From positions 37,009-101,008 of the forward strand of contig JAILXR010000001.1 of assembly GCA_050789445.1 (NCBI GenBank): a stretch of 64,000 nt of DNA. Reading direction: 5' to 3'. The position numbers were made by a program, and so were the translations under genes. Source of the stretch: Cellvibrionaceae bacterium (lineage in GTDB: Bacteria; Pseudomonadota; Gammaproteobacteria; Pseudomonadales; Cellvibrionaceae). Below are positions 1 through 64,000 of this stretch, in pieces. The notes under the pieces are model-generated. The model ran no database searches. It saw nothing but the letters and a program-made list of their open reading frames with translations, and had not been told where the DNA came from. Numbering within the stretch: the first letter of the stretch is position 1; each line of letters opens with the position of its first letter.

Positions 1-1
1 T

Positions 2-799
2 CCTGGTGGTGAAATTGCCGGTGAAGTTATTGCGGTTGCTGATGACGTAAAAACAGTAGCCGTAGGTGATCGGGTTATTGCCATGTGCGGCTGGGGTGGT
101 TTTGCAGAAGAAATTGCAATCGATGCAGATCGAGTTATTCCTATTCCAAACGAGATGGATTATGTGACCGCGTCTGCTTTTATTTTGACATACGGCACGT
201 CTTATCATGCGTTAAAGCAACGAGCAAAAATTCAACCGGGTGAAACATTGTTAGTGCTTGGAGCAGCAGGCGGTGTCGGCTTAGCGGCTGTTGAGCTTGG
301 CAAAGCGATGGGTGCTAAAGTTATTGCAGCTGCAAGTACGGCCGAAAAATTACAAATAGCAAAAGATCATGGCGCGGATGAGTGTATTAATTATGCTGAG
401 CAAGATCTTAAAGATGCTGTAAAAGAATTAACGGGTGGCAAAGGTGTTGATGTCGTTTATGACCCTGTCGGCGCTGATTTATTTGAACCCGCAGTCCGAG
501 CAACGGGCTGGAATGGTCGAGTATTAGTCGTAGGTTTCGCTGGCGGATATATTCCTAAGTTACCTGTTAATTTAACGCTGCTAAAAGGTTGCTCTGTTGT
601 CGGCGTGTTTTGGGGGACATTCACTCGTAAGCAGCCAGAAGATTCTGCTCAGAATAATAAAGAGCTTATTGAAATGTTTTTAAATGGAAAAGTTAAGCCG
701 CATGTGTCAGAAACATTTCCTTTGGAAAAGGCTTGTGATGCATTAAATGTTCTTGCAAATAGACAAGCTAAAGGAAAGGTTGTTGTTACGACGGATTAG
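2..799 (+). CDS. qor: NADPH:quinone oxidoreductase / zinc-type alcohol dehydrogenase (MDR superfamily), 5'-truncated at the window edge
   Basis: The frame is open from nt 2 and translates PGGEIAGEVIAVADDVKTVAVGDRVIAM... upstream of the track ORF Met. It carries a Rossmann GAAGGVGLAAV NAD(P)-binding motif and a C-terminal KGKVVV typical of Qor-like MDR enzymes. Confidence 0.75.
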   Translation, partial: PGGEIAGEVIAVADDVKTVAVGDRVIAMCGWGGFAEEIAIDADRVIPIPNEMDYVTASAFILTYGTSYHALKQRAKIQPGETLLVLGAAGGVGLAAVELGKAMGAKVIAAASTAEKLQIAKDHGADECINYAEQDLKDAVKELTGGKGVDVVYDPVGADLFEPAVRATGWNGRVLVVGFAGGYIPKLPVNLTLLKGCSVVGVFWGTFTRKQPEDSAQNNKELIEMFLNGKVKPHVSETFPLEKACDALNVLANRQAKGKVVVTTD

Positions 800-897
800 G
801 CTTTGCTTTTATTAAACCGAATTGTGGTGCTAATCGAATTAAAGGCGTTAATTAAAAATAATTAATCAACAGTAATTTAAATGAAAGAGGGTATGTA

Positions 898-1362
898 ATG
901 CCTGTCGTAGCGAAAGAAAAACTACAAGATTATGTAGGAAAAGAAATTGGTGTTTCCGATTGGCTAACAATTACTCAAGAGAGAGTGAATAAATTTGCTG
1001 ACGTTACAGAAGATCATCAGTTTATTCATGTCGATCCTGAGCGAGCCAAAGAAACACAGTTTGGAGGACCGATTGCACATGGCTTTCTAACGCTATCTCT
1101 ATTGCCGCATTTTGGTGAGCAAGGTTGTGGCTTGGGGGTTGAGAATGTTGGAGTGAGAATTAATTATGGGCTGAACAAAGTGCGTTTTTTGGCGCCAGTA
1201 AAAGTTGGTTCGTCCATTAGAGCTCGATATAAATTTTTAGGTTATGAAGAAAAAAGACCTGGGCAAATTTTAATGTCTCACGAAGTGACAATTGAAATTC
1301 AAGGTGAAGAAAAGCCCGCCATGATTGCAGAATCGTTAGGCATGGCAGTTATTAATCAGTAA
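898..1362 (+). CDS. MaoC-like (R)-specific enoyl-CoA hydratase / hot-dog fold dehydratase
   Basis: 154 aa, with a MaoC-like hot-dog signature (HVDPERAK...[13 protein letters not shown]). A purine-rich RBS (aaagaggg) lies just upstream. The gene sits between the qor-like gene and the thiolase. Confidence 0.75.
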
Positions 1363-1400
1363 TTACATTTAATGAAAGGTTTGATGAAGAGGAACCAACT

Positions 1401-2582
1401 ATGAAAGAAGCAGTAATCGTATCAACAGCGCGAACACCTATTGGTAAAGCTTACCGTGGTGCTTTTAATAACACAGAATCAGCGATCTTGGGTGGTCATG
1501 CTGTTCAAGCTGCAGTGCAGCGCTCTGGGATCGATCCAGCTGAAGTGGAAGAAGTCGTATTTGGCGCTGCTCTTCAACAAGGTTGTCAGGGTGGTAACTT
1601 TGCTCGACGTGTAGCTTTAGTAGGTGGTTTGCCAGTAACAACAGCAGCGCAAAGCATGGATCGTCAGTGTTCATCAGGCTTAATGGCAATTGCTACAGCT
1701 GCGAAACAAGTGATCGTCGATGGGATGGATATTGTTGTTGGTGGTGGATTGGATTCAATTAGTCTTGTGCAAAATGACAAGATGAACGGCTATCGCATGC
1801 AAGATCCTCGCACCATGGAAATCAAGCCTGAAGTTTTCATGCCGATGATTGATACGGCTGAAACGGTTGCAAAACGATATAACGTTAATCGTGATGTACA
1901 AGATGAATATTCATTAGAAAGTCAGCGTCGCACTGCGGCTGCTCAAGAAGCCGGAAAGTTTGACGATGAAATCGTTCCAATTACGACAACTCAAGCGATT
2001 GTTGATAAAGAAACAAAAGAAGTTTCTTATAAAGAAGTAACGCTCTCTAAAGACGAAGGTAACCGCCCAAGCACGACACTCGAAGGGTTAAAGGGTTTAA
2101 ACCCAGTACGTGATGGGGGTGTAATTACGGCGGGTAACGCGAGCCAGCTTTCTGATGGCGCTTCTGCGTCAGTTATTATGGATGCGAAACTTGCTGAGCA
2201 ACGGAATATTGAGCCTCTTGGTATTTATCGCGGAATGGCTGTTGCGGGAACAGAACCAGATGAAATGGGAATTGGCCCTGTGTTTGCAGTGCCTAAATTG
2301 TTGAAGCGTAATGGCTTAACAATGGATGATATTGGCTTATGGGAATTAAACGAAGCGTTTGCGGTTCAAGTTTTATATTGCCGTGACACATTAGGTATTC
2401 CGCAAGAAAACTTAAATGTAAATGGCGGTGCGATTTCAGTTGGGCATCCATATGGCATGAGTGGCGCGCGTATGGTTGGTCACGCACTTATAGAAGGCAA
2501 GCGCCGTGGTGTTAAATATGTTGTTATCACTATGTGTGTTGGCGGCGGTATGGGTGCTGCAGGTTTGTTTGAAGTTGCTTAA
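1401..2582 (+). CDS. acetyl-CoA C-acyltransferase (thiolase II family)
   Basis: 393 aa. The active-site Cys is in NRQCSSGL. The C-terminal thiolase signatures [17 protein letters not shown] and [13 protein letters not shown] are present. An RBS gaagagga lies upstream. Confidence 0.9.
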
Positions 2583-2642
2583 TTCTCTAGTTTTTAATTG
2601 CATATTAATCGTGTGATCGCTTATTGAGTGGTGCAGATCGAA

Positions 2643-2682
2643 AATGGCCGATTAAAAATTATTTTTATCGGCCATTTTTTTA
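2643..2682 (+). terminator. rho-independent terminator after the thiolase gene
   Basis: Hairpin aatggccgat...atcggccatt followed by a T-run (ttttttt). Confidence 0.6.
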
Positions 2683-2709
2683 ACTTCCTAACGATGAGAA
2701 ATTTTTCTT

Positions 2710-3495
2710 ATGAAAATTCAAGGTAAAAATATTGTTATTACAGGCGGTGCTAGTGGCATCGGTCGAGGCTTAGTTAAGCGGTTTAAAGAAGAAGGTGCTG
2801 CAAATATTGTTATTGCTGATATTAATGCTGAAGAATTAAATGAATTCGCAGAAGAAATGGGTGCGACAGCTTGTTTGTGTGATGTCAGTAAAGAAAGTGA
2901 TATTCAGAATTTAATATCGACAGCTGAAAGTCAATTTGGACACATTGATTTATATTGTGGAAATGCGGGAATCATGTGCCCAGGTGGATTTGAAACATCA
3001 AATAAAGATTGGGAAAGAATGTGGGGTGTTAATGTTATGGCCCATGTTTATGCGGCGCGTCATGCGTTACCGAATATGGTGAAGCGTGGGGAAGGGTATT
3101 TTTTAATTACAGCTTCAGCAGCTGGTTTATTGTCTCAAGTGGGTTCTGCCACCTATTCTGTTACAAAACATGCCGCACTTTCATTAGCTGAATGGCTGAT
3201 GATTACTCATGGCGCTGAAGGTATTAAGGTTTCTGCGTTATGCCCTCAAGCTGTAGAGTCAAAAATGACAGCCAATAGTAATGGTGGTGTAGCGGGGCAA
3301 GATGGAATGCTTAAAGCTGAAGTCGTGGCAGATTGCGTGGTGAAATGTATCGATGAAGAAAAATTTATGGTTCTTCCACATCCTGAAGTAGAAAAGTATT
3401 TCTTAAATAAAGCTAAAGATTATCAGCGTTGGATTGGGGGGATGCAAAAGCTTCAAGAACAATTTGGTTTGCCTTCTGCATTTGGAAAAAAATAA
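2710..3495 (+). CDS. short-chain dehydrogenase/reductase (SDR) family oxidoreductase
   Basis: 261 aa. It has the TGGASGIGRG dinucleotide-binding motif and the YSVTKHA catalytic YxxxK. Confidence 0.85.
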   Translation: MKIQGKNIVITGGASGIGRGLVKRFKEEGAANIVIADINAEELNEFAEEMGATACLCDVSKESDIQNLISTAESQFGHIDLYCGNAGIMCPGGFETSNKDWERMWGVNVMAHVYAARHALPNMVKRGEGYFLITASAAGLLSQVGSATYSVTKHAALSLAEWLMITHGAEGIKVSALCPQAVESKMTANSNGGVAGQDGMLKAEVVADCVVKCIDEEKFMVLPHPEVEKYFLNKAKDYQRWIGGMQKLQEQFGLPSAFGKK

Positions 3496-3511
3496 TCGTG
3501 GTTTTATCAAA

Positions 3512-3541
3512 AAAATGCTGCCATAGGCGGCATTTTTTTTG
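3512..3541 (+). terminator. rho-independent terminator after the SDR gene
   Basis: aaaaaatgctgcc-ata-ggcggcatttttttt: a GC-rich stem with a 3' T-run. Confidence 0.65.
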
Positions 3542-3842
3542 ATAAAAAGAAAGCCAGGAAACTACTCAGGATTGCAAGTATCCTTTTTGCGTTCTGGCCG
3601 GCCGGTTTTACTGCTTGACTGCCCCTTGCCTTTGGTTGATCATTCAAATCTATCCTCAATAATTTTTTGTTGGGGAGGATAAAATAATAATAAATTGTTT
3701 TTCTTTATTTGTTTTTCTCAAAGTTTTCGCTTTATAGTTTTCAGGTATTCTTGATGCTAAATCTTATTCTGATTTGGCGAGTTTGCTTGTTTCATTGTTC
3801 TATGAAAGCAAAACGTAACAATATATGGAAGTGGGGTTTTAA

Positions 3843-6314
3843 ATGAGTTTTCATAATAAAAATTGTTTTAAAGTGGCTTCGTTTTTGGCGGCAGGTTTGT
3901 CTTTTCAGGCAGCTGCACAAATTGAAGAAATTGTAATTACATCAGAAAAAAGAGAGTCGAATGTTCAAGATACTCCCATCGCGGTGAGCGCCTTTTCTGG
4001 CGAAGCGTTAGAAACCGCAGGCATCGACGATGCGTTAGATATTCAGTTTTCTGTGCCAAATGTTGTGTTTTCGAAAGGTAATTTTACTGGCGCTAATATG
4101 GCAATTCGCGGCATCGGTAATTCAGCTGTTGGCGTTTCCTCTGATAGCGGTGCAGGTGTTCACGTTAATGGTGTTTACCTTAATTCACCAAGAATTTTTG
4201 AAACAGAATTTTTTGATGTGGAACGTGTGGAAATGTTGCGTGGGCCGCAAGGTACTTTGTATGGTCGAAACACAACAGCAGGTGTTGTGAATGTCATTAC
4301 GGCAAAACCTGATGATGAGTTTGGTGCCGATATTGGAATAACCTTAGGTAATTACGATACGGTCAAATTAAAAGGTATGGTTAATTTCCCGATAACAGAT
4401 GCTATTTCACAGCGTTTCGCCGCATTCTCTCTAAATAGAGATGGTTACATCGATAACATTTACACCGGTAATGATATTGATGACAGAGACATGTATGCCT
4501 TTAGAAGTACAACCGCGTTTACGTTTAGTGACACGCTTGATGCAACACTCATGCTTTCAAAGTTCAGAGAAGACGATAACCGAAGTCGTGTGAGTAAGCA
4601 GCAATGTACAACTGATCCCGATGGGGTTTTAGGTTGTCTTCCCGATAGTTTGGGTTTTGATGTGTGGAATGGTTCTGCCGGTGTAACTGCTGGCGTTAAC
4701 GATTTTATTTTAGGGCAGCCGCCAATTAATGCGCCTTTAATTCCGGTTGGAACAAACGAATATGCTAACTCAGTTAACCCTGCTGATTTTAGAAAGGTCA
4801 ATGCTGATTTTGATCCGCAATATTTTGTGGAAGAGACGATAGCCTCGTTAGAATTTAATTGGCAATTGGACGATTTAACGTTCACGTCTTTAACCGCATA
4901 CAGTAACGCTTATGTGAACTCCAAGACAGATTATGATTGGACTGTCCCAAGTGTGCCATTTAATTATCCTGTTGTTGGCTATTTCAATGGCGTAGAGCGT
5001 GTGAATGCAACCTTCGATTCGCCTACAGATGAGTCTTCTGATGACAGTGAGCAGTTCAGTCAAGAGTTTCGCGTAGTGTCTGAATCGGATGGAATGTTTA
5101 ATTACACGTTAGGTTTGTTTGCTATGCAATTCGAAGCAGATAATCACTACATTGTGTATTTCCCAGTTGGTTACCAATTTGGTCAATTTGCAGGTATTCC
5201 CGAGCACCAATCCGTTTTCGATAATCACAATAAGGGGTATAAAGTATCGACTTGGGCTTTATTTGGTGAGGGTTACTGGGATCTTTCTGATAGCACGAAG
5301 TTAACGGTTGGCCTTCGTTATACTGATGAAGCAAAGGAAATTCTTGGTCGGCAATATTATTTAACTTTTAAGGCGAGCACGACAGATCCATTCATTGAGC
5401 AAGAAGAGGATTGGCAAGAAGTTACTGGTAAAATTGGTCTAGATTGGAATGTCACTGATGATGTTATGCTGTATTCGACGTTGGCTCGAGGATACAAGGG
5501 CGGTGGTTTTAATCCGCCAGGAAATACTTCATTTCCAAGTTCTTTTGACCCTGAATATATTAATTCTTTAGAGTTGGGCGTTAAGAGCTCGCTTTTTGAA
5601 TCGCGCGTCCAAGCAAATTTAAGTGCTTTCTATTACGACTATGAAGGCTTACAAATTTCTAAAATTGTTTCTCAAACATCAATTAATGAAAACGTGGATG
5701 CAACGATTCAAGGTGTCGAAGCAGAATTTTTATTCGCTCCAAATGAAAGTTGGTTATTCGGTTTGAATTTGGCTTATCTTGATGCTGAGATTGGCGATGT
5801 ACAAACATTTGATCCAACGGATCCTGCTCAGACTGGAAGTGCACTGGGCGTGATTTCTATCTTTGGTGACAATTGTCTTCCTCCTCCTGCGACCGATCCA
5901 AACACCGGCTTCCCAACTTGTACGGGTGCAAATTCTGGTGTTGATATTGACTTAGAAGGCAATCAATTGCCAAATGCGCCAGAGTTTAGCGTCAATGCTA
6001 ATGTTGAATATACGCATGATTTTAGCTCGGGTTATTCTCTGTCTGGCCGTCTTCAGTATTACTGGCAGGATGAGTTCTACTCAAGAATATTTAACGCTAA
6101 GAAAGATGAGATCGATTCTTGGGGTGTCTTAGATGCTCAAATTACTTTGGCGAATCCAACAGGGCTTTGGTCTTTGCAGGCTTGGGTGAAAAACATCAAA
6201 AATGATGATTTTGTTACGGGGCATTACACGACAGACGCTACGTCAGGTTTGTTTACAAATGTGTTCGTGCTTGAGCCAAGAACTGCTGGTTTGACTCTAG
6301 ATTTTAGCTTTTAA
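3843..6314 (+). CDS. TonB-dependent outer-membrane receptor
   Basis: 823 aa. It has an N-terminal signal peptide and a TonB-box-like EEIVITS. Plug-domain motifs are present (NFTGANMAIRGIG, RVEMLRGPQGTLYGRN), followed by long beta-barrel-type repeats. It ends in the terminal aromatic LDFSF. Confidence 0.85.
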   Translation: MSFHNKNCFKVASFLAAGLSFQAAAQIEEIVITSEKRESNVQDTPIAVSAFSGEALETAGIDDALDIQFSVPNVVFSKGNFTGANMAIRGIGNSAVGVSSDSGAGVHVNGVYLNSPRIFETEFFDVERVEMLRGPQGTLYGRNTTAGVVNVITAKPDDEFGADIGITLGNYDTVKLKGMVNFPITDAISQRFAAFSLNRDGYIDNIYTGNDIDDRDMYAFRSTTAFTFSDTLDATLMLSKFREDDNRSRVSKQQCTTDPDGVLGCLPDSLGFDVWNGSAGVTAGVNDFILGQPPINAPLIPVGTNEYANSVNPADFRKVNADFDPQYFVEETIASLEFNWQLDDLTFTSLTAYSNAYVNSKTDYDWTVPSVPFNYPVVGYFNGVERVNATFDSPTDESSDDSEQFSQEFRVVSESDGMFNYTLGLFAMQFEADNHYIVYFPVGYQFGQFAGIPEHQSVFDNHNKGYKVSTWALFGEGYWDLSDSTKLTVGLRYTDEAKEILGRQYYLTFKASTTDPFIEQEEDWQEVTGKIGLDWNVTDDVMLYSTLARGYKGGGFNPPGNTSFPSSFDPEYINSLELGVKSSLFESRVQANLSAFYYDYEGLQISKIVSQTSINENVDATIQGVEAEFLFAPNESWLFGLNLAYLDAEIGDVQTFDPTDPAQTGSALGVISIFGDNCLPPPATDPNTGFPTCTGANSGVDIDLEGNQLPNAPEFSVNANVEYTHDFSSGYSLSGRLQYYWQDEFYSRIFNAKKDEIDSWGVLDAQITLANPTGLWSLQAWVKNIKNDDFVTGHYTTDATSGLFTNVFVLEPRTAGLTLDFSF

Positions 6315-6336
6315 AAATTAACTGATAAGTAAACAC

Positions 6337-6370
6337 AAAAAAGCCGAGGAATTTCTCGGCTTTTTTGTGT
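6337..6370 (+). terminator. rho-independent terminator after the TonB-receptor gene
   Basis: aaaaaagccgag-gaatttc-tcggctttttt. It overlaps the 5' end of track ORF 6367, which argues that the ORF's N-terminal extension is not real. Confidence 0.65.
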
Positions 6371-6480
6371 GTCGGAGGTCCTGTATTGAACTGCTTGTGC
6401 TCGCGCATATCTTAGGTGCTGTTTCTGGTGTAAGCTTTTCGTACATTGTTTTGGAAAATCATTTTTTGCAGATAAATTTT

Positions 6481-7290
6481 ATGGTTGATTTAGATAAAGA
6501 TACAGGTGGTAAGTCGCATCAGGTTGGAGAGGAAGAATTTGTTCTTCCCATAGATGATCATGTTGAAGAAGTTAAAGAAAATGGAGAGACAGTTCGCCGT
6601 CGTGGGATTTTTTTGCTTCCCAACTTGATAACGACAGCCGCTCTGTTTAGCGGTTTTTATGCAATCGTTGCAGGCATGCATGGTGATTTTGAGAATGCTG
6701 CAGTGGCTATTTTTGCGGCTATGGTTTTCGATGGCCTAGATGGCAGGGTAGCTAGGATGACCAATACCTCTAGTGCATTTGGAGTTGAGTACGATAGCTT
6801 GTCGGATATGGTGTCATTTGGTCTGGCTCCAGCCCTAGTCATGTTTAATTGGGCGCTAGTTCCTCTGGGTAAGTATGGGTGGGCTGCATCCTTTGCTTTT
6901 GCTGCGTGCGCCGCATTACGTTTGGCTAGGTTTAATACACAAGTAGGGATTATTGATAATCGTTTTTTTGTCGGCTTATCTAGTCCGGCAGCTGCCGCCG
7001 TTGTTGCAGGTACCGTTTGGGTGGGCTCAGAAATTGCTGTTGGCTTTGAGCTTTCAATCTTGTGTGGCTTTTTAACTCTTTGTGCAGGCTTATTAATGGT
7101 CTCGAATATTAAGTATCAAAGTTTTAAGGGGTTGGATTTAAAAGGAAGGGTTCCTTTTGTGGTTCTTCTTGTTGCTGTTCTAATTTTTGTGGTGGTGGCA
7201 AGTAATCCTTCAGTGATGCTTTTACTGTTGGCTGCCACTTATGCTGCTTCAGGTCCTGTGGCCTGGGTCTGGCGTTTGTTTAAGAAGTAG
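6481..7290 (+). CDS. pssA: CDP-diacylglycerol--serine O-phosphatidyltransferase (CDP-alcohol phosphatidyltransferase type)
   Basis: CDP-OH phosphatidyltransferase motif FDGLDGRVARMTNTSSAFGVEYDSLSDMVSFGLAP in a multi-TM protein. I trimmed the start to ATG 6481 (MVDLDKD...) because nts 6367-6480 overlap the upstream terminator. Confidence 0.7.
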   Translation: MVDLDKDTGGKSHQVGEEEFVLPIDDHVEEVKENGETVRRRGIFLLPNLITTAALFSGFYAIVAGMHGDFENAAVAIFAAMVFDGLDGRVARMTNTSSAFGVEYDSLSDMVSFGLAPALVMFNWALVPLGKYGWAASFAFAACAALRLARFNTQVGIIDNRFFVGLSSPAAAAVVAGTVWVGSEIAVGFELSILCGFLTLCAGLLMVSNIKYQSFKGLDLKGRVPFVVLLVAVLIFVVVASNPSVMLLLLAATYAASGPVAWVWRLFKK

Positions 7291-7381
7291 TCTGGTTGAG
7301 AAGCGTTTGAGCGTCGTTTTGGCTGATTTTTTTGTTCTAGGAATTAAATTTCTTATATTGTCATATTCTTGAAATTACTTG

Positions 7382-7409
7382 TTGCTAACGGAAGTTAGAT
7401 GCGTATAAT
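7382..7409 (+). promoter_or_regulatory. rRNA P1-like sigma70 promoter (TTGCTA-16 bp-TATAAT with a GCGC discriminator and an AT-rich UP-like region upstream)
   Basis: ttgctaacggaagttagatgcgTATAATgcgctcc closely parallels the E. coli rrnB P1 layout (TTGTCA-16-TATAAT-GCGCC). AT-rich sequence lies at 7340-7380. Confidence 0.5.
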
Positions 7410-7441
7410 GCGCTCCTCGGTTGAGGCATAGCCCCCAACTA

Positions 7442-7453
7442 GCTGTTTAACAA
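7442..7453 (+). promoter_or_regulatory. boxA-like antitermination element in the rRNA leader
   Basis: gctgtttaacaa against the boxA consensus GCTCTTTAACAA, with one mismatch. A second similar element, gttgtttaacaaaa, lies in the 16S-23S spacer at about 9535-9548. Confidence 0.45.
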
Positions 7454-7617
7454 AACGATCAAGCAAAGCGTGTGGGCGCTTGCAGGATAGGCTAAAGAAC
7501 GAAAGAACCTATCAAAGCAAGTGTCCTAAAATTTATTTTAAGTCAGTTGACTTTGAGCAAGAAATTAGAGGCTTTGATGTACTGTCTTCGGGCAGATAAA
7601 GCTTCGCAACTTTTCAA

Positions 7618-9148
<1,531 letters not shown>

Positions 9149-9245
9149 AACGATACTTTACCTGTTCTGTAAACGCTCACACGCATTGCTTGATCAATTT
9201 TCAATAACTTCTAATGAGGTTGTTGGAGATGGCCGTGTTCGCCAT

Positions 9246-9322
<77 letters not shown>

Positions 9323-9339
9323 ACTACTTGAGAAAATAC

Positions 9340-9415
9340 GGGGCTATAGCTCAGCTGGGAGAGCGCTTGGTTTGCATCCAAGAGGTCTGCGGTTCGATCC
9401 CGCATAGCTCCACCA
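9340..9415 (+). tRNA. tRNA-Ala (anticodon TGC) in the 16S-23S spacer
   Basis: ggggctatagctcagctgggagagcgcttggttTGCatccaag...ctccacca, with a G3:U70-type acceptor. Confidence 0.9.
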
Positions 9416-9811
9416 ATTTCTACTGTTCTGTACAGTCTTTAGAAATGAGAAATAAACTGTTTTATCATTGTTGTTCATGATGAAGACATTTTATTTCTGG
9501 TTTTTAATCAGTCATTACCCTTAGCGGTATTGAGTTGTTTAACAAAATGGCAAAGTTTTAAGTTGTAATACTGCTGATTAATGGCAAGTGTGCTTATCAC
9601 GAATCAGTGAGTAGGACGAAGGCATACTAGTGAAAGCTAGAATGTTGGATGACTGCGCACGATTCTAACAAGCACACCTGTCCGGTGAATCACAATCATG
9701 TTGCAAAAAAGAGATACCCGTTGTGATTATCAAAGCGACACAGAATAGCGTGTAGTGAGATATGAACGACACTATCATTTGTAATAAGTCGTACAGTCGT
9801 TTGAATTATAT

Positions 9812-12698
<2,887 letters not shown>

Positions 12699-12865
12699 AT
12701 AATTGAGATGATTGTATGACGATTGTGACGGACAGTGTGCTTGAATGACATTGCCATTGAGAAACAGTAGAACAACTTAAATCATTGCCAAATTTGTGTT
12801 GAGATTGAAAAGTCTCTATCAGATACGAAAGTACTGATACTAGCGATTGCTAGAGCAAACCAGTT

Positions 12866-12985
12866 TGCCTGACGACCATAGCGAGTTGGAACCACCTGAT
12901 CCCATCTCGAACTCAGAAGTGAAACGACTTAGCGCCGATGGTAGTGTGGGGTTTCCCCATGTGAGAGTAGGACATCGTCAGGCTT
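12866..12985 (+). rRNA. rrf: 5S ribosomal RNA
   Basis: tgcctgacgaccatagcgagttggaaccacctgatcccatctcgaactcagaagtgaaacg...ccatgtgagagtaggacatcgtcaggct matches the 5S pattern. Confidence 0.93.
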
Positions 12986-12993
12986 TAATACCA

Positions 12994-13030
12994 AAAACCC
13001 CGTGTAGATAAATCTGCACGGGGTTTTTTT
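12994..13030. terminator. bidirectional rho-independent terminator (end of the rrn operon; also 3' of the convergent response-regulator gene)
   Basis: aaaaaccccgtg-tagataaatc-tgcacggggttttttt has an A-run 5' and a T-run 3' of a perfect 9-bp GC-rich stem, so it can terminate on either strand. The minus-strand regulator gene stops at 13091. Confidence 0.7.
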
Positions 13031-13090
13031 ATGTGTGATGGATTTATAGGTTCTGCTGAGGCTGAGGAGAGCGGGAGAGTTTGATACACA

Positions 13091-13981
13091 TTAATGATTT
13101 AGAAGCTGTAGTGATGCCGACGCAGCTGAAGTCCGGTTCTCAACGCCTAATTTCTTATATACTTGCTCCAAATGTTTATTCACGGTTCTTGGGCTTAGCG
13201 ATAGAATTTGTGCGATGTCTTGATTGGATTTTCCTTTTGATAACCAAATTAAAACCTCTGCTTCTCTTCGCGTTACGTTAAATTCTTTTTGTAGTTTTTC
13301 TCTATTTTTCTCTTCGTTATCTTCAACTAATCTCAATAAAAACTCTCCTGGCGCAGTTTGTCTAAGATAGCGTATTTGAGTATTTTGCGGATCGTCTTTG
13401 AGTGTTAAATGACTATTTTTAATTGGATTTCTTTCTAACCACTTTCTTAGTTGATTTGATATTTTTTCTGTAATTGATGAAGAGTTTAATAGTTTTTTAG
13501 CAGCTTCAGTGGACCATAATATTTGTCCGTTAATGTCGGATGAAAAGGTTAATTGTCCAATTTCATTTAATGCGCTGCGAGCGCCTCTTGTTATTCTAGA
13601 GTTGCTCAGGTGTACGCGAATTCTGGCAAATAATTCATCTAGTTGGATTGGCTTGTTGATGTAATCTACTCCACCAGACTCGAGTCCTTCTACAACATGT
13701 TCTGTGTCACTTAGACCGGTCATGAATATGACTGGGATATCAGACAGCTCTGAATTCTTTTTAATTTTTTTACAGGTTTCAAAACCATTTAGATTAGGCA
13801 TTATTGCATCAAGGAGAATAATGTCCGGGATCATTTTTCCTGCAATTGATAAAGCTTGCACGCCATCCATCGCAATTAAGACAGTAAAACCTGCTTTCGT
13901 TAAGGCTGTGTTTAATATTCCCAAAGAATCTGGTGAGTCATCGGCAATTAAAACAATTCCGTGATTGTTGTTATCAATCAT
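13091..13981 (-). CDS. response regulator: N-terminal REC domain, ~100-aa insert, C-terminal LuxR/GerE-type HTH
   Basis: The REC domain reads LIADDSPDSL...DIILLDAIMP...K. The C-terminus is a LuxR HTH (REAEVLIWLSKGKSNQDIAQILSLSPRTVNKHLEQVYKKLGVENRTSA). The start codon overlaps the kinase stop (ATGA at 13974-13981), which suggests translational coupling. Confidence 0.85.
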   Translation of the reverse strand: MIDNNNHGIVLIADDSPDSLGILNTALTKAGFTVLIAMDGVQALSIAGKMIPDIILLDAIMPNLNGFETCKKIKKNSELSDIPVIFMTGLSDTEHVVEGLESGGVDYINKPIQLDELFARIRVHLSNSRITRGARSALNEIGQLTFSSDINGQILWSTEAAKKLLNSSSITEKISNQLRKWLERNPIKNSHLTLKDDPQNTQIRYLRQTAPGEFLLRLVEDNEEKNREKLQKEFNVTRREAEVLIWLSKGKSNQDIAQILSLSPRTVNKHLEQVYKKLGVENRTSAASASLQLLNH

Positions 13982-16900
13982 CGTGTATGTTCTCTTTAGT
14001 TACCTTTATTATTTCAGAAAACTGAAAGCGATCTAAATATTGATTCATTTTATTGATGTAATTATTGGCACCATTTTTTTTGCTAATGCGTTTTAGAATC
14101 TTTGATACTCCATCGGCAAAGCCTAGTTCTGCCATGCTGATAAGTTCACGACGGTCTTCCTCAGAAAGATAGTAAATTTTGGATTCAATTTGTTCAGGCC
14201 TGCTTGGTTTCTCAGTGGTAGCTTTATCAATTGTATCCGTGTCGTAACACCATTCTAGGTCTAGCGCACTTGAGATGGCATTTAATAATAATGTATCTCT
14301 AATCGGTTTAATTAAATAATCTTCATAAATCTTACGTTTTCCTATGTTTTTTATCTTGTTATGATCTTCAGTGGCATCTGCGGAGACAATAATAATAGGT
14401 GCTTTAAATTGTTGATCTTGCAGTTGTTTGGCGAGCTCTATACCAGTAATCCCCGGCATGGAAATATCTAAGAATAATAAATCGATACGACTTGAATTGA
14501 TTAATTTAAGACAAGCTTCACCATCAGAGGCTTCATGCACAACGAATCTGAGAGGTGTTAAGATCGCATTGATTAAACCTCTATGTGCTGGGTCATCATC
14601 GACCACCAAGATACTTTTAGGTGTTCCCTTATAAGATATAATTTTTTTAACTTCTGTTTCTTGTTTTACTTCTTCGTGAACGCTAGAGAGCATTAACGTC
14701 ACTTTAAATGTGCTGCCAATCCCTGGGAGGCTGGTAAGAGTTAGCTCGCCGCCCATAATTTCTGTGAGCAATTTTGTTATTGTAAGCCCTAAGCCAGTGC
14801 CTGGAATTTGGCTTTCTCCAGGTTTACGTATTCGCTCGAAAGGTTTGAATATTAATTCCTGTTCATGCTCCTCAATCCCAACACCTGTATCTGTAATTGT
14901 AAATTCAGCGACTTGGCTTCGATAATTAACGGCAAGAGAAACTTTACCTGAGCGTGTAAATTTAACCGCGTTTGATAATAGGTTAATTAAAATTTGCCGT
15001 AGATGTTTTTCGTCAGCGATTACCTTGTTGGGCAAGTAGCTGGTGAGGATATATTCAAATTGAATGCCTTTTGCATCAGCTTGAAGCTGAAACATTTCAA
15101 TAAGGTCATCGAGTAAATCCCGGATGAAAACTTTGTCTCTATGTAATTCTAATCGACCCGCTTCGATTCGAGAAATGTCGAGGAGACCTTCTATCAGATC
15201 AGCCAGATGTTCTCCGCTACGTCGAATGATATTTACACGATTCATTTGTTCGCTGGTTAAGTCAATGTCATGATTTAATAATTGGGCATAACCTAAAATT
15301 GAATTTAAAGGACTTCTGAGTTCATGACTAATCCCCGTTAAGTATCGACTTTTTGCTAAATTTGCTGACTCTGCTATTTCTTTAGCGTTCTGTAATTCGT
15401 GATCAGTTTTTTCATGAGCGAGTATTTCTTTTGATAATAACGATGTTTGACGAATAGAATCTTCAAGAGCCATTTGCCTGCTTTCATTCGCTAAAACAAA
15501 CAGCCAAGTTAATACTCCGACAATGATAATCAACAAGAAAAATATTTGAGTTAGGGTGCCGGCAACAATTTCTTTTAATACAATGTCTGTTGACGGAATT
15601 TGTAAAAAAACCATCCAAAATAAAACGGCAACAATAAAAATAATCAGCGTCAGTAAACCAGAAAACTGCAATAGCCTTGGATTCATGAGCTCAACAAGTT
15701 GTTGTGGAAGTATAGAAGAAACAAAATTTGTAATTTGATCAGAAAATTTTGCGCCCTCTTTGCATTGATCATTGCAACTTGAATCTAGGGAACAACAAAG
15801 CGAACAAATCGGCCCTCCATAAGCAGGGCAGGTTGTCATGTCTTCTATTTCGAAATCATTTTGGCAGACGGTACAGGTAGCGCTGTCTGAATTAAATGTT
15901 GAAATAAGATTCGGCCGTGCAATGTAATATTTCCCTTTCGTGATAATTGCGATTAACGGCGAGGTAATAAAAGCCGTCATTAATGCAATATACGGTGAAA
16001 GAGCATGGGCGAGTTCACCAAGGCTTTTTGAGTAACATAGAATACCTACCGTCGATGCAATCAACATCGCACCAACACCAACAGGGTTAATGTCGTATAA
16101 GTGGGCACGTTTAAATTCGATATAGTTAGGGCTTAATCCTAGAGGTTTATTGATGACCAAATCAGCCACGAGTGCGCCGACCCAGGCGACAGCAACATTC
16201 GAATAAATACCGAGTATACGTTCTAGTGCGTTATAAACGCCTAGCTCCATTAACAATAAAGCAATCATCACGTTAAAGACAAGCCAAACAACTCGGCCAG
16301 GATGGCTATGGGTCAATCGAGAAAAGAAGTTTGACCAAGCAATTGATCCTGCATAGGCGTTGGTCACATTAATTTTTAATTGGCAGACGATGACAAAAAT
16401 ACCTGTCAAAGCTAGGGTGAAATTGGGTGATTGTTTGAGATAACTAAAAGCAATCAAATACATATTAGTCGGGTCGCTAGCAAGGTCGGCGGGAACGCCA
16501 TGATTGAGTGCCAACACAGCAAGAAAAGAACCTGCAATAATTTTTAAAGCCCCTACGATAATCCAACCCGGTCCAGCACAAATTAAAGCAGCCCACCATT
16601 TACCTCGTTGACCTTTTTGGGGCTCAGGAAGAAACCTTAAAAAATCGACTTGCTCCCCAATTTGGGCCATTAATGAAAATAAAACACCGGACGCTGCACC
16701 AAAAAAGACAATATTAAAATTATTATCACCGCTAGGATTTTGATTGAGGGCAGTATGTTGTGACCAGTCAGCAACGATGGACCATTCTTGCCACAAGATA
16801 AATACGAAAGGGAGTAGTTGTAAGACGAGCCAAAGTGGTTGGCTCCATAGTTGAAAGCGGCTGATTAATGTAATTCCATGTGTAACAAGGGGGATTACGA

Positions 16901-17372
16901 TTAAAGAACACAAAAGATAGCCAATACTTTTTGGAATGTTAAATAGCAACTCTAATGCCGACGCCATAATGGCCGCTTCAAGTGCAAAAAATATAAAAGT
17001 AAAAGAGGCGTAGATGAGGGACGTGATCGTAGAGCCGATGTACCCGAAACCCGCACCACGGCTTAGTAAATCGATATCCACGCCGTATTTTGCGGCGTAG
17101 TAGCAGATAGGTATTCCAGTTAAAAATATGACGGTGGATACGAGTAGAATTGCGATTAATGAATTATCGAAACCGTAGTGAAGGGTGATTGTTCCGCCAA
17201 TGGCTTCTAAAGCAAGAAATGAAATCGCACCCAGAGCAGTGTTGGCTACCCGGCTTATAGACCAGCGCCGAGCTTTTTTCGCTGTAAAGCGTAACGCGTA
17301 ATCTTCTAACGTTTGGTTGGCGACCCAGCGGTTATAGCTTCTTCGAGTTTTAAAAATAGTTTGTTCGGCCAT
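13974..17372 (-). CDS. hybrid sensor histidine kinase with an N-terminal NCS1/CodB-like permease domain, a Cys-rich segment, HisKA, HATPase_c, REC and a C-terminal extension
   Basis: 1132 aa. Residues ~30-500 form a multi-TM region resembling nucleobase:cation symporter-1 / cytosine-permease proteins (AKYGVDIDLLSRGAGFGYIGS matches CodB AKTGLTTHLLARFSFGVKGS). An 8-Cys cluster follows (CTVCQNDFEIEDMTTCPAYGGPICSLCCSLDSSCNDQC). The H-box is GISHELRSPLNSILGYAQLL, with G-box/HATPase motifs (DTGVGI, GTGLGL). The receiver reads ILVVDDDPAHR...DLLFLDISMPG. Confidence 0.85.
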   Translation of the reverse strand: MAEQTIFKTRRSYNRWVANQTLEDYALRFTAKKARRWSISRVANTALGAISFLALEAIGGTITLHYGFDNSLIAILLVSTVIFLTGIPICYYAAKYGVDIDLLSRGAGFGYIGSTITSLIYASFTFIFFALEAAIMASALELLFNIPKSIGYLLCSLIVIPLVTHGITLISRFQLWSQPLWLVLQLLPFVFILWQEWSIVADWSQHTALNQNPSGDNNFNIVFFGAASGVLFSLMAQIGEQVDFLRFLPEPQKGQRGKWWAALICAGPGWIIVGALKIIAGSFLAVLALNHGVPADLASDPTNMYLIAFSYLKQSPNFTLALTGIFVIVCQLKINVTNAYAGSIAWSNFFSRLTHSHPGRVVWLVFNVMIALLLMELGVYNALERILGIYSNVAVAWVGALVADLVINKPLGLSPNYIEFKRAHLYDINPVGVGAMLIASTVGILCYSKSLGELAHALSPYIALMTAFITSPLIAIITKGKYYIARPNLISTFNSDSATCTVCQNDFEIEDMTTCPAYGGPICSLCCSLDSSCNDQCKEGAKFSDQITNFVSSILPQQLVELMNPRLLQFSGLLTLIIFIVAVLFWMVFLQIPSTDIVLKEIVAGTLTQIFFLLIIIVGVLTWLFVLANESRQMALEDSIRQTSLLSKEILAHEKTDHELQNAKEIAESANLAKSRYLTGISHELRSPLNSILGYAQLLNHDIDLTSEQMNRVNIIRRSGEHLADLIEGLLDISRIEAGRLELHRDKVFIRDLLDDLIEMFQLQADAKGIQFEYILTSYLPNKVIADEKHLRQILINLLSNAVKFTRSGKVSLAVNYRSQVAEFTITDTGVGIEEHEQELIFKPFERIRKPGESQIPGTGLGLTITKLLTEIMGGELTLTSLPGIGSTFKVTLMLSSVHEEVKQETEVKKIISYKGTPKSILVVDDDPAHRGLINAILTPLRFVVHEASDGEACLKLINSSRIDLLFLDISMPGITGIELAKQLQDQQFKAPIIIVSADATEDHNKIKNIGKRKIYEDYLIKPIRDTLLLNAISSALDLEWCYDTDTIDKATTEKPSRPEQIESKIYYLSEEDRRELISMAELGFADGVSKILKRISKKNGANNYINKMNQYLDRFQFSEIIKVTKENIHDD

Positions 17373-17801
17373 CTAATGTGTCTCGTGTCTTCTATTTGAG
17401 GGCCAAACCAACCTAAAAGTAAGAGTAAAAGTCTGTTGTCTTATTTGCGTTAACATGACATCTGCTTCCCGTATGCAAGAACATAAGAGATTCGTAATCA
17501 ATACTGGTGCAAGACCTATACCTAAAAAATTCTTATAGCTCTTTAGTCTTATGAAAGATTAAAAAGGGTGACTTAAAAAACATCCTTCTAATAAAAGTAC
17601 AAACACTATCGCCAAATCACGTTGAACGATATGCGTCAAATGACGTAGGTGAGTAGTGCAGTCTGCCAATTTCGCTCTTCTGTTAAATCCATCATTCTCT
17701 CCCTCGACACAATCTTTAATCGAAAATTTAAAGTTCTCCATATACCCAACCCGAATTCACTATATTCATTTTTTAATTAGATATATTAAGAGAGGTTCAT
17801 C

Positions 17802-19067
17802 ATGAGACACGTTCAGGCACATTCGAAGCTCGGATTAGAACGACGCTTATTCATCAAATCAATGGTAAAGAAAATGCTATTGATCCCGGCAGTCGCTGTT
17901 ATTACGAGTGGAATGTCATCTGTTTTTGCAGAGGTTAATACAACAGGATTGGCGGTTACCGATGACAAAGTGACCGTCGGGATTCTTCATTCTGTCACAG
18001 GAACAATGGCTATAAGTGAAACAGGATCAGTTCAAGCCGAAAAATTAGCCATCGAACAAATCAATGCAATGGGCGGTGTTCTCGGTCGCCAGATTGAATA
18101 CATCCAAGAAGATGGCGCAAGTGATTGGCCCACGTTCGCGGAAAAATCTAAAAAATTATTAGTTAACGATAAAGTTGCAGCAGTCTTCGGGTGTTGGACG
18201 TCGGCTTCTCGAAAAGCAGTACTTCCTATTTTTGAGCAATACAATGGAATGCTTTATTACCCGACTTTTTATGAAGGCTTAGAGCAGTCGCCTAATGTCA
18301 TTTACACAGGGCAAGAAGCAACACAACAAATTATTGCTGGTATTGATTGGGTTGTAAAAAATAAAGGCGCAAAAAAATTCTTCCTACTGGGATCGGATTA
18401 TATCTGGCCAAGAACATCTAACAAAATTGCTCGAAAACATATCGAGAAGTTAGGTTTGAAAGTAGTTGGTGAGGAATATTATCCATTGGGTCATACACAA
18501 TTTAATTCTGTAATAAACAAAATTAAATTAAAAAAACCAGATGTACTTTATGCAATTGTTGTTGGCGGATCTAATGTTGCTTTTTACAAGCAATTAAAAG
18601 CAGCTGGTATCGATATGACAAAAGAAAAACCAACAGTGCTTACTATTTCAGTAACAGAAGATGAAATATTAGGTATTGGTGGTGAAAATATTGTGGGAGC
18701 TTATGCCGCAATGAAATATTTTCAAAGCTTAGATAACCCGAATAACGAAGCTTTTGTGAAAGCATTTAAAGCACGATGGGGAGACGACATCGTTATAGGT
18801 GATGTAACTCAAGCTGCATATCTTGGACCTTGGTTGTGGAAAGCGGCAGTTGAAAAAGCAGGGTCATTTGATATTGATAAAGTTCGAGCTGCGTCTCCAG
18901 GAATTGAGTTGAAAACTGCACCAGAAGGCTATGTAAAAATACATGACAATCATCACCTATGGTCAAAAACACGGATTGGTCATGCGAAAAAAGATGGACA
19001 GTACGAGTTGGTTTATGAAACTGATGAGTTGGTAGAGCCTGATCCATTCCCGAAAGGTTATCAATAA
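17802..19067 (+). CDS. urtA: urea/short-chain-amide ABC transporter periplasmic substrate-binding protein (UrtA/FmdD-like, LivJ fold)
   Basis: 421 aa with a signal peptide and a type-I periplasmic binding fold. The closest resemblance is to UrtA-type binders (GILHSVTGTMAISE...GCWTSASRKAVLP). It is followed by two permease and two ATPase genes in urtBCDE order. Confidence 0.75.
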   Translation: MRHVQAHSKLGLERRLFIKSMVKKMLLIPAVAVITSGMSSVFAEVNTTGLAVTDDKVTVGILHSVTGTMAISETGSVQAEKLAIEQINAMGGVLGRQIEYIQEDGASDWPTFAEKSKKLLVNDKVAAVFGCWTSASRKAVLPIFEQYNGMLYYPTFYEGLEQSPNVIYTGQEATQQIIAGIDWVVKNKGAKKFFLLGSDYIWPRTSNKIARKHIEKLGLKVVGEEYYPLGHTQFNSVINKIKLKKPDVLYAIVVGGSNVAFYKQLKAAGIDMTKEKPTVLTISVTEDEILGIGGENIVGAYAAMKYFQSLDNPNNEAFVKAFKARWGDDIVIGDVTQAAYLGPWLWKAAVEKAGSFDIDKVRAASPGIELKTAPEGYVKIHDNHHLWSKTRIGHAKKDGQYELVYETDELVEPDPFPKGYQ

Positions 19068-19080
19068 GCAGCAATATGTT

Positions 19081-19120
19081 GAGAGCAAAAGAGACGTCGG
19101 ATCATCTTTTGCTCTCCTTC
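19081..19120 (+). terminator. intra-operon hairpin/attenuator between the binding-protein gene and the permease genes
   Basis: gagagcaaaag-(14 nt loop)-cttttgctctc, a perfect 11-bp stem, followed by ttcatttattt, which is only partly T-rich. Confidence 0.4.
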
Positions 19121-19238
19121 ATTTATTTAAATAATAGAAAATATTTAAAAATAAAAAACTACGAGCTGTTAAATGAAACAGCAATGACTAAAGAAATATC
19201 AATTGAAACAATACGTAATGAAGCATGGGGTGTAGAAA

Positions 19239-20165
19239 ATGTTCGATGAATACACGATGTCAGAACTCACTTCAATATTTGCGATGCAGGGCTTTGCTGG
19301 TCTCACATTATTTTCAGTGTTTGTGTTAATGGCGTTAGGTTTAGCAATAATTTTTGGGCAGATGGGTGTTATTAATATGGCCCATGGCGAATTTATGATT
19401 TTGGGAGCATATACAACCTATTTCACCTCCAATCTATTTTCTAATTATTTTCCTTCACTTTTTGACGGCTACTTTTTTGTCGCGATGTTTCTTGCGTTCT
19501 TAATTACAGCGGCACTTGGAGCCTTTGTCGAGTGGGCTATGATTCGACACTTGTATAAAAGACCACTTGATACTCTGTTAGCGACATGGGGTCTTAGTTT
19601 AATTTTACAGCAAACTTACCGAAGTGTTTTTGGTGCAAGAGAAGTTGGCGTTTCAATTCCTGACTGGATGATGGGCTCCTATGCAATGACGGACACGATA
19701 GATATTCCTATTAATGGCATTTTTGTAATGATCCTAACTATTTTTATTACTCTATGTGTTTATTTGATGATGCAAAAATCTCGGCTCGGTAAACAAACGC
19801 GAGCAGTTGTACAGAATAGACAAATGGCTGGAGCGGTAGGCATTAATACTGAACTTGTTGATAGGTTCACATTTGCTATCGGTTGCGGCATTGCGGGGAT
19901 AGCAGGATCAGCATTCACAATGATTGGCTCAACAGGACCAACAGCGGGACAACTTTATATCGTGGATACATTTCTTGTTGTTGTCTTCGGTGGAGCTTCT
20001 AGTTTGATTGGTACTGTCGCATCAGCATTTACAATTTCGCAGGCACAATCAACGATGGAATTTTTCTTAAGCGGTTCAATGGCAAAAGTTTTAACTTTGC
20101 TAATAGTGGTGGGAATACTGATGTTACGCCCACAAGGTTTGTTTACTTTGAAAATGAGACGTTAG
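19239..20165 (+). CDS. urtB: urea/amide ABC transporter permease (UrtB/LivH-like)
   Basis: 308 aa. Polytopic membrane protein of the branched-chain-amino-acid permease family (GLAIIFGQMGVINMAHGEFMILGAY). The start could alternatively be Met at 19257. Confidence 0.75.
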   Translation: MFDEYTMSELTSIFAMQGFAGLTLFSVFVLMALGLAIIFGQMGVINMAHGEFMILGAYTTYFTSNLFSNYFPSLFDGYFFVAMFLAFLITAALGAFVEWAMIRHLYKRPLDTLLATWGLSLILQQTYRSVFGAREVGVSIPDWMMGSYAMTDTIDIPINGIFVMILTIFITLCVYLMMQKSRLGKQTRAVVQNRQMAGAVGINTELVDRFTFAIGCGIAGIAGSAFTMIGSTGPTAGQLYIVDTFLVVVFGGASSLIGTVASAFTISQAQSTMEFFLSGSMAKVLTLLIVVGILMLRPQGLFTLKMRR

Positions 20166-20174
20166 GAGATCACT

Positions 20175-21317
20175 ATGTCATTTACAGATATGCGCGCTTT
20201 AATGCCAAAAAATGATCTCTGGAGCTTTGCAATATTAGCGGCGATTATTTTTATTGTTATGCCTTTATTTCTAGATATTTTTCGTTTGAATCTATTGGGT
20301 AAATACCTCACTTATGCATTTGTTGCTTTGGGTTTAACACTTTGTTGGGGCTTAGGAGGTATCTTAAGTTTAGGTCAAGGTGTGTTTTTTGGTTTAGGTG
20401 GTTACTGCATGGCGATGTTCCTAAAATTAGAAGCGTCAAGCCCTGAAAATACAAAAATACAATCGACTCCTGGTATTCCTGATTTCATGGATTGGAATCA
20501 ACTCACTGAGTTACCATTTTTTTGGGAACCATTCCACAGCTTTACATTTACATTAATTGCTGTGGTTTTAGTTCCTGCGGTTTTTGCTTACATCATCGGA
20601 GTTGCGATGTTTAAGCGAAGAGTGGGTGGAGTATATTTTGCCATTATCACTCAAGCGATAGCAGCGGTTCTTACTATTCTGATTATTGGGCAGCAAGGAT
20701 ACACCGGCGGTGTTAATGGAATCACAGATTTAAGAACATTGCACGGCTGGGATATTCGCCTCGATTCAGCAAAATATATTTTATATTTTATTAACGGCGT
20801 ACTTTTATTTGCCTGTCTTTTTGCGGCACAGTTTATTCGAAAAAGTAAGTTAGGAAGATTGCTAGTCGCAATGAGAGAGCAAGAAGATCGAGTGCGCTTT
20901 TCTGGATATGATGTTGCCAATTTTAAAATATTTATTTTTTGTATTGCAGGTGTTTTTTCTGCGATTGGCGGAGCTATGTTCACTTTGCAAGTGGGTTTTA
21001 TGTCTCCATCATTTGTAGGAATCGTACCGTCTATTGAGATGGTTATCTTTTGCGCGGTCGGTGGACGGTTGTCTTTGCTGGGTGCAGTGTATGGCACATT
21101 AATTGTGAACTATGCAAAAACCACTTTCTCAGAATCATTCCCAGAACTTTGGTTGTTTGCAATGGGTGCTCTATTCATAGGCGTTGTGATGGCATTTCCT
21201 GATGGATTAGCAGGGGTTTACCAGTCTCATGTACAGCCTTGGATAAAAAAACACTCTCATCGGTTACCAAAAATATTTGGAGGAAAAACATCTTCTCCTA
21301 AAGAAGCCGAGTGTTGA
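20175..21317 (+). CDS. urtC: urea/amide ABC transporter permease (UrtC/LivM-like)
   Basis: 380 aa, LivM-type permease (LSLGQGVFFGLGGYCMAMF). It has the long N-terminal extension typical of UrtC. Confidence 0.75.
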   Translation: MSFTDMRALMPKNDLWSFAILAAIIFIVMPLFLDIFRLNLLGKYLTYAFVALGLTLCWGLGGILSLGQGVFFGLGGYCMAMFLKLEASSPENTKIQSTPGIPDFMDWNQLTELPFFWEPFHSFTFTLIAVVLVPAVFAYIIGVAMFKRRVGGVYFAIITQAIAAVLTILIIGQQGYTGGVNGITDLRTLHGWDIRLDSAKYILYFINGVLLFACLFAAQFIRKSKLGRLLVAMREQEDRVRFSGYDVANFKIFIFCIAGVFSAIGGAMFTLQVGFMSPSFVGIVPSIEMVIFCAVGGRLSLLGAVYGTLIVNYAKTTFSESFPELWLFAMGALFIGVVMAFPDGLAGVYQSHVQPWIKKHSHRLPKIFGGKTSSPKEAEC

Positions 21318-21387
21318 TTTTAATGATTTATCAATATTCGTTATAGCTACATTGATGAGATGAGCATTGTTAAAAGTAAAAAATTAA

Positions 21388-22182
21388 TTGATAGGTGATT
21401 CTATGTCAGCAGCCCCAGCACAAAAAGTGTCAGAAAATAAAAATACCAAAGATTTTGTATTAAGCATTGAGGGCCTAACTGTTTCCTTTGACGGTTTCAA
21501 AGCAGTTAATGACTTGTCTTTTTATGTTGAAGAGCAAGAAATCAGAGTCATTATTGGTCCTAACGGTGCAGGTAAGACGACAGTATTAGATTTGATTTGT
21601 GGTAGAACTAAAGCGACAGAGGGTTCAATAAAGTTTAAAGGTAAAGAGTTAACAAAATTAAAAGAACATGAAATCGTACATTCAGGTGTTGGAAGAAAGT
21701 TTCAAAACCCATCGATATATGAAGATCTTTCGGTGTTCGAAAATTTAGAAATCTCATTCCCTCGAGGAAGAAGTGTATGGGGGGCGCTTGGTTTTAAAAG
21801 AGACTCGGAAGTTGTCAATAAGATACATGAAATAGCAGAGATGATATTTCTTAATGACCAGCTTGATTCTCAGGCTGCATTATTAAGCCATGGCCAAAAA
21901 CAATGGTTAGAAATAGGCATGTTACTTATCCAGGATCCAGAATTACTGATGTTGGATGAACCAGTTGCAGGTATGTCTGTTTCAGAAAGAAAAAAAACGG
22001 CAGAGCTTTTACAGCGCATAACAAAAGATCGATCTGTGCTCGTAGTAGAGCATGACATGCAATTTGTTGAAGATATTGCTGATAGGGTCACCGTATTGCA
22101 TCAAGGGAAATTATTATCCGAAGGTTCTATGGAGCGTGTAAAGAATGATCCAAAAGTAATTGAAGTTTATTTGGGACACTGA
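21388..22182 (+). CDS. urtD: urea/amide ABC transporter ATP-binding protein (UrtD/LivG-like)
   Basis: Walker A GPNGAGKTT, signature LSHGQKQWLEIGM, Walker B LLMLDEPVAGM. Confidence 0.8.
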   Translation: MIGDSMSAAPAQKVSENKNTKDFVLSIEGLTVSFDGFKAVNDLSFYVEEQEIRVIIGPNGAGKTTVLDLICGRTKATEGSIKFKGKELTKLKEHEIVHSGVGRKFQNPSIYEDLSVFENLEISFPRGRSVWGALGFKRDSEVVNKIHEIAEMIFLNDQLDSQAALLSHGQKQWLEIGMLLIQDPELLMLDEPVAGMSVSERKKTAELLQRITKDRSVLVVEHDMQFVEDIADRVTVLHQGKLLSEGSMERVKNDPKVIEVYLGH

Positions 22183-22269
22183 TAGCAGAAAAAATCAATA
22201 TATAACTGTAGTGACAATATTCAGCGATCGTTTAATAAGATTCGACGTTATGAAAAAGGAAACACAATT

Positions 22270-22959
22270 ATGTTAGAGCTAGCCGATTATCATGTCGCTT
22301 ATGGTCAAAGTGAAGTGATAAATAATATGAATCTAACGCTAAGGCCTAAAGAAATAATTGCAATTTTAGGGCGCAATGGGATGGGTAAAACAACGTTGAT
22401 GAAATCGTTAATTGGCATGATTCCATCGAAGCAGGGTAGCGTTAAATTAGAAGATAAAGAATTAGCCGGATTAAAAAGTCATCAGCGAGTTGCAGCGGGT
22501 GTGGGTTTTGTTCCTCAGGGAAGAATGATTTTTTCAACTATGACAGTGAAAGAAAATATTGAAACGGGTTTAACCACTACCAAAGCGAAAAAAGTCCCAG
22601 AGGACCTTTACAGCTTATTTCCAGTGTTATTAGAAATGAGAAATAGAAGAGGGGGTAATTTATCGGGTGGCCAACAACAACAGCTGGCAATAGCAAGAGC
22701 ATTAGCTAGTGATCCAAAAGTGCTTTTGTTGGATGAGCCAACTGAGGGGATTCAGCCATCAATTATTAAAGAGATGGCTAAAACACTGAAAGAAATTCGT
22801 GATCAAAGAGACCTGTCGATTATTGTTTCAGAACAGGTGCTTAGTTTTGCTTTGGATATCGCAGATCGAATTATCGTTATTGAAAAAGGCAAAATTGTTC
22901 ACGATGAAGCTCGAGAAAATGTCGACGAGAAAAAAGTTTCATCATATTTGTCCGTTTAA
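22270..22959 (+). CDS. urtE: urea/amide ABC transporter ATP-binding protein (UrtE/LivF-like)
   Basis: Walker A GRNGMGKTT, signature LSGGQQQQLAIARAL, Walker B LLLDEPTEGI. Confidence 0.8.
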   Translation: MLELADYHVAYGQSEVINNMNLTLRPKEIIAILGRNGMGKTTLMKSLIGMIPSKQGSVKLEDKELAGLKSHQRVAAGVGFVPQGRMIFSTMTVKENIETGLTTTKAKKVPEDLYSLFPVLLEMRNRRGGNLSGGQQQQLAIARALASDPKVLLLDEPTEGIQPSIIKEMAKTLKEIRDQRDLSIIVSEQVLSFALDIADRIIVIEKGKIVHDEARENVDEKKVSSYLSV

Positions 22960-22989
22960 CTTTATTACATCTTTATTGGAGAAATCACT

Positions 22990-24222
22990 ATGGCAGAAAC
23001 AATTATTAAAATTGACCTAAAAAAATCAGCCTACGAACACGACAATATTCACAATAGGTGGCATCCGGATATCCCGATGGTTTCTACGGTTAAGCCGGGT
23101 GATGATTTTATTATTGAATGTATGGATTGGACTGGCGGACAAATAAAAGATAATGATGATGCATCCGATGTAAGGGATGTGGATTTGTCGCAAGTACATT
23201 TCTTATCCGGACCTGTAGGTGTTGAAGGCGCCGAACCTGGAGACCTTCTCGTCGTTGACATCCTGGATATTGGTACTTTTAAAGAAAGTGAGTGGGGATT
23301 TAACGGCTTTTTCTCAAAACAAAATGGTGGCGGTTTTCTGACTGAACATTTTCCAGAAGCACAAAAAACAATTTGGGATTTTAACGGCATGTTTACTAAA
23401 TCTCGTCATGTTCCTGGTGTTGAATTTGCTGGATTAATACATCCGGGATTGATTGGTTGCTTACCCTCAAAAGAAATGTTGGAAGAGTGGAATAAAAGAG
23501 AAAAAGAATTGTTTGATACTGAACCTGATCGTGTACCGGGTTTAGCGAATCTACCTGATGCGTCTACGGCACATATGGGAAGAATGAAAGGTGATGCAAA
23601 AAAAGAAGCCGCAGCAGAAGGCGCTAGAACAGTTCCACCAAGAGAGCACGGCGGTAACTGTGATATTAAAGATTTGTCACGTGGTTCTAAAGTATATTTC
23701 CCAGTTTATGTGGAAGGCGGGGGCCTATCCGTAGGTGATTTGCATTTCAGCCAAGGTGATGGAGAAATTACATTCTGTGGTGCAATCGAAATGGCAGGTT
23801 GGATTCACCTTCGTGTTGAATTGATTAAAGATGGTATGTCGAAATACGCCATTAAAAATCCAATCTTTAAGCCAAGTCCTATCACACCACGTTACGATGA
23901 CTATTTAATTTTTGAAGGTATCTCAGTTGATGAACAAGGTAAGCAACATTATCTTGATGTTAATGTTGCGTATCGGCAAGCATGTTTGAATGCGATTGAA
24001 TACCTGAAAAAATTTGGCTATTCCGGAGCGCAAGCATACTCGCTACTAGGAACCGCACCTGTCCAAGGACACATTAGTGGTGTTGTTGACGTCCCTAACT
24101 CTTGTGCAACGCTTTGGTTGCCAACAGATATATTTGAGTTTGATGTTAAACCGAACGCTGATGGTCCAACAAAATACTTAGACGGAAGTGTTGAAGTTCC
24201 TTTGGCTCCGGATCTTAAGTAG
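22990..24222 (+). CDS. fmdA: formamidase / acetamidase (FmdA_AmdA family)
   Basis: 410 aa. The N-terminus reads ...HNRWHPDIPMV...PGD and the sequence resembles acetamidase/formamidase throughout. It lies immediately downstream of the amide ABC transporter and upstream of an FmdB-type zinc-ribbon gene, as in described fmd clusters. Confidence 0.8.
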   Translation: MAETIIKIDLKKSAYEHDNIHNRWHPDIPMVSTVKPGDDFIIECMDWTGGQIKDNDDASDVRDVDLSQVHFLSGPVGVEGAEPGDLLVVDILDIGTFKESEWGFNGFFSKQNGGGFLTEHFPEAQKTIWDFNGMFTKSRHVPGVEFAGLIHPGLIGCLPSKEMLEEWNKREKELFDTEPDRVPGLANLPDASTAHMGRMKGDAKKEAAAEGARTVPPREHGGNCDIKDLSRGSKVYFPVYVEGGGLSVGDLHFSQGDGEITFCGAIEMAGWIHLRVELIKDGMSKYAIKNPIFKPSPITPRYDDYLIFEGISVDEQGKQHYLDVNVAYRQACLNAIEYLKKFGYSGAQAYSLLGTAPVQGHISGVVDVPNSCATLWLPTDIFEFDVKPNADGPTKYLDGSVEVPLAPDLK

Positions 24223-24379
24223 AGAACACAATAAATCAGTTTTAAAGTTTCGAGCTTAAATCTTTACTACTGAGCAATAGAATATTATGGGAGCGTGATT
24301 CATTAAATTTCCCCCGAGATTATGTTTCACGTTTCTATAATTTTAATAATCGAATTTATAAAACGAATGGAGAATTGTA

Positions 24380-24733
24380 ATGCCAGTGTATGATTATAAA
24401 TGTAGTGATCACGGCATATTTCATGAGTTGGCCTCGATTGCTGATCATTCAAAGCCTGCTGAATGTCCGAGTTGCAAAAAACTATCGGCGAGAGTCATCA
24501 TGTTTGCACCAAATGTTATGAAAATGGCACCTGAGAAAAAAGATGCCATTGAGCGAAATGAAGTAGCTAAGCATGAACCTCAACATTCAACAGCTGATAC
24601 TCGTGCAGAAAATGCTGAAAAACTCAAACATGGTTGCGGATGTGAACACAAAAAGAAACCATCAAAGCTGATGTATACAGCAGAGGGAAATAAGATGTTC
24701 CCTACAGCAAGACCTTGGATGATTAGTCATTAA
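24380..24733 (+). CDS. fmdB: FmdB-family putative regulatory zinc-ribbon protein
   Basis: 117 aa. The N-terminus MPVYDYKCSDHGIFHE...CPSCK is the characteristic FmdB Zn-ribbon. It is adjacent to fmdA. Confidence 0.7.
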   Translation: MPVYDYKCSDHGIFHELASIADHSKPAECPSCKKLSARVIMFAPNVMKMAPEKKDAIERNEVAKHEPQHSTADTRAENAEKLKHGCGCEHKKKPSKLMYTAEGNKMFPTARPWMISH

Positions 24734-24763
24734 TATTTGAGAAGACTAATGTGAGAGCTTCTG

Positions 24764-25003
24764 CTAAATGCTAAGTAGTTGTTTGATCTCTTCAACTCGA
24801 TTTGTTAATTCTTGATTGAGATCTTTTGGCGTTAATTTAGAAATAATGTTTGCGATAACTCTCTTTTCATTGTCATCTACAACGCCATCTCTTAAGGCTA
24901 TACCTAAAAGCATGTCGAGTTCGTTTACATTTAACTTTCCGTCATCAGAAAAGCAATTTATTGATCGAAATGTCATTTCTAGGTAGTCTGTGTTTTCGCT
25001 CAT
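24764..25003 (-). CDS. small acidic protein, possibly TerB-like; last gene of the giant-ATPase operon
   Basis: 79 aa. The start is 11 nt after the stop of the upstream zinc-ribbon gene. Helical, with a DDGKLNVNELDMLLGIALRDGVVDDNEKRVIANI pattern reminiscent of TerB/DjlA-N domains. I recognise no definite family. Confidence 0.4.
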   Translation of the reverse strand: MSENTDYLEMTFRSINCFSDDGKLNVNELDMLLGIALRDGVVDDNEKRVIANIISKLTPKDLNQELTNRVEEIKQLLSI

Positions 25004-25013
25004 AGTGATTTCC

Positions 25014-25553
25014 TTAGTGTGTTTTAAGAAGTATAAATTGTTTTATGTGTTGTTTTTCGGGATGTTTTTCTAACCATATATAAAATTCTTCGACTTTAGA
25101 AAAGTCTTTTTCTCCTAGAATTTTTTCATATCGTGATTTTTCTATATTCCATTGACGCTGTTTTCTTAAGCCCTTTTGCCAAACCTCTGTTGTGATCTGA
25201 GCAAGCTGAGTGTGTATTCCTAGATTTTTGAGTAACCTCCACTCTCCTTTGTCTAACCAGACATCATCACAATTGGAACAAAGATCTAATTTGTTTTTTT
25301 GATCCAGGCCGATTCGATATTTAAGCATAATACGGCTACATTTAGAGCAAATAATGACTTTGTTAGAATCATCGCTCTCTATCGGTAAATTATTAATGTG
25401 AGGGGAAGTTTTAAGGTCTAAATTGGACGACCAAAACCTGAAGCTAAAAAGTGAAATTAAATTACCATGACAGCTTGAGCATTCTGCAGCGACTAACCCA
25501 GTTTCTAGTTCGGTTGCTTTTAATGTTGGCTCATTACATTTAGGACAGTTCAT
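25014..25553 (-). CDS. double zinc-ribbon protein (two zf-TFIIB-like CxxC...CxxC modules)
   Basis: 179 aa. Module 1 is CPKCN...CSSCHG. Module 2 is CSKCS...CSNCDDVWLDKGEW, which matches the bacterial CxxC-x-G-x-WLD-x-GEL zinc-ribbon pattern. Its start lies 19 nt after the giant gene's stop. Confidence 0.55.
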   Translation of the reverse strand: MNCPKCNEPTLKATELETGLVAAECSSCHGNLISLFSFRFWSSNLDLKTSPHINNLPIESDDSNKVIICSKCSRIMLKYRIGLDQKNKLDLCSNCDDVWLDKGEWRLLKNLGIHTQLAQITTEVWQKGLRKQRQWNIEKSRYEKILGEKDFSKVEEFYIWLEKHPEKQHIKQFILLKTH

Positions 25554-25571
25554 TTTATTTCTCTTAAATGT

Positions 25572-28500
25572 TTAAGATTCTTTTGGTGTTTTGAGACTTT
25601 TTTTTCGTGCAGTTGGTTTCGTAGATCTAGTCTTGTTAGAATTTTTTTTGTTATTCAGTCTAAGCTCATGTAATTGCTCAGAGACATCCTGCATTTTATC
25701 GTGAGTACGCAAATCAATTTCGAATTTTTTATCCATTGTGCGAATTAAAGGAAAAATACTGTTTTCCATCGTTTCTGCTAGTGCTTTTAATAGCTTATCA
25801 ATTCCCGGTACTGGCTGATTGATCACTTCGACCTTACTTTGATTACTTTGTAATATTTTGTTTATTGAATTGAGTGTTTGTTCTGTGATTACTAGCTCTT
25901 GATTGGCTTTTTCAATGTCGTTAGATTTTCTAGTGCTAGAAGCTACTGTTTTTTCAACACTTGCATTTAATAACTTAATGCCATCAACAAGATCAACTAA
26001 TTGCGAAACAACTCTAGTTCCTGTGTTTTGATCATCGCCTCCAATAGATTTGTTTCGGATGAAATCTTTTTTGATTTGCTCCCAGCGAATGGTTTGCTCT
26101 TTTGTCATTGTCCCTCTAAGTTCAGAAAGCTTTAACAGGTTATCTTCGGTTCCCGTTGTCAATAATTGCGCCTCTCCTAGATAGTGATCGTTAATCATCT
26201 GCTGCATTTCACTATCATTCATTACAGCATTAACTTTCTCAGCCATTTTATTCATATTTCGATAACTACCTTGTAGCTTGAATGTAGGCTCAGTCCTGTA
26301 CTTATCGTTTTGTGCTGCTGACGCAATGTATTGACGATTAATCTTTAAAATAACGTCTTGTATGACAAATAGTTTTTTGAGAACTGTTGTGATTTCATTG
26401 AGCTCAGCACCACTATATTGGTGCTGTAAATCAGTTGTGGGAATATTATTGCCTTTGGCAATTTTTACTAGTTTATAAAAATCATCCATGCTTCGAGTGG
26501 CGAGCGGGGCTAAGACTTTGTTAGAAGTTAGTGCGTTCTCAATATAACTGAGAGCGAATTGCTCATCCATTCCTCCAAGTACATCACCGAGGTTATAAAT
26601 ATCTGCTCGGTTTGCGAGCATGTCAGGTATTTTAAATAGCTCACCTGATTCGGTGTATGGATTACCCGCCATGACGACGCAGAATTTCCTACCCCTCATG
26701 TCATAGGTTTTTGTTTCTCCTTTCCAGACGCCTTCTATTCGACGCGTGCCATCACAAAGAGAAATAAACTTTTGCAAAAACTCTGGGTGAGTATGTTGTA
26801 TGTCATCTAGATATAGCATGACGTTATTACCCATCTCTAAAGCAAGGTTTAATTTTTCAAGCTCTTGCCGTGCCGTTGCGTTTGGTGCTTGCTCTGGATC
26901 GAGTGATAACACATCGTGTCCAAGCGACGGGCAATTGATTTTCATAAAAATCAAACCCAAACGACTTGCGACATATTCCATAAGTGTGGTTTTACCGTAC
27001 CCCGGCGGGGATATCATCATTAGCAGACCCATGAGATCTGTTCTTTTGTTTTCGCCAAGAGTCCCCATTTGTTTTGCAAGGTTGTCGCCAATAATCGGTA
27101 AATAGGAGTCATTAATTAACTGATTACGTACAAATGAACTCAGAGGTCTTGCTTTAAAAGATTCAAGTTTTAATTGTTGTTTTTCTTTTTGAGTTATTTC
27201 ATGACGTAAGTTTAAATATCTTTTGTACGCGGGTATGACTTCAAATTTATGCTTGTTCAGTTTCAATAAAAATGCATCAAGAGCGAAAGATAATTGTCGA
27301 TTCGTTATTAATGGATGATCCCCCATTAATCCCTCGACCGTTAGCTCTAAATCTACTTCTGTGTTTCTCCGGTCTAATCGCTCTTCGCTATTAATGAGCG
27401 CAATTGCCTCAGGGATATAGCGTTTTAACTTGGATAAGTTTTTCTCTTCTACCAAGGCATTGAGCCAAGCTGAGGTGAGCTTCCAGCGCTCAGCGGGCCA
27501 ACCAATCATTTCCTCAAGTGATCGTTGATACCTCTTCCATGTTTGATCGTCCATTGATTGTCGAAGTTCTTCGGTTAATCGAACAGCGTATTTACTAACA
27601 ATGAACTCAGTGCGATCTCTACTGAGTTCGGCAACTAAGTATTCTGATGCTGAGCGAATCTCAAGTGCAGATACAGTAATTGGATTTGATGAAATGAATG
27701 AAGAAATTGCTTGCTCAATCTCTTTTGCTAGTAACTGCTTTGCATCTGCGCTGGCAAAAACAGATTCCATCTGTCCAGCTGATTCAGCGCGAGTGGGCCA
27801 AGTTTTATAGGATAAAATATTTTTATTAGCTTCTTTTGGGGTATGGCTTTGATGAAATTCTTTTTTAATATTAGCCCAGAATATTTGGGCGATAGCGCGG
27901 CTCATGGGGTTGAAATACAAGAGGTCTGCACTATCCAGTGCCGGAATTAATTTTTGTAAAATAAGGACTGAATCATGATCATGAATACCTTTTTCATAGC
28001 CTTCTTTATATCTTGGAGTCGCAAAGTCTTTAGCTATGTTATTAAGCTCGGTACTATCTAATAGCGCATGCTTGAGGATATCAGCGTTTAATCCATGTTG
28101 ATGATTTTGTGCCGCCTGTAGAATTGAAAAAGCTAAATATTCCGAGCGGTAAACATTTTCAGTTTCAGACTCTAACGAAAGATTCCAGTATGGCTGCAAT
28201 TTATTAAGCTCGTCATTATCGATAACTTCAAAAAAATCTGTTCCGGTTAAGTGGGCACTTAGTTTTCCATTTCTTGGTATTAATGTTAAATCGAGCTCTT
28301 GGGTATTCACAGAAAATTTATGATTAGGCCCCAGTTTAATGACGTTACCACCGTCCTCAAAGATATCTGTTTTATCACGCAGTGCACGAAGTGCCTGCTC
28401 TTTTGCGGCTTTAAACTGCGACTCTATATCGTCAGCTTTGACTGAGCTGTTTAATTCTCGTAATTGTTCAACGAGGTCTCGTACTTTTAAAACCAGAGCG

Positions 28501-30932
28501 TCAGAGGCAAAGTAAGTGTTGAGTGTGTCAGGATCAGTGAATTTAAGAGATCTTTTTTCAATACTTTTTACTATTCGACTAGCGGCATCTTCCACATTTT
28601 GCGCTTTACGTTGTTGTTCATCTAGAAGTTGCTGTTTGTGAGATTCGAACGATTCATATATCTCCTCACGTTTATCCATGATGTCTGAAAGAAATTGATC
28701 GAAATCACTAAATTGGCTTTCTAACTCTTCTAGTTGAATTAATAATCGAGATAACTGTTCATCACAACGGTCAGGGGTTGTAGATAGGCCGAGGGCGTTT
28801 GTAATTGTTTGTGAGAATAATTTAAATTGTGCACCAAATTGCGCAATCGCTTCTTCTGATCCTAAACTTTTTTGCTTTATTTTAGCTTCGGCTTTACTTT
28901 GATTTAATTTTGAATACACATGAGATATAGAATCGATGATGCGGGTACGAACAGTTGCATCATCGACTTTTAGTGTGCTCATTAATTCAGATAAAAGGTC
29001 TAGTCCGGCAGCTGAAGACTCAATCGCCTCAATTAAAGGGAGCAATTCTGCATTGGAGTGACTTGCCTCTACATCGTTATTTAATAAATTAATTTTTTCT
29101 AAGTATGGATCAAGTGCATTTTCTGAGGATAAAAAAATCACAGTCTTTTGGCTTAGCTCTTCTTCCTCTTTAATTAATTGTTCTTCTAATTGCTTAATGC
29201 GATTTAAATTAATGTAACGATAATCTTTTATTGTCGTAAGGTGACCTCGTTGCCGTCTAATTCGGCTGAGAGTATCAACGTATTCTTCAGCCGTCTCGTC
29301 ATTGCTGATACGTATTGCTCGAATAATAGCGTCTTGTTCATCCTCGGTTTCTGCCATCGTTTTTGCAGATTGTTGTTTGATGCTTTCGACTTTTTCAAAT
29401 TCATCGATTACGAGTTCTGCAGTCACCGCAATGCTTTTCAGCGAGTCGCTTATAGGCGAAGCTTCTTTTTCTTCTAGCCAATAATAGGCATCAAATAATT
29501 TTTGCGGGCTTTGGCTTAATTCTTCATACAATCGAACAGAAACGGATTGATTATCTATCGCTCGACAAATACTAAAAATATCCGACACACCACGCACTAA
29601 CTCTGCGTTACCAATACGCCCAAAAAATGTTTGGCTGCTAGGCGCCTTGCTTGCAAATTCATCGCTTACATAAGGCGTCTGCCAAAGTTGCATTGGATGA
29701 ACTCGTGTCGGCTCATTCTCTGCGGAAAATATAACAATGTTTCCTTCGTCAGATAGGGCATAACCATGCCCTAGAATTGGATTTTGTAAGGATTTATTTA
29801 TAAGGTTGTAGGCGAGTAGGGCGACAACACCATCGACTGGCTCATAAAAAACATAAAGTACATCTTCGCCATTGGGTGAGCGGATCGCTCGTTTAAAGCG
29901 GAGTCCAACCGTATTTGTTTCAAACGTTTTATGTTCGCCAGTTTGTAGGTAGTATCCATCAGGAAAGATAATTCCGTGATCTTCTGGTAGTTGAATACAG
30001 GATTGACCGATAGCATCGATGCGTAATATATCTTTTGTAAATGGGTTGTAAATTAGATGGCGCCAAACATCTTCTCTGTAAGGCAATATTTTAAGTAATA
30101 TCAATTCGCCGACAGACGCGTATTGAACCTCAACATCATCCAGTGATTGAGTTGAATCTTCTACTGGCTCTCTATAAATACCCAAGCCGTCTTCCGTGTT
30201 GTTTTCGATTTTTATGGTAAGATCGCCCGCCAAAGTTTCAACAAAGACGGTATCTAAAATATTAATGTGTGCATGACGACCATGAACAATATCGTCTCGT
30301 TTACATGTATGCCATTCAAAATCGTAGGAGGGTGGTAACTGGATATCGCGTTCACCACGATTATCGATATACTTTTCAACAGAGCCATCAGCCGACAGCG
30401 ACCACCTAAAGACGCGAATGTCTTCCGGCCTTTCTCCAATTTGAAAACCTGCGAGTAACTTGCCATGGTTGATGGTAAGTTCGACTAAGCGAGTGTGTTT
30501 GTAATATCTATAGAGCTCTTCAAAATCATTAGTAAAACTTTGATCAGATAAAAAAGTATTTTGAATCGCAGCGGGTTCCATTTCAATATCATCACCACTT
30601 TGATCAAGTGTAAAAAGCGCAAAGACATCATTGATCTTTGTTTCTTTTTTTAATCCGATGAAAACATTAAAACCAAAGAGCAGGTAGGGTCCTACTTGAA
30701 CGATGTCTCTGGCGATACAATTGTTTTCTGTTCTTACTCGAACACGTGCTTCGACGCTCATGTCTGAGCTACCGAACTCTGCTAGCCGTCCTTCATTTAA
30801 TTCGTTGACCAGTGATTTAAGTTGCTTACCTTGTTTGATTAAGCGTTTACTTATGATCTCGTATGCACCGCCTTCTTCAACGGCATTATCCACTATATTA
30901 TTGGCGTCAGATGACTTTTCCTGTTGTGTCAT
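25572..30932 (-). CDS. 1,786-aa protein with a single AAA+ (AAA_5/MoxR-dynein-like) ATPase core; the N-terminal, coiled-coil and C-terminal regions are unassigned
   Basis: One uninterrupted ORF. The P-loop is ISPPGYGKTTLMEY (encoded at about 26988-27017). Walker B is VMLYLDDIQH. The sensor-1-like motif is CVVMAGNPYTESGELFKIPDMLANRADIY. The ~700 aa before the ATPase are heptad-rich/helical (many E/L/K/Q runs) and the first ~450 aa appear mixed/beta. I recognise no named family. Confidence 0.8.
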   Translation of the reverse strand: MTQQEKSSDANNIVDNAVEEGGAYEIISKRLIKQGKQLKSLVNELNEGRLAEFGSSDMSVEARVRVRTENNCIARDIVQVGPYLLFGFNVFIGLKKETKINDVFALFTLDQSGDDIEMEPAAIQNTFLSDQSFTNDFEELYRYYKHTRLVELTINHGKLLAGFQIGERPEDIRVFRWSLSADGSVEKYIDNRGERDIQLPPSYDFEWHTCKRDDIVHGRHAHINILDTVFVETLAGDLTIKIENNTEDGLGIYREPVEDSTQSLDDVEVQYASVGELILLKILPYREDVWRHLIYNPFTKDILRIDAIGQSCIQLPEDHGIIFPDGYYLQTGEHKTFETNTVGLRFKRAIRSPNGEDVLYVFYEPVDGVVALLAYNLINKSLQNPILGHGYALSDEGNIVIFSAENEPTRVHPMQLWQTPYVSDEFASKAPSSQTFFGRIGNAELVRGVSDIFSICRAIDNQSVSVRLYEELSQSPQKLFDAYYWLEEKEASPISDSLKSIAVTAELVIDEFEKVESIKQQSAKTMAETEDEQDAIIRAIRISNDETAEEYVDTLSRIRRQRGHLTTIKDYRYINLNRIKQLEEQLIKEEEELSQKTVIFLSSENALDPYLEKINLLNNDVEASHSNAELLPLIEAIESSAAGLDLLSELMSTLKVDDATVRTRIIDSISHVYSKLNQSKAEAKIKQKSLGSEEAIAQFGAQFKLFSQTITNALGLSTTPDRCDEQLSRLLIQLEELESQFSDFDQFLSDIMDKREEIYESFESHKQQLLDEQQRKAQNVEDAASRIVKSIEKRSLKFTDPDTLNTYFASDALVLKVRDLVEQLRELNSSVKADDIESQFKAAKEQALRALRDKTDIFEDGGNVIKLGPNHKFSVNTQELDLTLIPRNGKLSAHLTGTDFFEVIDNDELNKLQPYWNLSLESETENVYRSEYLAFSILQAAQNHQHGLNADILKHALLDSTELNNIAKDFATPRYKEGYEKGIHDHDSVLILQKLIPALDSADLLYFNPMSRAIAQIFWANIKKEFHQSHTPKEANKNILSYKTWPTRAESAGQMESVFASADAKQLLAKEIEQAISSFISSNPITVSALEIRSASEYLVAELSRDRTEFIVSKYAVRLTEELRQSMDDQTWKRYQRSLEEMIGWPAERWKLTSAWLNALVEEKNLSKLKRYIPEAIALINSEERLDRRNTEVDLELTVEGLMGDHPLITNRQLSFALDAFLLKLNKHKFEVIPAYKRYLNLRHEITQKEKQQLKLESFKARPLSSFVRNQLINDSYLPIIGDNLAKQMGTLGENKRTDLMGLLMMISPPGYGKTTLMEYVASRLGLIFMKINCPSLGHDVLSLDPEQAPNATARQELEKLNLALEMGNNVMLYLDDIQHTHPEFLQKFISLCDGTRRIEGVWKGETKTYDMRGRKFCVVMAGNPYTESGELFKIPDMLANRADIYNLGDVLGGMDEQFALSYIENALTSNKVLAPLATRSMDDFYKLVKIAKGNNIPTTDLQHQYSGAELNEITTVLKKLFVIQDVILKINRQYIASAAQNDKYRTEPTFKLQGSYRNMNKMAEKVNAVMNDSEMQQMINDHYLGEAQLLTTGTEDNLLKLSELRGTMTKEQTIRWEQIKKDFIRNKSIGGDDQNTGTRVVSQLVDLVDGIKLLNASVEKTVASSTRKSNDIEKANQELVITEQTLNSINKILQSNQSKVEVINQPVPGIDKLLKALAETMENSIFPLIRTMDKKFEIDLRTHDKMQDVSEQLHELRLNNKKNSNKTRSTKPTARKKSLKTPKES

Positions 30933-31016
30933 TGTCTTTGTCCTTCCAGCAAATGAAGAGAATAAATGTGGGGTGAGGAGATGTAGATAACCTCACTCCG
31001 TATTTATTGAGATTGG

Positions 31017-32984
31017 CTATTCTTTATCAGCCGCTTCTTTGCTTTTTGTACCGGACGAAGTACCGCTAGGTGTTTGAGTCACTTTGTTGACTAAAGCCGC
31101 AACAGTACTACTTTTATCCGCTAACCCATCAATCGCTTTACCGATAGAAAGTGATTTGGCGAAATTATTGAAGAAGTGATCTTCACCGCCGACGATATCG
31201 ATCTTCGCTCGTTGCAATGCGGTCGCAAGGACTTCTGCGTTTTCTTTCGCGATATCTTTTCCTGCTTCAATCGAAGCTAGTACTTCTTTCAGTGCAGTTT
31301 CTAAGCCCATTCGATATTCTTCATGCGCTCTTGCATCGTCACTCATCGTACCCATCGCTTCGAATTTATCCATCAAGCCATCCGCTTCTGCTTTAAATTG
31401 TTCGCGAGTCACTTCCGCTCCAGACATGCCAATTTCTTTGTTAGCTTTTGCTTCAGAGCTACCTTTAGCTGCAATAACATCAGCTTCAGATGTTCCAACT
31501 GAGCGGTGAGCTGCGGCTTCTGCATCGCCTTTAGCTTGTATGACGTGCGCTTCCGCAACACCTTCCTTCTCTAGTGCATCTGCTTTAGCTTCTTGTACCT
31601 TCGCATCAGCAAGCCCTGGTGCAGCACGTTCAGCTTGCACACCTTCAGAAAGCTTTTTCATTGCATCAGCTTCTTTCGCAGTAGCTTCCAATTTAGCTTG
31701 TGCAATTGTCGTTATTTCTACTGCTTTATGCTGAGCCGATAACTCTTCAGCTTCAGCAGCTTTGACTAATTTAACTTTATCTTCTTCGGCGATTGCTTCA
31801 GCCGAAAGGACTTGTACTTGTTTCAGTCGATCCGCTTCTGAGACTTCTCGTACCTCTTTGATTTTTTCTTCTTCGATAGCAACTGTTTTGTCGACAGCGA
31901 CACGCTCTCTGATAACGTTTGCGATTTCTTTCTTCTCAACTTCGACGGCTTTTTCAGCCTCGATTCTTTGTAGTTCTACCTCTCTTTCGCGAGAAACAAT
32001 CTCTAGATCCTTGGCTCTAGTAACTTTTTCGATTTCGATGACAACTGCACGCTGTCTATTTTGCTCTGCAACTTCTATTTCTCTTTTTTGGTTTTCTGTT
32101 TGTACAGCAAGATCTTGTTCTACAAAAATCGTTGTAGACTCAGCCTTTTTTCGTTCTTCTTCCTGCACTTTAATTGTTTCGGCTTCTTCTCTGGCTTGAA
32201 TTGTAGCGACTTCTCTTGCCTGACGAGCTTCAGCATCTTTCTGTTGTCGTTCCAGTTCGAGCATAGCCTCAACGGTTTCGACATTCTTCTTTTTGATGGC
32301 AAGCTCTTCATCTTTCTCAAGTATATTTGTACGAACATTTTGAGTTGCTGTTAATTCGGTAATCTTTTTAATACCTTCAGAGTCCAAAATATTGCTTGGG
32401 TCTAATGATACTTTTGGTGTTTGTTCTAGGTAATCGATTGCAACGTCTTCAAGAACATAACCATTTAGATCATTGCCGATGACCTCAATAATTTTATCTC
32501 TAAATTCTTGTCTGTTTTCAAAGAGCTGAACAAATTCTATTTGCTTGCCAACTGTTTTTAATGCCTCAGAAAATTTTGCATTAAAAAGATCATTGACTGC
32601 GTCTCGATCAGAAGCTCGGCTGGCACCTAAAGATTTTGCAACTTTGAGAACATCTTCAGGTGTTTCATTAACTCTTAAATAAAAGGCAACTGTGATGTCT
32701 GCTCTCATATTATCTTGGCAGATCAACCCATCTTTACCTCTTCGGTCAACCTCCATTGTGATCAGAGAAATTCGCATTAATTCCTTTTTATGTATAACAG
32801 GGATGATCCAGGAACCTGTGAAAAATACTTTTGGTCTTGAACTTAAATCATTTTTAATTAAAGCAACGCCTTGCTCGACTTTGACATAAAAGGCTTTGAA
32901 TAAGGCAGCCATAACGACTAAAAAAAGAAAAAAACCACCAACAAAAACCAGCAACCCCATGAAACTAGGTAAATACTCAGACAT
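31017..32984 (-). CDS. flotillin / SPFH (band-7) domain protein, YqiK-like, with a long E/A/K-rich coiled-coil tail
   Basis: 655 aa. An N-terminal TM helix is followed by an SPFH domain (VEQGVALIKNDLSS...MRISLITMEVD...GLICQDNMRADITVAFYLRV). The coiled coil is extensive (EAEKAVEVEKKEIANVIRERVAVDKT...). It is paired with an upstream YqiJ/NfeD-like gene. Confidence 0.85.
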   Translation of the reverse strand: MSEYLPSFMGLLVFVGGFFLFLVVMAALFKAFYVKVEQGVALIKNDLSSRPKVFFTGSWIIPVIHKKELMRISLITMEVDRRGKDGLICQDNMRADITVAFYLRVNETPEDVLKVAKSLGASRASDRDAVNDLFNAKFSEALKTVGKQIEFVQLFENRQEFRDKIIEVIGNDLNGYVLEDVAIDYLEQTPKVSLDPSNILDSEGIKKITELTATQNVRTNILEKDEELAIKKKNVETVEAMLELERQQKDAEARQAREVATIQAREEAETIKVQEEERKKAESTTIFVEQDLAVQTENQKREIEVAEQNRQRAVVIEIEKVTRAKDLEIVSREREVELQRIEAEKAVEVEKKEIANVIRERVAVDKTVAIEEEKIKEVREVSEADRLKQVQVLSAEAIAEEDKVKLVKAAEAEELSAQHKAVEITTIAQAKLEATAKEADAMKKLSEGVQAERAAPGLADAKVQEAKADALEKEGVAEAHVIQAKGDAEAAAHRSVGTSEADVIAAKGSSEAKANKEIGMSGAEVTREQFKAEADGLMDKFEAMGTMSDDARAHEEYRMGLETALKEVLASIEAGKDIAKENAEVLATALQRAKIDIVGGEDHFFNNFAKSLSIGKAIDGLADKSSTVAALVNKVTQTPSGTSSGTKSKEAADKE

Positions 32985-33001
32985 AATGAACTCCTTTCTG
33001 T

Positions 33002-33691
33002 TTATATTTTGTTTTCAAATTCCGACGCTGAAACGACACGATATACATGTTCGTTCTCGATATATTCGAGAAGTGCTACCCGATCACCCCGATTAAACAC
33101 CTCTCCCTCGTAAGACCTAACTTTGACAATAAGTCCTGCACCACCATCTTCAATAGTGGCCTCACCAAATTGCTGGTCTACGCGTGTTGTCCTGACCACT
33201 GCAATTTGCCCAACTATGTTTCTCTCTACCTGCTGATTTGCAGATTTAAAAATAGGTCTTAATGGTTTGACGATGAGAGATGTGACAATCGCCGAAAGAT
33301 ATAGGGATCCAATAAAGATAGGTATCCCTGCTAAGAATTGAATTACCCCATCAGGAATAAATGGAAAAATAAAATGTACTGCGTAATAACAAATAAACCA
33401 ACCAATTAGGGACATCAATGAAACGAGAACCGGGATTGGTATTCCATTAAGGCCTAATCTAACTAATAATCCTGCTAGCACATTTAGATTTGAGAGGGAG
33501 TCTCCTGCATCAACATCTAAATCGGCTTCAGGGATGTCAAAGTTTAGAAAATCCATGTCTGCTAGTCCTAATACTGCTAAACATCCATACAAAAAGCAGA
33601 GTATTAAGAAAAAGGAAAAAATAACGGTTGGAAACGATGTAATGTTTAGATAAAACGGATCCATCGCTTCCGTTAAAAAAATGGCAAACAT
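33002..33691 (-). CDS. NfeD-like inner-membrane protein (YqiJ-like; flotillin partner with a C-terminal OB-fold)
   Basis: 229 aa. TM helices are followed by a C-terminal beta-rich segment (GQIAVVRTTRVDQQFGEATIEDGGAGLIVKVRSYEGEVFNRGDRVALLEY) typical of NfeD/YuaF OB-fold domains. It sits immediately upstream of the flotillin, as in the yqiJK arrangement. Confidence 0.7.
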   Translation of the reverse strand: MFAIFLTEAMDPFYLNITSFPTVIFSFFLILCFLYGCLAVLGLADMDFLNFDIPEADLDVDAGDSLSNLNVLAGLLVRLGLNGIPIPVLVSLMSLIGWFICYYAVHFIFPFIPDGVIQFLAGIPIFIGSLYLSAIVTSLIVKPLRPIFKSANQQVERNIVGQIAVVRTTRVDQQFGEATIEDGGAGLIVKVRSYEGEVFNRGDRVALLEYIENEHVYRVVSASEFENKI

Positions 33692-33737
33692 GTGTAGCTC
33701 CTTTTAATTGTTATTTTTCGTCAGCCGTTTTTTTAGG

Positions 33738-34433
33738 TTATTTTTCTGCCCGACTTTTTTTAATTCTTTCTAGTACATCGCTAGCTTTGTGCGTACTTGA
33801 TGTTATACCTGCTTCTTCAAGTTTGTTTTTTAAAGAACTATCGACGTTTTCTTCAGAAAGTTCATTGGCGACTTTCATCTGAGCATCTTTTAGAGTTTGT
33901 TTTTCTTTAAGCCGCTCTAGTGAATCCATTGCTGTTCTCAGTTTCGAGTTGGTTCCGCTATGTCTTTCGGCGACAGCTGCTTGTGCCCGCTGAACATTTT
34001 CTGTCGCTTTAACAGTGTCAACTTGTTGCTTAAGTCGCTTTATTGTTAATTCAGTTTGCCTAATGGTCTCGCGCAGTTTATTTACGTTTTCAGTAAAGCC
34101 ATCACGCAATTTTTTCTCATCATCTAACTGGTTTTCAAGATCTGCAATTTTAGTGGCGACCTCTAGGGCTAAAGCCTCATTGTCAGCCTCTAACGCTTTG
34201 ACAGCATATCCTTCATGTTCTTGGATTGCGGACTCAATTTTTTTAACTTTTTCTTCCGAAAGCTTTTGTCGAGCCATAATTGTGGCCAGTCCATCTTTTG
34301 ACTGTTTTAGTTCTTCACCAGCGTCTCGAACTTCTTGATCTAAAATTCGTAAAGCTTGTGTGTCGACGATAGCTTCACCAGCTTCATTTACACCACCTTT
34401 TAACGCGGTTATCATTTTTGCCCATACGTTCAT
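33738..34433 (-). CDS. PspA/IM30 (Vipp1, ESCRT-III-like) family protein, YjfJ-like
   Basis: 231 aa, all helical coiled-coil. The N-terminus MNVWAKMITALKGGVNEAGEAIVDTQALRILDQEVRDAGEEL and its length match the PspA/IM30 family. No pspBC or pspF neighbours are present. Confidence 0.8.
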   Translation of the reverse strand: MNVWAKMITALKGGVNEAGEAIVDTQALRILDQEVRDAGEELKQSKDGLATIMARQKLSEEKVKKIESAIQEHEGYAVKALEADNEALALEVATKIADLENQLDDEKKLRDGFTENVNKLRETIRQTELTIKRLKQQVDTVKATENVQRAQAAVAERHSGTNSKLRTAMDSLERLKEKQTLKDAQMKVANELSEENVDSSLKNKLEEAGITSSTHKASDVLERIKKSRAEK

Positions 34434-34443
34434 GTTTGTTCTC

Positions 34444-35070
34444 CTAAGCTTCTATTGCTATGTTAAGAAACTCGCTATATGCCTCTGTCGCTTGTATGAC
34501 ATTACTCGCTAAAGTTTCGATTTCGAAAATCACATTTGAAAGTGTCGATATGGAGCTAAGTGCGCCGAACATGTGATAGTAATCCTGTCCGTCTCCAATT
34601 GTGTCTAAGCTTATCGTTGAGAGAGGGAAATACTTATGTGTTCTCAGTATTGCTTTATTAAATCGATCAACGTCATTGACGGCAGTGACAGGCCATAAAA
34701 CAGATTCCGCAATTATCTGCTCACCAGAAACTGTCAAAAAAACTGGGAGGTCTCCATACTCGTGCATCATTATATGCAAAGCTGGTTCTACGCCGTCTAT
34801 AAGTTCGGCGGAAGACTGCCCGCTTTGGAGTAGATCTGACTCTAGGAGTTCTTTGTAAAGAGTTTCAGTCGTCCAAGCTTTATCGTTGCTAATCATACTT
34901 GCTCCTTTGTTTATTGTAAGGCCCCCGCGGGCTGTTCGAAGTTCTTTTTCCATAATGCTTAACGTTTTTGAGTTTTCAGGAAGAATCCATACCTCTTTTT
35001 TAATAAGGCCTTGTTCGCGAAGACGCTTTCGAAATTCTCTTTGGTAGTGTGCTGATGACTTTGGTTTCAT
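34444..35070 (-). CDS. hypothetical protein, first gene of the operon (basic N-terminus; possibly YjfI/DUF2170-like)
   Basis: 208 aa. It lies 10 nt upstream of the PspA-family gene. The N-terminus is basic (KSSAHYQREFRKRLREQGLIKK) and could be an RHH/DNA-binding segment. In E. coli the PspA paralogue yjfJ follows yjfI. Homology is not verifiable from sequence alone. Confidence 0.3.
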   Translation of the reverse strand: MKPKSSAHYQREFRKRLREQGLIKKEVWILPENSKTLSIMEKELRTARGGLTINKGASMISNDKAWTTETLYKELLESDLLQSGQSSAELIDGVEPALHIMMHEYGDLPVFLTVSGEQIIAESVLWPVTAVNDVDRFNKAILRTHKYFPLSTISLDTIGDGQDYYHMFGALSSISTLSNVIFEIETLASNVIQATEAYSEFLNIAIEA

Positions 35071-35087
35071 GGTGGAATAATCTAACT

Positions 35088-35121
35088 TGTTACATGTGAG
35101 ATGTCAATATGTTACATGTGA
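35088..35121 (-). promoter_or_regulatory. candidate operator: two direct copies of TGTTACATGTGA (core palindrome ACATGT) spaced 22 bp apart, 18-53 bp upstream of the operon's first start codon
   Basis: Copies at 35088-35099 and 35110-35121. Exact 12/12 repeat. The spacing is about two helical turns. It lies in the divergent intergenic region 35071-35407. Confidence 0.3.
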
Positions 35122-35407
35122 TGCTCCGGATTAGTTTATTGCAGTCGTATCTGATTGTTATAATTGATTTTTTTAGCTTTTCTCCGTTATTGTCGTGTTT
35201 TTTTGAGGTGGTTTGAGGAGTTTGGCGCCATTAATTTGCGCATGTTTGGGGTTGTTGACTGCATTTTGTTTCTTGGTCGCAATTATGCTGCAGGAATTCG
35301 AGCTTATCAGCGAATAGCCTTATGCTGTTATTGGCTGAGTAGAGCGGGTACTATGTCGACCGCATTTTATGAAGCATTAATTTTGTGACGAGTAGAAATC
35401 AATAGTT

Positions 35408-36367
35408 ATGTCTTATATGCATCGAGATGGAGTGAAGTTGTCTGCTGAAAGGATTGGTTATCGCTATAACGGCACTGTTAAAGCGGCTTTAAGTGATGTG
35501 TCAATTGTGTTTGAGTCGGGTTCTTGTTGTGGCATTTTGGGGCCAAATGGTGCGGGTAAGACCACTTTGCTATCGCTTCTGGTCGGCGTATTACCTATTC
35601 AGCGGGGAAGCTTATCGTTTGGAGGCGAGAAAAAAACGAATAAGGAAATTAAAAGTTCATCCGCTATTGTTCCTCAAGATTATGCCTTTTATCCCTCGTT
35701 AACTGGAAAAGAAAATCTCGATTTTTTTTCGGGTTTGTACGGTTTGTCTGGCGACAAAAAAAAGTCTCGCATTAATGACGTTGTCGATGTTTGTGGTTTG
35801 GCTGATGTTTTAGATAAGTACTCATCTCAGTATTCTGGTGGTATCAAGCGTCGTCTGAACTTGGCGATTGGTTTGTTGAGTGATCCTGACATTCTTTATC
35901 TTGACGAGCCGACTGTGGGGATTGATGCTCAATCACGCCGTTTTATTTTGTCCGCAATTAACAATTTGAAGGCGAAAGGTAAAACCATTGTTTATACGTC
36001 GCATTATATGGAAGAGATCGAGGCTATTTGCGACGACATTGTTATCATTGATCATGGCAAGTTACTGTTACAGAAAAAATTATCAGATATTTTGGGTGGA
36101 GAAAATGACAAGCTAGTCAAAGTTACATCTACTTTTCCTCCGAGTGTCGCCCAGATTGAAAAGCTTGGAACATTGTCAATTCGTCATATTTCTGGCTGTG
36201 AATTTTCTGCTTCAGCGAATCGTGCCAACTCTTCAGTTTTAGATTCTACGCAACAAATCTTCGATAGCTTTAATCAATGCGGTCTAGAGGTCGGTGCATT
36301 TAGCTATGGTGCTGACCGACTTGAAGATATTTATTTGTCTCTGACAAAAGAAAAGTTGAGAGATTAG
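35408..36367 (+). CDS. ABC transporter ATP-binding protein (ABC-2 exporter type)
   Basis: Walker A GPNGAGKTT, signature YSGGIKRRLNLAIGL, Walker B ILYLDEPTVGID. 319 aa. Confidence 0.85.
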   Translation: MSYMHRDGVKLSAERIGYRYNGTVKAALSDVSIVFESGSCCGILGPNGAGKTTLLSLLVGVLPIQRGSLSFGGEKKTNKEIKSSSAIVPQDYAFYPSLTGKENLDFFSGLYGLSGDKKKSRINDVVDVCGLADVLDKYSSQYSGGIKRRLNLAIGLLSDPDILYLDEPTVGIDAQSRRFILSAINNLKAKGKTIVYTSHYMEEIEAICDDIVIIDHGKLLLQKKLSDILGGENDKLVKVTSTFPPSVAQIEKLGTLSIRHISGCEFSASANRANSSVLDSTQQIFDSFNQCGLEVGAFSYGADRLEDIYLSLTKEKLRD

Positions 36368-37578
36368 TGAATATGAAATTATTTATTCAGCTGTCTTCTG
36401 TTTTCAAAAAAGAAATTTTATTGTTGGTGCGAGATCTTCATGGTTTGGTATTGTTATTTTTGATGCCTGCTGTTTTTATTGTGATTATGTCGCTGGCAAT
36501 GCAGCAAAATTTTTCGGCAAGAGATCAAGTGAAATTACCGGTTCTAGTCAGTGATCTTGCGGATAATGATGATTCTCGGGCACTGCTAAAAAATTTAGCC
36601 GATACGGAAGTTTTTGAATTCTTGTTTGCTGATGATATTTTTGAATTAAAAAGTAACGATGAACTTCTTGGTTATGTTCAAAAAGACAAAGCAGCTTTTC
36701 TTATAAAAATTTATACACTTCCAGAAGATGATGAAGAAACAAATACAATTGGTGTTGAATTACTGGTAGCTCCGGCAACATCTAAGCAGACCGAAATGAT
36801 ATTTGTGGCTGCACTTCGAGAGTCTTTGCGCGGTGTTAAAGTAGAAAAAATGCTTGACGATTTTGACGATGATACATTTGGTGATGAATCATTAGAAGAG
36901 TTGGCCGCTGTCGTGTTGGATGTAAATTATGCCTACGGCGGCGGTCAGGAATTATCTCCGTCGTCTGTTCAGCAAAATGTTCCTGCATGGCTAGTTTTTG
37001 CTATGTTTTTTGTGGTCGTGCCTCTTTCGAATACACTCATTAAAGAGCGCCAGTTGGGAACGCTGAAGCGATTGAAAACAATTCCAGTCTCTCCAGTGAT
37101 TTTGATTTTGGGCAAATTGCTCCCCTATTTTATTGTGATGCAGTTGCAAGTGGTTTGCATGATTGCTGTTGGGATTTTTGTTGTCCCAATGTTGGGAGGC
37201 GATCAACTGGAAATGGGGTCCTCTTTTACTGCGTTGGCTTTAATTTCTTTTGCATTGAGTTTGGCTGCGTTGGGGTATGCTTTTTTAATTGCAGTGATTA
37301 CTAAAACAACCGAGCAAGCAACTATGTTGGGTGGGGCAGGAAATATTATATTGGCCGCATTAGGTGGCATCATGATTCCTAAATTTGTTATGCCGATGTC
37401 GATGCAAAAAATCAGTGAATGGTCGCCGATGAATTGGGGGCTTGAAGGGTTTCTGGATGTGTTTTTGAGAAATGGAGACGCAACTCTCGTGTTATCAAAA
37501 GCGGCAATGCTAGGCGGCCTAGGTATATTTTTAATTGTGATTGCATCGCTTGTGATGGCAAAGCGAAATGAAGCTTAA
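36367..37578 (+). CDS. ABC-2 family transporter permease
   Basis: 403 aa. A ~180-aa extracytoplasmic N-terminal region is followed by 6 predicted TM helices typical of ABC-2 permeases. GTG 36367 overlaps the ATPase stop (TAGTG). Alternative ATG at 36373. Confidence 0.75.
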   Translation: MNMKLFIQLSSVFKKEILLLVRDLHGLVLLFLMPAVFIVIMSLAMQQNFSARDQVKLPVLVSDLADNDDSRALLKNLADTEVFEFLFADDIFELKSNDELLGYVQKDKAAFLIKIYTLPEDDEETNTIGVELLVAPATSKQTEMIFVAALRESLRGVKVEKMLDDFDDDTFGDESLEELAAVVLDVNYAYGGGQELSPSSVQQNVPAWLVFAMFFVVVPLSNTLIKERQLGTLKRLKTIPVSPVILILGKLLPYFIVMQLQVVCMIAVGIFVVPMLGGDQLEMGSSFTALALISFALSLAALGYAFLIAVITKTTEQATMLGGAGNIILAALGGIMIPKFVMPMSMQKISEWSPMNWGLEGFLDVFLRNGDATLVLSKAAMLGGLGIFLIVIASLVMAKRNEA

Positions 37579-37650
37579 TCGTTGTATATAGAACACATAA
37601 AGTGTTTGAACGAAACAAAAAAGAAAATCGAAATAAATTGGAAGTTCGAA

Positions 37651-37923
37651 ATGAATAAAAATCAGTTAATTGCAGAGCTCAAAAAAATGATCATTGAAGA
37701 ATGTGATAAAGATATTGAGCCAGAAGAGATTAAAGATGATGAGCAGTTAATTGGTGGTGGTGATTTGGATTTGGATTCTCTGGATGCATTGCAAATATCA
37801 ATGTCTGTTCAAAAAAAGTACGGTGTTAGAATTGAAAATGGACCCGATGCAAAAAAAGCGTTGCGCACTGTAGATTCTTTAGCTGAAAAGATTTTAGCTG
37901 ATCTACCTGAAAATAAATCATAG
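37651..37923 (+). CDS. acyl carrier protein
   Basis: 90 aa from ATG 37651 (the track ORF starts earlier at 37582). The phosphopantetheine-attachment motif is GGDLDLDSLDALQISMSVQKKYG, a DSLD-type serine. Confidence 0.7.
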   Translation: MNKNQLIAELKKMIIEECDKDIEPEEIKDDEQLIGGGDLDLDSLDALQISMSVQKKYGVRIENGPDAKKALRTVDSLAEKILADLPENKS

Positions 37924-37939
37924 GTGTAAGGAAGGATCC

Positions 37940-39220
37940 ATGAAGCCTATTCATATTATCGGTACGGGACTGCATACCGCGTTAGGTTCGAGTACAGCTG
38001 AATGTGTCACTGCTTTGCGTGAACATGGCGTTACTAAAAAGCCTAGCGCTAGCGTAGCTTCTTTAAGCTGTACCTTGCCAAACAATGAAATAACAATTCC
38101 TTATTATCTTCTTGCAAAAACGCCTACTCGCGATGTACACGTTCGGTTCAATGATGTTTTGTTTGATGTTGTTTCTCAAGCCATAAGCGAAGCTGGTCTA
38201 TCAGAGTCAGCATTAAATAATATAGGCTTGTTTGTTGGGTCATCATCATTTGAAATAGCTGATGAAGAGGAGCGATTTAAAAAAACGCTGTGTGAGAAAG
38301 ATGCTTTCCCGCTTGCCGAGTGCGGTATGGGGAATCTATCAGAGCGTGTAAGAAAGCATTTTAATATTAGCGGCCCTGACTTTACGTTTAATACGGCCTG
38401 CACCTCTAGCGCAAATGCAATGCTGTATGCGGGGCAATTAATTGATCAAGGTGTGATTGAAAATGCTCTGGTTGTTGCTGTTGAGTTTTCAAATGACACA
38501 ACAACGTATGGTTTTTATGGCTTGCAGTTGCTGAGTCAAAATGCGTTGTTGCCGTTTGATGATAGGCGTGATGGTTTAATACTTGGTGAAAGTTGTGCGG
38601 CTGCTATTTTATCTGGTCCCGATTCGAGTAGTAGCGAATGGCATGATCAAAATCTACAGGACAAAAGCCTTCCAGAAAAAAACGTTCTGAGAAAAAACAA
38701 AGCAAAGATCAGATTATTAGGCGGCGCAAATTTATGTGATACGCATAGCATGTCTATTACTCATGAAGATGGTGACGTTGTAGCGCAAGTGATTTCTTCA
38801 GCGCTTAAAAATGCGGGAGTTTCTTCAAGGGATATATCTGTAATCAAGTGTCATGGAACAGCGACAATGGGTGGGGATGCCGCAGAAGCTAATGGTATGA
38901 GGCGTGCTTTTGAGTCAGTTGAAAAATTTCCGCAGTGCTGTGCCATCAAGCCGTTTATAGGTCACACGCTTGGTGCCTGCGGTTTGTCGGAATTTATTTT
39001 ATTTTGTGGTGCCGTTCAGCAAGGTTTTATTCCAACCTCAAAAGGGATTGCAGAAAAGGGAAATGAATTGGGTATTGTTTTGAATCAGGAATTAACCCTA
39101 GAGAAAGGCGAAAAAATAAATCAGCCTATTTTGGGTAGGTATTTATTAAATTATTTTGGTTTTGGTGGGAATAATACCAGCCTTGTTGCCGATATAGTGG
39201 ATGGTGATAATCGTGGTTAA
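37940..39220 (+). CDS. beta-ketoacyl-ACP synthase (KAS I/II-like ketosynthase)
   Basis: 426 aa. The active-site Cys is in NTACTSSANAM. The catalytic His residues are in KCHGTATMGGDAAE and GHTLGACG. Confidence 0.85.
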   Translation: MKPIHIIGTGLHTALGSSTAECVTALREHGVTKKPSASVASLSCTLPNNEITIPYYLLAKTPTRDVHVRFNDVLFDVVSQAISEAGLSESALNNIGLFVGSSSFEIADEEERFKKTLCEKDAFPLAECGMGNLSERVRKHFNISGPDFTFNTACTSSANAMLYAGQLIDQGVIENALVVAVEFSNDTTTYGFYGLQLLSQNALLPFDDRRDGLILGESCAAAILSGPDSSSSEWHDQNLQDKSLPEKNVLRKNKAKIRLLGGANLCDTHSMSITHEDGDVVAQVISSALKNAGVSSRDISVIKCHGTATMGGDAAEANGMRRAFESVEKFPQCCAIKPFIGHTLGACGLSEFILFCGAVQQGFIPTSKGIAEKGNELGIVLNQELTLEKGEKINQPILGRYLLNYFGFGGNNTSLVADIVDGDNRG

Positions 39221-40196
39221 TCTTTTAAAAAGCCAAAGCGAAAACCAAAATGAAAAGTCTGGTGCTCCGAAAGTAGAGGGCGTGAAACTTCAGATTCTTT
39301 CAATGGGGCAATACATAGAAAAGGTTGATGAGAGTAGTGATAATCCACTACCTGAATTAAAAACACTGGTAAAAGAATCGACAGGAAAAGCAATTCGAAG
39401 AATTACTCGTTTTGTCCAATTGGCATTGATCGGCGCAAGTCGTTGCTGCAAAGATATTGAAATTGATAAAAGTGCGAGTGTGTATTTTGCTTCTTGCCGG
39501 GGCGATACCGGTGTAACGGTTGATTTGTTGAATGGTTTAGTTCGAGATCAGCAACCTCCAGCACCTTTGTCGTTTGTTAATTCAGTGAGTAATGCAGCTT
39601 GTTTTCAGGTAGCAAAGTCCGTTGATGTTTTTGGTGGAAGTAATTTTATTACGAATCGATATGACCCAATTTTTGCGGCATTACAGTTGGCTCAATCTGA
39701 TTTTATACTAGGGTCAGCATCGTCGGCGTTGATCGGTAGCGTTGATTGTTGTTCTTTGCCGCTTGATGAGCACCGAAGAAGAGTTGATTTGAGTACGAAT
39801 CAGGGGTTAGTTGAAGCGAGTAACTGGCTTTTAATTGCGAGCTTGTCAGCGGAACAGGAAAGCGCTCAGAATCAAACCTCAATTGGCGTCATCGAAGATC
39901 TTCGATATTTTTCAAATTTGGAATTACTAATCAATTGGCTAAAAACAAAAGATTTTTTAGCGGATATTGTATTAGGTATTGGTCAGCATCTTCCTGAGGG
40001 GGATGTACAGTCCATCATGAAGGAGGGGAGTATTGATTCTCGCTTTGATTATGTTGGTCGTGACGGTCACTACGATAGCCCAACAGGCGAGGGGATTATT
40101 CGTTTTTTAAAAGAGCATACAGCGACCATGATGTTGCATGTTAATTCTGATCCCTCAGGTCGCTTTACGGTTTTTATGGTCTGCCGAAACCGCTAA
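39201..40196 (+). CDS. ketosynthase-like protein lacking the active-site Cys (chain-length-factor / KS-beta-like partner)
   Basis: 331 aa. It overlaps the KS gene by 20 nt. The thiolase-like region VNSVSNAACFQVAKS has N/A at the position of the KS nucleophilic Cys. No His-His pair is present. The start may be downstream (Met at 39300). Confidence 0.5.
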   Translation: MVIIVVNLLKSQSENQNEKSGAPKVEGVKLQILSMGQYIEKVDESSDNPLPELKTLVKESTGKAIRRITRFVQLALIGASRCCKDIEIDKSASVYFASCRGDTGVTVDLLNGLVRDQQPPAPLSFVNSVSNAACFQVAKSVDVFGGSNFITNRYDPIFAALQLAQSDFILGSASSALIGSVDCCSLPLDEHRRRVDLSTNQGLVEASNWLLIASLSAEQESAQNQTSIGVIEDLRYFSNLELLINWLKTKDFLADIVLGIGQHLPEGDVQSIMKEGSIDSRFDYVGRDGHYDSPTGEGIIRFLKEHTATMMLHVNSDPSGRFTVFMVCRNR

Positions 40197-40208
40197 TCCA
40201 ACATGTTT

Positions 40209-41231
40209 TTACCACATCTTTTTCAGTAAGTTCCACACCTCTAATTCTTTATCGGCGCACTTGTTGATAATGTTGTTGAGCTCTGTTGCATCCATGGGTT
40301 TTCGTTTGCGAGACATTTTACTGGCTTGTAGAGCAAAGTTACGCCATTGATCTCCAGCATCTGTCATTTTTTCTGATGCTTCTATTAATAGATCATGATG
40401 AGTATATTGTGCGGCCTCTCGTAAAAATGCAGCATAAATAAATCGAAAGCCGGCGCCGCCAGTTCCTATTTCTTCTTGCATTCTAACAATGTGGCTTAGG
40501 TAAAGCGGTAAATATTCTTCTCTTTTCTTGGGATTCTTTTCGAGTTTGATTAGGTTTTTACCTAGATAGCGAATTCCCCGTACACCGACAATAGGGATTG
40601 GTGCTTTCGCCATAATTTTATAGTTTGATTTTATCGCTTTAGGAATAACAGTAGCGTAATCAATTTCTGAAGGAATGTGTTCTGGGTAATACATCAAACC
40701 TTTTGCTGCCATAGCTCCTTTTGCAAAGCGCGCTTTTTTTAAGCCTTCTTTTTCACAGGTTTGTGAAGTTTCAAAAACGGGGTCGCTGACAAAATAATTT
40801 TTTTCATCTTTGCCGTACACTAATAAATTGTGAGCGTTGAAGTGAAAGCGCATTTCTTGTGGAAAATAAGGGAGCCAGTAAACACTGGTTTGCAATCCAA
40901 CTAATTTTTCTTGTTCTATGAGCCTATCTAATTCTGCCATGCCCTCATCGGGGTTCCGAAAAGTTTGGAAGTGCATTTTTAAGCCAATGCGTTTTTGTAA
41001 TCCTTTAATAATCCATTTTGGGGGCATGCGATAAGCTATGAGTGGCATGCCGGATAATTTTACAAAAGGAATGTAGGCAAATGTCAGTGCGTTTGATAAA
41101 CCAAAAGCCATGGGTTCTGTCATCGGCAAGCCATAATGCGTCAACATGGATGAGATGACACCGCTCTCACAGTGAGCCGATTGCTTATGGTTGAAATGAT
41201 TGTTTTTAGGAGTCTGGGTTTGTGAGTTCAT
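40209..41231 (-). CDS. BtrH_N/DUF4872-like protein (putative ACP-dependent acyltransferase, papain-like fold)
   Basis: 340 aa with an N-terminal HCESGVISSMLTHYG putative Cys nucleophile. Length and layout are consistent with BtrH-like proteins. The assignment is by pattern recall, not by search. Confidence 0.45.
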   Translation of the reverse strand: MNSQTQTPKNNHFNHKQSAHCESGVISSMLTHYGLPMTEPMAFGLSNALTFAYIPFVKLSGMPLIAYRMPPKWIIKGLQKRIGLKMHFQTFRNPDEGMAELDRLIEQEKLVGLQTSVYWLPYFPQEMRFHFNAHNLLVYGKDEKNYFVSDPVFETSQTCEKEGLKKARFAKGAMAAKGLMYYPEHIPSEIDYATVIPKAIKSNYKIMAKAPIPIVGVRGIRYLGKNLIKLEKNPKKREEYLPLYLSHIVRMQEEIGTGGAGFRFIYAAFLREAAQYTHHDLLIEASEKMTDAGDQWRNFALQASKMSRKRKPMDATELNNIINKCADKELEVWNLLKKMW

Positions 41232-41335
41232 GTTTGTTTATCAGTATTGTTAGGAGGTTTGAACTTGGCTGTGTATTCGCAGCTATGCTTTCCCCGGCAC
41301 TTTAATCGCTAGCTTTTGGGTGTTTTGAATAGTTT

Positions 41336-41749
41336 TTAACTAGCAGAAAATTCATCCGGCAAAGTGTTGAGATCTTCTTTCGATAGGCCTAGCGCATCGC
41401 AATATTTATCGATGTTTTTTTGAGAGAGTTTTTTGAACGAGTCAGGTTTAAAATGCCTACGAATACGCCATTGAAAAAAGCCAGTTGCTTGCGAAAGGAG
41501 AGCAAGATCCATTCGGCAATTAAACATATGGAACTCAAGCGGCGCTGAAATGCCGTCTCTACCGCGTTGCCATGCAGCTTGCCTGTCGGCATTGATGACA
41601 TTGATCGCGTCTTGAGTTGCTTCGCCTTCTACATCCCATCCAGTCGATTGTACGCCGGTGTATTCGCCATCATTCTCGACAGCGTAAAATAATTTTTGGT
41701 GACCGGCGTAGGTCGAAATGTTGTCTTGCGGGACTTCGTCTTTTTTCAT
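41336..41749 (-). CDS. hypothetical protein (137 aa) within the resorcinol-type cluster
   Basis: Clean ORF between the BtrH-like gene and darB, on the same strand. No recognisable motif. Confidence 0.5.
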   Translation of the reverse strand: MKKDEVPQDNISTYAGHQKLFYAVENDGEYTGVQSTGWDVEGEATQDAINVINADRQAAWQRGRDGISAPLEFHMFNCRMDLALLSQATGFFQWRIRRHFKPDSFKKLSQKNIDKYCDALGLSKEDLNTLPDEFSAS

Positions 41750-41791
41750 TTGAATAAATCCATTTTAATTGACGATTTTTATAGTGAGAAG

Positions 41792-42943
41792 TTAAGCGAC
41801 GGTCAAACTCATCATAGCTGAAGAAAAGCGACCGCTTTCAGGAATGTAACATAGCAATCGTTGGCCTGATTGTAATTTTCCTGAGTTGTAGAGCTCTTCT
41901 AGCATGATATAAATAGATGCAGAGCCAGTATTGCCTTTTTCTGGGAGATTGGTAAACCACTTCTCTTTTGGAATATCTAGGCCCACTCGCTGAATGCTTT
42001 CTTGTACCCCTTTAGCGAAAAAATTCGATGAATAGTGAGGAATAAAATAATCGAATTGATCAGCCGTTAAATTGTAGCGCGCTATTAGGTCAGTTAAGGG
42101 TTTTTCGACAGTGTAATGCAAAACATTTTCATTCAATAATTTCACATCTTGCTTAACAGAAAGTACTGATTGCTCATTACGCTCGTTACTGTTGAAGTTT
42201 TGCCAGCCTGTCATCGTGCCATCTTCATTTTTAACCGCGCCAGCGTACATGCAAGTTTCCATTTCTCCGGCATAAGAATAAAGGTGCAGCCAGTCTACTC
42301 GAAGAGATAGGCGATCAGGAGCAGGTTGGGGTTGAAGCAACATGGCGCCCGCGCCATCAGATAACATCCAGCGCAAAAAATCTTTTTCGAACGCGAGTTC
42401 AGGCTGAGTTTCTAATTGGTTTAATTTTGCTTCTGTTTCAGCAGCAAAATTATTCGCCGTCATCACACCTGAAGACAGTTCTGATCCAGTGGCGATTGCA
42501 TTTTTATATTCGCCACTCAAAATTCCTAGATAAGCATATTTAAAAGCCGTCATTCCCGCTAAGCAAACACCGCTTGTCGCAACAACTTCGCAAGGGTGTA
42601 ATCCCAGCTCGCCTTGAACCATCACCGCATGATTTGGCATTAACTGATCGGCAATAGATGTTCCGCTAGCGAGGCAATCAATGTCGTCAAGTTGAATGGT
42701 ATCTTTGGTGACATTTTTTATTGCCTCAGCTGTGAGCTGTGCATTCGAGTAGTTGTGCTTTAGTGTTTTAGGATCGATGGCATAGTAACGTTGTTTAATG
42801 CCGTTGCTTCGCAGAATAGTTCTACGCGCTCTAGAGGGGCGAACGCCTACTTGTCCCAAAAGCGATTCCATGTCGTTGTTGTCGACGGGATCGTTGGGTA
42901 GAAAAGCTCCAATGTTTGTAATATAAACTGCGTTGTCTGGCAT
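41792..42943 (-). CDS. darB: FabH-like ketosynthase (KAS III family), DarB-type condensing enzyme
   Basis: 383 aa KAS III fold. The active-site Cys is in ATSGVCLAGMTAF. It lies immediately downstream of a DarA-like gene, as in dialkylresorcinol/cyclohexanedione darAB loci. Confidence 0.7.
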   Translation of the reverse strand: MPDNAVYITNIGAFLPNDPVDNNDMESLLGQVGVRPSRARRTILRSNGIKQRYYAIDPKTLKHNYSNAQLTAEAIKNVTKDTIQLDDIDCLASGTSIADQLMPNHAVMVQGELGLHPCEVVATSGVCLAGMTAFKYAYLGILSGEYKNAIATGSELSSGVMTANNFAAETEAKLNQLETQPELAFEKDFLRWMLSDGAGAMLLQPQPAPDRLSLRVDWLHLYSYAGEMETCMYAGAVKNEDGTMTGWQNFNSNERNEQSVLSVKQDVKLLNENVLHYTVEKPLTDLIARYNLTADQFDYFIPHYSSNFFAKGVQESIQRVGLDIPKEKWFTNLPEKGNTGSASIYIMLEELYNSGKLQSGQRLLCYIPESGRFSSAMMSLTVA

Positions 42944-42981
42944 AACTGCTTTTTAAATCCTGGTAAGTTAGAACTTGTAAG

Positions 42982-43929
42982 TTAAATCCTGTGCGTCTCT
43001 TCACCCGAGGGTGCTGCAAAATACGCTTTTTGTTCGGCCGTTCTTTTTTTTAATAATGGCGAAAATAGTCTTTTCAAAATCGCAGAAATCGGAACGACGG
43101 TTAAAATCATTGTGATTAAAAATAAAATATAAAAAACGAGCACAAATTTTCGGATGACCGATTGCTGATTGCCAAGACTACGTAATAGTTTGCCCCAAAT
43201 CTCAAAACTTCGGCGTGCAATTTTTTCAGATGCAATTAATCTTTCGTTAACTTCAACAGCGCCTAATCCTTTCAGTGTCGGCTCTGTTATTTTTGATGAT
43301 GTTTTTTCTAATTCTTCTTTTATCGCTACGCCGAATCGTCTTGAGTCGACTATATCTCTTTCGCTTACGCCAGCTCTCGGTATTAATCCATCAAGCCAAG
43401 GCCCTTTGTTACCAGTGAGTACCCAGAGCGGAGTAGCGATAAATGTAGCCGCGCTATGCGCTTCATCAGTCAATACAATATTGTCGATGAGTGTTGCTGA
43501 CAGATTTTTTAATTTTTCTTTAACTATTTCTTGCGCCGTTATCCACATGTTGCGGCAGCCAATAACGGTGATGACTGGAGTATCTTTAAAAATATGTTTG
43601 GCTTCTTCTGAATTTAAAAAAGTGCTAATAGGTCGAGAGGGTGAAAGGAACCATACTTGGTAAGATAAAATGATCAGGTCAAACTTTTCATCTGAAATTG
43701 CTAGAGGTTTTAGTTCTATATTTTCTTCGTAAACTGTCTCGGGAAAATTATTGAAAAACGATAAAAAAGGCCAAGGAAATGGAAATGCGATTACAGGCTC
43801 GATGCTTTTGTAAACAACATCAATATCACTGGCGTCTTTGAGTGGAGCAATAATGGAATTCACTATGCGAGTTAGTTGCCCAGTTTGGGAGTAGCCCAAT
43901 ACGAGCACGCGTTTTTTCATTTCTTGCAT
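42982..43929 (-). CDS. darA: dialkylresorcinol-condensing-enzyme-like protein DarA (flavodoxin-like)
   Basis: 315 aa. The N-terminus is KKRVLVLGYSQTGQLTRIV, a flavodoxin-like fold. The C-terminus has a hydrophobic helix. It matches my memory of DarA family proteins that pair with FabH-like DarB. Confidence 0.6.
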   Translation of the reverse strand: MQEMKKRVLVLGYSQTGQLTRIVNSIIAPLKDASDIDVVYKSIEPVIAFPFPWPFLSFFNNFPETVYEENIELKPLAISDEKFDLIILSYQVWFLSPSRPISTFLNSEEAKHIFKDTPVITVIGCRNMWITAQEIVKEKLKNLSATLIDNIVLTDEAHSAATFIATPLWVLTGNKGPWLDGLIPRAGVSERDIVDSRRFGVAIKEELEKTSSKITEPTLKGLGAVEVNERLIASEKIARRSFEIWGKLLRSLGNQQSVIRKFVLVFYILFLITMILTVVPISAILKRLFSPLLKKRTAEQKAYFAAPSGEETHRI

Positions 43930-44188
43930 GTTTCCGTCATTGTCTCGTCATGGGGTGGTCGTCACTTTTGCGCGCTGTTATCAGTAGCGAACTGCGTGTT
44001 ACGAATTTAGGGCCAAAGTGGCTGTTTGTTTAGTCTGTAGGCGACCCCGATTATGTACCAAATTGATCGAGGCTGCAGGAAAAACAGCTGTGGATTATGC
44101 CATAAGCGGGCGTGACCACTCTAGTAGTGACGGATAAAGTTCGTGTCTTTAGGTAAATCAATGCATATTCATTAACTGTAGGGAATAA

Positions 44189-47100
44189 TTACCAGGTGTC
44201 GACAAAGCTATTTGTCCTGAAATTACTATCCTGTGAGGTTTTATTGTTTTGAAGTGAGCTTTGGGTAGTCGCTTCTAATCCTCTCGCAATCCAGAGGCGA
44301 GTATCTTTGGGATCAATGACGTCATCTAAGTCAAAGTAGGAGGCAACATTGGTAGCTTTGCCGAGTTCATACATTGCAACCACTTTTTCTTGGTAGAAAG
44401 TTTCTCGCTCTTCAAGGTCATTAATAGCGGCTATTTCATTTCTGTAGCCCAGTTTAACGGCGCCTTCTAATCCCATTCCTCCAAATTCGCCAGTAGGCCA
44501 TGAGACGGTAAAGAATGGTGCTTTAAAGCTTCCTCCTGCCATTGTCTGAGCGCCAAGGCCGTATGCTTTACGAAGGATGATCGAAAAGAAAGGGACTTTA
44601 AGGGAGGCGCCAGCAATAAATAATCTTGCGGCATGTCGAACGAGTGCCGTTTTTTCTGCTTCGGGTCCCACCATGATTCCCGGCGTATCGCATAGGAACG
44701 TTACTGGAATATTGAAGGCATTGCAGAGTTGTAAAAAACGGGCCGCTTTGTCTGAACCAGGGCTGTCGATGGCACCGCCTAAATGAGCGGGGTTGTTTGC
44801 GACGATACCGACAGCTTTGCCTTCAATGCGAACAAAGGATGTCACTATTCCTGGTGCAAAGCCTTTTCGTAATTCTAAAACTGAGTCTGTATCGGCAAGT
44901 AATTCAATGACATTGCGAACATCATAAACTCGTAGGCGGTTTTCTGGGATGACAGTTCTTAATAAATACTGATCAGGGCATTCCCATTTCGTGAGATCAC
45001 CTTGAAAGTAACTTAAATATTTTTGTGCGGCAAAGACGGCTTCTTGTTCGTCCTTGACGGCTATATCAATCACACCATTGGGAATGTGGTCGCTAACCGG
45101 TCCGACTTCTTCTGGTTTGAAAACACCTAGGCCGCCACCTTCAATCATGGCGGGGCCGCCCATGCCAATGTTGGCATTTTCGGTAGCAATAATCACATCA
45201 GAGCAGCCGAGTAAAACGGCATTGCCCGCAAAGCATCGCCCGCTAACAATCCCGACTAGAGGGCAAGAGCCTTTGAGTTTTGCGTAGTCCCAAAAAGCTA
45301 AGCAGTCTAAACCACTGGCGCTGTTTCTTTCTGTTTCACCCGGACGGCCACCGCCTCCTTCTGCAAAAATAACAACGGGTAATCGCCATTGTTCCGCGAG
45401 CTCAAATAGACGATCTTTTTTTCGATGGTTTTTTTGCCCTTGGGTGCCCGCGAATACGGTGTAATCGTAAGACATGACAACGCATTGAGATTTTTCTTTT
45501 GAGAATAATTCTGCGTTGACTGTGCCCATTCCGCCGACTAATCCGTCAGCAGGTGTTTTTTCCATGAGCTCTTCTAGGGAGCGGCGGGCACGTTGCGCGG
45601 CAATAACCAGCGATCCATATTCAATAAAACTTCCTTCGTCGCAGAGGTGGTTAATATTTTCTCGAGTAGTTCTTTGCCCTGTTTTTCGGCGTCTTGCGAC
45701 CGCTTCTGGTCTGTTTTCATCAAGCCCGTAGCGGTGACGATCGATAACTTCTTGTAAGTCAGGGCGAATTTTATGTGGGTCTTGTACTTCGGTTTCGATA
45801 TTTTTAACATTTTGATCTTCAGAGGGGGTGATTGAAAGTAAAGGCGTGTTTTCAAAAAGAGTTTCACCGGCATTGGTTGCGATTTGAGTGATTTTCCCAC
45901 TAATTTTTGCAGTAATAACGTGTTCCATTTTCATGGACTCTATTATTAATAGCTCATCTCCTTTGTTGATGCTGTCATTAACCTTCACTTGAAGGCTAAC
46001 AATGGTTCCTTGAAGGGGAGATGAGACAACATGTTCGTCATCTGAAAATACTGAAGAGTTTTTCTGTGAAATATTTTTACTGGGATCGCTTTTTGATGTT
46101 GTTGGCGATGAGCTAATTGATTCTTTTTCACGAAACTTTTGCTCTTGTGTGACGAGATTGGCAACATTGTCGTCAATCCAGCGAGTATAAATATTCCAGT
46201 CTTTGACATCTTCTGTGTTCAAAATAGTCTGCAAAAACTGGGAGTTTGTTTTCACTCCTGACGTTTTAGAGTCACTTAAAGCTTTTGATGTTTTCTTTAA
46301 AAGGCTCTCCCATGAGTTGGATATATTTCTCGAAGAGCAAATAATTTTCGTGATTAGTGAGTCAAAGTTTGGATTGGTGGTGTAGCCGCTATATCCGAAT
46401 GTGTCTACGCGAACTCCTGGGCCTGTGGGAACAATAAAATGTTCTATTGTTCCCCCCTGTGGTTTTATATCGCCGTTTGCATCAATGGTTTCCATGTTGA
46501 TGCGTGCTTGAATGGCTTGCCCTTGAATTAATGGTGGGGTTTCTAAGTGAATTTCTTTCAGCGTTTTATTCGCTGCAATTTCTAATTGTATGTTGATCAA
46601 ATCTATGTGAGTGATTTCTTCGGTGATGGTATGTTCGACTTGCAGGCGAGGATTGGCTTCAATAAAGAAAAAGTTGTTGGATTCTACATCAACTAAAAAT
46701 TCGAAGGTGCCTATGTTGTTATACCCTGATTTTTTTGCCATCAATACAGCCGCTTCGAGAATGCTTTCTCTTGTCGAATCATTTAGATTGGGGCTGGGAG
46801 CAACTTCAATAATTTTTTGATGGCGGCGTTGAATACTGCAATCTCTATCCCATGCATGAATTACATTGCCATGATTGTCGGCTATTATTTGGATTTCAAT
46901 GTGGCGCGCTTTTTCGATTAAAGCTTCGACATACACTTGTGCATTTCCAAAAGCGTTAAACGCTTCTGACTGGCATCGCTCAAAAGCTGATTCAATGTCA
47001 GACTCTTGATGAACTATGCGCATTCCTCTGCCGCCGCCGCCAGCAATGGCTTTTATCAGCATTGCGGCTTTTGTTTTTTTGTTGAGTAGCTGAAAAAACT

Positions 47101-47530
47101 CTTTTGCTTCCGAAAGGCTAGTTTCAGTTTGGGTGCCGGGTAAAACCGGAATGTTATGTTTCTGCGCAAATTGTCTTGCAGAAATTTTATCGCCAAATAA
47201 CGCAAGCTGTTGGTGTGTCGGCCCAACAAAAGTAATGCCGTTATCCGTGCACTTTTTTGCAAAATCAGCGTTTTCACTCAAGAATCCGTATCCGGGGTGG
47301 ATGGCGTCACATTTGTTTTCCTGTGCAATAGTTAGTATCTGTTGTGAGTCGAGGTAGGCGCTAGCTCCTTTGCCTTTAAGCGGTATAGCTTCATCTGCGT
47401 ATTGGTGATGAAGTGAGTTGTGATCGTCTTCAGAATAGATGGCGAGGGTTGAAATATTCATTTCTGCTGCAGTGCGACAAATTCGAATAGCAATTTCACC
47501 GCGATTGGCGATAAGTAGTTTTTTGAGCAT
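44189..47530 (-). CDS. multidomain biotin-dependent acyl-CoA carboxylase (biotin carboxylase + BCCP + carboxyltransferase in one 1,113-aa polypeptide)
   Basis: N-terminal biotin carboxylase (MLKKLLIANRGEIAIRICRTA...). Biotinyl domain with ELLIIESMKMEHVITA, an (A/S)MKM biotin-lysine motif. C-terminal ~520 aa are AccD/PccB-like carboxyltransferase with its conserved Gly-rich CoA/oxyanion motifs (FAEGGGGRPGET, FAGTQGQ). Confidence 0.85.
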   Translation of the reverse strand: MLKKLLIANRGEIAIRICRTAAEMNISTLAIYSEDDHNSLHHQYADEAIPLKGKGASAYLDSQQILTIAQENKCDAIHPGYGFLSENADFAKKCTDNGITFVGPTHQQLALFGDKISARQFAQKHNIPVLPGTQTETSLSEAKEFFQLLNKKTKAAMLIKAIAGGGGRGMRIVHQESDIESAFERCQSEAFNAFGNAQVYVEALIEKARHIEIQIIADNHGNVIHAWDRDCSIQRRHQKIIEVAPSPNLNDSTRESILEAAVLMAKKSGYNNIGTFEFLVDVESNNFFFIEANPRLQVEHTITEEITHIDLINIQLEIAANKTLKEIHLETPPLIQGQAIQARINMETIDANGDIKPQGGTIEHFIVPTGPGVRVDTFGYSGYTTNPNFDSLITKIICSSRNISNSWESLLKKTSKALSDSKTSGVKTNSQFLQTILNTEDVKDWNIYTRWIDDNVANLVTQEQKFREKESISSSPTTSKSDPSKNISQKNSSVFSDDEHVVSSPLQGTIVSLQVKVNDSINKGDELLIIESMKMEHVITAKISGKITQIATNAGETLFENTPLLSITPSEDQNVKNIETEVQDPHKIRPDLQEVIDRHRYGLDENRPEAVARRRKTGQRTTRENINHLCDEGSFIEYGSLVIAAQRARRSLEELMEKTPADGLVGGMGTVNAELFSKEKSQCVVMSYDYTVFAGTQGQKNHRKKDRLFELAEQWRLPVVIFAEGGGGRPGETERNSASGLDCLAFWDYAKLKGSCPLVGIVSGRCFAGNAVLLGCSDVIIATENANIGMGGPAMIEGGGLGVFKPEEVGPVSDHIPNGVIDIAVKDEQEAVFAAQKYLSYFQGDLTKWECPDQYLLRTVIPENRLRVYDVRNVIELLADTDSVLELRKGFAPGIVTSFVRIEGKAVGIVANNPAHLGGAIDSPGSDKAARFLQLCNAFNIPVTFLCDTPGIMVGPEAEKTALVRHAARLFIAGASLKVPFFSIILRKAYGLGAQTMAGGSFKAPFFTVSWPTGEFGGMGLEGAVKLGYRNEIAAINDLEERETFYQEKVVAMYELGKATNVASYFDLDDVIDPKDTRLWIARGLEATTQSSLQNNKTSQDSNFRTNSFVDTW

Positions 47531-47694
47531 GAAAATCCCCTCGGTATAGATTGTTTCTATTTTGTTTTTATTGTGAAGATTATTTTATCGTGATGTTTGT
47601 GTGTTTTTTAGTATGATTAAGCGTTACTGGTAATGGCCTTGTCAAGATTGGGTACTTTATCACTTAAATAAAATGGGTAAGAAAAGGGTTTGCG

Positions 47695-48834
47695 GTGAAG
47701 AGCGTCGGTCAGCTAAAAATCAATTTGGCAGCTATTCAAAAAAATTGGCAACAGTTTGATCGATTGACCTCGTCAAACACTAATGTCGCTGCTGTGGTGA
47801 AGGCAGATGCTTATGGCCTAGGTGCAAAGCCGGTTGTAAAGGCATTGTTTGAAGAAGGTTGTAACAGTTTCTTTGTGGCCACATTGCGGGAAGCTTTTGA
47901 GGTTAAGTTGGCTGTGTCTGAGGTTGCTCCTATTGAGCAAAGAGCGCCGGATATTTATATTCTTAGCGCAATCAGGAAAGAAGATTTCCCGTCGTGTGTC
48001 GAAGAGGCTTTTATCCCCGTACTGTATTCGGTAGACCAAATAAAAAATTGGGCAGAATACTGCGTTGGCAACTCGATAGATCCACAGAGTGCGATTAAGG
48101 TAGATACTGGAATGCATCGGTTAGGCATTTCGAAATCTGAGCTTTTAGATTTAGTTGAAGAGGAAAAAACCTTAAGCGCGTGTCACCCAGTATTGATGAT
48201 GAGTCATCTTGCTTGCGCTGACGATAACGAGCATCCGTTGAATGAAGAGCAATTGCAGTGCTTTGAGGCGTGTGCGGAATCATTTAGATCGTTATTCCCT
48301 GAGATAAAGCTCAGCTTGTCGAATTCTTCAGGAGTGTTTTTGGGGGCTCAGTATCATTTTGATATTGTTCGGGCCGGGATCGGTTTGTATGGCGGCAACC
48401 CGGCACCTTATGAAAAATGTAAGATGTTGCCGGTTGTTAATCTTGACTTGCCAATTGCACAGGTTAAAGAAGTTGTCGGCCCTGCAGCGATTGGATACGG
48501 GGCAACGTTTGCTGTGTCAAAGAATGAAAAGATTAAGTTAGCTGTCGCCTTGGGGGGGTATGCTGACGGAATTTTTCGAAGTTTAAGTAATGCTGGTGAA
48601 GGATTTGTCGCTGGGAAAGCCGTACCTATGGTGGGGCGAGTTTCAATGGATAGTGTGATTTTTGACGTTTCTTGCATTGAAGATAATTTGCTAAAAAATG
48701 CTTCGGTATCTTTGATGGGGCCTGATCACGTGGTCGATAAGCTGGCAGGCGAGGCTAATACAATCAGCTATGAAATATTGACGAGTTTAGGTGATCGTTA
48801 TGATCGAAATTATGTCTATTCGATAGCTGGGTAA
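47695..48834 (+). CDS. alr: alanine racemase
   Basis: 379 aa. The PLP-lysine motif is AAVVKADAYGLG. The C-terminal motif is GRVSMDS. GTG start. Confidence 0.8.
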   Translation: MKSVGQLKINLAAIQKNWQQFDRLTSSNTNVAAVVKADAYGLGAKPVVKALFEEGCNSFFVATLREAFEVKLAVSEVAPIEQRAPDIYILSAIRKEDFPSCVEEAFIPVLYSVDQIKNWAEYCVGNSIDPQSAIKVDTGMHRLGISKSELLDLVEEEKTLSACHPVLMMSHLACADDNEHPLNEEQLQCFEACAESFRSLFPEIKLSLSNSSGVFLGAQYHFDIVRAGIGLYGGNPAPYEKCKMLPVVNLDLPIAQVKEVVGPAAIGYGATFAVSKNEKIKLAVALGGYADGIFRSLSNAGEGFVAGKAVPMVGRVSMDSVIFDVSCIEDNLLKNASVSLMGPDHVVDKLAGEANTISYEILTSLGDRYDRNYVYSIAG

Positions 48835-48890
48835 ATTGAACGGCTGTCTTTAAAAGATATCAATAATTTGAGAAAAAAGGTGTCGGCGAA

Positions 48891-49859
48891 ATGAGTGTAG
48901 AGCGCGTAATTGAATTGTTGGCCGATGGGGAAATCCAGTCTGGCGAAGAGCTGGGGAAATTACTTGGTGTCAGTCGTACAGCTGTTTGGAAGCAGCTTAA
49001 AAAAATTGAGGATTTTGGGCTTGAAGTTGAAGCGGTCAAAGGGAAAGGTTATCAACTGCTGGGTGGCATAGAATTATTATCGAAAGAGAAAATCCTCGGC
49101 AACTTGTCTGATGAAACAAAAAATCTTGTCCGTGAATTGGATATTCTTGGTTCTGTTGATTCAACAAACACTCTCGTTCTTGATAAGGCGAAATTGAGCA
49201 GTGCTCATGGGCATTTCTGCTTGGCTGAGCACCAAACGGCTGGTAGAGGTCGTCATGGCCGTCAGTGGGTTAGCCCTTATGGTAGAAATATTTACTTTTC
49301 GTGTGGGTGGGCTTTTTCGGGCGGTGCTGCTGTTTTAGAGGGGCTGAGTCTTGCTGTGGGGGTCGCTATCGTGAAAGCGCTGTCATCTTGTGGTGTTGAA
49401 GGCGTTCAGTTGAAGTGGCCTAACGACGTGTTGTGGCAAGGGAAAAAGCTAGCTGGTGTCCTGCTTGAAATGACAGGTGATGCTTCCGGGGAGTGTCAGG
49501 TCGTGATTGGTGTGGGCTTGAATGTCAGTATGGTTGATTCAGAAGCAAAAACTATCGAGCAACAATGGGTGAGCCTTGCCTCGATTCAGCCAGATATTTC
49601 TCGAAATAAATTGATTGCAGGCTTAATTCGTGAGTTAGCTTCGGTGTTGAATGGTTATCAACAAAAAGGGTTTTCCGCTTTGCGATCAGACTGGGAATCT
49701 CTTGATAGTTTTCGGGATAAAGAGGTTGAGATTAGGGTAGGCGATCAAGTGACACTTGGTGTTGTTAAAGGCGTGAGTGATAGTGGGGCGCTTCGGCTTC
49801 AGACAGAATCGGGTGAGCAGTTAATTTATGGCGGTGAAGCGAGTTTGAGATCAGCATGA
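48891..49859 (+). CDS. birA: bifunctional biotin--[acetyl-CoA-carboxylase] ligase / bio operon repressor
   Basis: N-terminal HTH (LGVSRTAVWKQLKKIEDFG). The BPL catalytic motif is QTAGRGRHGRQW, the GRGRxGRxW pattern. Confidence 0.9.
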   Translation: MSVERVIELLADGEIQSGEELGKLLGVSRTAVWKQLKKIEDFGLEVEAVKGKGYQLLGGIELLSKEKILGNLSDETKNLVRELDILGSVDSTNTLVLDKAKLSSAHGHFCLAEHQTAGRGRHGRQWVSPYGRNIYFSCGWAFSGGAAVLEGLSLAVGVAIVKALSSCGVEGVQLKWPNDVLWQGKKLAGVLLEMTGDASGECQVVIGVGLNVSMVDSEAKTIEQQWVSLASIQPDISRNKLIAGLIRELASVLNGYQQKGFSALRSDWESLDSFRDKEVEIRVGDQVTLGVVKGVSDSGALRLQTESGEQLIYGGEASLRSA

Positions 49860-50605
49860 CAGTTCAAGACAAAAGCATATTAGATGTTGATGTTGGAAAT
49901 ACCCGTATAAAATGGCGATTGCTGGAAGGTGAGTCTGTCGCATTAGAGGGGGTTTCTAATCATTCGGATAATTTGTCTGACCGCTTTCGAAAGGATCTAG
50001 CGGAAAAAAAAATTGATCGAGTTAGGGTTGCTACCGTTGTTCGAGGAGATGTATTGGCCGATCTTTCGGAAGCTTGTCGAGCATTATGGAGTGTTGAGCT
50101 CGAGGTTGCTGAGGTTCGGCAGCAGTGTTCTGGAGTGGAGCAAGGCTATGAAGATTGTTCGCGTTTGGGTGTTGATCGATGGCTAGGCGTATTAGCGGCT
50201 TACAATAAATATCAAAAAGCTTGTTTGGTTGTTAGTTGCGGAACTGCGGCAACCCTTGATTTTGTTGATGCTGATGGACTTCATCTTGGTGGTTATATTG
50301 TTCCTGGTCTAAATTTAATGCGTCAGTCGTTGTTTGGTGGAACTGATGCTGTAAAAGTCGATAAATTTGTTGTGGGTGATTCTCTTGAGTTTGGACGAAA
50401 TACAGATGCAGCTGTTAATAATGGGTTGGTTTTGATGTTGTCATCCATGATAAAGCAGGTGTTTGAGCGGCTATCGTTGAATGATGAAAATTTTCAGCTT
50501 GTCATCTGTGGGGGTGATGGTGAAATTATTAGCCGACATCTTGAGCTTCAAAATATTTATGTGAAATCACTTGTTCTCGATGGCTTGGCCTACGCTTTAC
50601 CATAG
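49856..50605 (+). CDS. coaX: type III pantothenate kinase
   Basis: 249 aa. The N-terminus is ILDVDVGNTRIKW (the DxGNT motif). It overlaps the birA stop (ATGA), which is the conserved birA-coaX arrangement. Confidence 0.85.
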   Translation: MTVQDKSILDVDVGNTRIKWRLLEGESVALEGVSNHSDNLSDRFRKDLAEKKIDRVRVATVVRGDVLADLSEACRALWSVELEVAEVRQQCSGVEQGYEDCSRLGVDRWLGVLAAYNKYQKACLVVSCGTAATLDFVDADGLHLGGYIVPGLNLMRQSLFGGTDAVKVDKFVVGDSLEFGRNTDAAVNNGLVLMLSSMIKQVFERLSLNDENFQLVICGGDGEIISRHLELQNIYVKSLVLDGLAYALP

Positions 50606-50704
50606 TGTACTGTCGCGGGAAGTCTGTTTTATATGTTTGGGCTTGCTCCGTTTTGATATTTCAGTCTTTGAGTTTGAGAAAAGTAATTAGAGAATAAGGA
50701 AGCT

Positions 50705-51436
50705 ATGCGCTGGATTGTTGGTAGTCTCATTTTTGCGAATGTTTTGGTCTTTGCTTGGTATATGTTGGCGGGGAGCGGGAGTCCAGTAGATGCTAATATG
50801 GGTTCTTCTAGAGCGCAGCAAGGCTCTTCGAGTTCTCCAGCAATTCAACTTTTGTCCGAGATTGGTTCTCAAGAGGTGATTTCTGGGGGAGAGGAAAAGA
50901 GTATAGGGTCTCCAGTACAGGAGCCCTCTGTTGTCCCTGAAACTGATGAAGATGGTAATCCCTTGTGTACTCTTGTGGGACCTTTTCCTAAGTTGTTAAG
51001 AGCTGAATATTTTATTGAGCGGTTGTCAGCGCTTGATGTTTTTTCAGTTGTGTATGAGGTGGAGATACCAGGAGATGTTGGTTATTGGGTTTTTCTTCCC
51101 CCAGAGGAATCTCGAAAGAAGGCTTACAATAAGCTTCGTGAGCTCCAGGCAAAGGGTGTTGATAGTTACGTTATTCCAAAAGGCGAGCTCGAGAACGGTA
51201 TTTCTTTTGGAATGTTTAGTCGCGAGAGTTTGGCGGACCAGCGACTAAAGGATATGAAAGAGCAGGGGTATTCTGCTGAACTAAAAGAAATCACCCGTTC
51301 GTATAAGGAGATTTGGATTCTTTTGCAGCCTGGTCGAGCTAAATTATTAGGTGAAAACACATGGTTAGAGATGCTTTCTACAGATGAAGGCATAGAACGT
51401 AGACAAAATTATTGTCCAGCTGTTGCTTCCGAGTAA
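50705..51436 (+). CDS. SPOR-domain cell-division protein
   Basis: 243 aa. An N-terminal TM helix and a Ser-rich linker are followed by a C-terminal SPOR-like repeat region (PLCTLVGPFPKL...YWVFLPP, ISFGMFSRESLADQRLKDMKEQGYSAELKEI). Confidence 0.6.
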   Translation: MRWIVGSLIFANVLVFAWYMLAGSGSPVDANMGSSRAQQGSSSSPAIQLLSEIGSQEVISGGEEKSIGSPVQEPSVVPETDEDGNPLCTLVGPFPKLLRAEYFIERLSALDVFSVVYEVEIPGDVGYWVFLPPEESRKKAYNKLRELQAKGVDSYVIPKGELENGISFGMFSRESLADQRLKDMKEQGYSAELKEITRSYKEIWILLQPGRAKLLGENTWLEMLSTDEGIERRQNYCPAVASE

Positions 51437-51537
51437 AACTTTCTCTAGAATCCGCGCTCCACTCTGCTATGAGCTTTGTGGTTAGGGAATTTTAAGGTCA
51501 TTAGTTAATCACACCTTATTTAATTTTCTATGTGTGA

Positions 51538-51613
51538 GCTGGTGTAGCTCAGTTGGTAGAGCAGCTGACTTGTAATCAGCCGGTCGGGGGTTCGACTCCT
51601 CTCACCAGCTCCA
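51538..51613 (+). tRNA. tRNA-Thr (anticodon TGT)
   Basis: gctggtgtagctcagttggtagagcagctgactTGTaatcagc...caccagctcca. Confidence 0.85.
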
Positions 51614-51775
51614 ATTTATTTTTGGTTATCATTGTTTGGGTAATCAGTCGGCAGATAAAAATTTGCTGAGTTTAAGGTCACCTTTGTGCTCTAACTCCTC
51701 AGAATATAAAAGATTATTCATTTTTGAGGTTGTTGACATCAGAAGGGGCGAAGCGGACAATGTCCGGCTATTTTC

Positions 51776-51859
51776 GCAGGGGTTCCCGAGTGGCCAAAGG
51801 GATCAGACTGTAAATCTGACGCGCAAGCTTCGGTGGTTCGAATCCACCCCCCTGCACCA
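51776..51859 (+). tRNA. tRNA-Tyr (anticodon GTA), with a long variable arm
   Basis: gcaggggttcccgagtggccaaagggatcagactGTAaatctga-cgcgcaagcttcgg-tggttcgaatccacc-cccctgcacca. Confidence 0.85.
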
Positions 51860-51966
51860 GATTTGTCAGCAGGCATCCTTTTGACCAGGTTGGTTCTGGT
51901 TGGGTACTCTACTGATAACTGCCTTGTTTTCAGCCTGTGTGGGTTTGGAGGTGAGGTAAAGCCTAA

Positions 51967-52040
<74 letters not shown>

Positions 52041-52131
52041 ATCAGCTTTATGGCATAGCGTCTTTTGTTGGTTGTTTAGGGGTTGATTGGGTTTGCTCAG
52101 GTTAGGTTTTCCGGTTCCTAGATTTTTGCCG

Positions 52132-52207
<76 letters not shown>

Positions 52208-52324
52208 GTTTCGTAGCCGCGGAGGATTACTTTCGCGGTTGTGTTTTTTTAGTTGTTTTGTTTTTTTTAATGATTATTTTCGGTCAGTTAATGACCGGCT
52301 CACTTTCTTTGGAGGCTATCCGCA

Positions 52325-53518
52325 ATGGCGAAGGAAAAATTCGAACGTAATAAACCCCACGTCAACGTGGGCACGATTGGTCACGTTGACCATGGTAAAA
52401 CCACATTGACAGCAGCATTGACGCGCGTATGTGCGGAAGTGTGGGGCGGCGAAGCCGTGGCCTTTGCTGGTATCGATAACGCACCGGAAGAAAGAGAGCG
52501 TGGTATTACGATCTCAACCTCTCACGTTGAATATGATTCGCCAACACGCCACTACGCGCACGTTGACTGCCCGGGCCATGCTGACTATGTAAAAAACATG
52601 ATCACCGGTGCGGCGCAAATGGATGGTGCTATCTTGGTGTGCTCGGCCGCTGATGGTCCTATGCCGCAAACACGTGAACACATTCTTTTGTCTCGTCAGG
52701 TAGGTGTTCCTTATATCGTTGTTTTCCTCAATAAAGCTGACATGGTTGATGATGAAGAGTTGTTAGAGCTTGTTGAGATGGAAGTGCGTGAACTGCTTGA
52801 TCAATACGAGTTCCCTGGCGACGATACACCAATCATCACTGGTTCCGCTTTGATGGCGCTTGAAGGTAAAGATGACAACGGCATGGGAACAACAGCCGTT
52901 AAAACACTGGTTGAGAAGTTGGACGAATATATTCCAGAGCCAGAGCGTGCAACAGATAAGCCTTTCTTAATGCCAATCGAAGATGTGTTCTCGATTTCAG
53001 GCCGAGGAACAGTGGTTACGGGTCGTGTTGAGCGTGGCATCGTCACGGTTGGTGAAGAAATCGAAATTATTGGTATCAAAGACACCACAAAGACAACCTG
53101 TACGGGTGTTGAGATGTTCCGTAAATTACTTGACGAAGGTCGTGCAGGTGAGAACGTTGGTGTGTTATTGCGTGGTACTAAGCGAGAAGAAGTTGAGCGT
53201 GGTCAAGTATTGGCTAAGCCTGGCTCTATTACGCCGCACACGAAATTCGAAGCAGAAGTTTATGTGTTGTCAAAAGATGAGGGTGGGCGTCATACGCCAT
53301 TCTTTAAGGGCTATCGTCCGCAGTTCTATTTTAGAACAACTGACGTGACGGGTGCTTGTGAGTTACCTGAAGGTGTTGAGATGGTAATGCCTGGCGACAA
53401 TGTTTCAATGGTTGTGACTTTGATTGCGCCAATTGCAATGGAAGATGGTCTTCGTTTTGCAATCCGTGAGGGCGGACGTACTGTTGGTGCGAGTGTTGTC
53501 GCTAAAGTTGTTGAGTAA
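52325..53518 (+). CDS. tuf: translation elongation factor Tu
   Basis: 397 aa. The P-loop is [10 protein letters not shown]. Other GTPase motifs are DCPGHADY and NKAD. Canonical EF-Tu throughout. Confidence 0.97.
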
Positions 53519-53611
53519 GTAATACTCTAAAAAAAGAGTGTTTTGCGTTTGGCGCCTTATGGCGCCAAACGTGCATTAAGTGGTTGTATAGTTTCAATCC
53601 GGATTTGTAGA

Positions 53612-53687
53612 AGGCCAGTAGTTCAATTGGTAGAGCACCGGTCTCCAAAACCGGGTGTTGTGGGTTCGAGTCCCTCCTGGCCTGCCA
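53612..53687 (+). tRNA. tRNA-Trp (anticodon CCA)
   Basis: aggccagtagttcaattggtagagcaccggtctCCAaaaccgggtgttgtgggttcgagtccctcctggcctgcca. Confidence 0.85.
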
Positions 53688-53776
53688 TTAATAATGCATG
53701 ATATTTTTTCGCTTGCTGTTGAAGAAAGTCTTATTTAGCAGATAATTAAAATTGAAATTAAGGTTGGCGCCCGCCA

Positions 53777-54151
53777 ATGAATGCAAAAGCAATTATTGAA
53801 GAACAAGAGTTTAAATTAGATCCTGCGAAGTGGTTGTTTGTGGTTCTTGTTGTGGCTGGTGGTATTTTTGCGAACTCTTTTTATTCGGAGTTGCCCTTAT
53901 ATTATCGTGTTCCTGCATTGCTGGTTGCCGCGCTGGTTGCCGGTTTTGTTGCTGCAAATACCGCAAAGGGTTCAGCTCTTTTAACATTGCTTCGGGAATC
54001 TGTTGTTGAGGTTCGAAAGGTTGTTTGGCCTACTCGTGCTGAAACAAATCAAACGACTTTGATTGTCGTTGTCGTTGTCTTTGTGATGGCTTTGATTCTT
54101 TGGGGTTTGGATACTTTGTTGGGCTGGATAGCCTCACTAATATTAGGATAG
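53777..54151 (+). CDS. secE: preprotein translocase subunit SecE
   Basis: 124 aa with three TM segments. The C-terminal conserved region is VRKVVWPTRAETNQTTLIVVVVV. Canonical position before nusG. Confidence 0.85.
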   Translation: MNAKAIIEEQEFKLDPAKWLFVVLVVAGGIFANSFYSELPLYYRVPALLVAALVAGFVAANTAKGSALLTLLRESVVEVRKVVWPTRAETNQTTLIVVVVVFVMALILWGLDTLLGWIASLILG

Positions 54152-54154
54152 CTG

Positions 54155-54694
54155 TTGCTCATGGCAAAACGATGGTACGTAGTACACGCTTATTCTGGCT
54201 ATGAAAAAAAAGTAGAAAACACTTTGCGTGAGCGAATCGAACTGAACGATATGCAGGATCAGTTTGGCGATATCATGGTTCCTACAGAAGAAGTTGTAGA
54301 AATGCGTGGTGGACAAAAGCGTAAAAGTGAAAGGAAATTTTTCCCTGGATATGTCCTAGTTCAGATGGAGCTCAATGACGCCACATGGCATTTGGTAAAA
54401 GATACACCACGCGTTATGGGTTTTATTGGTGGGAAGGCCGATCAGCCTGCGCCAATTACTGAAAAAGAAGCTCAAGCTATATTGCAGCGTGTTGATGATT
54501 CTGTTGAAAAGCCAAAACCCAAAACAATATTCGAGCCTGGCGAAATGGTTCGTGTTATTGATGGGCCGTTCAATGACTTTAATGGTGTTGTTGAAGAAGT
54601 GAATTATGAAAAAAGCAGGTTACAGGTCGCTGTACTTATATTTGGTCGTTCGACGCCAGTTGAGCTTGAGTTTGGTCAGGTAGAGAAGGCCTGA
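54155..54694 (+). CDS. nusG: transcription termination/antitermination factor NusG
   Basis: [17 protein letters not shown] (NGN domain) and a C-terminal KOW ([21 protein letters not shown]). Confidence 0.95.
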
Positions 54695-54837
54695 AGTTAT
54701 TTTAATTATCTGTGCTGTTTTTGTTTGAAGTTGCTCATTCTGTTTTACATGTGTTTTGTTAGAAAATTTGTTAACGGGGAGTCTGTGATAGCGATTTTTC
54801 GCTTGAGACGTTTGGACCCATAATTAAGGAGCCTCAA

Positions 54838-55269
54838 ATGGCTAAGAAAGTCGATGCTTATATCAAGCTTCAGGTCCCTGCTGGTAAAGCAAACCCAAGT
54901 CCCCCTGTTGGTCCTGCTTTAGGTCAACACGGCGTTAATATCATGGAGTTTTGTAAGGCGTTCAACGCTCAAACACAAAGTGTTGAGGCGGGCAGTCCAG
55001 TTCCTGTTGTGATTAGTGTATACAGTGACAGAAGCTTCACGTTCACAATGAAGACCCCGCCAGCTTCTTTTTTGTTAAAGAAAGCTGCTGGCATTAAAAG
55101 CGGAAGCGGTCGTCCTAATACTGAAAAAGTTGGTAAGGTTACACGAGCTCAGCTTGAAGAAATCGCAACCATCAAGAAGCCAGATCTTACCGCTGCTGAA
55201 ATGGAAGCCGCTGTAAGGACAATTGCGGGCAGTGCTCGTAGTGCTGGTATCGAAGTGGAGGGTGTGTAA
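54838..55269 (+). CDS. rplK: 50S ribosomal protein L11
   Basis: [44 protein letters not shown]. Confidence 0.97.
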
Positions 55270-55270
55270 C

Positions 55271-55966
55271 GTGGCTAAATTAACAAAACGTCAAAAACTT
55301 TTTAATGAAAGGGTAGATAGCGCTAAGCTTTACAGCATAGATGAAGCTGTGGCTTTGCTTAAAGAGCTGTCTGCCGCTAAGTTCTCTGAAACTGTTGAAA
55401 CGGCCATAAATTTGGGCGTCGACCCGCGTAAATCAGACCAAGGTGTTCGTGGTGCAACTACTCTCCCTAATGGGGCGGGTAAAGATGTTCGTGTTGCTGT
55501 TTTTGCTCAAGGTGCTAATGCTGATGCTGCTAAAGAAGCGGGAGCAGAATTAGTTGGAATGGATGACCTTGCAGACACGATCAAAGGTGGAGCCATGGAC
55601 TTTGATGTGGTTATTGCAGAACCTGCAGCCATGAGGGTTGTGGGTCAGTTGGGTCAGGTTCTCGGGCCTCGTGGTTTAATGCCAAATCCTAAGACTGGTA
55701 CCGTTACTCCTGATGTAGCAACTGCAGTTAAAAATGCGAAAGCTGGCCAAGTTCGCTATCGAACTGATAAAGGTGGAATTGTACATGGCGGCATCGGAAA
55801 AATTTCGTTTGATGCGTTAGCTATTAAACAAAATTTAGAAGCTTTGATTCTTGACCTTAAAAAAGGAAAGCCAGCAACTGCAAAAGGTGTTTACCTTAAA
55901 AAGGTTGCTTTGAGTACGACTATGGGTCCTGGCTTGTTAATAGATCAAAACAGTTTAGAAATTTAA
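55271..55966 (+). CDS. rplA: 50S ribosomal protein L1
   Basis: GTG start at 55271 (VAKLTKRQK...), 1 nt after the rplK stop. The track ORF extends upstream artificially. Confidence 0.92.
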
Positions 55967-56257
55967 ATTTTTGGTTGGGCTTGTTGCTTAATCGATAAAG
56001 AACTTTGTGGGTTGCAATTTTTTGCAAGCTGTCAAAGACCGTAGGAGAGGCTCTGCTTCTTAAATTGACCGATACATCTTTTTTTGTAAAGGTCGTCCTA
56101 CGCAGATGGTGAATCCCAATTCGGTATTTTTTAAATAAAATGCAGGATTTGATCACCGAAAATGTCTGATATGTTTTATTGTATTGGATATCAACGTGTG
56201 AAAATAATCTAACCATTTTATGTTGGTTTGTTTTTACCCAAATCCAGGAGAAATCTT
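55967..56257 (+). promoter_or_regulatory. rplJ leader region (expected site of the L10(L7/L12)4 autoregulatory RNA structure and the rplJL promoter)
   Basis: A 291-nt untranslated gap between rplA and rplJ. The position is conserved in the rplKAJL-rpoBC cluster. I did not verify the structure. Confidence 0.35.
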
Positions 56258-56791
56258 GTGGCATTAAGACTCGAAGACAAAAAAGCGATCGTCGCTGAAG
56301 TTAACGAGACTGCTGCTAGCGCTATGTCGTTAGTTATCGCTGATTCAAGAGGCGTTAACGTAACTGACATGACTGCTCTTAGGAAGTTGGCGCGTGAAAA
56401 TCAGGTTAGCCTACGTGTGGTTCGTAATACTTTAGCGAAGCGCGCAGTAGAGGGTACTGATTTTGAATGTGTCAAAGACGCTTTAGTTGGTCCATCAATC
56501 TTTGGTTTTTCTATGGAAGACCCAGGGGCGGCGGCCAGATTGTTCAAAGATTTTGCGAAAGCAAATGATAAATTTGAAATTAAAGCACTTTCTGTAGGCG
56601 GCAAGCTGTTAGAAGCTGGTCAGATTGACGCGCTTGCTAAGCTACCAACACGTGATCAAGCGTTGGCAAGCTTAATGAGTGTCATGATTGCTCCTGTAAC
56701 TAAGTTGGTTCGTACTTTTAACGAAGTGCCAACAAAAGTTACTCGAGTTGTCTCAGCCGTTGCTGATAAAAAACGTGATGAAGCAGCCTAG
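56258..56791 (+). CDS. rplJ: 50S ribosomal protein L10
   Basis: GTG start 56258 ([17 protein letters not shown]), preceded by the RBS aggag at 56246-56250. The track ORF start at 56228 (TTG) is an artefactual extension. Confidence 0.92.
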
Positions 56792-56845
56792 TTTCTAGGC
56801 TTTAAATTATATCCTTAAAATTTTAATTATCTGGAGATCTGGGTC

Positions 56846-57223
56846 ATGGCTCTATCTAAAGAAGACATCTTAAATGCAATTGCTGAAATGTCAGTAATGG
56901 ACGTTGTTGAACTTGTTGAAGCAATGGAAGAAAAGTTTGGTGTGTCAGCCGCAGCTGCTGTTGCTGTTGCTGCTCCTGCTGCTGGTGGAGACGCTGCTGC
57001 TGCCGAAGAGCAAACTGAATTCGATATTGTAATAACTTCAGCTGGCGAAAAGAAAGTAAATGCAATTAAAGCAGTTCGTAGCATCACTGGTCTTGGCTTG
57101 AAAGAAGCTAAAGAGTTAGTTGATGGCGCACCTTCTACTCTTAAGGAAGGTGTTAGCAAAGAAGAAGCTGAAGATGCTAAGAAGCAACTTGAAGAAGCAG
57201 GCGCATCTGTCGAACTTAAGTAA
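56846..57223 (+). CDS. rplL: 50S ribosomal protein L7/L12
   Basis: [33 protein letters not shown]..., with an Ala-rich hinge. The C-terminus is [15 protein letters not shown]. Confidence 0.97.
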
Positions 57224-57442
57224 TCCGACTACGTTGGATGCTTATTGCGCTTCGTAAAGGTCAGGGTCGATGGGTTTTTATCTGTCGGCCTTTTCCTGTT
57301 TGTGTGTATTGAATAATAACTTTTGTATTTAATGGAAATTTTATCTCGTAATTAGCCAGCTAAAACTGCTAGTTGTTTACGACATTTGATTTACACATGA
57401 ACGTAACCTTATCTGCACATATCGTGAACAAGCTGGGGAATA

Positions 57443-60400
57443 TTGATGGCTTACTCATACACTGAGAAAAAACGTATCCGCAAGGATTTTGGAAACTGGC
57501 AAGGCGTCATGGACGTTCCTTACCTACTTGCGATTCAGTTAGATTCCTATCAAAAATATACTCAGGCTAATGTTGAGCCTGACGCACGTTTGGATATTGG
57601 CCTACAAGCTGCTTTTAAATCTGTTTTCCCGATTGTTAGTTATTCTGGAAATGCTGCGCTTGAGTACGTTAGTTATGTTCTAGGCAAGCCTTCGTTTGAC
57701 GTAAGTGAGTGTATGCTCCGCGGCGCGACTTTTGCTGTTCCTCTGCGTGTAAAAGTACGGTTAATTATTTACGATAAAGAATCTGCAAATAAAGCGATTA
57801 AAGATATCAAAGAGCAAGAAGTTTACATGGGCGAAATTCCGCTTATGACAGACAACGGCACCTTTGTTATCAATGGAACTGAGCGAGTAATCGTATCTCA
57901 GTTACATCGTTCTCCAGGTGTGTTTTTTGATCATGATAAAGGCAAAACACATTCATCAGGAAAATTACTCTATTCAGCACGTGTAATCCCTTACCGAGGT
58001 TCATGGTTGGATTTTGAATTTGATCCCAAAGATCTTGTTTACGTCCGAATCGATCGTCGACGTAAACTACCGGCAACAATTTTACTTCGAGCGCTCGGTT
58101 ATGAAGCCGAAGAAATTTTGGGAATGTTTTTCGAAAATAGCACATTCCATATTAAAGCTGATGGCATAATCACTTTAGATTTAATCCCGTCGCGGATGCG
58201 CGGTGAAGTGTCATCTTTTGATATTAAAGATAAAAAAGGCAAAGTCATTGTTGAAGATGGCCGTCGCATTACTGCTCGGCATATTAGGCTCTTAGAAAAG
58301 GCCGGCATTACTCAGCTTGAGGTTCCCTCTAATTATTTGGTTGGTCGTGCTCTCGCTAAAAGTGCCATCGACACGAATACAGGTGAGATTTTAGTCGAGT
58401 GCAATACTGTTCTTACAGAAGAGGTTGTCACTCAGTTAGTTGATGCAAAAATTGAAACTATTGAAACTCTTTTCACAAACGAATTAGATCGAGGTGCATT
58501 TATCGCGGACACATTACGTGTCGATCCTACTCGTACAGAATTAGAATCTCTCGTTGAAATTTATCGTATGATGCGCCCAGGAGAGCCACCAACAAAAGAG
58601 TCTGCTGAAGCGTTATTCCAAAATTTATTTTTTAGCTCTGTTCGTTATGATCTGTCGGCTGTTGGACGTATGAAGTTCAACCGGCGTTTGGGTATTGAGG
58701 GCGAAACAGGTGAAGGAACTTTATCAAAAGAAGATATTGTTCTTGTACTGAAAACATTAGTTGAAATCAGAAACGGTAATGGCGTTGTTGATGATATCGA
58801 TCACTTAGGTAATCGACGAATTCGTTCGGTTGGTGAGATGGCTGAAAATCAATTTCGTGTTGGCCTTGTACGAGTTGAGCGTGCTGTTAAAGAGCGTTTG
58901 TCGATGGCTGAATCTGAAGGGCTTATGCCTCAAGATCTTATTAATGCGAAACCAGTTGCTGCTGCAGTTAAAGAATTTTTTGGTTCAAGTCAGCTCTCTC
59001 AGTTTATGGATCAAAATAATCCATTGTCTGAGGTTACTCATAAACGCCGTGTTTCTGCACTGGGGCCCGGTGGCCTGACTCGTGAGCGTGCTGGTTTTGA
59101 AGTGCGTGATGTACATCCAACGCATTATGGGCGTGTTTGTCCTATTGAAACTCCTGAGGGTCCAAATATTGGTTTGATTAACTCGCTTGCGACTTATGCA
59201 AGAACCAATGATTATGGATTCTTAGAAAGTCCTTATCGAAAAGTGGTGGATGGAAAAGTAACTGATCAAATTGACTACCTATCAGCAATTAACGAAGCAG
59301 GTTTTGTGATTGCACAGGCGTCAGCAGAATTAGATAAAAATGGTAAGTTGATAGAAGAGTTAGTTTCTGTTCGTCATCAAAATGAATTTACTTTAAAAGC
59401 GCCAGAAGATGTTCAGTATATGGATGTTTCTCCTCGGCAGGTTGTTTCTGTAGCTGCATCACTTATTCCATTTTTGGAGCACGATGATGCAAACCGTGCT
59501 TTAATGGGATCAAACATGCAGCGCCAAGCTGTTCCTACATTAAAGGCAGATAAGCCGTTTGTTGGAACTGGCATGGAACGAATTGTTGCGGCTGATTCGG
59601 GTGTTTGTGTTGTCGCTAAGAATGGCGGAGTCATTGAAAGTGTTGATTCTGGTCGAGTTGTTGTTCGAGTTGCTGATGACGAAGTTCAGTCTGGTGATGC
59701 TGGTGTAGATATTTATAATCTTACAAAGTACACACGATCTAACCAAAATACCTGTATTAACCAGCGCCCAATAGTTCGCACTGGTGATCGTATCGCTCGT
59801 GGAGATATTCTTGCAGATGGTCCATCAGTAGATATGGGTGAGTTGGCGTTAGGGCAAAATATGCGCATCGCATTTATGCCTTGGAATGGTTATAACTTCG
59901 AGGACTCTATTTTAGTTTCCGAGCGAGTTGTACAAGAAGATCGTTTCACGACTATTCATATTCAAGAGTTAACATGTATTGCTCGTGATACAAAACTGGG
60001 TAGTGAAGAAATCACCGCCGACATCCCCAATGTTGGTGAAGGTGCATTATCTAAATTGGACGAATCTGGTGTTGTTTATATTGGTGCTGAAGTTGGTCCT
60101 GGCGATATTTTGGTCGGCAAGGTTACTCCTAAAGGTGAAACGCAATTAACCCCAGAAGAAAAACTACTAAGAGCAATTTTTGGAGAGAAAGCGTCTGACG
60201 TAAAAGATACATCTCTTCGTGTTCCAAGTAGTACTCGCGGAACAGTTATTGATGTTCAGGTGTTTACTCGTGACGGACTTGAAAAGGATCAGCGTGCTTT
60301 AGAAATAGAAAAAGGTCAGCTGGAAGAAGTTCGTAAAGATATCAATGAAGAATATCGAATTGTCCAGACTGCTACATTTGAGCGACTCCAAAAAGCGCTG

Positions 60401-61531
60401 GTTGGAAATAAAGTTAACAGTGGTGCCGGGTTCAAAAAAGGCGCTGTTCTTTCAGAGGATGATTTAAAAGGGCTTGATAGCGATAGCTGGTTTAAGTTGC
60501 GAATGGCTGATGACGCATTGAATGAGTTGTTGGATCGTGCATCTGAGCAGTTAGTTGAGCGTCGTCGGATCGTTGATGAAAAGTTCGATGATAAAAAGAA
60601 AAAGCTATCAACCGGTGATGATTTGGCACCCGGCGTTTTGAAAATTGTTAAGGCTTACGTTGCAGTTAAAAGACGTATCCAGCCTGGCGATAAGATGGCC
60701 GGACGTCATGGAAACAAAGGTGTTATCTCGGTAATTATGCCGATTGAAGATATGCCTCATGATGAAAATGGTGAGCCGGTTGATATTGTTTTGAACCCTC
60801 TAGGTGTTCCCTCACGGATGAACGTTGGTCAAGTGTTGGAAATGCATTTGGGCATGGCTTCGAAAGGTCTTGGCGTTAAAATTGACGAGATGGTTCGCGA
60901 GCAGCGGAAAGTAGCTGAAATTCGAGATTTTCTTGAGCAAATTTACAATAAAACCGGGACCGCAAAAGATAAGGAAGATCTTAAGTCTTTTAGTGATCAA
61001 GATATTATTGATCTGGCTCAAAACCTTCGTGCTGGCGTACCAATGGCGACGCCTGTATTTGATGGAGCCAAAGAGTCAGAGATTAAAGATTTATTGCGCC
61101 TAGCAGATTTGTCGGATACTGGGCAAACCACATTGTTTGACGGTCGTACGGGCGATCAATTTACTCGTCCTGTTACCGTTGGCTATATGTACATGCTGAA
61201 GCTTAACCATTTGGTTGACGATAAAATGCATGCGCGTTCAACGGGATCATACAGTCTTGTTACACAGCAGCCTCTTGGTGGTAAAGCACAGTTTGGTGGC
61301 CAGCGCTTCGGTGAGATGGAAGTGTGGGCGCTTGAAGCATATGGTGCTGCCTATACCTTGCAGGAAATGCTTACGGTTAAATCTGATGATGTTGCCGGTC
61401 GAACCAAAATGTATAAAAACATTGTGGATGGTGATCATCGTATGGAGCCTGGTATGCCAGAATCTTTCAATGTATTAGTGAAAGAAATTCGCTCATTGGG
61501 TATTAACATCGAGCTGGAAAACGAGAAGTAA
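57443..61531 (+). CDS. rpoB: DNA-directed RNA polymerase subunit beta
   Basis: 1362 aa. [16 protein letters not shown]... Canonical RpoB motifs throughout (e.g. [30 protein letters not shown]). Confidence 0.98.
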
Positions 61532-61672
61532 CCGGCGTCGTAAATTAATATTTTGTTATCCGTGGTGGGTGAATATTTTGCCCACTATGCAAGCCAACGA
61601 TAGTTGCACAGTTTTTTAATTTGATATTGTGTAATTGATACGAAGGTATAAGCATCCACTGGAGGAAAGGCC

Positions 61673-64000
61673 TTGAAAGACTTACTCAATTTACTAAAAA
61701 CACAAGGGCAGGTTGAAGAATTTGACTCTATCCGCATTGCCTTGGCGTCACCCGAAATGGTTCGCTCGTGGTCTTTTGGTGAAGTCAAAAAGCCAGAAAC
61801 AATTAACTACCGAACTTTCAAGCCAGAAAGAGAGGGGTTGTTTTGTGCCAAAATTTTTGGCCCTGTAAAAGATTACGAATGCTTGTGTGGAAAATACAAG
61901 CGAATGAAGCATCGTGGAATTATCTGTGAGAAATGTGGTGTAGAGGTTACGCTTTCAAAGGTTCGGCGTGATCGTATGGGGCACATCGAGCTAGCAAGCC
62001 CCGTTGCCCACATTTGGTTTTTAAAATCACTGCCAAGCCGTATTGGTTTATTACTTGATATGACTCTGAGAAGTATTGAGCGTGTTCTTTACTTTGAGTC
62101 ATATGTTGTTACCGATCCTGGGATGACTGCGCTAGAAAAAGGTCAGCTTCTGACTGATGAACAGTACTTCGAAGCCATGGAAGAATTCGGCGATGATTTT
62201 TCTGCAAAAATGGGCGCGGAAGCAATTCAGGATTTGATGAGTGACATTGATTTGCCCTCGGAGATTACACGTTTACGTGAAGAAATTCCTGCGACAAATA
62301 GTGAAACAAAAATCAAAAAGCTATCTAAGCGATTAAAGCTTTTAGAGGCTTTCCATAATTCAGGAAACAAACCTGAATGGATGGTGATGGAGGTGCTTCC
62401 TGTCCTTCCGCCCGATTTGCGTCCTCTTGTTCCTCTTGATGGTGGTCGTTTTGCTACTTCTGATTTGAATGACCTGTATCGTCGGGTTATTAACCGTAAC
62501 AACCGCTTGAAGCGTTTATTAGATCTTAATGCGCCAGATATTATTGTTCGAAATGAAAAACGAATGCTTCAAGAGTCTGTTGATGCGTTGCTAGACAATG
62601 GTCGTCGTGGTCGAGCAATTACAGGTTCTAATAAGCGTCCATTAAAATCGTTAGCGGATATGATTAAAGGGAAGCAAGGTCGCTTCCGTCAGAACTTACT
62701 GGGTAAACGTGTTGATTACTCCGGACGTTCGGTAATTGTTGTCGGGCCGACTTTGCGCTTGCATCAGTGTGGTCTTCCGAAAAAAATGGCATTGGAATTA
62801 TTTAAGCCATTTATATTCAGTAAATTAGAATTGCGTGGCTTGGCAACAACCATTAAAGCAGCTAAGAAAATGGTTGAGCGTCAGGAGCCTGTTGTTTGGG
62901 ATATTCTCGACGAGGTTATTCGTGAGCATCCTGTGTTATTGAACCGCGCACCAACTCTTCATAGATTGGGTATTCAAGCGTTTGAGCCAGTCTTAATCGA
63001 AGGTAAAGCGATTCAATTGCATCCTCTCGTTTGTGCGGCATATAACGCTGACTTCGATGGTGACCAAATGGCTGTGCATGTGCCATTAACTATTGAAGCT
63101 CAAATGGAAGCTCGCGCATTAATGATGTCTACAAATAACATCCTTTCTCCTGCGAGTGGTGAGCCAATTATCGTACCTTCTCAGGATGTTGTTCTTGGTT
63201 TGTATTGGATGACTCGTGAGAGGGTAAATGCTTTAGGTGAAGGCATGATTTTTTCTGATATCGCAGAAGTTTCTCGTGCGTACCAAGGAAAAATTGTTGA
63301 TCTTCAGGCGCGAATTAAAGTTCGTATTAGCGAAAAAGTAATTCGTGAAGATGGTGGAGTTGATGCGTCAACTCGTTTGGTTGATACAACTGTGGGTCGT
63401 GTGTTGCTTTGGGATATCGTTCCAGAAGGACTTCCGTTCTCAATGGTTGATCGCCCCATGGTGAAAAAAGCAATCTCTGCAGTTATTAATTCTTGTTATC
63501 GGGTGGTTGGGTTGAAGGCGACAGTTATTTTTGCTGACCAATTGATGTACACCGGTTATGAGTACTCGACTAAATCTGGTTCTTCGATCGGCGTCAATGA
63601 TTTCATTATTCCAGAAGAAAAAGCAGCCATCATTGAACAGGCTGAAGACGAAGTTTTGGAAATTGAAAAACAATTCGCCTCTGGTTTAGTGACTCAAGGT
63701 GAAAAATATAACAAGGTCATTGATATTTGGTCTCGCGCTAATGACTTAGTTGCGAAGTCGATGATGGAAGGTATTAGTACTGAAGTTGTCACAAATAAAG
63801 ATGGCAAAGAAGAGAAGCAAGACTCGTTTAACTCTGTGTTTATGTATGCTGATTCGGGTGCGCGTGGTTCTCCAGCTCAGATTCGTCAGCTAGCGGGTAT
63901 GCGTGGTTTGATGGCTCGTCCAGATGGTTCGATTATTGAAACGCCAATTACTGCTAACTTCCGTGAAGGTTTGAATGTAAACGAATACTTTATTTCTACG
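61673..64000 (+). CDS. rpoC: DNA-directed RNA polymerase subunit beta' (5' portion; continues past the window end)
   Basis: TTG start at 61673 after the RBS ggagga (61661-61666). Translation is [92 protein letters not shown] (Zn-finger), then [14 protein letters not shown]. The frame is open to nt 64000. It is absent from the ORF track because it has no stop. Confidence 0.95.

What the first reader, a model, noticed from the sequence alone, without database searches (positions are those of the whole stretch)
13974..17372. Hybrid histidine kinase whose sensor is a complete NCS1/CodB-like permease domain
The first ~500 aa of the 1,132-aa kinase form a polytopic domain with clear similarity to nucleobase:cation symporter-1 proteins. 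The core AKYGVDIDLLSRGAGFGYIGS parallels CodB's AKTGLTTHLLARFSFGVKGS, and 11-12 TM helices are predicted. This is fused to HisKA, HATPase_c, REC and an extra ~130-aa tail. The transporter-kinase fusions I know of (CbrA, CrbS) use SSSF/SLC5 domains. I do not recall an NCS1-type fusion, but I cannot search the literature. NCS1 substrates are ureides and cyclic amides (allantoin, hydantoin, cytosine, uracil). That would be chemically coherent with the adjacent urea/amide-formamidase operon.
Basis: partly seen in the sequence, partly recalled or inferred. Interest (0 to 1): 0.6.

Follow-up and report, generated by a model that had tools for sequence, protein, structure and literature searches.

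The report
Permease-like amide sensor kinase
This gene encodes a two-component sensor kinase whose membrane part is folded like the cytosine transporter CodB, and it is almost always found next to genes for taking up and breaking down formamide, acetamide or urea, so it is probably the unstudied sensor that switches those genes on.

Summary

The family is large: 2,158 clusters at 50% identity and at least 588 species. JGI auto-names some members 'purine-cytosine permease-like', but I found no paper on it.

Synteny is very strong. A LuxR-type regulator follows in 73 of 73 loci, urtABCDE lies divergently in 62 of 67, and FmdA or AmiE amidase is present in 59 of 67. Kinase-less relatives sit beside amidase or urea-carboxylase genes. 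A conserved 7-2-7 palindrome lies upstream of urtA.

The most likely function is a transceptor-type sensor for short-chain amides or urea, which makes it a new variant of the CbrA/KsAmt5 kind. Ligand, transport and regulation are all inferred.

The parts
13974..17372 (-). Hybrid sensor histidine kinase gene (1,132 aa plus stop). It is identical to NCBI MGI1677122.1, named 'MAG: response regulator [Cellvibrionaceae bacterium]'.
   Evidence: ORF list and translation; Pfam domains; exact database look-up.
15930..17285 (-). NCS1/CodB-like LeuT-fold permease module, residues ~30-481, with 12 TM helices and a broken TM1 at 48-54. Invariant polar residues include D99, D101, R105, E132, N335, N338, S343 and R352. 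Q237, E240, Q241, D243, R246, F247 (DFLRF) and K333 are nearly invariant (90% or more).
15753..15884 (-). Cytoplasmic Cys-rich insert, residues 497-540: C-x2-C-x11-C-x7-C-x2-CC-x5-C-x3-C. Predicted as four short strands plus a helix, so probably a zinc ribbon or treble clef. It is present in both kinase-fused and kinase-less family members.
   Evidence: Cys positions; near-invariance; secondary structure; only weak RING or Zn-finger matches.
15477..15680 (-). TM13-TM14 helical hairpin (residues 565-632). It is absent from the kinase-less relatives. TM14 runs on into the signalling helix.
   Evidence: Hydropathy; AF2 helices 565-590 and 597-632; standalone members end before it.
15357..15476 (-). 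Helical linker (residues 633-672) between TM14 and the DHp domain. No HAMP, PAS or STAC domain is detected.
   Evidence: Pfam finds nothing here; sequence.
15156..15356 (-). HisKA/DHp domain (673-739) with the phospho-accepting His683 in SHELRSPLN.
   Evidence: Pfam E 1.8e-17; residue number.
14688..15014 (-). HATPase_c catalytic domain (787-895), with N box at 797, G1 at 828 and G2 at 858.
   Evidence: Pfam E 4e-24; motifs.
14274..14612 (-). Receiver domain of the hybrid kinase (921-1033), with D969 and K1022 intact.
   Evidence: Pfam E 3.7e-23; residues.
13977..14273 (-). Optional C-terminal tail (1034-1132). It has no Pfam match and no conserved His, so it is not an HPt domain. It is present in a minority of orthologs.
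   Evidence: Pfam gives nothing; alignment of 11 orthologs; tblastn finds it only in L002 and L003.
13091..13981 (-). Cognate response regulator (296 aa): REC (10-122, D58) plus an unassigned ~110-aa middle region plus a GerE/LuxR HTH (237-288). It overlaps the kinase stop by 8 nt.
   Evidence: ORF; Pfam; present downstream in 73 of 73 loci with flank.
17632..17647 (+). Candidate operator TGCGTCA-AA-TGACGTA, a 7-2-7 inverted repeat 155 bp upstream of the urtA ATG.
   Evidence: Sequence. It is the only copy in the 64-kb window at <=3 mismatches, though about 0.5 matches are expected by chance, so the window count alone is not significant. The exact 16-mer occurs once per locus in 12 loci of several genera, always upstream of urtA. 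Binding by the regulator is inferred.
17802..22959 (+). urtABCDE-type ABC transporter genes (urtA 17802-19067, urtB 19239-20165, urtC 20175-21317, urtD 21388-22182, urtE 22270-22959), divergent from the kinase gene.
   Evidence: All five score above NCBIfam cut-offs; a UrtA ortholog is divergent from the kinase in 62 of 67 loci.
22990..24222 (+). fmdA formamidase (410 aa).
   Evidence: NCBIfam FormamaseFmdA 780.6 bits against a cut-off of 500; Pfam FmdA_AmdA; present in 58 of 67 loci.
24380..24733 (+). fmdB-like zinc-ribbon protein (117 aa, 'RPWMISH' C-terminus).
   Evidence: NCBIfam NF053663 and TIGR02605; present in 60 of 80 loci.

Best explanation
This is the sensor of a two-component system that turns on uptake and hydrolysis of small amides (formamide, acetamide and/or urea) as nitrogen sources.

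Shown:
- The protein is a hybrid histidine kinase.
- Its input is a 12-TM LeuT-fold module most similar to the cytosine permease CodB (NCS1).
- An invariant 8-Cys zinc-ribbon-like domain follows, then a TM13-14 hairpin that runs through a helical linker straight into the DHp domain (His683).
- A REC-LuxR regulator gene overlaps its 3' end.
- urtABCDE-fmdA-fmdB lies divergently, and this arrangement is conserved across Alpha-, Beta- and Gammaproteobacteria.

Inferred:
- The amide binds in the central pocket of the permease-like module, formed by TM1, TM3, TM6 and TM8, where the invariant polar residues cluster. It may also be translocated.
- The resulting bundle/hash rearrangement passes through the zinc-ribbon domain and the TM13-14 hairpin to the coiled-coil and changes autophosphorylation.
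- Phosphate reaches D58 of the LuxR-type regulator.
- The regulator binds the 7-2-7 palindrome upstream of urtA and activates the operon.
- The kinase's own receiver (D969) either acts as an internal phosphate sink or modulator, or feeds an unlinked HPt protein, because no HPt is encoded locally.
For: - Domains.
- Remote sequence homology: the NCBIfam CodB model hits members P0251 (4e-9) and P0186 (2e-5); Pfam Transp_cyt_pur hits P0251 at 1.4e-3. The family HMM against E. coli CodB gives E 1e-5 for one comparison. hhalign gives 39% probability.
- Synteny: regulator in 73 of 73 loci, UrtA in 62 of 67, FmdA in 58 of 67, AmiE in 19 of 67, FmdA or AmiE in 59 of 67. AmiE replaces FmdA in Zhongshania. 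A divergent member lies next to a urease operon together with a LuxR regulator.
- Kinase-less relatives lie directly upstream of FmdA (60% identical to the window's), upstream of amidase-signature amidases, or next to urea carboxylase and allophanate hydrolase.
- The sensor module is more conserved (~60% identity) than the kinase core (46.5%).
- Operator: the exact 16-mer is conserved upstream of urtA in 12 loci and stays with urtA when urtA is 2.4 kb from the kinase gene.
- Precedents for transporter-domain sensors: CbrA (PMC13488458) and KsAmt5 (PMC8534201).
Against: - There are no experimental data for any member. Ligand, transport and regulon are all inferred from structure prediction and gene neighbourhood.
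- The window protein itself reaches no NCS1 profile.
- CodB's substrate residue Gln105 is Thr125 here. The family-typical TM3 Trp is Phe128. The TM6 aromatic and the TM8 Thr-Thr sodium ligands could not be placed with confidence.
- An ABC transporter for the same substrates is already in the operon, so a second uptake route is not obviously needed.
- A hybrid kinase normally needs an HPt domain, and none is found in the cluster.
- Some orthologs have no amidase within 10 kb (8 of 67).
- Some family members lie in unrelated contexts, for example next to flagellar and c-di-GMP genes.
Confidence: 0.6

Rival explanations
1. Receptor that no longer transports, like KsAmt5. The permease-like module still binds the amide or urea but has lost translocation. 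It serves only as a ligand-binding transmembrane receptor, and all uptake goes through the Urt-type ABC system.
For: A high-affinity ABC transporter is encoded in the same regulon. KsAmt5 sets the precedent of a transporter domain that binds without transporting (PMC8534201). The NCS1 sodium-site Thr-Thr motif is not recognisable.
Against: Residues that are invariant or nearly invariant in the fused forms are equally conserved in the kinase-less relatives, which look like working permeases placed next to amidases with no other transporter. In CbrA the fused SLC5 domain is reported to take up histidine (Wirtz et al. 2020, as cited in PMC13488458).
Confidence: 0.25
2. Ureide or nucleobase sensor. 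The module binds classical NCS1 substrates such as allantoin, hydantoins, cytosine or uracil, whose breakdown yields urea, and so induces the urea/amide genes indirectly.
For: The closest solved structures are the cytosine and hydantoin transporters. An aromatic residue is kept at the TM3 stacking position (F128).
Against: In the loci whose enzyme genes were identified, the enzymes found were FmdA, AmiE, amidase-signature amidases, urease or urea carboxylase, and none was an allantoinase, hydantoinase or cytosine deaminase. The 80-locus survey itself tested only for the window's own neighbours and AmiE. CodB's key Gln105 is Thr here. No member reaches the curated NCS1 cut-offs.
Confidence: 0.08
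3. Co-sensing or status sensing. The module is mainly a conserved membrane scaffold, and the kinase reads something else: the activity of the Urt ABC transporter (as Bce-type and DctA/DcuS systems do), ammonium or formate product, or the ion gradient. Nitrogen control would be layered on through NtrC.
For: The TM13-14 hairpin plus kinase resembles an intramembrane-sensing kinase that could dock to a transporter. NtrC-like TGCACC/GGTGCA motifs occur in many intergenic regions. The fmd genes are ammonia-repressed in M. methylotrophus.
Against: A mere scaffold would not be expected to be more conserved than the kinase core or to keep invariant polar residues inside TM helices. The same module is also fused to GGDEF/EAL outputs and occurs alone beside amidases with no ABC system.
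Confidence: 0.07

Closest known systems
NCS1 transporters, especially the cytosine permease CodB (PDB 7qoa) and the hydantoin permease Mhp1 (PDB 2jln); TC 2.A.39, Pfam PF02133
   Different: Identity is only 14-18%. The protein is below every curated NCS1 threshold. Gln105 is Thr and Trp108 is Phe. The TM8 Thr-Thr sodium ligands are not evident. It has an extra 8-Cys domain, two extra TM helices and a kinase. The gene context is amidases and urea enzymes, not nucleobase or hydantoin metabolism.
SLC5/STAC sensor kinases CbrA, CrbS and RpuS ('transceptors')
   Same: A LeuT-fold secondary-transporter domain is fused N-terminally to a histidine kinase (hybrid in CrbS). The kinase controls catabolism or uptake of a small nutrient through a cognate regulator.
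KsAmt5, an ammonium-transporter-domain histidine kinase from Kuenenia
   Same: A nitrogen-compound transporter fold is reused as the input of a histidine kinase. It shows that such a domain can signal without net transport.
   Different: The Amt/Rh fold is a trimeric channel unrelated to the LeuT fold, and the ligand class differs.
AmiC/AmiR control of the Pseudomonas aeruginosa amidase operon, and FmdB as a proposed positive regulator of fmdA
   Same: They have the same physiological job: amide-responsive induction of an aliphatic amidase or formamidase operon that includes an ABC-type uptake system.
   Different: AmiC is a soluble periplasmic-binding-protein-like amide sensor that controls the antiterminator AmiR. 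No kinase, no membrane sensor and no phosphorylation is involved. The loci studied here have the kinase and LuxR pair instead.

Membership tests
NCS1 (nucleobase:cation symporter-1; Pfam PF02133 Transp_cyt_pur; NCBIfam CodB NF008241) | Scores above the curated profile cut-off | tested here: not met
   The window module gets no Pfam hit at E<=10 and no NCBIfam hit at E<=0.1. Best family members: PF02133 17.9 bits against a cut-off of 23.5; NF008241 35.6 bits against a cut-off of 326.
NCS1 | 12-TM LeuT fold (5+5 inverted repeat) with NCS1 structures as nearest neighbours | tested here: met
NCS1 | Aromatic pair sandwiching the substrate: TM3 Trp (CodB W108) and TM6 Phe or Trp (CodB F204), stated to be conserved throughout the family (PMC9379551) | tested here: inconclusive
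   The TM3 position aligns to Phe128, which is aromatic but not Trp and is conserved in the family consensus (mapping). The TM6 register is uncertain (L234 or F232). A structure-based alignment could not be extracted.
NCS1 | Na2 site with two hydroxyl ligands on TM8 (CodB T278, T279) | tested here: inconclusive
   TM8 here reads QLKINVTNAYAGS against CodB NIWTTNDNALYASG. There is no Thr-Thr pair, the nearly invariant K333 lies nearby, and the register is ambiguous.
NCS1 | Transports nucleobases, hydantoins, allantoin or vitamins | not testable with these tools
   Gene context points instead to formamide, acetamide or urea.
SLC5/STAC histidine kinases (CbrA/CrbS) | SSS/SLC5 transporter domain | tested here: not met
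SLC5/STAC histidine kinases (CbrA/CrbS) | STAC four-helix linker domain between the transporter and the kinase | tested here: not met
   No Pfam match is found in residues 480-670. That segment is a Cys-rich beta-hairpin domain plus two TM helices.
Hybrid histidine kinase (HisKA family) | DHp with H-box His, HATPase_c with N/G boxes, and a receiver with the acidic pocket Asp and Lys | tested here: met
   Pfam; H683, N box 797, G1 828, G2 858, D969, K1022.
Multi-step phosphorelay (His-Asp-His-Asp) | An HPt domain in the kinase or encoded nearby | tested here: not met
   There is no Hpt hit in the kinase, its tail or its neighbours. The tail has no conserved His and is optional. Only 1 of 150 representatives has an Hpt. 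An unlinked HPt gene elsewhere in the genome cannot be excluded.
Urea/short-chain-amide ABC transporter plus formamidase operon (urtABCDE/fmdDEF, fmdA, fmdB) | Equivalog-level matches to UrtA-E and FmdA | tested here: met
   All exceed the NCBIfam cut-offs, for example UrtA 561.7 against 492.75 and FmdA 780.6 against 500.

The most novel reading that the evidence does not exclude
The module founds an undescribed, widespread branch of the NCS1 superfamily: permeases for the smallest organic nitrogen compounds (formamide, acetamide, urea), carrying a built-in zinc-ribbon domain. Bacteria have recruited this branch as a signalling input with at least two kinds of output, histidine kinases and GGDEF/EAL enzymes. 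The kinase form would be the long-missing sensor behind formamide- and urea-inducible expression of fmd, ami and ure genes in Proteobacteria. It would also be a third, mechanistically distinct class of bacterial transceptor, coupled through a Zn-ribbon and a TM hairpin instead of STAC.
Probability: 0.45. Interest if true: 0.7.

Novelty: new variant of a known kind. Interest (0 to 1): 0.55.

Why it matters
- **Few precedents.** Transporter-domain sensor kinases are considered rare and are understood from only two folds: SLC5 (CbrA, CrbS) and Amt (KsAmt5). This is a third type, and it is not rare: 2,158 clusters at 50% identity and at least 588 species. Its coupling element, a Cys-rich domain plus a TM hairpin, is different.
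- **A testable answer to an open question.** The formamide/urea ABC-formamidase clusters of methylotrophs, rhizobia, Pseudomonas relatives and marine hydrocarbon degraders are known to be substrate-inducible, yet reviews name no sensor. This family is a concrete candidate.
- **Practical use.** Formamide is being developed as a selective nitrogen source in biotechnology, and urea and amide turnover matters in soils and oceans. A defined sensor, regulator and operator set would also give a ready-made biosensor.
- **Annotation gap.** The family has no Pfam or NCBIfam model for its N-terminal 630 residues, and members are named 'response regulator', 'ATP-binding protein' or 'hypothetical protein'.

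Tried and rejected
- **Direct profile assignment.** I tried Pfam at E<=10 on the N-terminal 668 aa, NCBIfam on the N-terminal module (aa 1-633), phmmer against PDB, and two family HMMs against PDB. None gave an NCS1 hit, so direct assignment failed.
- **First AlphaFold run.** With 21 close homologs it gave pLDDT 54, which is unusable. I replaced it with a 70-sequence diverse alignment.
- **Search with the divergent member P0251.** I hoped to bridge to true NCS1 proteins but got only 8 hits.
- **hhalign against a single CodB sequence.** It reached only 5% and then 39% probability. I did not build a proper NCS1 profile because the search tool returns only near-identical top hits.
- **AFDB fold search.** The library was unavailable.
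- **C-terminal tail as an HPt domain.** Rejected: no Pfam hit, no conserved His, and absent from most orthologs.
- **Sigma-54 promoter upstream of urtA.** No TGGC-N-TGC-type match in any of 71 intergenic regions.
- **Consensus promoter and terminator scan.** Fewer sigma-70-like sites than in shuffles and nothing informative in the intergenic region.
- **SLC5/STAC membership.** Rejected (see the membership test).
- **Contexts of standalone members P0199, P0200 and P0184.** The contigs were too short to be informative.
- **Literature.** Eight searches found no paper on this family. One genome note mentions the same gene arrangement in Ectopseudomonas guguanensis without analysis (PMC13296017).

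Full report
**1. What is at the coordinates**

An ATG-started ORF fills 13974-17372, on the minus strand. It encodes 1,132 aa. Pfam places HisKA at 673-739, HATPase_c at 787-895 and a receiver at 921-1033. The catalytic residues are intact: H683, the N, G1 and G2 boxes, D969 and K1022. The exact protein is in NCBI as MGI1677122.1, 'MAG: response regulator [Cellvibrionaceae bacterium]'. The nearest genome hit is a Cellvibrionaceae MAG at 93% identity over the N-terminal module.

The surroundings are as follows.
- A 16S-tRNA-tRNA-23S-5S operon lies at 7615-12983.
- A 296-aa REC-LuxR response regulator gene overlaps the kinase stop codon by 8 nt.
- Divergently, across a 429-bp spacer, lie urtABCDE, fmdA and an fmdB-like gene. 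The urt and fmdA products all score above NCBIfam cut-offs.

**2. Is the N-terminal part an NCS1 permease?**

By direct sequence profiles it is not assignable.
- Pfam at E<=10 gives no Transp_cyt_pur hit.
- NCBIfam gives nothing.
- phmmer and two family HMMs against all PDB sequences miss Mhp1 and CodB.

Pairwise comparison with E. coli CodB gives only 27% identity over 91 aa (E 0.006).

Three further lines settle the question.

(a) Structure. A first AlphaFold model from 21 close homologs was poor (pLDDT 54). A second, from 70 diverse family members, is confident (pLDDT 93.4, pTM 0.92).
- Foldseek's top five hits are all Mhp1 or CodB, at E 2e-10 to 7e-8. The SSS, Nramp, APC and NSS families start at 4e-7.

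(b) Transitive sequence homology. Divergent members of the same family were linked to the window's module at E 1e-90 or better.
- NCBI's CodB model hits P0251 at 4.3e-9, P0186 at 2e-5 (over profile 5-378 of 416) and P0276 at 4e-4.
- Pfam Transp_cyt_pur hits P0251 at 1.4e-3 over profile 34-418 of 440.
- All of these are below the curated cut-offs.

(c) Profile against CodB. A family HMM scores E. coli CodB at E 1e-5 in a one-sequence search. hhalign rises from 5% to 39% probability as the family alignment becomes more diverse.

I conclude that the module is a divergent relative of NCS1/CodB. It has the same fold and probably a common ancestry, but it lies outside the curated family boundaries.

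**3.

The model and hydropathy show 12 TM helices (about 39-477), with the broken TM1 typical of the LeuT fold. Three further elements follow.
- A cytoplasmic segment with eight nearly invariant cysteines (C500, 503, 515, 523, 526, 527, 533, 537). It is predicted as four short strands and a helix, and it gives only weak RING or zinc-finger matches.
- Two further long TM helices (565-632).
- A roughly 40-residue helix leading directly into the DHp domain, with no HAMP, PAS or STAC domain.

The 99-aa tail after the receiver has no family, has no conserved His and is absent from most orthologs. It is neither an HPt domain nor a core part.

**4. How common is it, and what is it fused to?**

The module defines a large family.
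- At least 6,450 clusters at 90% identity match.
- 2,158 representatives at 50% identity have E<=1e-3, and 703 have E<=1e-30.

Among the 150 best representatives, many of which are fragments, 58 carry a kinase core. Of those, 40 also carry a receiver. Six carry GGDEF and/or EAL outputs, and one has an HPt.

Kinase-less proteins of about 540-580 aa consist of the permease plus the Cys-rich tail, without TM13-14. They occur in Streptomyces, where PGAP names one 'purine-cytosine permease family protein', in Sporolactobacillus and in metagenomes. JGI's automatic names already call fused members 'signal transduction histidine kinase/purine-cytosine permease-like protein'. The module therefore behaves as a portable sensor or transporter unit.

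**5. Gene context**

I examined the 80 best genomic loci, which span Alpha-, Beta- and Gammaproteobacteria.

| Neighbour | Loci with it | Loci with enough flank |
|---|---|---|
| LuxR-type regulator, downstream | 73 | 73 |
| UrtA ortholog, divergent | 62 | 67 |
| FmdA | 58 | 67 |
| AmiE-type aliphatic amidase | 19 | 67 |
| FmdA or AmiE | 59 | 67 |

- In Zhongshania, AmiE replaces FmdA. In Marinobacter both are present.
- A divergent member lies head-to-head with a urease operon and is followed by kinase fragments and a LuxR regulator.
- Four of the five kinase-less members with informative contigs are at amide or urea loci. One sits 36 bp upstream of an FmdA ortholog that is 60% identical to the window's FmdA. 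One sits 33 bp upstream of an amidase, inside an amidase-rich cluster. One overlaps an amidase-signature gene by 4 nt. One lies next to urea carboxylase and allophanate hydrolase.
- The fifth informative member has only a GntR neighbour.
- One kinase-fused member lies among flagellar and c-di-GMP genes instead.

The common theme is small linear amides and urea. In the loci whose enzyme genes I identified, none encoded an enzyme of nucleobase, allantoin or hydantoin metabolism.

**6. A candidate operator**

The kinase-urtA spacer contains TGCGTCA-AA-TGACGTA (17632-17647). This is a 7-2-7 inverted repeat, the geometry used by NarL/LuxR-type regulators; that attribution is my own knowledge.
- It is the only copy in the 64-kb window even at three mismatches. 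About 0.5 matches are expected by chance, so that count alone is not significant.
- The exact 16-mer GCGTCAAATGACGTAG occurs once per locus in 12 loci from Cellvibrio, Thalassolituus, Marinobacter, Alcanivorax and a Burkholderiales MAG. It is always just upstream of urtA.
- In L012, urtA lies 2.4 kb from the kinase gene and the site stays with urtA.
- Alphaproteobacterial spacers carry related GACGTAGG and TACGTC half-sites.

That the regulator binds there is an inference.

**7. Mechanism**

Best-supported reading: a transceptor-type two-component sensor for short-chain amides and/or urea.
- Shown: the domain architecture, the fold, the conservation and the synteny.
- Inferred: the amide or urea binds in the central pocket of the permease-like module. 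The rocking of the bundle and hash domains is relayed through the zinc-ribbon domain and the TM13-14 hairpin into the coiled coil. His683 autophosphorylation changes. D58 of the regulator is phosphorylated. The regulator then activates urtABCDE-fmdAB from the palindrome.

The sensor module is more conserved than the kinase core (about 60% against 46.5% identity). It also keeps many invariant polar residues within TM helices. Both points argue for a working binding site rather than an anchor.

Mapping CodB's published binding residues (PMC9379551) gives Gln105 to Thr125 and Trp108 to Phe128. CodB's DFVRF motif matches the family's DFLRF. The TM6 aromatic and the TM8 sodium ligands could not be placed. 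The nearly invariant K333 in TM8 might replace the Na2 ion, as K196 does in CbrA (PMC13488458), but this is speculation.

No HPt domain is present in the cluster. The kinase's own receiver is therefore either a phosphate sink or modulator, or it uses an unlinked HPt.

Whether the module still transports is open. CbrA is reported to transport (Wirtz et al. 2020, as cited). KsAmt5 does not transport efficiently.

**8. Comparison with what is known, and novelty**

It works like CbrA/CrbS and KsAmt5 but is a member of neither family. There is no SLC5 domain, no STAC domain and no Amt fold. It is NCS1-like in fold but fails the curated NCS1 thresholds.

Eight full-text searches found no study of it. 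A 2026 structural paper still calls CbrA a 'rare transceptor'. A 2024 formamide review lists induction of the fmd cluster by formamide and urea without naming any sensor. One genome note records the same urt/fmdA/'two-component LuxR' arrangement in Ectopseudomonas without comment.

I rate it a new variant of a known kind. It is real, widespread, unannotated at the family level and experimentally untouched, but it is conceptually an extension of known transporter-fused sensors.

**9. Limits**

Everything functional rests on structure prediction and gene neighbourhood. The synteny statistics come from the 80 best-scoring loci, with many Bradyrhizobium among them, and are not phylogenetically corrected. 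The residue-level comparison with CodB relies on weak sequence alignments, because a structural superposition could not be extracted.

Noticed in passing
window 17632-17647: A 7-2-7 inverted repeat, TGCGTCA-AA-TGACGTA, lies 155 bp upstream of urtA. The exact 16-mer is conserved upstream of urtA in 12 loci of several genera. It is a likely operator for the LuxR-type regulator.
   Followed up: partly
Bradyrhizobium-type loci, e.g. L025 and L028, in the ~150-bp spacer between the kinase gene and urtA: These spacers share CCTACGTCG-N-ATTTTGCGGTGCAGTATACGC. The GGTGCA/TGCACC element resembles half of an NtrC site, which would fit ammonia repression of the operon.
   Followed up: no
window 13977-14273 (-): The 99-aa C-terminal tail of the kinase carries the motif L.E..R.EL...A..G[FY]..G...RFQF.E.I. 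It is shared with only some orthologs (P0001, P0019, P0244) and missing from most. It has no family and no conserved His.
   Followed up: partly
window 13091-13981 (-), residues ~123-236 of the regulator: About 110 residues between the receiver and the LuxR HTH have no Pfam match. This is unusually long for a NarL/FixJ-type linker and may be an extra domain.
   Followed up: no
window 24380-24733 (+): The FmdB-like protein combines an N-terminal CxxC zinc ribbon with NCBIfam's 'RPWMISH' domain. It co-occurs with fmdA in 60 of 80 loci, but its role as the proposed 'positive regulator' is unexplained now that a kinase and regulator pair is present.
   Followed up: no
L053, L076 and L080: Some orthologous kinase-regulator pairs sit next to a different Urt-like ABC system. 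Its UrtA is only 38-41% identical, its UrtB-like permease is ~540-550 aa, and L053 also has an ExtI-like porin. No FmdA or AmiE is within 10 kb, so the substrate may differ.
   Followed up: partly
L085 9897-11573: In the urease-linked member, the kinase is called as three separate genes: the module (621 aa), a HisKA fragment (199 aa) and a HATPase_c plus REC piece (354 aa). This is either a genuinely split sensor or frameshifts in the assembly.
   Followed up: no
window 25572-30932 (-): A 1,786-aa protein with DUF3686 ('ATPase involved in DNA repair'), DUF7902 and an AAA domain. A 179-aa TFIIB-type zinc-ribbon protein (25014-25553) lies immediately downstream of it on the same strand. Function unknown.
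   Followed up: partly
window 7615-13028: A complete rRNA operon (16S, two tRNAs, 23S, 5S) ends in a strong 16-bp-stem bidirectional terminator at 12993-13028. The same terminator probably also ends the convergent kinase-regulator operon.
   Followed up: no
window 51538-53684: A cluster of five tRNA genes on the plus strand.
   Followed up: no
window 3843-7290: A TonB-dependent receptor (823 aa) and a CDP-alcohol phosphatidyltransferase (307 aa, GTG start as listed) lie upstream of the rRNA operon.
   Followed up: no

Follow-up and report, generated by a model that had tools for sequence, protein, structure and literature searches.

A bac-type operon in a Cellvibrionaceae genome joins PspA, a flotillin, a YqiJ-like partner and a giant ATPase with a predicted MoxR-like fold

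The window, meaning the whole 64 kb stretch of DNA that was analysed (64,000 nucleotides), contains seven closely spaced minus-strand genes (Table 1), and an ORF check of its full length recovered each of them exactly where the earlier note had placed it, with gaps of 10–84 nt. A terminator scan detected no terminator-like hairpin in any of the six gaps between the seven genes, the only minus-strand terminator-like sites lying inside the giant bacE ORF, and a single promoter-like site is found 5′ of the operon, before bacA. The seven genes are almost certainly one operon and, as had been proposed, they form a conserved unit. Their chromosomal setting was likewise described correctly: one flank carries the formamidase FmdA and ABC ATPases, and the opposite flank an ABC-2 transporter, ACP and KS, with an rrn operon and tRNAs elsewhere in the window. 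The GC content of the operon is like that of its surroundings, no integrase is found at the locus, and the locus is syntenic with the nearest relative.

Table 1. Features of the operon and its setting (positions are those of the window)
Feature	Position	Strand	Description
bacA	34444..35070	-	YjfI/DUF2170 (CesT-like chaperone fold); Pfam DUF2170 E 8e-52
bacB	33738..34433	-	PspA/IM30 (ESCRT-III superfamily), YjfJ type; Pfam PspA_IM30 E 1.5e-44
bacC	33002..33691	-	YqiJ/YuaF-like (short NfeD2-type) inner-membrane protein, 3-4 TM, C-terminal soluble domain
bacD	31017..32984	-	YqiK-type flotillin (SPFH2), long Glu/Ala/Lys-rich helical region
bacE	25572..30932	-	1,786 aa, soluble
DUF3686 of BacE	aa 38-484, nt 29481-30821	-	E 3e-201
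DUF7902 of BacE	aa 605-688, nt 28869-29120	-
MoxR/midasin-like AAA+ module of BacE	about aa 1290-1600, nt 26133-27065	-	follows the long helical middle (predicted)
Double zinc-ribbon gene	25014..25553	-	soluble, helical tail, two CxxC...CxxC ribbons; two stretches match Pfam Zn_ribbon_TFIIB (E 1.9e-8)
TerB-like gene	24764..25003	-	79 aa, DGxLxxxEL...RDGVVDxNEKRVL motif
Intergenic gaps, bacA to TerB-like gene	10, 46, 17, 84, 18, 10 nt	-	computed from ORF coordinates
Promoter/operator	35079..35121	-	sigma70-like boxes and two palindromes
sigma70-like -35 TTGACA	35107-35102	-	upstream of bacA
sigma70-like -10 TAGATT	35084-35079	-	upstream of bacA
Palindrome copies TTACATGTGA/TCACATGTAA	35112-35121 and 35090-35099		flank promoter boxes
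rrn operon	7615-12983		in window
tRNAs	51.5-53.7 kb		in window

The annotations given to the individual genes in the earlier note proved essentially right. The bacA product scores 311 bits against the NCBIfam equivalog ‘biofilm formation regulator BacA’ (cutoff 300), is 36% identical to Escherichia coli YjfI and, over residues 64–203, matches the structure of Pseudomonas aeruginosa BacA (PDB 8q8o, 146 aa; E 1.6e-37). It also carries a conserved, basic N-terminal domain of ~45 aa, aligned as KSSAHYQRxFRxRLREQGLxKKEVWILPE, which matched no known DNA-binding family in Pfam and NCBIfam profile searches. BacB, whose gene starts 10 nt 3′ of bacA, aligns with E. coli YjfJ from end to end at 34% identity (232 aa aligned, E 2e-32) and resembles Vipp1/PspA structures with E values near 1e-4.

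As a single sequence, BacC reaches Pfam YqiJ_N at E 0.019, below threshold, and E. coli YqiJ at E 0.001 by BLASTP. In a Pfam scan of 27 YqiJ-like proteins, the YqiJ models matched E. coli YqiJ alone, so that a profile comparison was needed to establish the homology of BacC; a 26-member family profile aligned with E. coli YqiJ over 136 columns (hhalign probability 90%, E 1.5e-6), and the label ‘YqiJ/NfeD-like’ has only moderate support. Pfam Band_7 and Flot did not match BacD even at E<=10, and its homology was established with BLASTP, which aligns it to E. coli YqiK at 28% identity over 459 aa (E 7e-45). In a scan for transmembrane segments, only the flotillin, with one N-terminal segment (11–29), and the YqiJ-like protein contained any. 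When the giant, the flotillin and the YqiJ-like protein were each compared with the PDB as a single sequence, nothing meaningful was matched. Taken alone, the window protein gives weak support to the label ‘TerB-like’, as it falls below the gathering score of Pfam TerB (E 0.0037), while six of 11 members of its family match TerB at E<0.01 (best 5.8e-5).

The earlier note knew of no described system that joins these genes. Such a system is in fact on record: the operon type appears in Ravi et al. (2024, PMC11237479), and in P. aeruginosa it carries the name bacABCDEF and is known to be transcribed as one unit (Wallart et al. 2024, PMC10948618). In P. aeruginosa (PA3732-PA3727 / PA14_16140-16200; Macé 2008; Wallart 2024), the first five genes follow in the same order and belong to the same families, and this correspondence was confirmed on the P. 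aeruginosa locus itself. BacE is PA14_16190/PA3728, the gene after that of the flotillin, and the window giant occupies the same position; the P. aeruginosa protein, of 1,746 aa, has the same DUF3686/DUF7902/AAA architecture and shares 56% identity with the window giant over 1,760 aa. P. aeruginosa BacA, like that of the window, is a DUF2170 protein with an N-terminal domain. Published RT-PCR gave products across every junction of a single bacABCDEF transcript (PMC10948618), and the published primers fall within the P. aeruginosa giant gene and where the PLD gene begins. One PA14 primer is printed in the supplement with an extra A and, as printed, had no match in a metagenome scan; with the A removed, it maps inside bacE with one mismatch. 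The P. aeruginosa operon ends in a PLD-like bacF, whereas the operon of the window, whose host is a marine-type Cellvibrionaceae MAG, has the double zinc-ribbon and TerB-like genes instead.

The window operon is therefore bacABCDE with two accessory genes where bacF (the PLD gene) would be, and contributes another bac orthologue with a different accessory tail, nothing more. The operon belongs to the class of Ravi et al. (PMC11237479), which comprises a CesT-like YjfI, PspA, a YqiJ-like membrane protein, a band-7/flotillin protein and a novel AAA+ ATPase, with an optional PLD (HKD) gene; that paper also reports shorter and more widely distributed band-7/YqiJ(+AAA+) operons without PspA. The zinc-ribbon, TerB-like, rhomboid and TelA accessories, the predicted MoxR-type fold of the ATPase, and the BacA N-domain with its putative operator come from the present analysis and are not mentioned in the passages of that paper that were consulted.

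A survey of the gene neighbourhood in 80 loci encoding the giant, spanning Proteobacteria, Myxococcota, Actinobacteria and one Clostridia MAG, placed a flotillin gene directly 5′ of the giant gene in every one of the 75 loci with upstream DNA. In 72 loci, the flotillin gene is itself preceded directly by a YqiJ-like gene (the summary figure for both genes before the giant is 75/75, the per-gene figure for the YqiJ-like gene 72). The BacA-PspA pair is found in 38/80 loci and is divergently transcribed in four; PspA is absent from all Actinobacteria, Myxococcota, Stenotrophomonas and Xenorhabdus/Providencia loci surveyed. The association of the giant with PspA, a flotillin and an NfeD-like partner, as first proposed, is borne out for the flotillin and the YqiJ-like protein (75/75) and fails for PspA in about half of the loci. 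Judged by gene linkage, the flotillin, and not PspA, is the partner of the ATPase. The description of the locus as a fusion of yjfIJ with yqiJK was apt in its wording, but the arrangement is widespread and ancient in Gamma- and Betaproteobacteria and not specific to this genome.

The other genes of the operon are more variable. Homologues of the double zinc-ribbon protein occur in 12/80 loci, either 3′ of the giant gene or between it and the flotillin gene, and the TerB-like gene in 10/80, at varying positions within the operon. The PLD/HKD gene (BacF), found in 13/80 loci and, at the 3′ end, in P. aeruginosa, is absent from the window operon; rhomboid and TelA genes recur in 11 loci each, and the pool also includes MscS-like proteins. 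No PspF or PspB/PspC domain was found in the operon or adjacent genes on comparison with canonical pspF-pspABC.

BacE contains a single AAA module, matched by Pfam AAA, AAA_22 and AAA_5, and its catalytic motifs are kept in 70–71 of 71 diverse family members. The Walker B motif, however, is Asp-Asp rather than Asp-Glu in 70/71, which suggests that hydrolysis may be slow and that the module may be a nucleotide switch, not a motor. An AlphaFold2 model of residues 1180–1660 built on 13 close homologues reached a pLDDT of 50 and was discarded; with a diverse alignment of 73 sequences, the pLDDT rose to 89.9. In structure comparison, this second model lies nearest to the MoxR-type proteins CbbQ/NorQ, then midasin and dynein, and its fold is that of the pre-sensor-1 insert clade, nearest to MoxR members. 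As modelled, BacE is MoxR-like rather than Vps4-like. The full-length family profile found in the PDB only Walker-A-level matches to NVL, RuvB and Rix7, and with a profile of the DUF3686 region at the N terminus there was no match; Ravi et al. (PMC11237479) assign DUF3686 to the beta-propellers. The giant is 65–70% identical across whole families of Gammaproteobacteria.

Upstream of bacA, the predicted promoter is sigma70-like, and its -10 box ends 9 nt 5′ of the bacA ATG, from which a leaderless or nearly leaderless mRNA is predicted. A sigma54 promoter has been proposed for P. aeruginosa bac (Macé; Wallart, PMC10948618). By eye, the region 5′ of the window bacA offers at most a poor -24/-12 candidate, TGGCGC...TCCT, and that proposal was accordingly not adopted for this genome. 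In the whole window there are just two exact TTACATGTRA sites, both at the bacA promoter. The pair recurs at about -49/-27 in 24/24 other loci whose BacA has the N-domain, and in P. aeruginosa, and in none of the 14 loci whose BacA is without it. This perfect covariation suggests autorepression, and the operon probably has a simple autorepression switch in which the N-domain would bind the palindromes. An extra RHH-like ORF in Burkholderiales loci matched no Pfam family.

Published data on P. aeruginosa give these predictions a physiological setting. A bacA transposon mutant shows a 6–13-fold increase in BacB-F (PMC10948618), PA3731 is induced by osmotic shock (PMC2587700), and every phage-infected sample shows up-regulation of PA3728-PA3732 (PMC12041424). 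A paFlo3 (bacD) mutant forms about 20% less biofilm, with no other clear phenotype (PMC13086221). The operon has effects on virulence, swarming, biofilm formation and the production of rhamnolipids, and its ATPase gene undergoes recurrent mutations in cystic-fibrosis isolates. The envelope-stress role that the earlier note had offered as one reading fits this record.

Taken together, we favour, with a probability of about 0.6 for the explanation as a whole, that the window operon is the Cellvibrionaceae orthologue of bac and encodes a scaffold, its remodeller and an autorepression switch. The invariant core is best read as a membrane-anchored scaffold, formed by the flotillin (N-terminal TM segment, cytoplasmic bulk) and its polytopic NfeD-type, YqiJ-like partner, a step carried directly by homology, topology and strict gene linkage. 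From that linkage and from its fold, soluble BacE may use its N-terminal DUF3686 and helical regions to dock on the scaffold, and its single MoxR/midasin-type AAA+ ring may act on the flotillin lattice, or on client complexes held in it, assembling, remodelling or disassembling them in an ATP-dependent manner. In Gamma- and Betaproteobacteria, a YjfJ-type PspA and the CesT-like chaperone BacA would have been added, coupling the scaffold to membrane sealing or repair, as known PspA/Vipp1 biochemistry suggests. BacA would turn the operon off through its basic N-domain, bound to the paired palindromes that straddle the -35 box; under stress, its chaperone domain would engage PspA and repression would be lifted, in a partner switch like that of PspA-PspF. 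Genetics in P. aeruginosa demonstrates repression by BacA, while DNA binding and the switch are suggested by covariation. The zinc-ribbon and TerB-like proteins would be interchangeable accessory subunits, drawn from a pool that also holds PLD, rhomboid, TelA and MscS-like proteins. In its most specific form, this explanation would make BacE the first ATP-driven protein dedicated to remodelling a bacterial flotillin (SPFH2)/NfeD scaffold, with PspA/BacA as a later add-on, controlled by a new BacA DNA-binding domain on paired TTACATGTRA and released by the PspA partner switch, which we put forward as a tentative proposal more apt to fail than to stand. If this is true, flotillin dynamics, for which no explanation exists in any organism, would have a defined energy-consuming regulator.

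Two observations on the ATPase run against a remodelling role: its Asp-Asp Walker B, and the fact that MoxR ATPases normally act with a VWA partner. No VWA gene was found among the recurrent neighbour families whose representatives were scanned against Pfam. The slight phenotype of the bacD mutant, the missing family match of the BacA N-domain and the published sigma54 proposal also count against the favoured explanation.

The operon could also be an anti-phage abortive-infection system, in which the scaffold and PspA sense envelope damage and the ATPase activates PLD/rhomboid/TelA/TerB-type effectors. The induction in every phage-infected sample, accessory genes that swap like defence effectors (PLD 13, rhomboid 11, TelA 11 and TerB-like 10 loci), the frequency of giant ATPases in defence systems and the patchy distribution of the giant across phyla all speak for it. 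Canonical Psp systems are induced by phage too (PspA, secretin pIV), as a generic membrane-stress response. Moreover, PADLOC 2.0 models gave no real match, only low-scoring hits of SMC-like models on the PspA coiled coil, the operon sits among housekeeping genes with no integrase, GC like its surroundings and conserved synteny, and it holds no obvious toxic effector. The identity of the giant across gammaproteobacterial families is more like that of a vertically inherited housekeeping gene than of fast-turnover defence, and we regard a defence role as unlikely.

Equally improbable is a Vps4-like disassemblase, whose AAA+ ring would thread and recycle polymers of PspA, the ESCRT-III homologue. 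The PspA and ATPase genes do share an operon, in the window and in P. aeruginosa (where RT-PCR demonstrates co-transcription), the ATPase motifs are intact, and Ravi et al. (PMC11237479) bring up ESCRT-like analogies for PspA-AAA+ associations. A Vps4 pair, however, would combine a classical-clade AAA+ bearing an MIT domain with obligate co-occurrence of an ESCRT-III-superfamily gene; Pfam finds no MIT domain in BacE, its modelled fold is MoxR-like, the BacA-PspA pair is divergently transcribed in some loci, and PspA accompanies the giant in 38/80 whereas the flotillin and YqiJ-like protein are always present. The analogy drawn in the earlier note is weakened by this pattern of partners.

That BacE is a DNA-repair ATPase with an incidental membrane-gene neighbourhood, as the Pfam description of DUF3686 (‘ATPase involved in DNA repair’), the NCBI name (‘DNA repair ATPase’) and weak profile matches to RuvB, confined to the Walker A region, would have it, is hardly credible and was rejected: its gene is tied strictly to flotillin/YqiJ genes across phyla, it is co-regulated with the Bac proteins in P. 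aeruginosa (PMC10948618), Pfam detects no nuclease, helicase or DNA-binding domain in it, its best structural neighbours are MoxR chaperone-type ATPases, and a literature search found no paper mentioning DUF3686, which leaves the name without a traceable experimental basis. The name is probably misleading.

The scaffold-and-remodeller reading has parallels among known systems. In HflK/C-FtsH, an SPFH cage encloses an AAA+ machine. This genetic and functional pairing of an SPFH scaffold with an inner-membrane AAA+ serves as a working analogy for BacD/BacE (cited in PMC13086221), but BacE has neither a TM segment nor a protease domain and is predicted to be MoxR-like, not classical, and the bulk of BacD is predicted to be cytoplasmic, whereas that of HflK/C is periplasmic. 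The MoxR family itself (CbbQ, NorQ, RavA) consists of proteins of about 250–500 aa that act with a VWA-domain partner, of which the recurrent bac neighbours scanned offer none, while BacE has 1,786 aa, about 1,250 of them in unrelated N-terminal domains, shares 13–17% sequence identity with MoxR proteins and differs in its DD Walker B. According to PMC11237479, pspA-ydjGHI(L) of Bacillus subtilis joins PspA with an SPFH/band-7 protein and a two-zinc-ribbon protein, YdjG, which the double zinc-ribbon gene of the window echoes by description; that operon is without a giant ATPase, a YjfI/CesT-like protein and a YqiJ-type partner. E. coli K-12 encodes homologues of BacA-D (YjfI 36%, YjfJ 34%, YqiJ by profile at E 1.5e-6, YqiK 28%), but yjfIJ and yqiJK are separate loci, yjfIJ runs on into yjfKLMC (polyamine-type context), yqiK is not followed by a giant ATPase gene, and YjfI, of 133 aa, is without the N-terminal domain of the window BacA. 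The analysis narrows the problem to an ATPase that goes with the flotillin and not with PspA and that is MoxR-like and not Vps4-like as modelled, in an operon with a probable and testable autorepression switch. The operon brings together PspA (ESCRT-III-like), the flotillin/NfeD pair and an AAA+ machine, three organisers of membranes that are mostly investigated separately.

The seven minus-strand open reading frames of the operon, transcribed in the order bacA (gene 1), bacB (PspA), bacC (YqiJ-like), bacD (flotillin), bacE (the giant ATPase), a zinc-ribbon gene and a TerB-like gene, were found precisely where the earlier note had placed them, with intergenic gaps of 10, 46, 17, 84, 18 and 10 nt, and its observation of a tight seven-gene cluster was correct. 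In a consensus scan, none of the six gaps contained a terminator-like hairpin, and a single strong sigma70-like promoter (TTGACA-17-TAGATT) was located directly upstream of bacA. The same note had held that no such system was described. This was mistaken, because the bac cluster of Pseudomonas aeruginosa and, from comparative genomics, this operon class had already been published (PMC2587700, PMC10948618, PMC11237479). The first gene product, a DUF2170/YjfI protein, scores 311 bits with the NCBIfam equivalog model 'biofilm formation regulator BacA' (cutoff 300), a match that leads to the P. aeruginosa 'biofilm-associated cluster', and its residues 64-203 match the crystal structure of P. aeruginosa BacA (8q8o, E 1.6e-37).

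The P. aeruginosa cluster was defined as PA3732-PA3729 by Macé et al. in 2008, who reported that a mutant of the PspA-like gene PA3731 was defective in biofilm formation, swarming and rhamnolipids and attenuated in mice, and that osmotic shock raised the level of the PA3731 protein (PMC2587700). It was later enlarged to six genes, bacABCDEF (PA14_16140-16200), by Wallart et al. in 2024, who obtained RT-PCR products across every junction, indicating co-transcription, observed a 6-13 fold accumulation of BacB-F in a bacA transposon mutant, indicating repression by BacA, and found BacA to have a CesT-like structure (PMC10948618). The identities of BacE and BacF were not stated there. In a P. aeruginosa contig (locus L083) retrieved through its 206-aa BacA, this DUF2170 protein is followed by PspA (231 aa), proteins of 213 and 688 aa, a 1,746-aa DUF3686/DUF7902/AAA protein and a PLDc_2 protein of 230 aa. 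The junction primers of PMC10948618 map within the 1,746-aa gene and to the very start of the PLD coding region, so BacE is the giant ATPase and BacF the PLD-like protein. Primer PA14_16180/90_R carries one extra A as printed in the supplement of that paper; without this base, it aligns to the TENNCIA codons within bacE of L083 with one mismatch. Over 1,760 residues, the P. aeruginosa BacE and the window giant share 56% identity. By sequence homology, the window operon is thus the orthologue bacABCDE of a named, partly characterized operon, with a different 3′ tail: it ends in zinc-ribbon and TerB-like genes, whereas the P. aeruginosa operon ends in the PLD-like bacF. Ravi et al. (mSystems 2024; preprint 2020) recovered the same operon class independently by comparative genomics, reporting that PLD is sometimes present and that abbreviated band-7/YqiJ(+AAA+) operons are the more widespread form (PMC11237479). 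The region is biologically interesting, yet it adds no new kind of system.

The PspA/IM30 protein aligns along its entire length with E. coli YjfJ, at 34% identity. The YqiJ-like identity of gene 3 is the weakest of the gene calls: the window protein alone gave only sub-threshold matches, and a family profile of 26 members aligned with E. coli YqiJ at a probability of 90% (hhalign, E 1.5e-6). The protein has three to four transmembrane segments followed by a soluble C-terminal domain; YqiJ and YuaF are considered to be minimal NfeD homologues whose evolution is coupled to that of SPFH2 flotillins (Hinderhofer et al., PMC2636767). The gene 4 product, with one N-terminal transmembrane segment, is 28% identical to E. 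coli YqiK over 459 residues (E 7e-45) and is matched by neither the Pfam Band_7/Flot nor the NCBIfam FloT models; automated annotation will leave this family 'hypothetical'. Gene 6 encodes two TFIIB-type zinc ribbons. The TerB-like assignment of gene 7 is weak for the window protein alone, and TerB was matched by 6 of 11 homologues.

The giant shares 100% identity with a Cellvibrionaceae MAG protein at NCBI. More than 5,000 homologues were found at E<1e-5, with 65-70% identity across several gammaproteobacterial families; a search with the N-terminal 700 residues gave 905 clusters at 50% identity, and full-length members span 1,500-2,000 aa. A scan of one genome per species identified relatives in at least 586 genomes; the neighbourhoods of the best 80 of these were surveyed by iterative HMM searches of six-frame ORFs. 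Among these 80, the flotillin gene lies directly upstream of the giant gene on the same strand in 75, the other five contigs being truncated at this gene's 5′ end, and in 72 the flotillin gene is itself preceded by a YqiJ-like gene. Just 38 carry the BacA-PspA dyad, all of them from Gamma- or Betaproteobacteria (with the dyad divergently transcribed in 4 of the 38); it was not found in the Actinobacteria, Myxococcota, Stenotrophomonas or Xenorhabdus/Providencia loci of this set. The invariant unit therefore comprises the YqiJ-like protein, the flotillin and the giant ATPase, to which PspA and BacA are an add-on.

The 3′ end of the surveyed loci is variable. Downstream of the giant gene, these best 80 of at least 586 carry PLD/HKD (13 loci), rhomboid protease (11), TelA (11) or MscS-like (1) genes; double zinc-ribbon and TerB-like genes occur in 12 and 10 loci, respectively. 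The latter two either follow the giant gene or separate it from the flotillin gene, which speaks for their being optional parts of the system. Membrane or envelope stress is the theme throughout the PLD, rhomboid, TelA and MscS-like pool. Swappable, effector-like accessory genes of this kind, together with the induction of bac genes by phage known from the literature (PMC12041424), would suit a defence or abortive-infection system; this reading is nevertheless unlikely, as neither PADLOC nor the conservation pattern nor the genomic context supports it. The operon (GC 0.36-0.42) has the same base composition as its surroundings and is flanked by ordinary chromosomal genes, with ABC ATPases, an FmdA formamidase and a convergent small zinc-ribbon gene on one side, and a divergent ABC-2 transporter, an ACP and a ketosynthase on the other, a synteny common only to the closest relative, another Cellvibrionaceae MAG. 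The Zn_ribbon_8 and TerB-like genes converge, with only 30 nt between the end of the former and the stop codon of the latter, leaving almost no space between the two transcription units.

The giant itself combines DUF3686 (E 3e-201), DUF7902 and one AAA module, without any transmembrane segment found; DUF3686 is a putative beta-propeller according to Ravi et al. Among 71 aligned, diverse full-length members, Walker A (SPPGYGKTT), Walker B (hhhhDD) and the sensor-1 Asn1424 are each kept in 70, and Arg1442, Arg1546 and Arg1558 in all 71, a conservation from which the module is judged to be under selection as an active nucleotide-binding site. Its Walker B reads DD rather than DE, with Asp replacing the usual catalytic Glu, which may favour slow hydrolysis or a switch-like behaviour. 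Sequence searches detected no related solved structure. An AlphaFold2 model of residues 1230-1640, built from a 73-sequence alignment, was confident (pLDDT 89.9, pTM 0.83), and a Foldseek comparison with the PDB placed it closest to CbbQ and NorQ, both MoxR ATPases (E 2.6e-8 and about 1e-7), with RuvB and MCM next; a beta-hairpin preceding sensor 1 (residues 169-182) is a further likeness to the MoxR-containing clade. This fold, together with the facultative presence of PspA (38 of the best 80 of at least 586), disfavours the analogy drawn in the earlier note with a Vps4-like ATPase acting on PspA. In databases, the family goes by 'DNA repair ATPase' and 'ATPase involved in DNA repair', names that derive from the DUF3686 description and have no traceable basis: DUF3686 went unmentioned in the literature searched, and nothing in the sequence or context of the giant points to DNA repair.

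The window BacA carries about 60 residues ahead of its DUF2170 domain, the first ~45 of which form a basic N-domain (KSSAHYQRxFRxRLREQGLxKKEVWILPE) that is almost invariant in an alignment of Cellvibrionaceae, Pseudomonas, Sedimenticola, Gilliamella and Betaproteobacteria. No Pfam family corresponds to this domain, and its only NCBIfam match, to 'plasmid repression protein F', is weak (E 0.008). The N-domain is included in the current NCBI P. aeruginosa BacA (206 aa) and the NCBIfam model, and is missing from the 146-aa protein that was crystallized (8q8o) and from the old annotation at 16 kDa; published work may therefore have used an N-terminally truncated protein. Two copies of TTACATGTGA, 22 nt apart, flank the -35 hexamer and are the only exact TTACATGTRA sites in the 64 kb. 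An ACATGT-core palindrome pair is found at about -49/-27 from the start codon in all 24 other N-domain loci and in P. aeruginosa, and in none of the 14 loci whose BacA is without the N-domain; 10 of these 14, with a short BacA of 134-166 aa, have a GACAT-N3-ATGTC palindrome. This covariation, taken with the derepression in the bacA mutant, suggests that BacA represses its own operon by binding DNA, and that PspA could be sensed by its chaperone domain. In some Burkholderiales loci, pspA and the yqiJ-like gene are separated by an extra ORF, which looks like a tandem ribbon-helix-helix protein and may be an alternative regulator. The -10 element lies 8-9 nt from the bacA ATG, a geometry shared by related loci (in L007, TATAAT is 8 nt upstream of the ATG), and no Shine-Dalgarno sequence precedes the window bacA, so the bac mRNA is probably leaderless or nearly so. 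Wallart et al. mention neither operator palindromes, DNA binding by BacA nor a leaderless mRNA, and proposed a sigma54 promoter for the P. aeruginosa operon (PMC10948618), in contrast to the sigma70-like promoter of the window.

Coordinates of the operon, its elements and comparable features at other surveyed loci (L-numbers); unprefixed positions are those of the window
Feature	Location	Remark
bac operon	24764-35070	minus strand
bacE	25572-30932	1,786 aa
Walker B of BacE	26802-26807	aa 1376-1377
bacD	31017-32984	
BacA N-domain	34921-35070	aa 1-50
-10 element to bacA ATG	35070-35084	9 nt
Palindrome pair	35079-35121	minus strand
FmdA-type formamidase	22990-24222	
Zn_ribbon_8 protein	24380-24733	117 aa; downstream of formamidase gene
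rrn operon	7.6-13.0 kb	
tRNA cluster	51.5-53.7 kb	
Palindrome pair elsewhere	L083:9950-9990; L002-L062	bacA upstream regions
GACAT-N3-ATGTC palindrome	L022, L035, L044, L050, L052, L054, L059, L061, L064, L067	bacA upstream
Extra Burkholderiales ORF	L064:6201-6551	~115 aa
Accessory-pool examples	L008:15253-16509; L072:14920-15486; L042:16084-17202; L003:15725-16888	also other loci

We propose that the flotillin and its NfeD-type partner would build a scaffold at the inner membrane, facing the cytoplasm, on which the giant MoxR-like ATPase BacE would dock and spend ATP in assembling or remodelling the scaffold or its clients. PspA would contribute membrane sealing, its status being coupled to transcription via BacA, and the zinc-ribbon and TerB-like proteins would serve as accessory adaptors. 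A double zinc-ribbon protein likewise accompanies PspA and an SPFH protein in the Bacillus subtilis ydj operon, as described by Ravi et al. (PMC11237479), and the action proposed for BacE would follow a logic analogous to that of HflK/C-FtsH and the MoxR chaperones.

What the first reader, a model, noticed from the sequence alone, without database searches (positions are those of the whole stretch)
25572..30932. Unclassifiable 1,786-aa protein: N-terminal globular region, ~700-aa coiled coil, one AAA_5-like ATPase module, and a ~350-aa C-terminal domain
Features read directly from the translation:
- a P-loop PPGYGKTT (nt ~26988-27017);
- a Walker B motif LYLDDIQH;
- a sensor-1-like VVMAGNP followed by ...ANRADIYNLGDV, which is MoxR/McrB/dynein-type rather than the Vps4/classic clade;
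- upstream of these, long heptad-like stretches rich in E/L/K/Q;
- an N-terminal ~450 aa with no motif I can assign.
The MoxR/RavA/McrB proteins I know are far shorter, and this protein has only a single AAA module. The size and architecture are what make it unusual. No VWA/MIDAS partner gene is nearby.
Basis: seen in the sequence. Interest (0 to 1): 0.75.

Follow-up and report, generated by a model that had tools for sequence, protein, structure and literature searches.

The report
Flotillin-linked giant AAA+ ATPase, BacE family
The 1,786-residue protein is real and intact, but it is an ordinary member of an already catalogued, widespread bacterial family (misleadingly named "DNA repair ATPase"; BacE in Pseudomonas aeruginosa) whose gene always sits just after a flotillin-like membrane-scaffold gene, and whose biochemical job is still untested.

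Summary

It is not unclassifiable:
- Pfam places it in DUF3686 (aa 38-484, E=3e-201), DUF7902 and AAA_5.
- More than 5,000 collinear homologues of 1,600-1,900 aa exist, from Gammaproteobacteria to Streptomyces (44% identity). NCBI names them "DNA repair ATPase".
- It is the orthologue (56% identity) of P. aeruginosa BacE (PA3728/PA14_16190).
- Ravi et al. 2024 already described this operon type.

Corrected anatomy:
- N-terminal helix plus a beta-propeller-like domain.
- About 370 aa of helical/coiled-coil sequence, not about 700.
- A confidently modelled ~380-aa all-alpha domain with no structural match.
- One MoxR-like AAA+ module with near-invariant catalytic motifs.
- C-terminal helices and a Lys-rich tail.

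The gene follows a flotillin/SPFH gene in 77/80 loci and in two further distant loci (one Streptomyces). An NfeD-like YqiJ gene is present in 73/80. A BacA-PspA pair is present in 53/80.

Most likely role, inferred only: an ATP-driven assembler or remodeller of the flotillin (and PspA) membrane scaffold. The SMC/Rad50-type DNA-repair reading and known defence systems are not supported.

Side finding: paired TTACATGTAA-type operators precede bacA homologues, and these carry an overlooked repressor-like N-terminal extension.

The parts
25572..30932 (-). Complete ORF, 1,786 aa: BacE-family giant AAA+ ATPase (NCBI name 'DNA repair ATPase')
   Evidence: intact ORF. (100% identical deposited protein; more than 5,000 homologues). 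(Pfam DUF3686 + DUF7902 + AAA_5).
29481..30821 (-). aa 38-484: DUF3686 domain. An N-terminal long helix (aa 23-53) is followed by a beta-rich, beta-propeller-like domain (aa 59-418) and capping helices.
28359..29480 (-). aa 485-858: Pro/Gly-poor helical/coiled-coil region. It includes DUF7902 (aa 605-688, nt 28869-29120).
   Evidence: heptad analysis, strongest at aa 700-800. DUF7902, E=5e-26. This region was not modelled in 3D.
27153..28295 (-). aa 880-1260: all-alpha middle domain preceded by a small beta element. No Pfam family and no structural match.
26013..27050 (-). aa 1295-1640: single AAA+ module (alpha/beta core plus helical lid), MoxR/AAA_5-like
   Evidence: AAA_5 in 17/17 members; beta-hairpin at aa 1398-1411 before the sensor-1 strand. 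NorQ and CbbQ are the top hits.
26985..27008 (-). Walker A, PPGYGKTT (aa 1309-1316)
   Evidence: Invariant.
26793..26819 (-). Walker B, MLYLDDIQH (aa 1372-1380). It reads Asp-Asp rather than the usual Asp-Glu.
   Evidence: DDIQH is at least 97% conserved.
26658..26678 (-). Sensor-1 strand, VVMAGNP (aa 1419-1425; Asn1424)
   Evidence: GNPYTE is at least 97% conserved.
26583..26627 (-). Box VII-like PDMLANRADIYNLGD (aa 1436-1450). Arg1442 is the candidate arginine finger.
   Evidence: P, D, M, L, N and R at least 97% conserved. The assignment as arginine finger is an inference from MoxR/RuvB-type motifs.
26253..26279 (-). Sensor-2-like KLQGSYRNM (aa 1552-1560; Arg1558)
   Evidence: LQGSYRN at least 97% conserved. 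The assignment is an inference from the G-S/T-x-R sensor-2 motifs of RuvB/MoxR.
25575..26027 (-). aa 1636-1786: variable linker, two long helices, and a Lys/Arg-rich tail (10 basic residues in the last 27)
   Evidence: helices, low to moderate confidence. (tail). (this part diverges in the Xanthomonadales clade).
31017..32984 (-). Flotillin-like SPFH/Band-7 protein (BacD-type): N-terminal TM segment + Band_7 + long coiled coil. Encoded immediately upstream of the ATPase gene.
   Evidence: Band_7, E=3.9e-9, when the coiled-coil tail is removed; present upstream in 77/80 loci; 49% identical to the Streptomyces partner.
33002..33691 (-). YqiJ-like (NfeD-type) membrane protein (BacC-type)
   Evidence: weak YqiJ_N hit, E=0.019; conserved in 73/80 loci.
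33738..34433 (-). PspA/IM30 family protein (BacB / YjfJ type)
   Evidence: E=1.5e-44; present in 53/80 loci.
34444..35070 (-). BacA homologue: a conserved ~50-aa basic N-terminal extension plus the DUF2170 (YjfI, CesT-like) domain
   Evidence: NCBIfam BacA, E=2.6e-93. DUF2170. N-terminal extension; 24/25 sequences hit plasmid repressor protein F; the crystal structure 8q8o lacks this extension.
25014..25553 (-). Double zinc-ribbon protein, 179 aa, 18 nt downstream of the ATPase gene. A facultative operon member.
   Evidence: Zn_ribbon_TFIIB, two stretches; a homologue lies near the ATPase gene in 21/80 loci.
35088..35121 (-). Two exact copies of TCACATGTAACA (35110-35121 and 35088-35099) flanking a TTGACA/TAGATT promoter-like site. 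Candidate operator of the operon.
   Evidence: a conserved pair in 48/53 loci that have bacA; at least two copies in 47/52 loci with bacA against 0/21 without.

Best explanation
**What it is (shown).** This is the Cellvibrionaceae orthologue of BacE (PA3728/PA14_16190). It is the large cytoplasmic ATPase subunit of a conserved membrane-associated module. The core of that module is a BacD-type flotillin/SPFH protein with an NfeD-like YqiJ membrane protein. In most Gammaproteobacteria a PspA (ESCRT-III-superfamily) protein and its BacA partner/regulator are added.

**How it most likely works (inferred).**
1. The single MoxR-like AAA+ module oligomerises, probably as a hexamer.
2. This places several N-terminal arms (beta-propeller, coiled coil, all-alpha domain) around the ring.
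3. The arms bind the coiled-coil assemblies of the flotillin, and where present PspA, at the inner face of the cytoplasmic membrane.
4. ATP binding and hydrolysis then assemble, disassemble or remodel that scaffold during envelope stress.
5. In function this would parallel Vps4 acting on ESCRT-III, or MoxR ATPases remodelling their target complexes. Here the target-binding adaptor is fused to the ATPase rather than supplied by a VWA partner.
6. The Asp-Asp Walker B may mean slow, switch-like hydrolysis. This last point is speculative.
For: **Family membership**
- Full-length Pfam DUF3686 + DUF7902 + AAA_5.
- More than 5,000 collinear homologues.
- 56% identity over residues 1-1757 to the P. 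paraeruginosa bacE-position gene.
- 44% identity over 1,643 aa to a Streptomyces member.

**Likely active ATPase**
- Walker A, Walker B, sensor 1, box VII Arg and the sensor-2-like motif are at least 97% conserved in 68 diverse representatives.

**MoxR-like AAA+**
- Pfam AAA_5 in 17/17 members, a beta-hairpin before the sensor-1 strand, and NorQ/CbbQ as top structural matches.

**Linkage to flotillin**
- A flotillin gene lies directly upstream in 77/80 loci. The other three loci are cut by a contig end.
- The same adjacency holds in Streptomyces and in a divergent metagenomic lineage. There the flotillin partner is 49-50% identical to the window's.
- YqiJ is present in 73/80 loci and BacA + PspA in 53/80.
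- In the window the six genes are separated by only 10-84 nt (coordinates).

**Published**
- bacABCDEF is co-transcribed in P. aeruginosa PA14.
- BacB to BacF rise 6- to 13-fold in a bacA mutant; BacE rises 8.9-fold (PMC10948618).
- The operon type and the ATPase architecture were noted, with a proposed role in sub-membrane assembly (PMC11237479).
Against: - No experiment shows ATPase activity, oligomeric state, membrane association or any physical contact between BacE and flotillin or PspA. The mechanism rests on gene linkage and domain analogy.
- The AAA+ core is only moderately confident in the model (pLDDT 64-85; residues 1425-1455 are below 50; pTM 0.47).
- No canonical aromatic pore loop is visible in the sequence, so a threading mechanism of the Vps4 or ClpB kind is doubtful.
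- 27/80 loci lack PspA, so PspA cannot be the universal substrate.
- The propeller assignment is weak (Z no higher than 8.9; residues 212-265 are unmodelled).
Confidence: 0.55

Rival explanations
1. It is what the database name says: a DNA-repair or chromosome-partitioning ATPase of the SMC/Rad50 kind. A long coiled coil would connect ATPase heads that act on DNA.
For: NCBI and JGI names are 'DNA repair ATPase' and 'ATPase involved in DNA repair', and Pfam describes DUF3686 the same way. There is a long helical/coiled region. PseudoCAP-style wording appears in PMC8855297.
Against: - There is no ABC-type head. The protein has no N-terminal Walker A and no LSGG signature, and only one P-loop, at aa 1309-1316 inside an AAA+ fold.
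- No SMC_N, AAA_23 or Rad50 Pfam hit was found.
- No DNA-binding domain was found.
- The neighbours are membrane proteins (flotillin, NfeD-like, PspA), not repair genes.
- The name has no experimental basis in the literature searched.
Confidence: 0.03
2. It is part of an anti-phage or abortive-infection system. The giant ATPase would sense infection and trigger a PLD-family effector (BacF) or the zinc-ribbon protein, with PspA and flotillin protecting or permeabilising the membrane.
For: Large multidomain ATPases paired with PLD/HKD proteins are common in defence islands (background knowledge). A PLD-like gene follows the ATPase gene in 29/80 loci. Accessory genes vary: PLD, zinc-ribbon protein, BacA-PspA.
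Against: - None of the six operon proteins gave a specific PADLOC hit. Only PspA gave weak hits, all to SMC-like coiled-coil defence proteins (LmuB, PbeC, JetC, DndD).
- The flotillin-ATPase pair keeps 44-49% identity from Gammaproteobacteria to Streptomyces. Identity falls stepwise with taxonomic distance. This pattern fits a housekeeping or stress module more than a mobile defence island.
- The window lacks the PLD gene.
- The flanking genes are a formamidase/ABC-transporter cluster and an ABC-2 exporter, not defence genes.
- The P. aeruginosa phenotypes concern biofilm, swarming, rhamnolipids and osmotic stress (PMC2587700, PMC10948618).
Confidence: 0.08
3. It is a MoxR-type maturation chaperone for one specific client, such as a membrane enzyme or metallo-complex, as NorQ, CbbQ and RavA are. 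The flotillin would only be the platform where the client is assembled. BacE would not act on the flotillin or PspA polymers themselves.
For: The AAA+ module is MoxR-like. SPFH scaffolds are known to corral other machines, for example HflK/C with FtsH (background knowledge). The propeller could be a client-binding adaptor.
Against: No candidate client gene is conserved next to the pair. The only invariant neighbour is the flotillin, followed by the NfeD-like protein. No VWA/MIDAS adaptor is present.
Confidence: 0.2
4. It is mainly a structural tether or scaffold. Its coiled coil and propeller would build a sub-membrane lattice with flotillin. The AAA+ domain would serve only as a nucleotide-gated oligomerisation switch and do no mechanical work.
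For: The Walker B is Asp-Asp rather than Asp-Glu and this is conserved. No aromatic pore loop is recognisable (direct reading). About 1,250 of the 1,786 residues lie outside the ATPase module.
Against: Sensor 1, the candidate arginine finger and the sensor-2-like motif are all near-invariant. That is expected if hydrolysis itself is under selection, not only nucleotide binding.
Confidence: 0.12

Closest known systems
P. aeruginosa BacE (PA3728 / PA14_16190), fifth gene of the bacABCDEF 'biofilm-associated cluster'
   Same: - Full-length collinear orthologue: 56% identity over residues 1-1757 to the P. paraeruginosa copy.
- Same gene order: bacA - pspA(bacB) - yqiJ-like(bacC) - flotillin(bacD) - ATPase.
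- The same paired operator lies upstream of bacA.
   Different: In Pseudomonas the next gene is a PLD/HKD-family protein, BacF. The window has no PLD and a double zinc-ribbon protein sits in that position instead. No sigma-54-like site is found upstream in the window, whereas one was proposed for PA14 (PMC10948618).
MoxR-family AAA+ ATPases (NorQ, CbbQ, RavA; Pfam AAA_5)
   Same: - Best Pfam coverage of the ATPase core (AAA_5 positions 2-127 of 139).
- A beta-hairpin before sensor 1.
- An 'L-x-N-R' box VII and 'G-S-x-R' sensor-2-like motifs.
   Different: - It is 4-6 times larger, with about 1,290 residues N-terminal to the ATPase module.
- It has no VWA/MIDAS partner.
- Its Walker B is DD, not DE.
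- Sequence similarity to any solved MoxR protein is insignificant.
Vps4 acting on ESCRT-III polymers (PspA belongs to the ESCRT-III superfamily)
   Same: An AAA+ ATPase encoded together with an ESCRT-III-superfamily protein (PspA) in 53/80 loci. Ravi et al. 2024 proposed the analogy for PspA-linked ATPases in general.
   Different: - It is not a classic-clade AAA: PF00004 covers only the Walker A to Walker B stretch.
- It has no MIT domain.
- The invariant partner is the flotillin, not PspA.
HflK/C-FtsH and other pairings of an SPFH scaffold with an AAA+ machine
   Same: An SPFH/Band-7 membrane scaffold genetically coupled to an AAA+ ATPase. An NfeD-like partner is also present.
   Different: BacE has no protease domain and no transmembrane segment. 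It is MoxR-like rather than FtsH-like, and it carries a propeller and a coiled coil.
SMC/Rad50-type 'DNA repair ATPases' (the source of the database name)
   Same: Only the presence of a long helical/coiled-coil region.
   Different: No ABC-type head, no signature motif, and a single AAA+ P-loop near the C-terminus.

Membership tests
DUF3686/DUF7902 'DNA repair ATPase' family (BacE family) | N-terminal DUF3686 domain matched over its full length | tested here: met
   E=3.4e-201, profile positions 2-448 of 448, 669 bits against a cut-off of 25.
DUF3686/DUF7902 'DNA repair ATPase' family (BacE family) | DUF7902 within the helical region | tested here: met
   E=5e-26, positions 1-84 of 85, above the cut-off.
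DUF3686/DUF7902 'DNA repair ATPase' family (BacE family) | Single C-terminal AAA+ module with conserved PPGYGKTT / DDIQH / GNPYTE / PDMLxNR / GSYRN motifs | tested here: met
   68 of 69 long representatives carry the module.
DUF3686/DUF7902 'DNA repair ATPase' family (BacE family) | Collinear full-length similarity to named members, including the Pseudomonas bacE-position gene | tested here: met
   98-100% coverage at 51-100% identity; 44% identity over 1,643 aa to a Streptomyces member.
DUF3686/DUF7902 'DNA repair ATPase' family (BacE family) | Gene lies immediately downstream of a BacD-type flotillin/SPFH gene | tested here: met
   77/80 loci, and the window itself; also true in Streptomyces and a divergent lineage.
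MoxR / AAA_5 (clade 7) AAA+ ATPases | Pfam AAA_5 match above the curated cut-off | tested here: met
   24.8-26.2 bits against a cut-off of 22; 17/17 members match. The match is weak but consistent.
MoxR / AAA_5 (clade 7) AAA+ ATPases | Pre-sensor-1 beta-hairpin | tested here: met
   strands at model residues 539-544 and 547-552 (aa 1398-1411) directly precede the sensor-1 strand. Local pLDDT is about 64-81.
MoxR / AAA_5 (clade 7) AAA+ ATPases | Helix-2 insert and pre-sensor-2 insert | tested here: inconclusive
   no hairpin is predicted between beta2 and alpha2. An extra long helix (aa 1508-1541) precedes the sensor-2 helix, which is consistent with a pre-sensor-2 insert. Only secondary structure was available, not the coordinates.
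MoxR / AAA_5 (clade 7) AAA+ ATPases | Closest structural neighbours are MoxR proteins | tested here: inconclusive
   [not shown]
MoxR / AAA_5 (clade 7) AAA+ ATPases | Partner protein with a VWA/MIDAS domain encoded nearby; compact size of about 300-500 aa | tested here: not met
   no VWA protein in the neighbourhood. The protein is 1,786 aa.
SMC/Rad50-type DNA-repair ATPases | ABC-type head: N-terminal Walker A, C-terminal signature motif and Walker B, and Pfam SMC_N/AAA_23 | tested here: not met
   no N-terminal P-loop and no LSGG; no SMC_N or AAA_23 hit.
Vps4-type classic-clade AAA (ESCRT-III disassembly) | MIT domain plus a classic AAA cassette with the second region of homology | tested here: not met
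   no MIT domain. PF00004 aligns only to positions 2-72 of 131.
Known anti-phage defence systems (PADLOC-DB v2) | Match of the ATPase or its neighbours to a defence-system model | tested here: not met
   no hit for the ATPase, flotillin, YqiJ-like protein, BacA or the zinc-ribbon protein. PspA alone gives weak hits, all to SMC-like coiled-coil defence proteins.

The most novel reading that the evidence does not exclude
BacE could be the missing energy source for bacterial flotillin and PspA (ESCRT-III-like) membrane scaffolds. In this reading a MoxR-derived hexameric motor uses fused propeller and coiled-coil arms to grip the coiled-coil cage of a BacD-type flotillin. It would open, close or recycle that cage in an ATP-dependent way, making it a bacterial functional counterpart of Vps4 that is ancient (shared by Proteobacteria and Actinomycetota). 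The whole operon would be autoregulated by BacA through an overlooked repressor-like N-terminal domain that binds paired TTACATGTAA-type operators.
Probability: 0.3. Interest if true: 0.7.

Novelty: already known. Interest (0 to 1): 0.38.

Why it matters
As a finding, this window holds a routine orthologue. It shows no new architecture, no frameshift and no unusual context.

The family itself is worth a biochemist's attention for three reasons:
- It is a large, widespread ATPase with near-invariant catalytic motifs that is misnamed "DNA repair ATPase".
- It is genetically locked to a flotillin/SPFH scaffold across distant phyla and, in many bacteria, to PspA.
- How bacterial flotillin and ESCRT-III-like assemblies are built and taken apart, and whether ATP is used, is an open question. 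BacE is the obvious candidate to test.

In P. aeruginosa the operon affects biofilm formation, swarming and virulence. PA3728 is listed as recurrently mutated in cystic-fibrosis isolates (PMC8190622).

The side observation gives a directly testable regulatory model for the operon. It also suggests that the P. aeruginosa bacA start codon, and the construct that was crystallised, are about 59 residues too short.

Tried and rejected
- **PDB sequence searches.** The single sequence and a 17-sequence profile of aa 860-1786 gave only P-loop-level hits (RuvB E=0.02).
- **NCBIfam.** No model matches the ATPase.
- **PADLOC.** No hit to the ATPase.
- **Pfam on excised pieces.** aa 485-880, 880-1260 and 1461-1786 gave nothing beyond DUF7902.
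- **Literature.** No paper mentions DUF3686. Papers mentioning PA3728 or PA14_16190 list the gene without any functional work. No paper links YqiJ/YqiK to an ATPase.
- **Sigma-54 promoter upstream of the operon.** There is no TGGCAC-N5-TTGC match with up to 2 mismatches in 35071-35420. Window-wide counts equal chance.
- **Hairpin in the 84-nt flotillin-ATPase spacer, as a possible attenuator.** The fold is not significant (z = -1.6).
- **Full-length flotillin against Pfam.** No hit. This was a coiled-coil artefact, because the N-terminal 255 aa do hit Band_7.
- **PLD (BacF) homologue in the window.** None found.
- **Not attempted.** The 3D structure of the coiled-coil region aa 500-860 and any multimer prediction.
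Full report
**1. Observation**

The minus strand of 25572-30932 holds one uninterrupted ORF of 1,786 codons. An open frame of that length in DNA of about 40% G+C cannot be a chance event.

The translation is 100% identical to a deposited protein from a Cellvibrionaceae metagenome-assembled genome, seen on a contig of 3.68 Mb. The ORF is therefore neither a fusion of several genes nor a sequencing artefact.

- PPGYGKTT, aa 1309-1316, nt 26985-27008.
- MLYLDDIQH, aa 1372-1380.
- VVMAGNP, aa 1419-1425.
- PDMLANRADIYNLGD, aa 1436-1450.

There is only one P-loop and one Walker B in the whole protein.

**2. It is not unclassifiable**

Pfam matches DUF3686 ("ATPase involved in DNA repair") over its entire length at aa 38-484 (E=3.4e-201). 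It matches DUF7902 at aa 605-688 (E=5e-26). AAA, AAA_22 and AAA_5 match weakly at aa 1302-1431.

The homologue search returned more than 5,000 proteins. The best 120 are 1,595-1,828 aa long and cover 89-100% of the query (98-100% for all but one) at 65-100% identity. Where a name is given it is mostly "DNA repair ATPase".

Two further searches started from distant members. They extend the same architecture to Xanthomonadales, Longimicrobium, Myxococcota, Betaproteobacteria and many Actinomycetota (Streptomyces, Nonomuraea). The window's protein aligns collinearly with a Streptomyces member at 44% identity over 1,643 residues.

A profile of the N-terminal domain was scored against 1.84 billion cluster representatives:
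- 841 representatives matched at E<=1e-3 and 334 at E<=1e-30.
- In the long representatives (1,450-2,036 aa) the domain almost always starts within the first 50 residues.
- The shorter hits are probably fragments from short contigs.

68 of 69 long representatives also carry the AAA+ module.

**3. What the literature already says**

- Ravi et al. 2024 (PMC11237479) describe this operon class. It consists of a CesT/Tir-like YjfI protein and PspA, combined with three further genes. [quoted passage not shown] The third is a YqiJ/YuaF-type 3TM protein, sometimes joined by a PLD/HKD hydrolase. They also note shorter operons that lack PspA.
- In P. aeruginosa this is the bac ("biofilm-associated cluster") locus (PMC2587700).
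- Wallart et al. 2024 (PMC10948618) showed by RT-PCR that bacA to bacF are co-transcribed. BacB, C, D, E and F rise 6- to 13-fold in a bacA transposon mutant. BacE (PA14_16190) rises 8.9-fold.
- PA3728 is listed as recurrently mutated in cystic-fibrosis isolates (PMC8190622).
- No paper in the library reports any biochemical or genetic study of BacE itself.

**4. Gene neighbourhood**

In the window the minus-strand genes run in this order:

| Coordinates | Gene product |
|---|---|
| 34444-35070 | BacA homologue (NCBIfam BacA E=2.6e-93; DUF2170) |
| 33738-34433 | PspA/IM30 (E=1.5e-44) |
| 33002-33691 | YqiJ-like membrane protein |
| 31017-32984 | Flotillin-like protein (Band_7 E=3.9e-9 once the coiled-coil tail is removed) |
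| 25572-30932 | The ATPase |
| 25014-25553 | Double zinc-ribbon protein |

The gaps between these genes are 10, 46, 17, 84 and 18 nt. No intrinsic terminator was predicted in any of the gaps.

I fetched 80 related genomic loci and located the window's neighbours in them:
- The flotillin gene lies directly upstream of the ATPase gene in 77/80. The other three are cut by a contig end.
- The YqiJ-like gene is present in 73/80.
- BacA and PspA are present together in 53/80.
- The zinc-ribbon protein is present in 21/80.
- A PLD-like BacF homologue follows the ATPase gene in 29/80. It is absent from the window.

The flanking genes of the window are shared only with its closest relative.

In a Streptomyces chromosome and in a divergent metagenomic lineage, the gene just upstream of the ATPase gene is again a Band-7 protein. 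It is 49-50% identical to the window's flotillin. So the invariant unit is flotillin + ATPase, with the NfeD-like protein nearly always present. BacA-PspA, PLD and the zinc-ribbon protein are add-ons.

**5. Anatomy**

*Helical region.* aa 485-858 are Pro/Gly-poor and rich in E/K/Q/R/D/L. The heptad signal exceeds the shuffled control mainly at aa 700-800. This is about 370 aa, not 700.

*Middle domain.* aa ~880-1260 are modelled confidently (pLDDT 80-93) as an all-alpha domain after a small beta element. Nothing in Pfam or in the PDB fold searches matches it.

*AAA+ module.* The module covers aa ~1295-1640.
- Pfam AAA_5 is matched by 17/17 family members over model positions 2-127 of 139. PF00004 covers only the Walker A to Walker B stretch.
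- The model has the order: Walker A helix, beta2, alpha2, Walker B strand, alpha3, a beta-hairpin (aa 1398-1411), then the sensor-1 strand. This is the pre-sensor-1 hairpin arrangement.
- An extra long helix (aa 1508-1541) precedes the helix that carries GSYRN. This fits a pre-sensor-2 insert but does not prove one.
- The sequence has no significant similarity to any solved structure beyond the P-loop.
- In 68 diverse representatives, Walker A, DDIQH, GNPYTE, PDMLxNR and LQGSYRN are at least 97% conserved. This is evidence for selection on catalysis.
- The Walker B is Asp-Asp rather than Asp-Glu. From memory, DnaA has a similar "DDIQ" Walker B and is a slow, switch-like ATPase. That is a lead, not a test.
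- Read directly from the sequence, no aromatic pore-loop motif is recognisable between beta2 and alpha2.

*C-terminus.* It has a variable linker, two long helices of low to moderate confidence, and a Lys/Arg-rich tail. This part is replaced by Ala/Pro-rich sequence in the Xanthomonadales clade.

**6. Mechanism**

*Shown.*
- Family membership.
- A conserved AAA+ active site, likely catalytic.
- A MoxR-like core.
- Obligatory gene linkage to a BacD-type flotillin.
- Frequent linkage to NfeD-like, PspA and BacA genes.
- Co-transcription and co-regulation in P. aeruginosa (published).

*Inferred.*
- The AAA+ module oligomerises.
- The propeller, coiled coil and alpha domain act as fused adaptor arms that bind the coiled-coil assemblies of flotillin, and PspA where present.
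- ATP turnover assembles, disassembles or remodels that scaffold at the inner membrane under envelope stress.

Because 27/80 loci and the two distant lineages lack PspA, the flotillin is the more likely universal partner.

*Rivals.*
- The SMC/Rad50-type DNA-repair reading fails its defining tests.
- A defence-system reading has no PADLOC support. It also fits poorly with conservation that tracks taxonomy.
- A MoxR-style chaperone for some other client, or a nucleotide-gated structural tether, cannot be excluded.

**7. Side finding: operator and an overlooked BacA domain**

*The repeat in the window.* Upstream of the BacA homologue there are two exact copies of TCACATGTAACA (35110-35121 and 35088-35099). 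These are the only two matches in 64 kb, where about 0.3 are expected by chance. They flank the best sigma-70-like site of the region: TTGACA, 17 nt, TAGATT. That site ends 9 nt before the ATG, and no Shine-Dalgarno sequence is evident. This suggests a leaderless or near-leaderless mRNA.

*Conservation across loci.* The ACATGT core, mostly in a T(T/C)ACATGT(A/G)A context, occurs in two or three copies in 47 of 53 upstream regions that have a bacA homologue, and once in one more (48/53 in all). The pair usually sits at about -49 and -27 from the start codon, roughly 22 bp apart. This includes P. paraeruginosa. The background rate is 0.03 per 200 nt. At least two copies lie upstream of the ATPase gene in 47/52 loci with bacA, against 0/21 loci that have yqiJ-flotillin-ATPase but no bacA.

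*The N-terminal extension.* BacA homologues share a strongly conserved, basic N-terminal extension of about 50 aa: KSSAHYQRxFRxRLREQGLVKKEVWILPE...L..E..LR. The two homologues that lack it also lack the palindromes. 24 of 25 such extensions hit the NCBIfam model for "plasmid repression protein F" (best E=1.4e-5), and 10 of 25 hit IncL/M RepC. Both sets of hits are below the curated cut-offs.

*What was missed.* The BacA crystal structure (8q8o, 146 aa) aligns only to residues 64-203. This matches the 16-kDa annotation of PA3732. The published work mentions neither a palindrome nor DNA binding.

*My reading (inference).* BacA is an autorepressor. Its N-terminal domain binds these operators. The P. 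aeruginosa start codon is annotated about 59 codons too far downstream. This fits the rise of BacB to BacF in the bacA mutant. A regulator encoded elsewhere is not excluded.

No sigma-54-type -24/-12 match is present upstream in this window.

**8. Verdict**

The sequence observation is real, with corrected domain boundaries. The MoxR-type call is reasonable. "Unclassifiable" is wrong. The protein is an ordinary orthologue of a catalogued but biochemically unstudied family. Interest lies in the family's unresolved function and in the operator and BacA observation, not in this particular locus.

Noticed in passing
window 35088-35121 (-); also L038 5673-5708 and 47 other loci: Paired palindromic sites of the T(T/C)ACATGT(A/G)A type, about 22 bp apart, sit at roughly -49 and -27 from the bacA-homologue start and overlap a sigma-70-like promoter. 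The ACATGT core is found in 48/53 upstream regions that have bacA. At least two copies occur in 47/52 loci with bacA and in 0/21 without. This is a candidate operator for the whole operon, including the ATPase gene.
   Followed up: yes
window 34918-35070 (-), aa 1-51 of the BacA homologue: BacA homologues share a conserved basic N-terminal extension (KSSAHYQRxFRxRLREQGLVKKEVWILPE...). It weakly but consistently resembles small plasmid repressors: protein F in 24/25 sequences, IncL/M RepC in 10/25. It is missing from the crystallised 146-aa P. aeruginosa BacA (8q8o) and from the 16-kDa PA3732 annotation. That start codon is therefore probably mis-annotated.
   Followed up: partly
window 35068-35107 (-): The predicted -10 hexamer ends 9 nt before the bacA-homologue ATG, and no Shine-Dalgarno sequence is evident. 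P. paraeruginosa has the same geometry. This suggests a leaderless or near-leaderless mRNA. No sigma-54-like site was found here, although one was proposed for P. aeruginosa PA14.
   Followed up: partly
window 31017-32984 (-): The full-length flotillin-like protein gives no Pfam hit at all, probably because its long coiled coil triggers the bias filters. Its first 255 residues alone hit Band_7 above the cut-off. The precomputed Pfam labels for the Streptomyces and metagenomic partners are blank in the same way.
   Followed up: yes
window 25014-25553 (-); L005, L008, L010, L044: A double zinc-ribbon protein follows the ATPase gene. In several Cellvibrio-group loci a PLD/HKD (BacF-like) gene sits between the ATPase gene and this zinc-ribbon gene. 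The window has lost, or never had, the PLD gene.
   Followed up: partly
window 30933-31016 (-): The 84-nt spacer between the flotillin and ATPase genes can form a GGAGTGAGG/CCTCACCCC hairpin followed by a T-rich stretch. The fold is no better than shuffled controls (z = -1.6), so an attenuator is unsupported.
   Followed up: yes
[not shown]
   Followed up: partly
window 7615-12983 (+): A complete rRNA operon (16S, two tRNAs, 23S, 5S). It accounts for the G+C rise to about 0.50 at 8-12 kb.
   Followed up: no
window 17802-24733 (+): A branched-chain-type ABC transporter (binding protein, two permeases, two ATPases) is followed by a formamidase/acetamidase and a small Zn_ribbon_8 protein. This looks like an amide or urea uptake and hydrolysis cluster. 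A hybrid histidine kinase lies at 13974-17372 (-).
   Followed up: no
window 51538-53684 (+): A cluster of five tRNA genes.
   Followed up: no
window 35408-41231: An ABC-2-type exporter pair is transcribed divergently from the operon. It is followed by a ketoacyl-synthase-like gene and a BtrH_N/DUF4872 protein. Except in the closest relative, these genes are not found at the related loci.
   Followed up: no

What the first reader, a model, noticed from the sequence alone, without database searches (positions are those of the whole stretch)
35408..47530. Dialkylresorcinol/cyclohexanedione-type biosynthetic gene cluster with its own ACP-KS-CLF trio, exporter and carboxylase
Two converging transcription units form a ~12-kb cluster. 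The (+) unit is an ABC-2 ATPase, a permease, an ACP, a KS and a Cys-less KS partner. The (-) unit is a fused acyl-CoA carboxylase, a DarA-like gene, a DarB-like (FabH-type) gene, a 137-aa unknown and a BtrH-like protein. DarAB-type condensation of two fatty-acyl thioesters gives dialkylresorcinols, which serve as antimicrobials, signalling molecules and flexirubin building blocks. The cluster has a type-II-PKS-like KS/CLF/ACP set but no obvious ketoreductase or dehydratase. That points to an unusual acyl precursor or product.
Basis: partly seen in the sequence, partly recalled or inferred. Interest (0 to 1): 0.6.

Follow-up and report, generated by a model that had tools for sequence, protein, structure and literature searches.

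The report
Ordinary extended dialkylresorcinol (dar) gene cluster
This is a standard nine-gene bacterial cluster for making dialkylresorcinol lipids, of a type described in 2014 and found in hundreds of species; the carboxylase gene beside it is a neighbour only in a few close relatives.

Summary
The ten ORFs exist exactly as described (35408-47530). The DarA/DarB assignment holds. DarB matches the StlD/DarB model above cut-off and the solved StlD structure over its full length. DarA is 100% identical to a protein annotated 'dialkylresorcinol condensing enzyme' in a Cellvibrionaceae MAG.

The '137-aa unknown' and the BtrH-like protein match the curated NCBIfam models DarG_fam and DarH. The ABC ATPase, permease, ACP, KS and Cys-less CLF-like partner, converging on darA-darB-darG-darH, are the same gene set published for Azoarcus BH72 (darA-K). 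That layout recurs in most of 80 genome loci from Pseudomonas, Caulobacter, Marinobacter, Zhongshania and others. The absence of KR/DH is therefore normal for this cluster type and does not signal unusual chemistry.

[quoted passage not shown] It lies next to darA only here and in two close relatives (DarA 91% and 83% identical). It is absent from 80/80 other dar loci, and 80/80 LCC loci elsewhere lack dar genes. A conserved promoter-like motif lies between LCC and darA.

Small new points: DarG is predicted to carry a Cro/C1-type helix-turn-helix fold, and DarA has a C-terminal hydrophobic segment.

Verdict: a new member of a known kind, of low interest.

The parts
35408..36367 (+). ABC transporter ATP-binding subunit (DrrA/ABC-2 type), equivalent to Azoarcus darF
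   Evidence: PF00005 scores 92 bits and TIGR01188 drrA-like 210 bits, below its cut-off. A homologue sits in the same position in 57/80 dar loci.
36367..37578 (+). ABC-2 family permease, equivalent to Azoarcus darI
   Evidence: PF12698 and PF01061 hits. Its start overlaps the ATPase stop by 1 nt. Detected in 38/80 loci by tblastn and present in the gene calls of L081, L082 and L163-165.
37582..37923 (+). Acyl carrier protein (DarC-type); the probable true start is the ATG at 37651 (90 aa)
   Evidence: PF00550 scores 24.1 against a cut-off of 20.8. The DSLD motif places Ser66 as the attachment site. ACP-sized genes of 88-106 aa occupy the same position in relatives.
37940..39220 (+). Beta-ketoacyl synthase (FabF/type II KS class), equivalent to Azoarcus darJ
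   Evidence: PF00109 and PF02801 hits. Best NCBIfam model is PRK09185 at 195 bits against a cut-off of 407; the cispentacin AmcF model gives 137 bits. Motifs TAC(154), H305GT and GH342T are present. Found in 63/80 loci.
39201..40196 (+). Cys-less KS partner (chain-length-factor-like), equivalent to Azoarcus darK
   Evidence: PF13723 scores 24.6 against a cut-off of 25. The 100% identical NCBI protein is named 'beta-ketoacyl synthase chain length factor'. The AF2 model has pLDDT 87.8. Best PDB matches are the CLF chains 6kxf_B and 6smp_F. The family alignment has no invariant Cys. A weak hhalign alignment puts Tyr154 opposite the KS Cys154.
40209..41231 (-). DarH, a BtrH-related acyltransferase (Azoarcus darE)
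   Evidence: NF053550 DarH_acyl scores 494.7 against a cut-off of 300. BtrH_N and DUF4872 domains are present. Found in 73/80 loci. No solved relative by sequence.
41336..41749 (-). DarG-family protein (Azoarcus darD) with a predicted C-terminal Cro/C1-type HTH fold
41792..42943 (-). DarB, a StlD/DarB-family condensing/cyclising ketosynthase
   Evidence: NF005293 scores 599.8 against a cut-off of 450; the narrower resorcinol_DarB model scores 504 against 550. It matches StlD (PDB 5gk0) with 471 bits over residues 4-382. Motifs place C127, H303 and N338. Found in 79/80 loci.
42982..43929 (-). DarA, the putative aromatase ('dialkylresorcinol condensing enzyme')
   Evidence: No Pfam or NCBIfam model matches. 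There are 3564 homologues, many named dialkylresorcinol condensing enzyme, and a 100% identical Cellvibrionaceae MAG protein. It is always followed by darB. A hydrophobic segment spans residues 263-281.
44094..44102 (-). TGGCATAAT, an extended -10-like motif upstream of darA
   Evidence: The motif is present upstream of darA in L081 and L082 and, as GGCATAAT (TGGCATAAT in 36), in 37/80 other dar loci. In Ectopseudomonas oleovorans it lies about 30 nt before the darA ATG, with an AGGGA Shine-Dalgarno-like stretch between them. Its function as a promoter is inferred.
44189..47530 (-). Single-chain BC-BCCP-CT acyl-CoA carboxylase of the LCC family; a neighbour, probably not a core cluster member
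   Evidence: It matches PDB 4rcn, long-chain acyl-CoA carboxylase, with 1062 bits over residues 3-1083. The MKM biotinylation motif places K534.

Best explanation
The locus is a typical 'extended dar' biosynthetic cluster of a marine Cellvibrionaceae gammaproteobacterium. It consists of nine genes in two convergent operons.

Established for the family:
- DarB (StlD-type ketosynthase) joins a beta-ketoacyl thioester and an alpha,beta-unsaturated acyl thioester by Michael addition plus Claisen cyclisation. The product is a carboxy-cyclohexanedione/cyclohexanedione.
- DarA aromatises this to a 2,5-dialkylresorcinol.

Inferred here:
- The KS/CLF-like pair performs a non-reductive elongation on the dedicated ACP. 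This delivers the beta-ketoacyl-ACP that DarB needs, which explains why no KR/DH is present.
- The ABC-2 transporter moves the lipid product out of the cytoplasmic membrane.
- DarH, a BtrH-type ACP-dependent acyltransferase, transfers an acyl group. The most likely reaction is esterification of the resorcinol to another ACP-bound acid, such as an aryl-polyene, as in arcuflavin/flexirubin.
- DarG is a small helix-turn-helix-fold protein, either a pathway regulator or an accessory subunit.
- The adjacent LCC-type carboxylase is an independently inherited neighbour gained in a narrow lineage. It is probably transcribed separately and is not a defining component.
For: Family assignments:
- DarB: NF005293 scores 599.8 against a cut-off of 450, and it matches StlD (5gk0) with 471 bits over its full length.
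- DarA: 100% identical to a protein named 'dialkylresorcinol condensing enzyme', with 3564 homologues.
- DarG_fam and DarH_acyl are both above cut-off.
- The ACP has a DSL serine, and the KS has Cys-His-His motifs.
- The partner has a CLF-like fold and no conserved Cys.

Conservation:
- The gene set is identical to the Azoarcus BH72 darA-K cluster (PMC3949708 Table 1). Per that paper, heterologously expressed Azoarcus DAR-biosynthesis proteins gave a DAR in E. coli.
- The convergent layout is conserved in 80 loci: DarA 80, DarB 79, DarG 74, DarH 73, KS 63, ABC ATPase 57.
- Gene calls of five closer relatives show the same layout.

Mechanism of DarB/DarA: PMC6836626 section 3.2.3.

LCC is not core:
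- 0/80 dar loci have it.
- It is absent at the syntenic alr-birA-coaX-tuf site in A. infirmus and in L164 and L165.
- None of 80 LCC-homologue loci carries dar genes. Their commonest neighbour is an AMP-binding acyl-CoA synthetase.
- The conserved TGGCATAAT motif lies between LCC and darA.
Against: - No product was observed, and whether it is a free DAR, a CHD or an esterified pigment is unknown.
- No aryl-polyene genes lie in the 64-kb window, so the proposed DarH acceptor/donor is speculative.
- The roles of KS/CLF, DarG and DarH rest on homology and gene context only. I found no paper that tests them.
- DarB scores below the narrow NCBIfam resorcinol_DarB cut-off (504 against 550), and DarG below the flexirubin_DarG equivalog.
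- LCC is on the same strand directly upstream of darA in three related genomes, and no terminator-like hairpin was found between them. Read-through and functional coupling in this lineage therefore cannot be excluded.
- The promoter scan overall was at chance level.
Confidence: 0.8

Rival explanations
1. The LCC carboxylase is a working part of the cluster in this lineage. It would either boost malonyl-CoA for the KS/CLF/ACP module or make 2-alkylmalonyl-CoA extender units that alter the resorcinol substitution pattern.
For: - LCC is on the same strand, 259 bp upstream of darA, and the adjacency is kept in three related genomes.
- No terminator-like site lies between them.
- The LCC family accepts C2-C16 acyl-CoAs (PMC6491548).
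- The KS/CLF module needs a malonyl-type extender (inference).
Against: - LCC is absent from 80/80 other dar loci and from three closer Cellvibrionaceae-type loci, one of them at the same chromosomal site.
- 80/80 LCC-homologue loci have no dar genes and instead sit mostly behind an acyl-CoA synthetase.
- A conserved promoter-like motif for darA lies downstream of LCC.
- The three genomes that share the adjacency are close relatives, so it may reflect a single event.
Confidence: 0.15
2. The KS/CLF/ACP trio is a minimal type II PKS that builds a poly-beta-keto or otherwise unusual chain. The product would then not be a fatty-acid-derived dialkylresorcinol.
For: - No KR/DH/ER domain occurs in the ten proteins.
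- The partner's best structural matches are CLFs of type II PKSs.
- The KS falls below the cut-off of every curated KS model.
Against: - The same KR/DH-less set occurs in Azoarcus BH72, whose product contains an ordinary DAR (PMC3949708).
- The set is the majority architecture in 80 loci.
- DarB is close to StlD, which uses fatty-acyl-type substrates.
- No cyclase, aromatase or tailoring genes of aromatic type II PKS pathways are present.
Confidence: 0.08
3. DarG is not a biosynthetic enzyme. It is an Xre-type transcription factor embedded in the operon that controls dar expression, possibly through the conserved TGTGGCATAATC element.
For: - There is a weak HTH_26 hit.
- W94, R98 and H99 are invariant in the predicted third helix of the HTH fold.
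- A conserved motif lies upstream of darA in 37/80 loci.
Against: - HTH-like domains also occur in enzymes among the hits (HppE, HEPD, cyanase).
- The motif reads naturally as an extended -10 box and is missing from many loci that have DarG.
- The N-terminal third carries many invariant residues but is modelled with low confidence.
- NCBIfam labels the family 'biosynthesis protein'.
Confidence: 0.3

Closest known systems
Azoarcus sp. BH72 dar cluster (darA, B, D, E, F, I, C, J, K; azo0283-0293), the DAR part of arcuflavin biosynthesis (PMC3949708)
   Same: The gene set is the same: DarA, DarB, a conserved hypothetical (here DarG family), a BtrH-like protein (here DarH), ABC ATPase, ABC permease, ACP, KS, and a hypothetical KS partner (searches compared).
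   Different: - Azoarcus carries a toxin-antitoxin pair inserted among the ABC genes, and xanthomonadin-like arc genes lie about 20 genes away.
- The window has no polyene genes within 64 kb and has an LCC carboxylase next to darA.
- The gene names differ: NCBIfam DarG/DarH correspond to Azoarcus darD/darE.
Minimal darABC of Pseudomonas aurantiaca/chlororaphis and stlCDE of Photorhabdus (StlD structure 5gk0)
   Same: DarB is a full-length homologue of StlD (471 bits). It shares the DarA partner and a dedicated ACP. The chemistry (beta-keto plus enoyl thioesters giving a CHD and then a resorcinol) is described in PMC6836626.
   Different: The minimal clusters lack the KS/CLF pair, DarG, DarH and the ABC-2 exporter. 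The window's DarB scores below the narrow resorcinol_DarB model (504 against 550).
Flexirubin clusters of Bacteroidota (darA/darB plus polyene genes; PMC3992019)
   Same: They share the DarA/DarB core and members of the DarG and DarH families (the NCBIfam models flexirubin_DarG and DarH_acyl).
   Different: The window's DarG fails the flexirubin_DarG equivalog cut-off (126 against 170). No TAL/4CL, KR, DH, LolA or glycosyltransferase genes are nearby. The host is a gammaproteobacterium.
[quoted passage not shown] 2015, as cited in PMC6491548)
   Same: It has the same BC-BCCP-CT order on one polypeptide of about 1100 aa. The alignment is full-length at 1062 bits, and the MKM biotinylation motif is present.
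   Different: The substrate range of this protein is untested. Its position beside a dar cluster is not seen for other family members.
KS/CLF heterodimers of polyene-type or single-elongation type II systems (ishigamide Iga11/12, 6kxf; AntDE, 6smp; cispentacin AmcF/AmcG)
   Same: The partner model's best matches are the CLF chains of 6kxf and 6smp. The KS and ACP give weak hits to the cispentacin AmcF and AmcB models.
   Different: All scores are well below family cut-offs. Sequence identity to the CLF structures is 12-14%. No KR/DH accompanies the pair here.

Membership tests
DarAB-type dialkylresorcinol/cyclohexanedione cluster | A StlD/DarB-family condensing ketosynthase | tested here: met
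   NF005293 scores 599.8 against a cut-off of 450. It matches StlD 5gk0 with 471 bits over residues 4-382. Motifs place C127, H303 and N338.
DarAB-type dialkylresorcinol/cyclohexanedione cluster | Passes the narrow NCBIfam 'resorcinol_DarB' exception model | tested here: not met
   The score is 504.3 against a cut-off of 550. It is therefore filed at StlD/DarB family level only.
DarAB-type dialkylresorcinol/cyclohexanedione cluster | A DarA (aromatase) gene adjacent to darB | tested here: met
   The 315-aa protein directly upstream of darB is 100% identical to a protein named 'dialkylresorcinol condensing enzyme' and has 3564 homologues. DarA-DarB adjacency holds in 79/80 loci. No curated HMM exists in Pfam or NCBIfam, so this rests on homology to source-named proteins.
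DarAB-type dialkylresorcinol/cyclohexanedione cluster | Production of a 2,5-dialkylresorcinol or cyclohexanedione | not testable with these tools
   This requires expression and LC-MS.
Extended dar cluster (Azoarcus darA-K type) | DarG-family and DarH (BtrH-related) genes following darB | tested here: met
   DarG_fam scores 165 against 70 and DarH_acyl 494.7 against 300. The order darA-darB-darG-darH holds in 73-74/80 loci.
Extended dar cluster (Azoarcus darA-K type) | A convergent ABC ATPase-permease-ACP-KS-KS partner operon | tested here: met
   Searches show it here. The same orientation and order occur in 57-63/80 loci and in L081, L082 and L163-165. It matches PMC3949708 Table 1.
Flexirubin / aryl-polyene-DAR pigment cluster | Polyene genes (ammonia-lyase or XanB2, CoA ligase, KR, DH, LolA, glycosyltransferase) in or next to the locus | tested here: not met
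   None occurs among the ORFs of the 64-kb window that were scanned. The rest of the genome could not be searched.
Flexirubin / aryl-polyene-DAR pigment cluster | The flexirubin_DarG equivalog | tested here: not met
   The score is 126 against a cut-off of 170.
Type II PKS KS/CLF/ACP set | A KS with the Cys-His-His triad | tested here: inconclusive
   PF00109 and PF02801 are above cut-off, and the motifs TAC154, H305GT and GH342T are present. However, every curated NCBIfam KS model is below cut-off; the best is PRK09185 at 195 against 407.
Type II PKS KS/CLF/ACP set | A partner with the KS fold that lacks the catalytic Cys | tested here: met
   The AF2 model has pLDDT 87.8. Its top PDB matches are the CLF chains 6kxf_B and 6smp_F. 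There is no invariant Cys in 37 homologues. hhalign aligns Tyr154 with the KS Cys154, but weakly (E 0.0055).
[quoted passage not shown] | BC-BCCP-CT on one chain, homologous over its full length to the solved LCC | tested here: met
   One search gives the domain order. One search gives 4rcn at 1062 bits over residues 3-1083. The MKM motif is present.
[quoted passage not shown] | Preference for long-chain acyl-CoA substrates | not testable with these tools
   This requires an enzyme assay. The family property is cited from PMC6491548.

The most novel reading that the evidence does not exclude
In this narrow Cellvibrionaceae lineage, the newly acquired LCC carboxylase has been recruited to the dar pathway. 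It would feed 2-alkylmalonyl (or extra malonyl) units to the KS/CLF/ACP module, so that the product is a differently substituted resorcinol. In addition, DarG would be a Cro/C1-type regulator, making the locus a self-contained unit for lipid synthesis and control.
Probability: 0.1. Interest if true: 0.5.

Novelty: new member of a known kind. Interest (0 to 1): 0.2.

Why it matters
It matters little as a discovery. The cluster type was described in 2014, curated models recognise three of its proteins, and two short DarA peptide patterns alone found it in at least 584 places among species-representative genomes.

Its value is as a clean, compact example. It shows the nine-gene core, separates that core from an accidental neighbour, and points to three untested roles in a very widespread pathway:
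- the KS/CLF pair as supplier of the beta-ketoacyl substrate;
- DarH as the acyltransferase;
- DarG as an HTH-fold protein.

Tried and rejected
- Promoter and terminator consensus scans over 35-48 kb gave counts at chance level (27 against 26.3; 15 against 13.4). They were not used to define operons.
- A profile comparison of the single KS sequence with the partner alignment gave nothing (Prob 0.2%), and a plain pairwise alignment was meaningless. Only a family-versus-family hhalign gave a weak but structurally sensible alignment.
- My own by-eye alignment of partner 'NSVSNAA' to the KS 'TACTSS' motif was dropped because it disagrees with that alignment and with the predicted strand-helix positions.
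- DarH has no solved relative by sequence.
- DarA and the KS partner match no NCBIfam model even at E<=10.
- PADLOC and NCBIfam found nothing for the DUF3686 block.
- P0002 (DarA 91%) could not be located by exact look-up. Its contig was reached through the CLF protein instead.
- The afdb50 fold library was unavailable.
- Literature searches found no experimental work on the DarG/DarH/KS-CLF functions.
- A reading of TGGCATAATC as a sigma-54 site was considered and rejected, because the GG/GC spacing does not fit (by inspection).


Full report
**Observation.**
- The + unit runs 35408-40196. It encodes an ABC ATPase, an ABC-2 permease, an ACP, a KS and a KS partner, with overlapping or nearly abutting genes.
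- The - unit runs 47530-40209. It encodes a fused carboxylase, a DarA-like gene, a DarB-like gene, a 137-aa protein and a BtrH-like protein.
- The two units converge with a 12-bp gap.
- Pfam and NCBIfam confirm every domain assignment and show no KR/SDR or dehydratase domain in any of the ten proteins.

**Source organism.** The DarA-like protein is 100% identical to a protein on a 3.68-Mb contig of a Cellvibrionaceae MAG. The flanks are housekeeping genes: alr, birA, coaX, a SPOR-domain gene, tRNAs and tuf on one side, and a formamidase/ABC operon and an rRNA operon further away on the other.

**DarA and DarB.**
- DarB scores 599.8 on the StlD/DarB family model (cut-off 450). It aligns over its full length (residues 4-382, 471 bits) with the solved Photorhabdus ketosynthase StlD. 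The Cys127/His303/Asn338 motifs are present.
- DarB falls short of the narrower 'resorcinol_DarB' model (504 against 550), so I file it at family level.
- DarA has no curated HMM. It has 3564 homologues, many named 'dialkylresorcinol condensing enzyme', and it precedes darB in 79 of 80 fetched loci.

**The remaining genes match a known cluster type.**
- The '137-aa unknown' is a member of the curated DarG family (165 against a cut-off of 70). The BtrH-like protein is DarH (494.7 against 300).
- Table 1 of Schöner et al. 2014 (PMC3949708) lists the Azoarcus BH72 dar cluster as darA, darB, darD (conserved hypothetical), darE (BtrH-like), darF (ABC ATPase), darI (permease), darC (ACP), darJ (ketosynthase) and darK (hypothetical). 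This is the same nine functions.

**Conservation of the layout.**
- The counts were DarA 80, DarB 79, DarG 74, DarH 73, KS 63, ABC ATPase 57, permease 38 and KS partner 32. The ACP is too short for the threshold used.
- The arrangement was almost always the same convergent one.
- The genera include Pseudomonas and its relatives, Marinobacter, Zhongshania, Caulobacter, Hirschia and Gilvimarinus, plus Acidobacteriota MAGs.
- Gene calls for five closer relatives show the full nine-gene layout, including an 88-106-aa ACP.
- The KR/DH-less ACP-KS-partner set is thus the normal form of this cluster, not an oddity.

**The KS partner.**
- NCBI names the identical protein 'beta-ketoacyl synthase chain length factor'.
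- An AlphaFold model built on 37 homologues is confident (pLDDT 87.8).
- Its best PDB matches are the CLF chains of the ishigamide KS/CLF (6kxf_B) and of AntDE (6smp_F).
- The family alignment has no invariant cysteine.
- A family-versus-family hhalign alignment is weak (E 0.0055). It is nevertheless consistent with the predicted strand-turn-helix and puts Tyr154 opposite the KS catalytic Cys154.
- The KS itself keeps the Cys154/His305/His342 motifs, but it is below the cut-off of every curated KS model (best PRK09185, 195 against 407).

**DarG.**
- A model built on 50 homologues has pLDDT 82.9 overall and above 90 for about residues 50-130.
- Pfam gives a weak HTH_26 hit (E 0.02, residues 80-132).
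- W94, R98 and H99 are invariant and lie in the predicted third helix.
- I found no paper reporting this fold for DarG. Whether the protein binds DNA is open.

**The carboxylase.**
- It is a single-chain BC-BCCP-CT enzyme that aligns over its full length (1062 bits) with PDB 4rcn, the long-chain acyl-CoA carboxylase. It has the MKM biotinylation motif.

**Is the carboxylase part of the cluster? The evidence says not generally.**
- It is adjacent to darA in the window, in a MAG with 91% DarA identity (L163) and in an assembly with 83% identity (L081).
- Aurantivibrio infirmus (65%) has the dar cluster at the same chromosomal site (tuf-SPOR-coaX-birA-alr | darA...) without it.
- Two further relatives (69% and 67%) have a radical-SAM gene there instead.
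- None of the other 80 dar loci has it within 10 kb.
- Conversely, none of 80 metagenomic loci carrying LCC homologues (45-61% identity) has any dar gene. Their commonest neighbour, in 24 loci, is an AMP-binding acyl-CoA synthetase, in most of them upstream on the same strand.
- The 259-bp LCC-darA spacer contains TGGCATAAT at 44094-44102 on the minus strand. The same element (consensus CTGTGGCATAATC) lies upstream of darA in L081, in LCC-less L082 and in 37 of the 80 loci.
- In Ectopseudomonas oleovorans the element sits about 30 nt before the ATG with a Shine-Dalgarno-like AGGGA between them. It therefore reads as an extended -10 promoter (inference).
- The dar operon thus appears to have its own promoter downstream of LCC.
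- Against full independence, no terminator-like hairpin was detected after LCC, and the generic scans were at chance level.

**Mechanism.**
- Established for the family (PMC6836626 section 3.2.3): DarB condenses a beta-ketoacyl and an alpha,beta-unsaturated acyl thioester to a carboxy-CHD/CHD, and DarA is the putative aromatase giving the 2,5-dialkylresorcinol.
- Inferred here: the KS/CLF pair and the ACP carry out a non-reductive elongation that yields 3-oxoacyl-ACP, which is what DarB requires. From memory, the single-elongation KS/CLF-like AmcF/AmcG of cispentacin biosynthesis is a precedent. The KS and ACP give weak hits to those models.
- DarH is inferred from its family to transfer an ACP-bound acyl group. 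BtrH is an ACP-dependent acyltransferase in butirosin biosynthesis (from memory). In Azoarcus the free DAR was not detectable, and the DAR occurs as part of the aryl-polyene hybrid arcuflavin, so esterification is the most likely job. No polyene genes lie in this window, so this step is speculative here.
- The ABC-2 pair probably exports the lipid.
- DarA has a C-terminal hydrophobic segment (residues 263-281), which suggests membrane association.

**Novelty and score.**
- The cluster type, its gene set and its core chemistry are published, and three of its proteins match curated models. This is a new member of a known kind.
- The LCC adjacency is a lineage-restricted variant without evidence of function.
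- The untested roles of KS/CLF, DarH and DarG are modest open questions for a very widespread pathway.
- Interest 0.2.

Noticed in passing
window 24750-35400 (ORFs 25014-25553, 25572-30932, 31017-32984, 33002-33691, 33738-34433, 34444-35070, all on the - strand): A six-gene block of about 10.6 kb lies directly beside the dar cluster. It encodes a 1786-aa DUF3686+DUF7902+AAA ATPase protein, 655-aa, 229-aa and 179-aa proteins that matched no family in the libraries each was scanned against, a PspA/IM30 protein and a DUF2170 protein. The block is absent from the otherwise collinear relative L081 and present in L163. The large proteins have no PADLOC or NCBIfam hit. It looks like an inserted island of unknown function.
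   Followed up: partly
window 44094-44102 (-); L001-L080 upstream of darA: The conserved element CTGTGGCATAATC (an extended -10-like TGnCATAAT) lies upstream of darA in 37 of 80 loci from several genera: about 25-45 nt before the start in most of them, about 140-155 nt in three, and about 165 nt in the window. It could be a promoter or an operator, possibly for the HTH-fold DarG.
   Followed up: partly
L083-L162 (metagenomic LCC homologues): Single-chain LCC-type carboxylases elsewhere often have an AMP-binding acyl-CoA synthetase as neighbour (24 loci, mostly upstream on the same strand). In 16 loci they are followed by a conserved protein of about 617 aa that I read, from its sequence only, as an AcoR/sigma-54-type activator. 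This suggests a catabolic acid-activation/carboxylation module.
   Followed up: partly
window 42982-43929 (-), DarA residues 263-281: DarA has a strongly hydrophobic C-terminal segment (VLVFYILFLITMILTVVPI, mean Kyte-Doolittle score 2.8). This suggests that the putative aromatase is membrane-anchored.
   Followed up: no
window 37582-37923 (+) and 39201-40196 (+): The mechanical ORF starts are probably too far upstream. The ACP likely begins at the ATG at 37651 (90 aa, as in relatives). The NCBI version of the KS partner is 327 aa, 4 residues shorter.
   Followed up: partly
window 17802-24733 (+): This is a formamidase operon: a Peripla_BP_5 binding protein, two permeases, two ABC ATPases, formamidase FmdA (781 bits) and an FmdB-type zinc-ribbon 'RPWMISH' protein. 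In L081 its FmdA and zinc-ribbon end directly abuts the dar ABC ATPase gene.
   Followed up: no
window 1401-3495 (+): A thiolase gene (1401-2582) and an SDR gene (2710-3495) lie about 32 kb from the dar cluster. They are too far away and too ordinary to count as the 'missing' KR.
   Followed up: no
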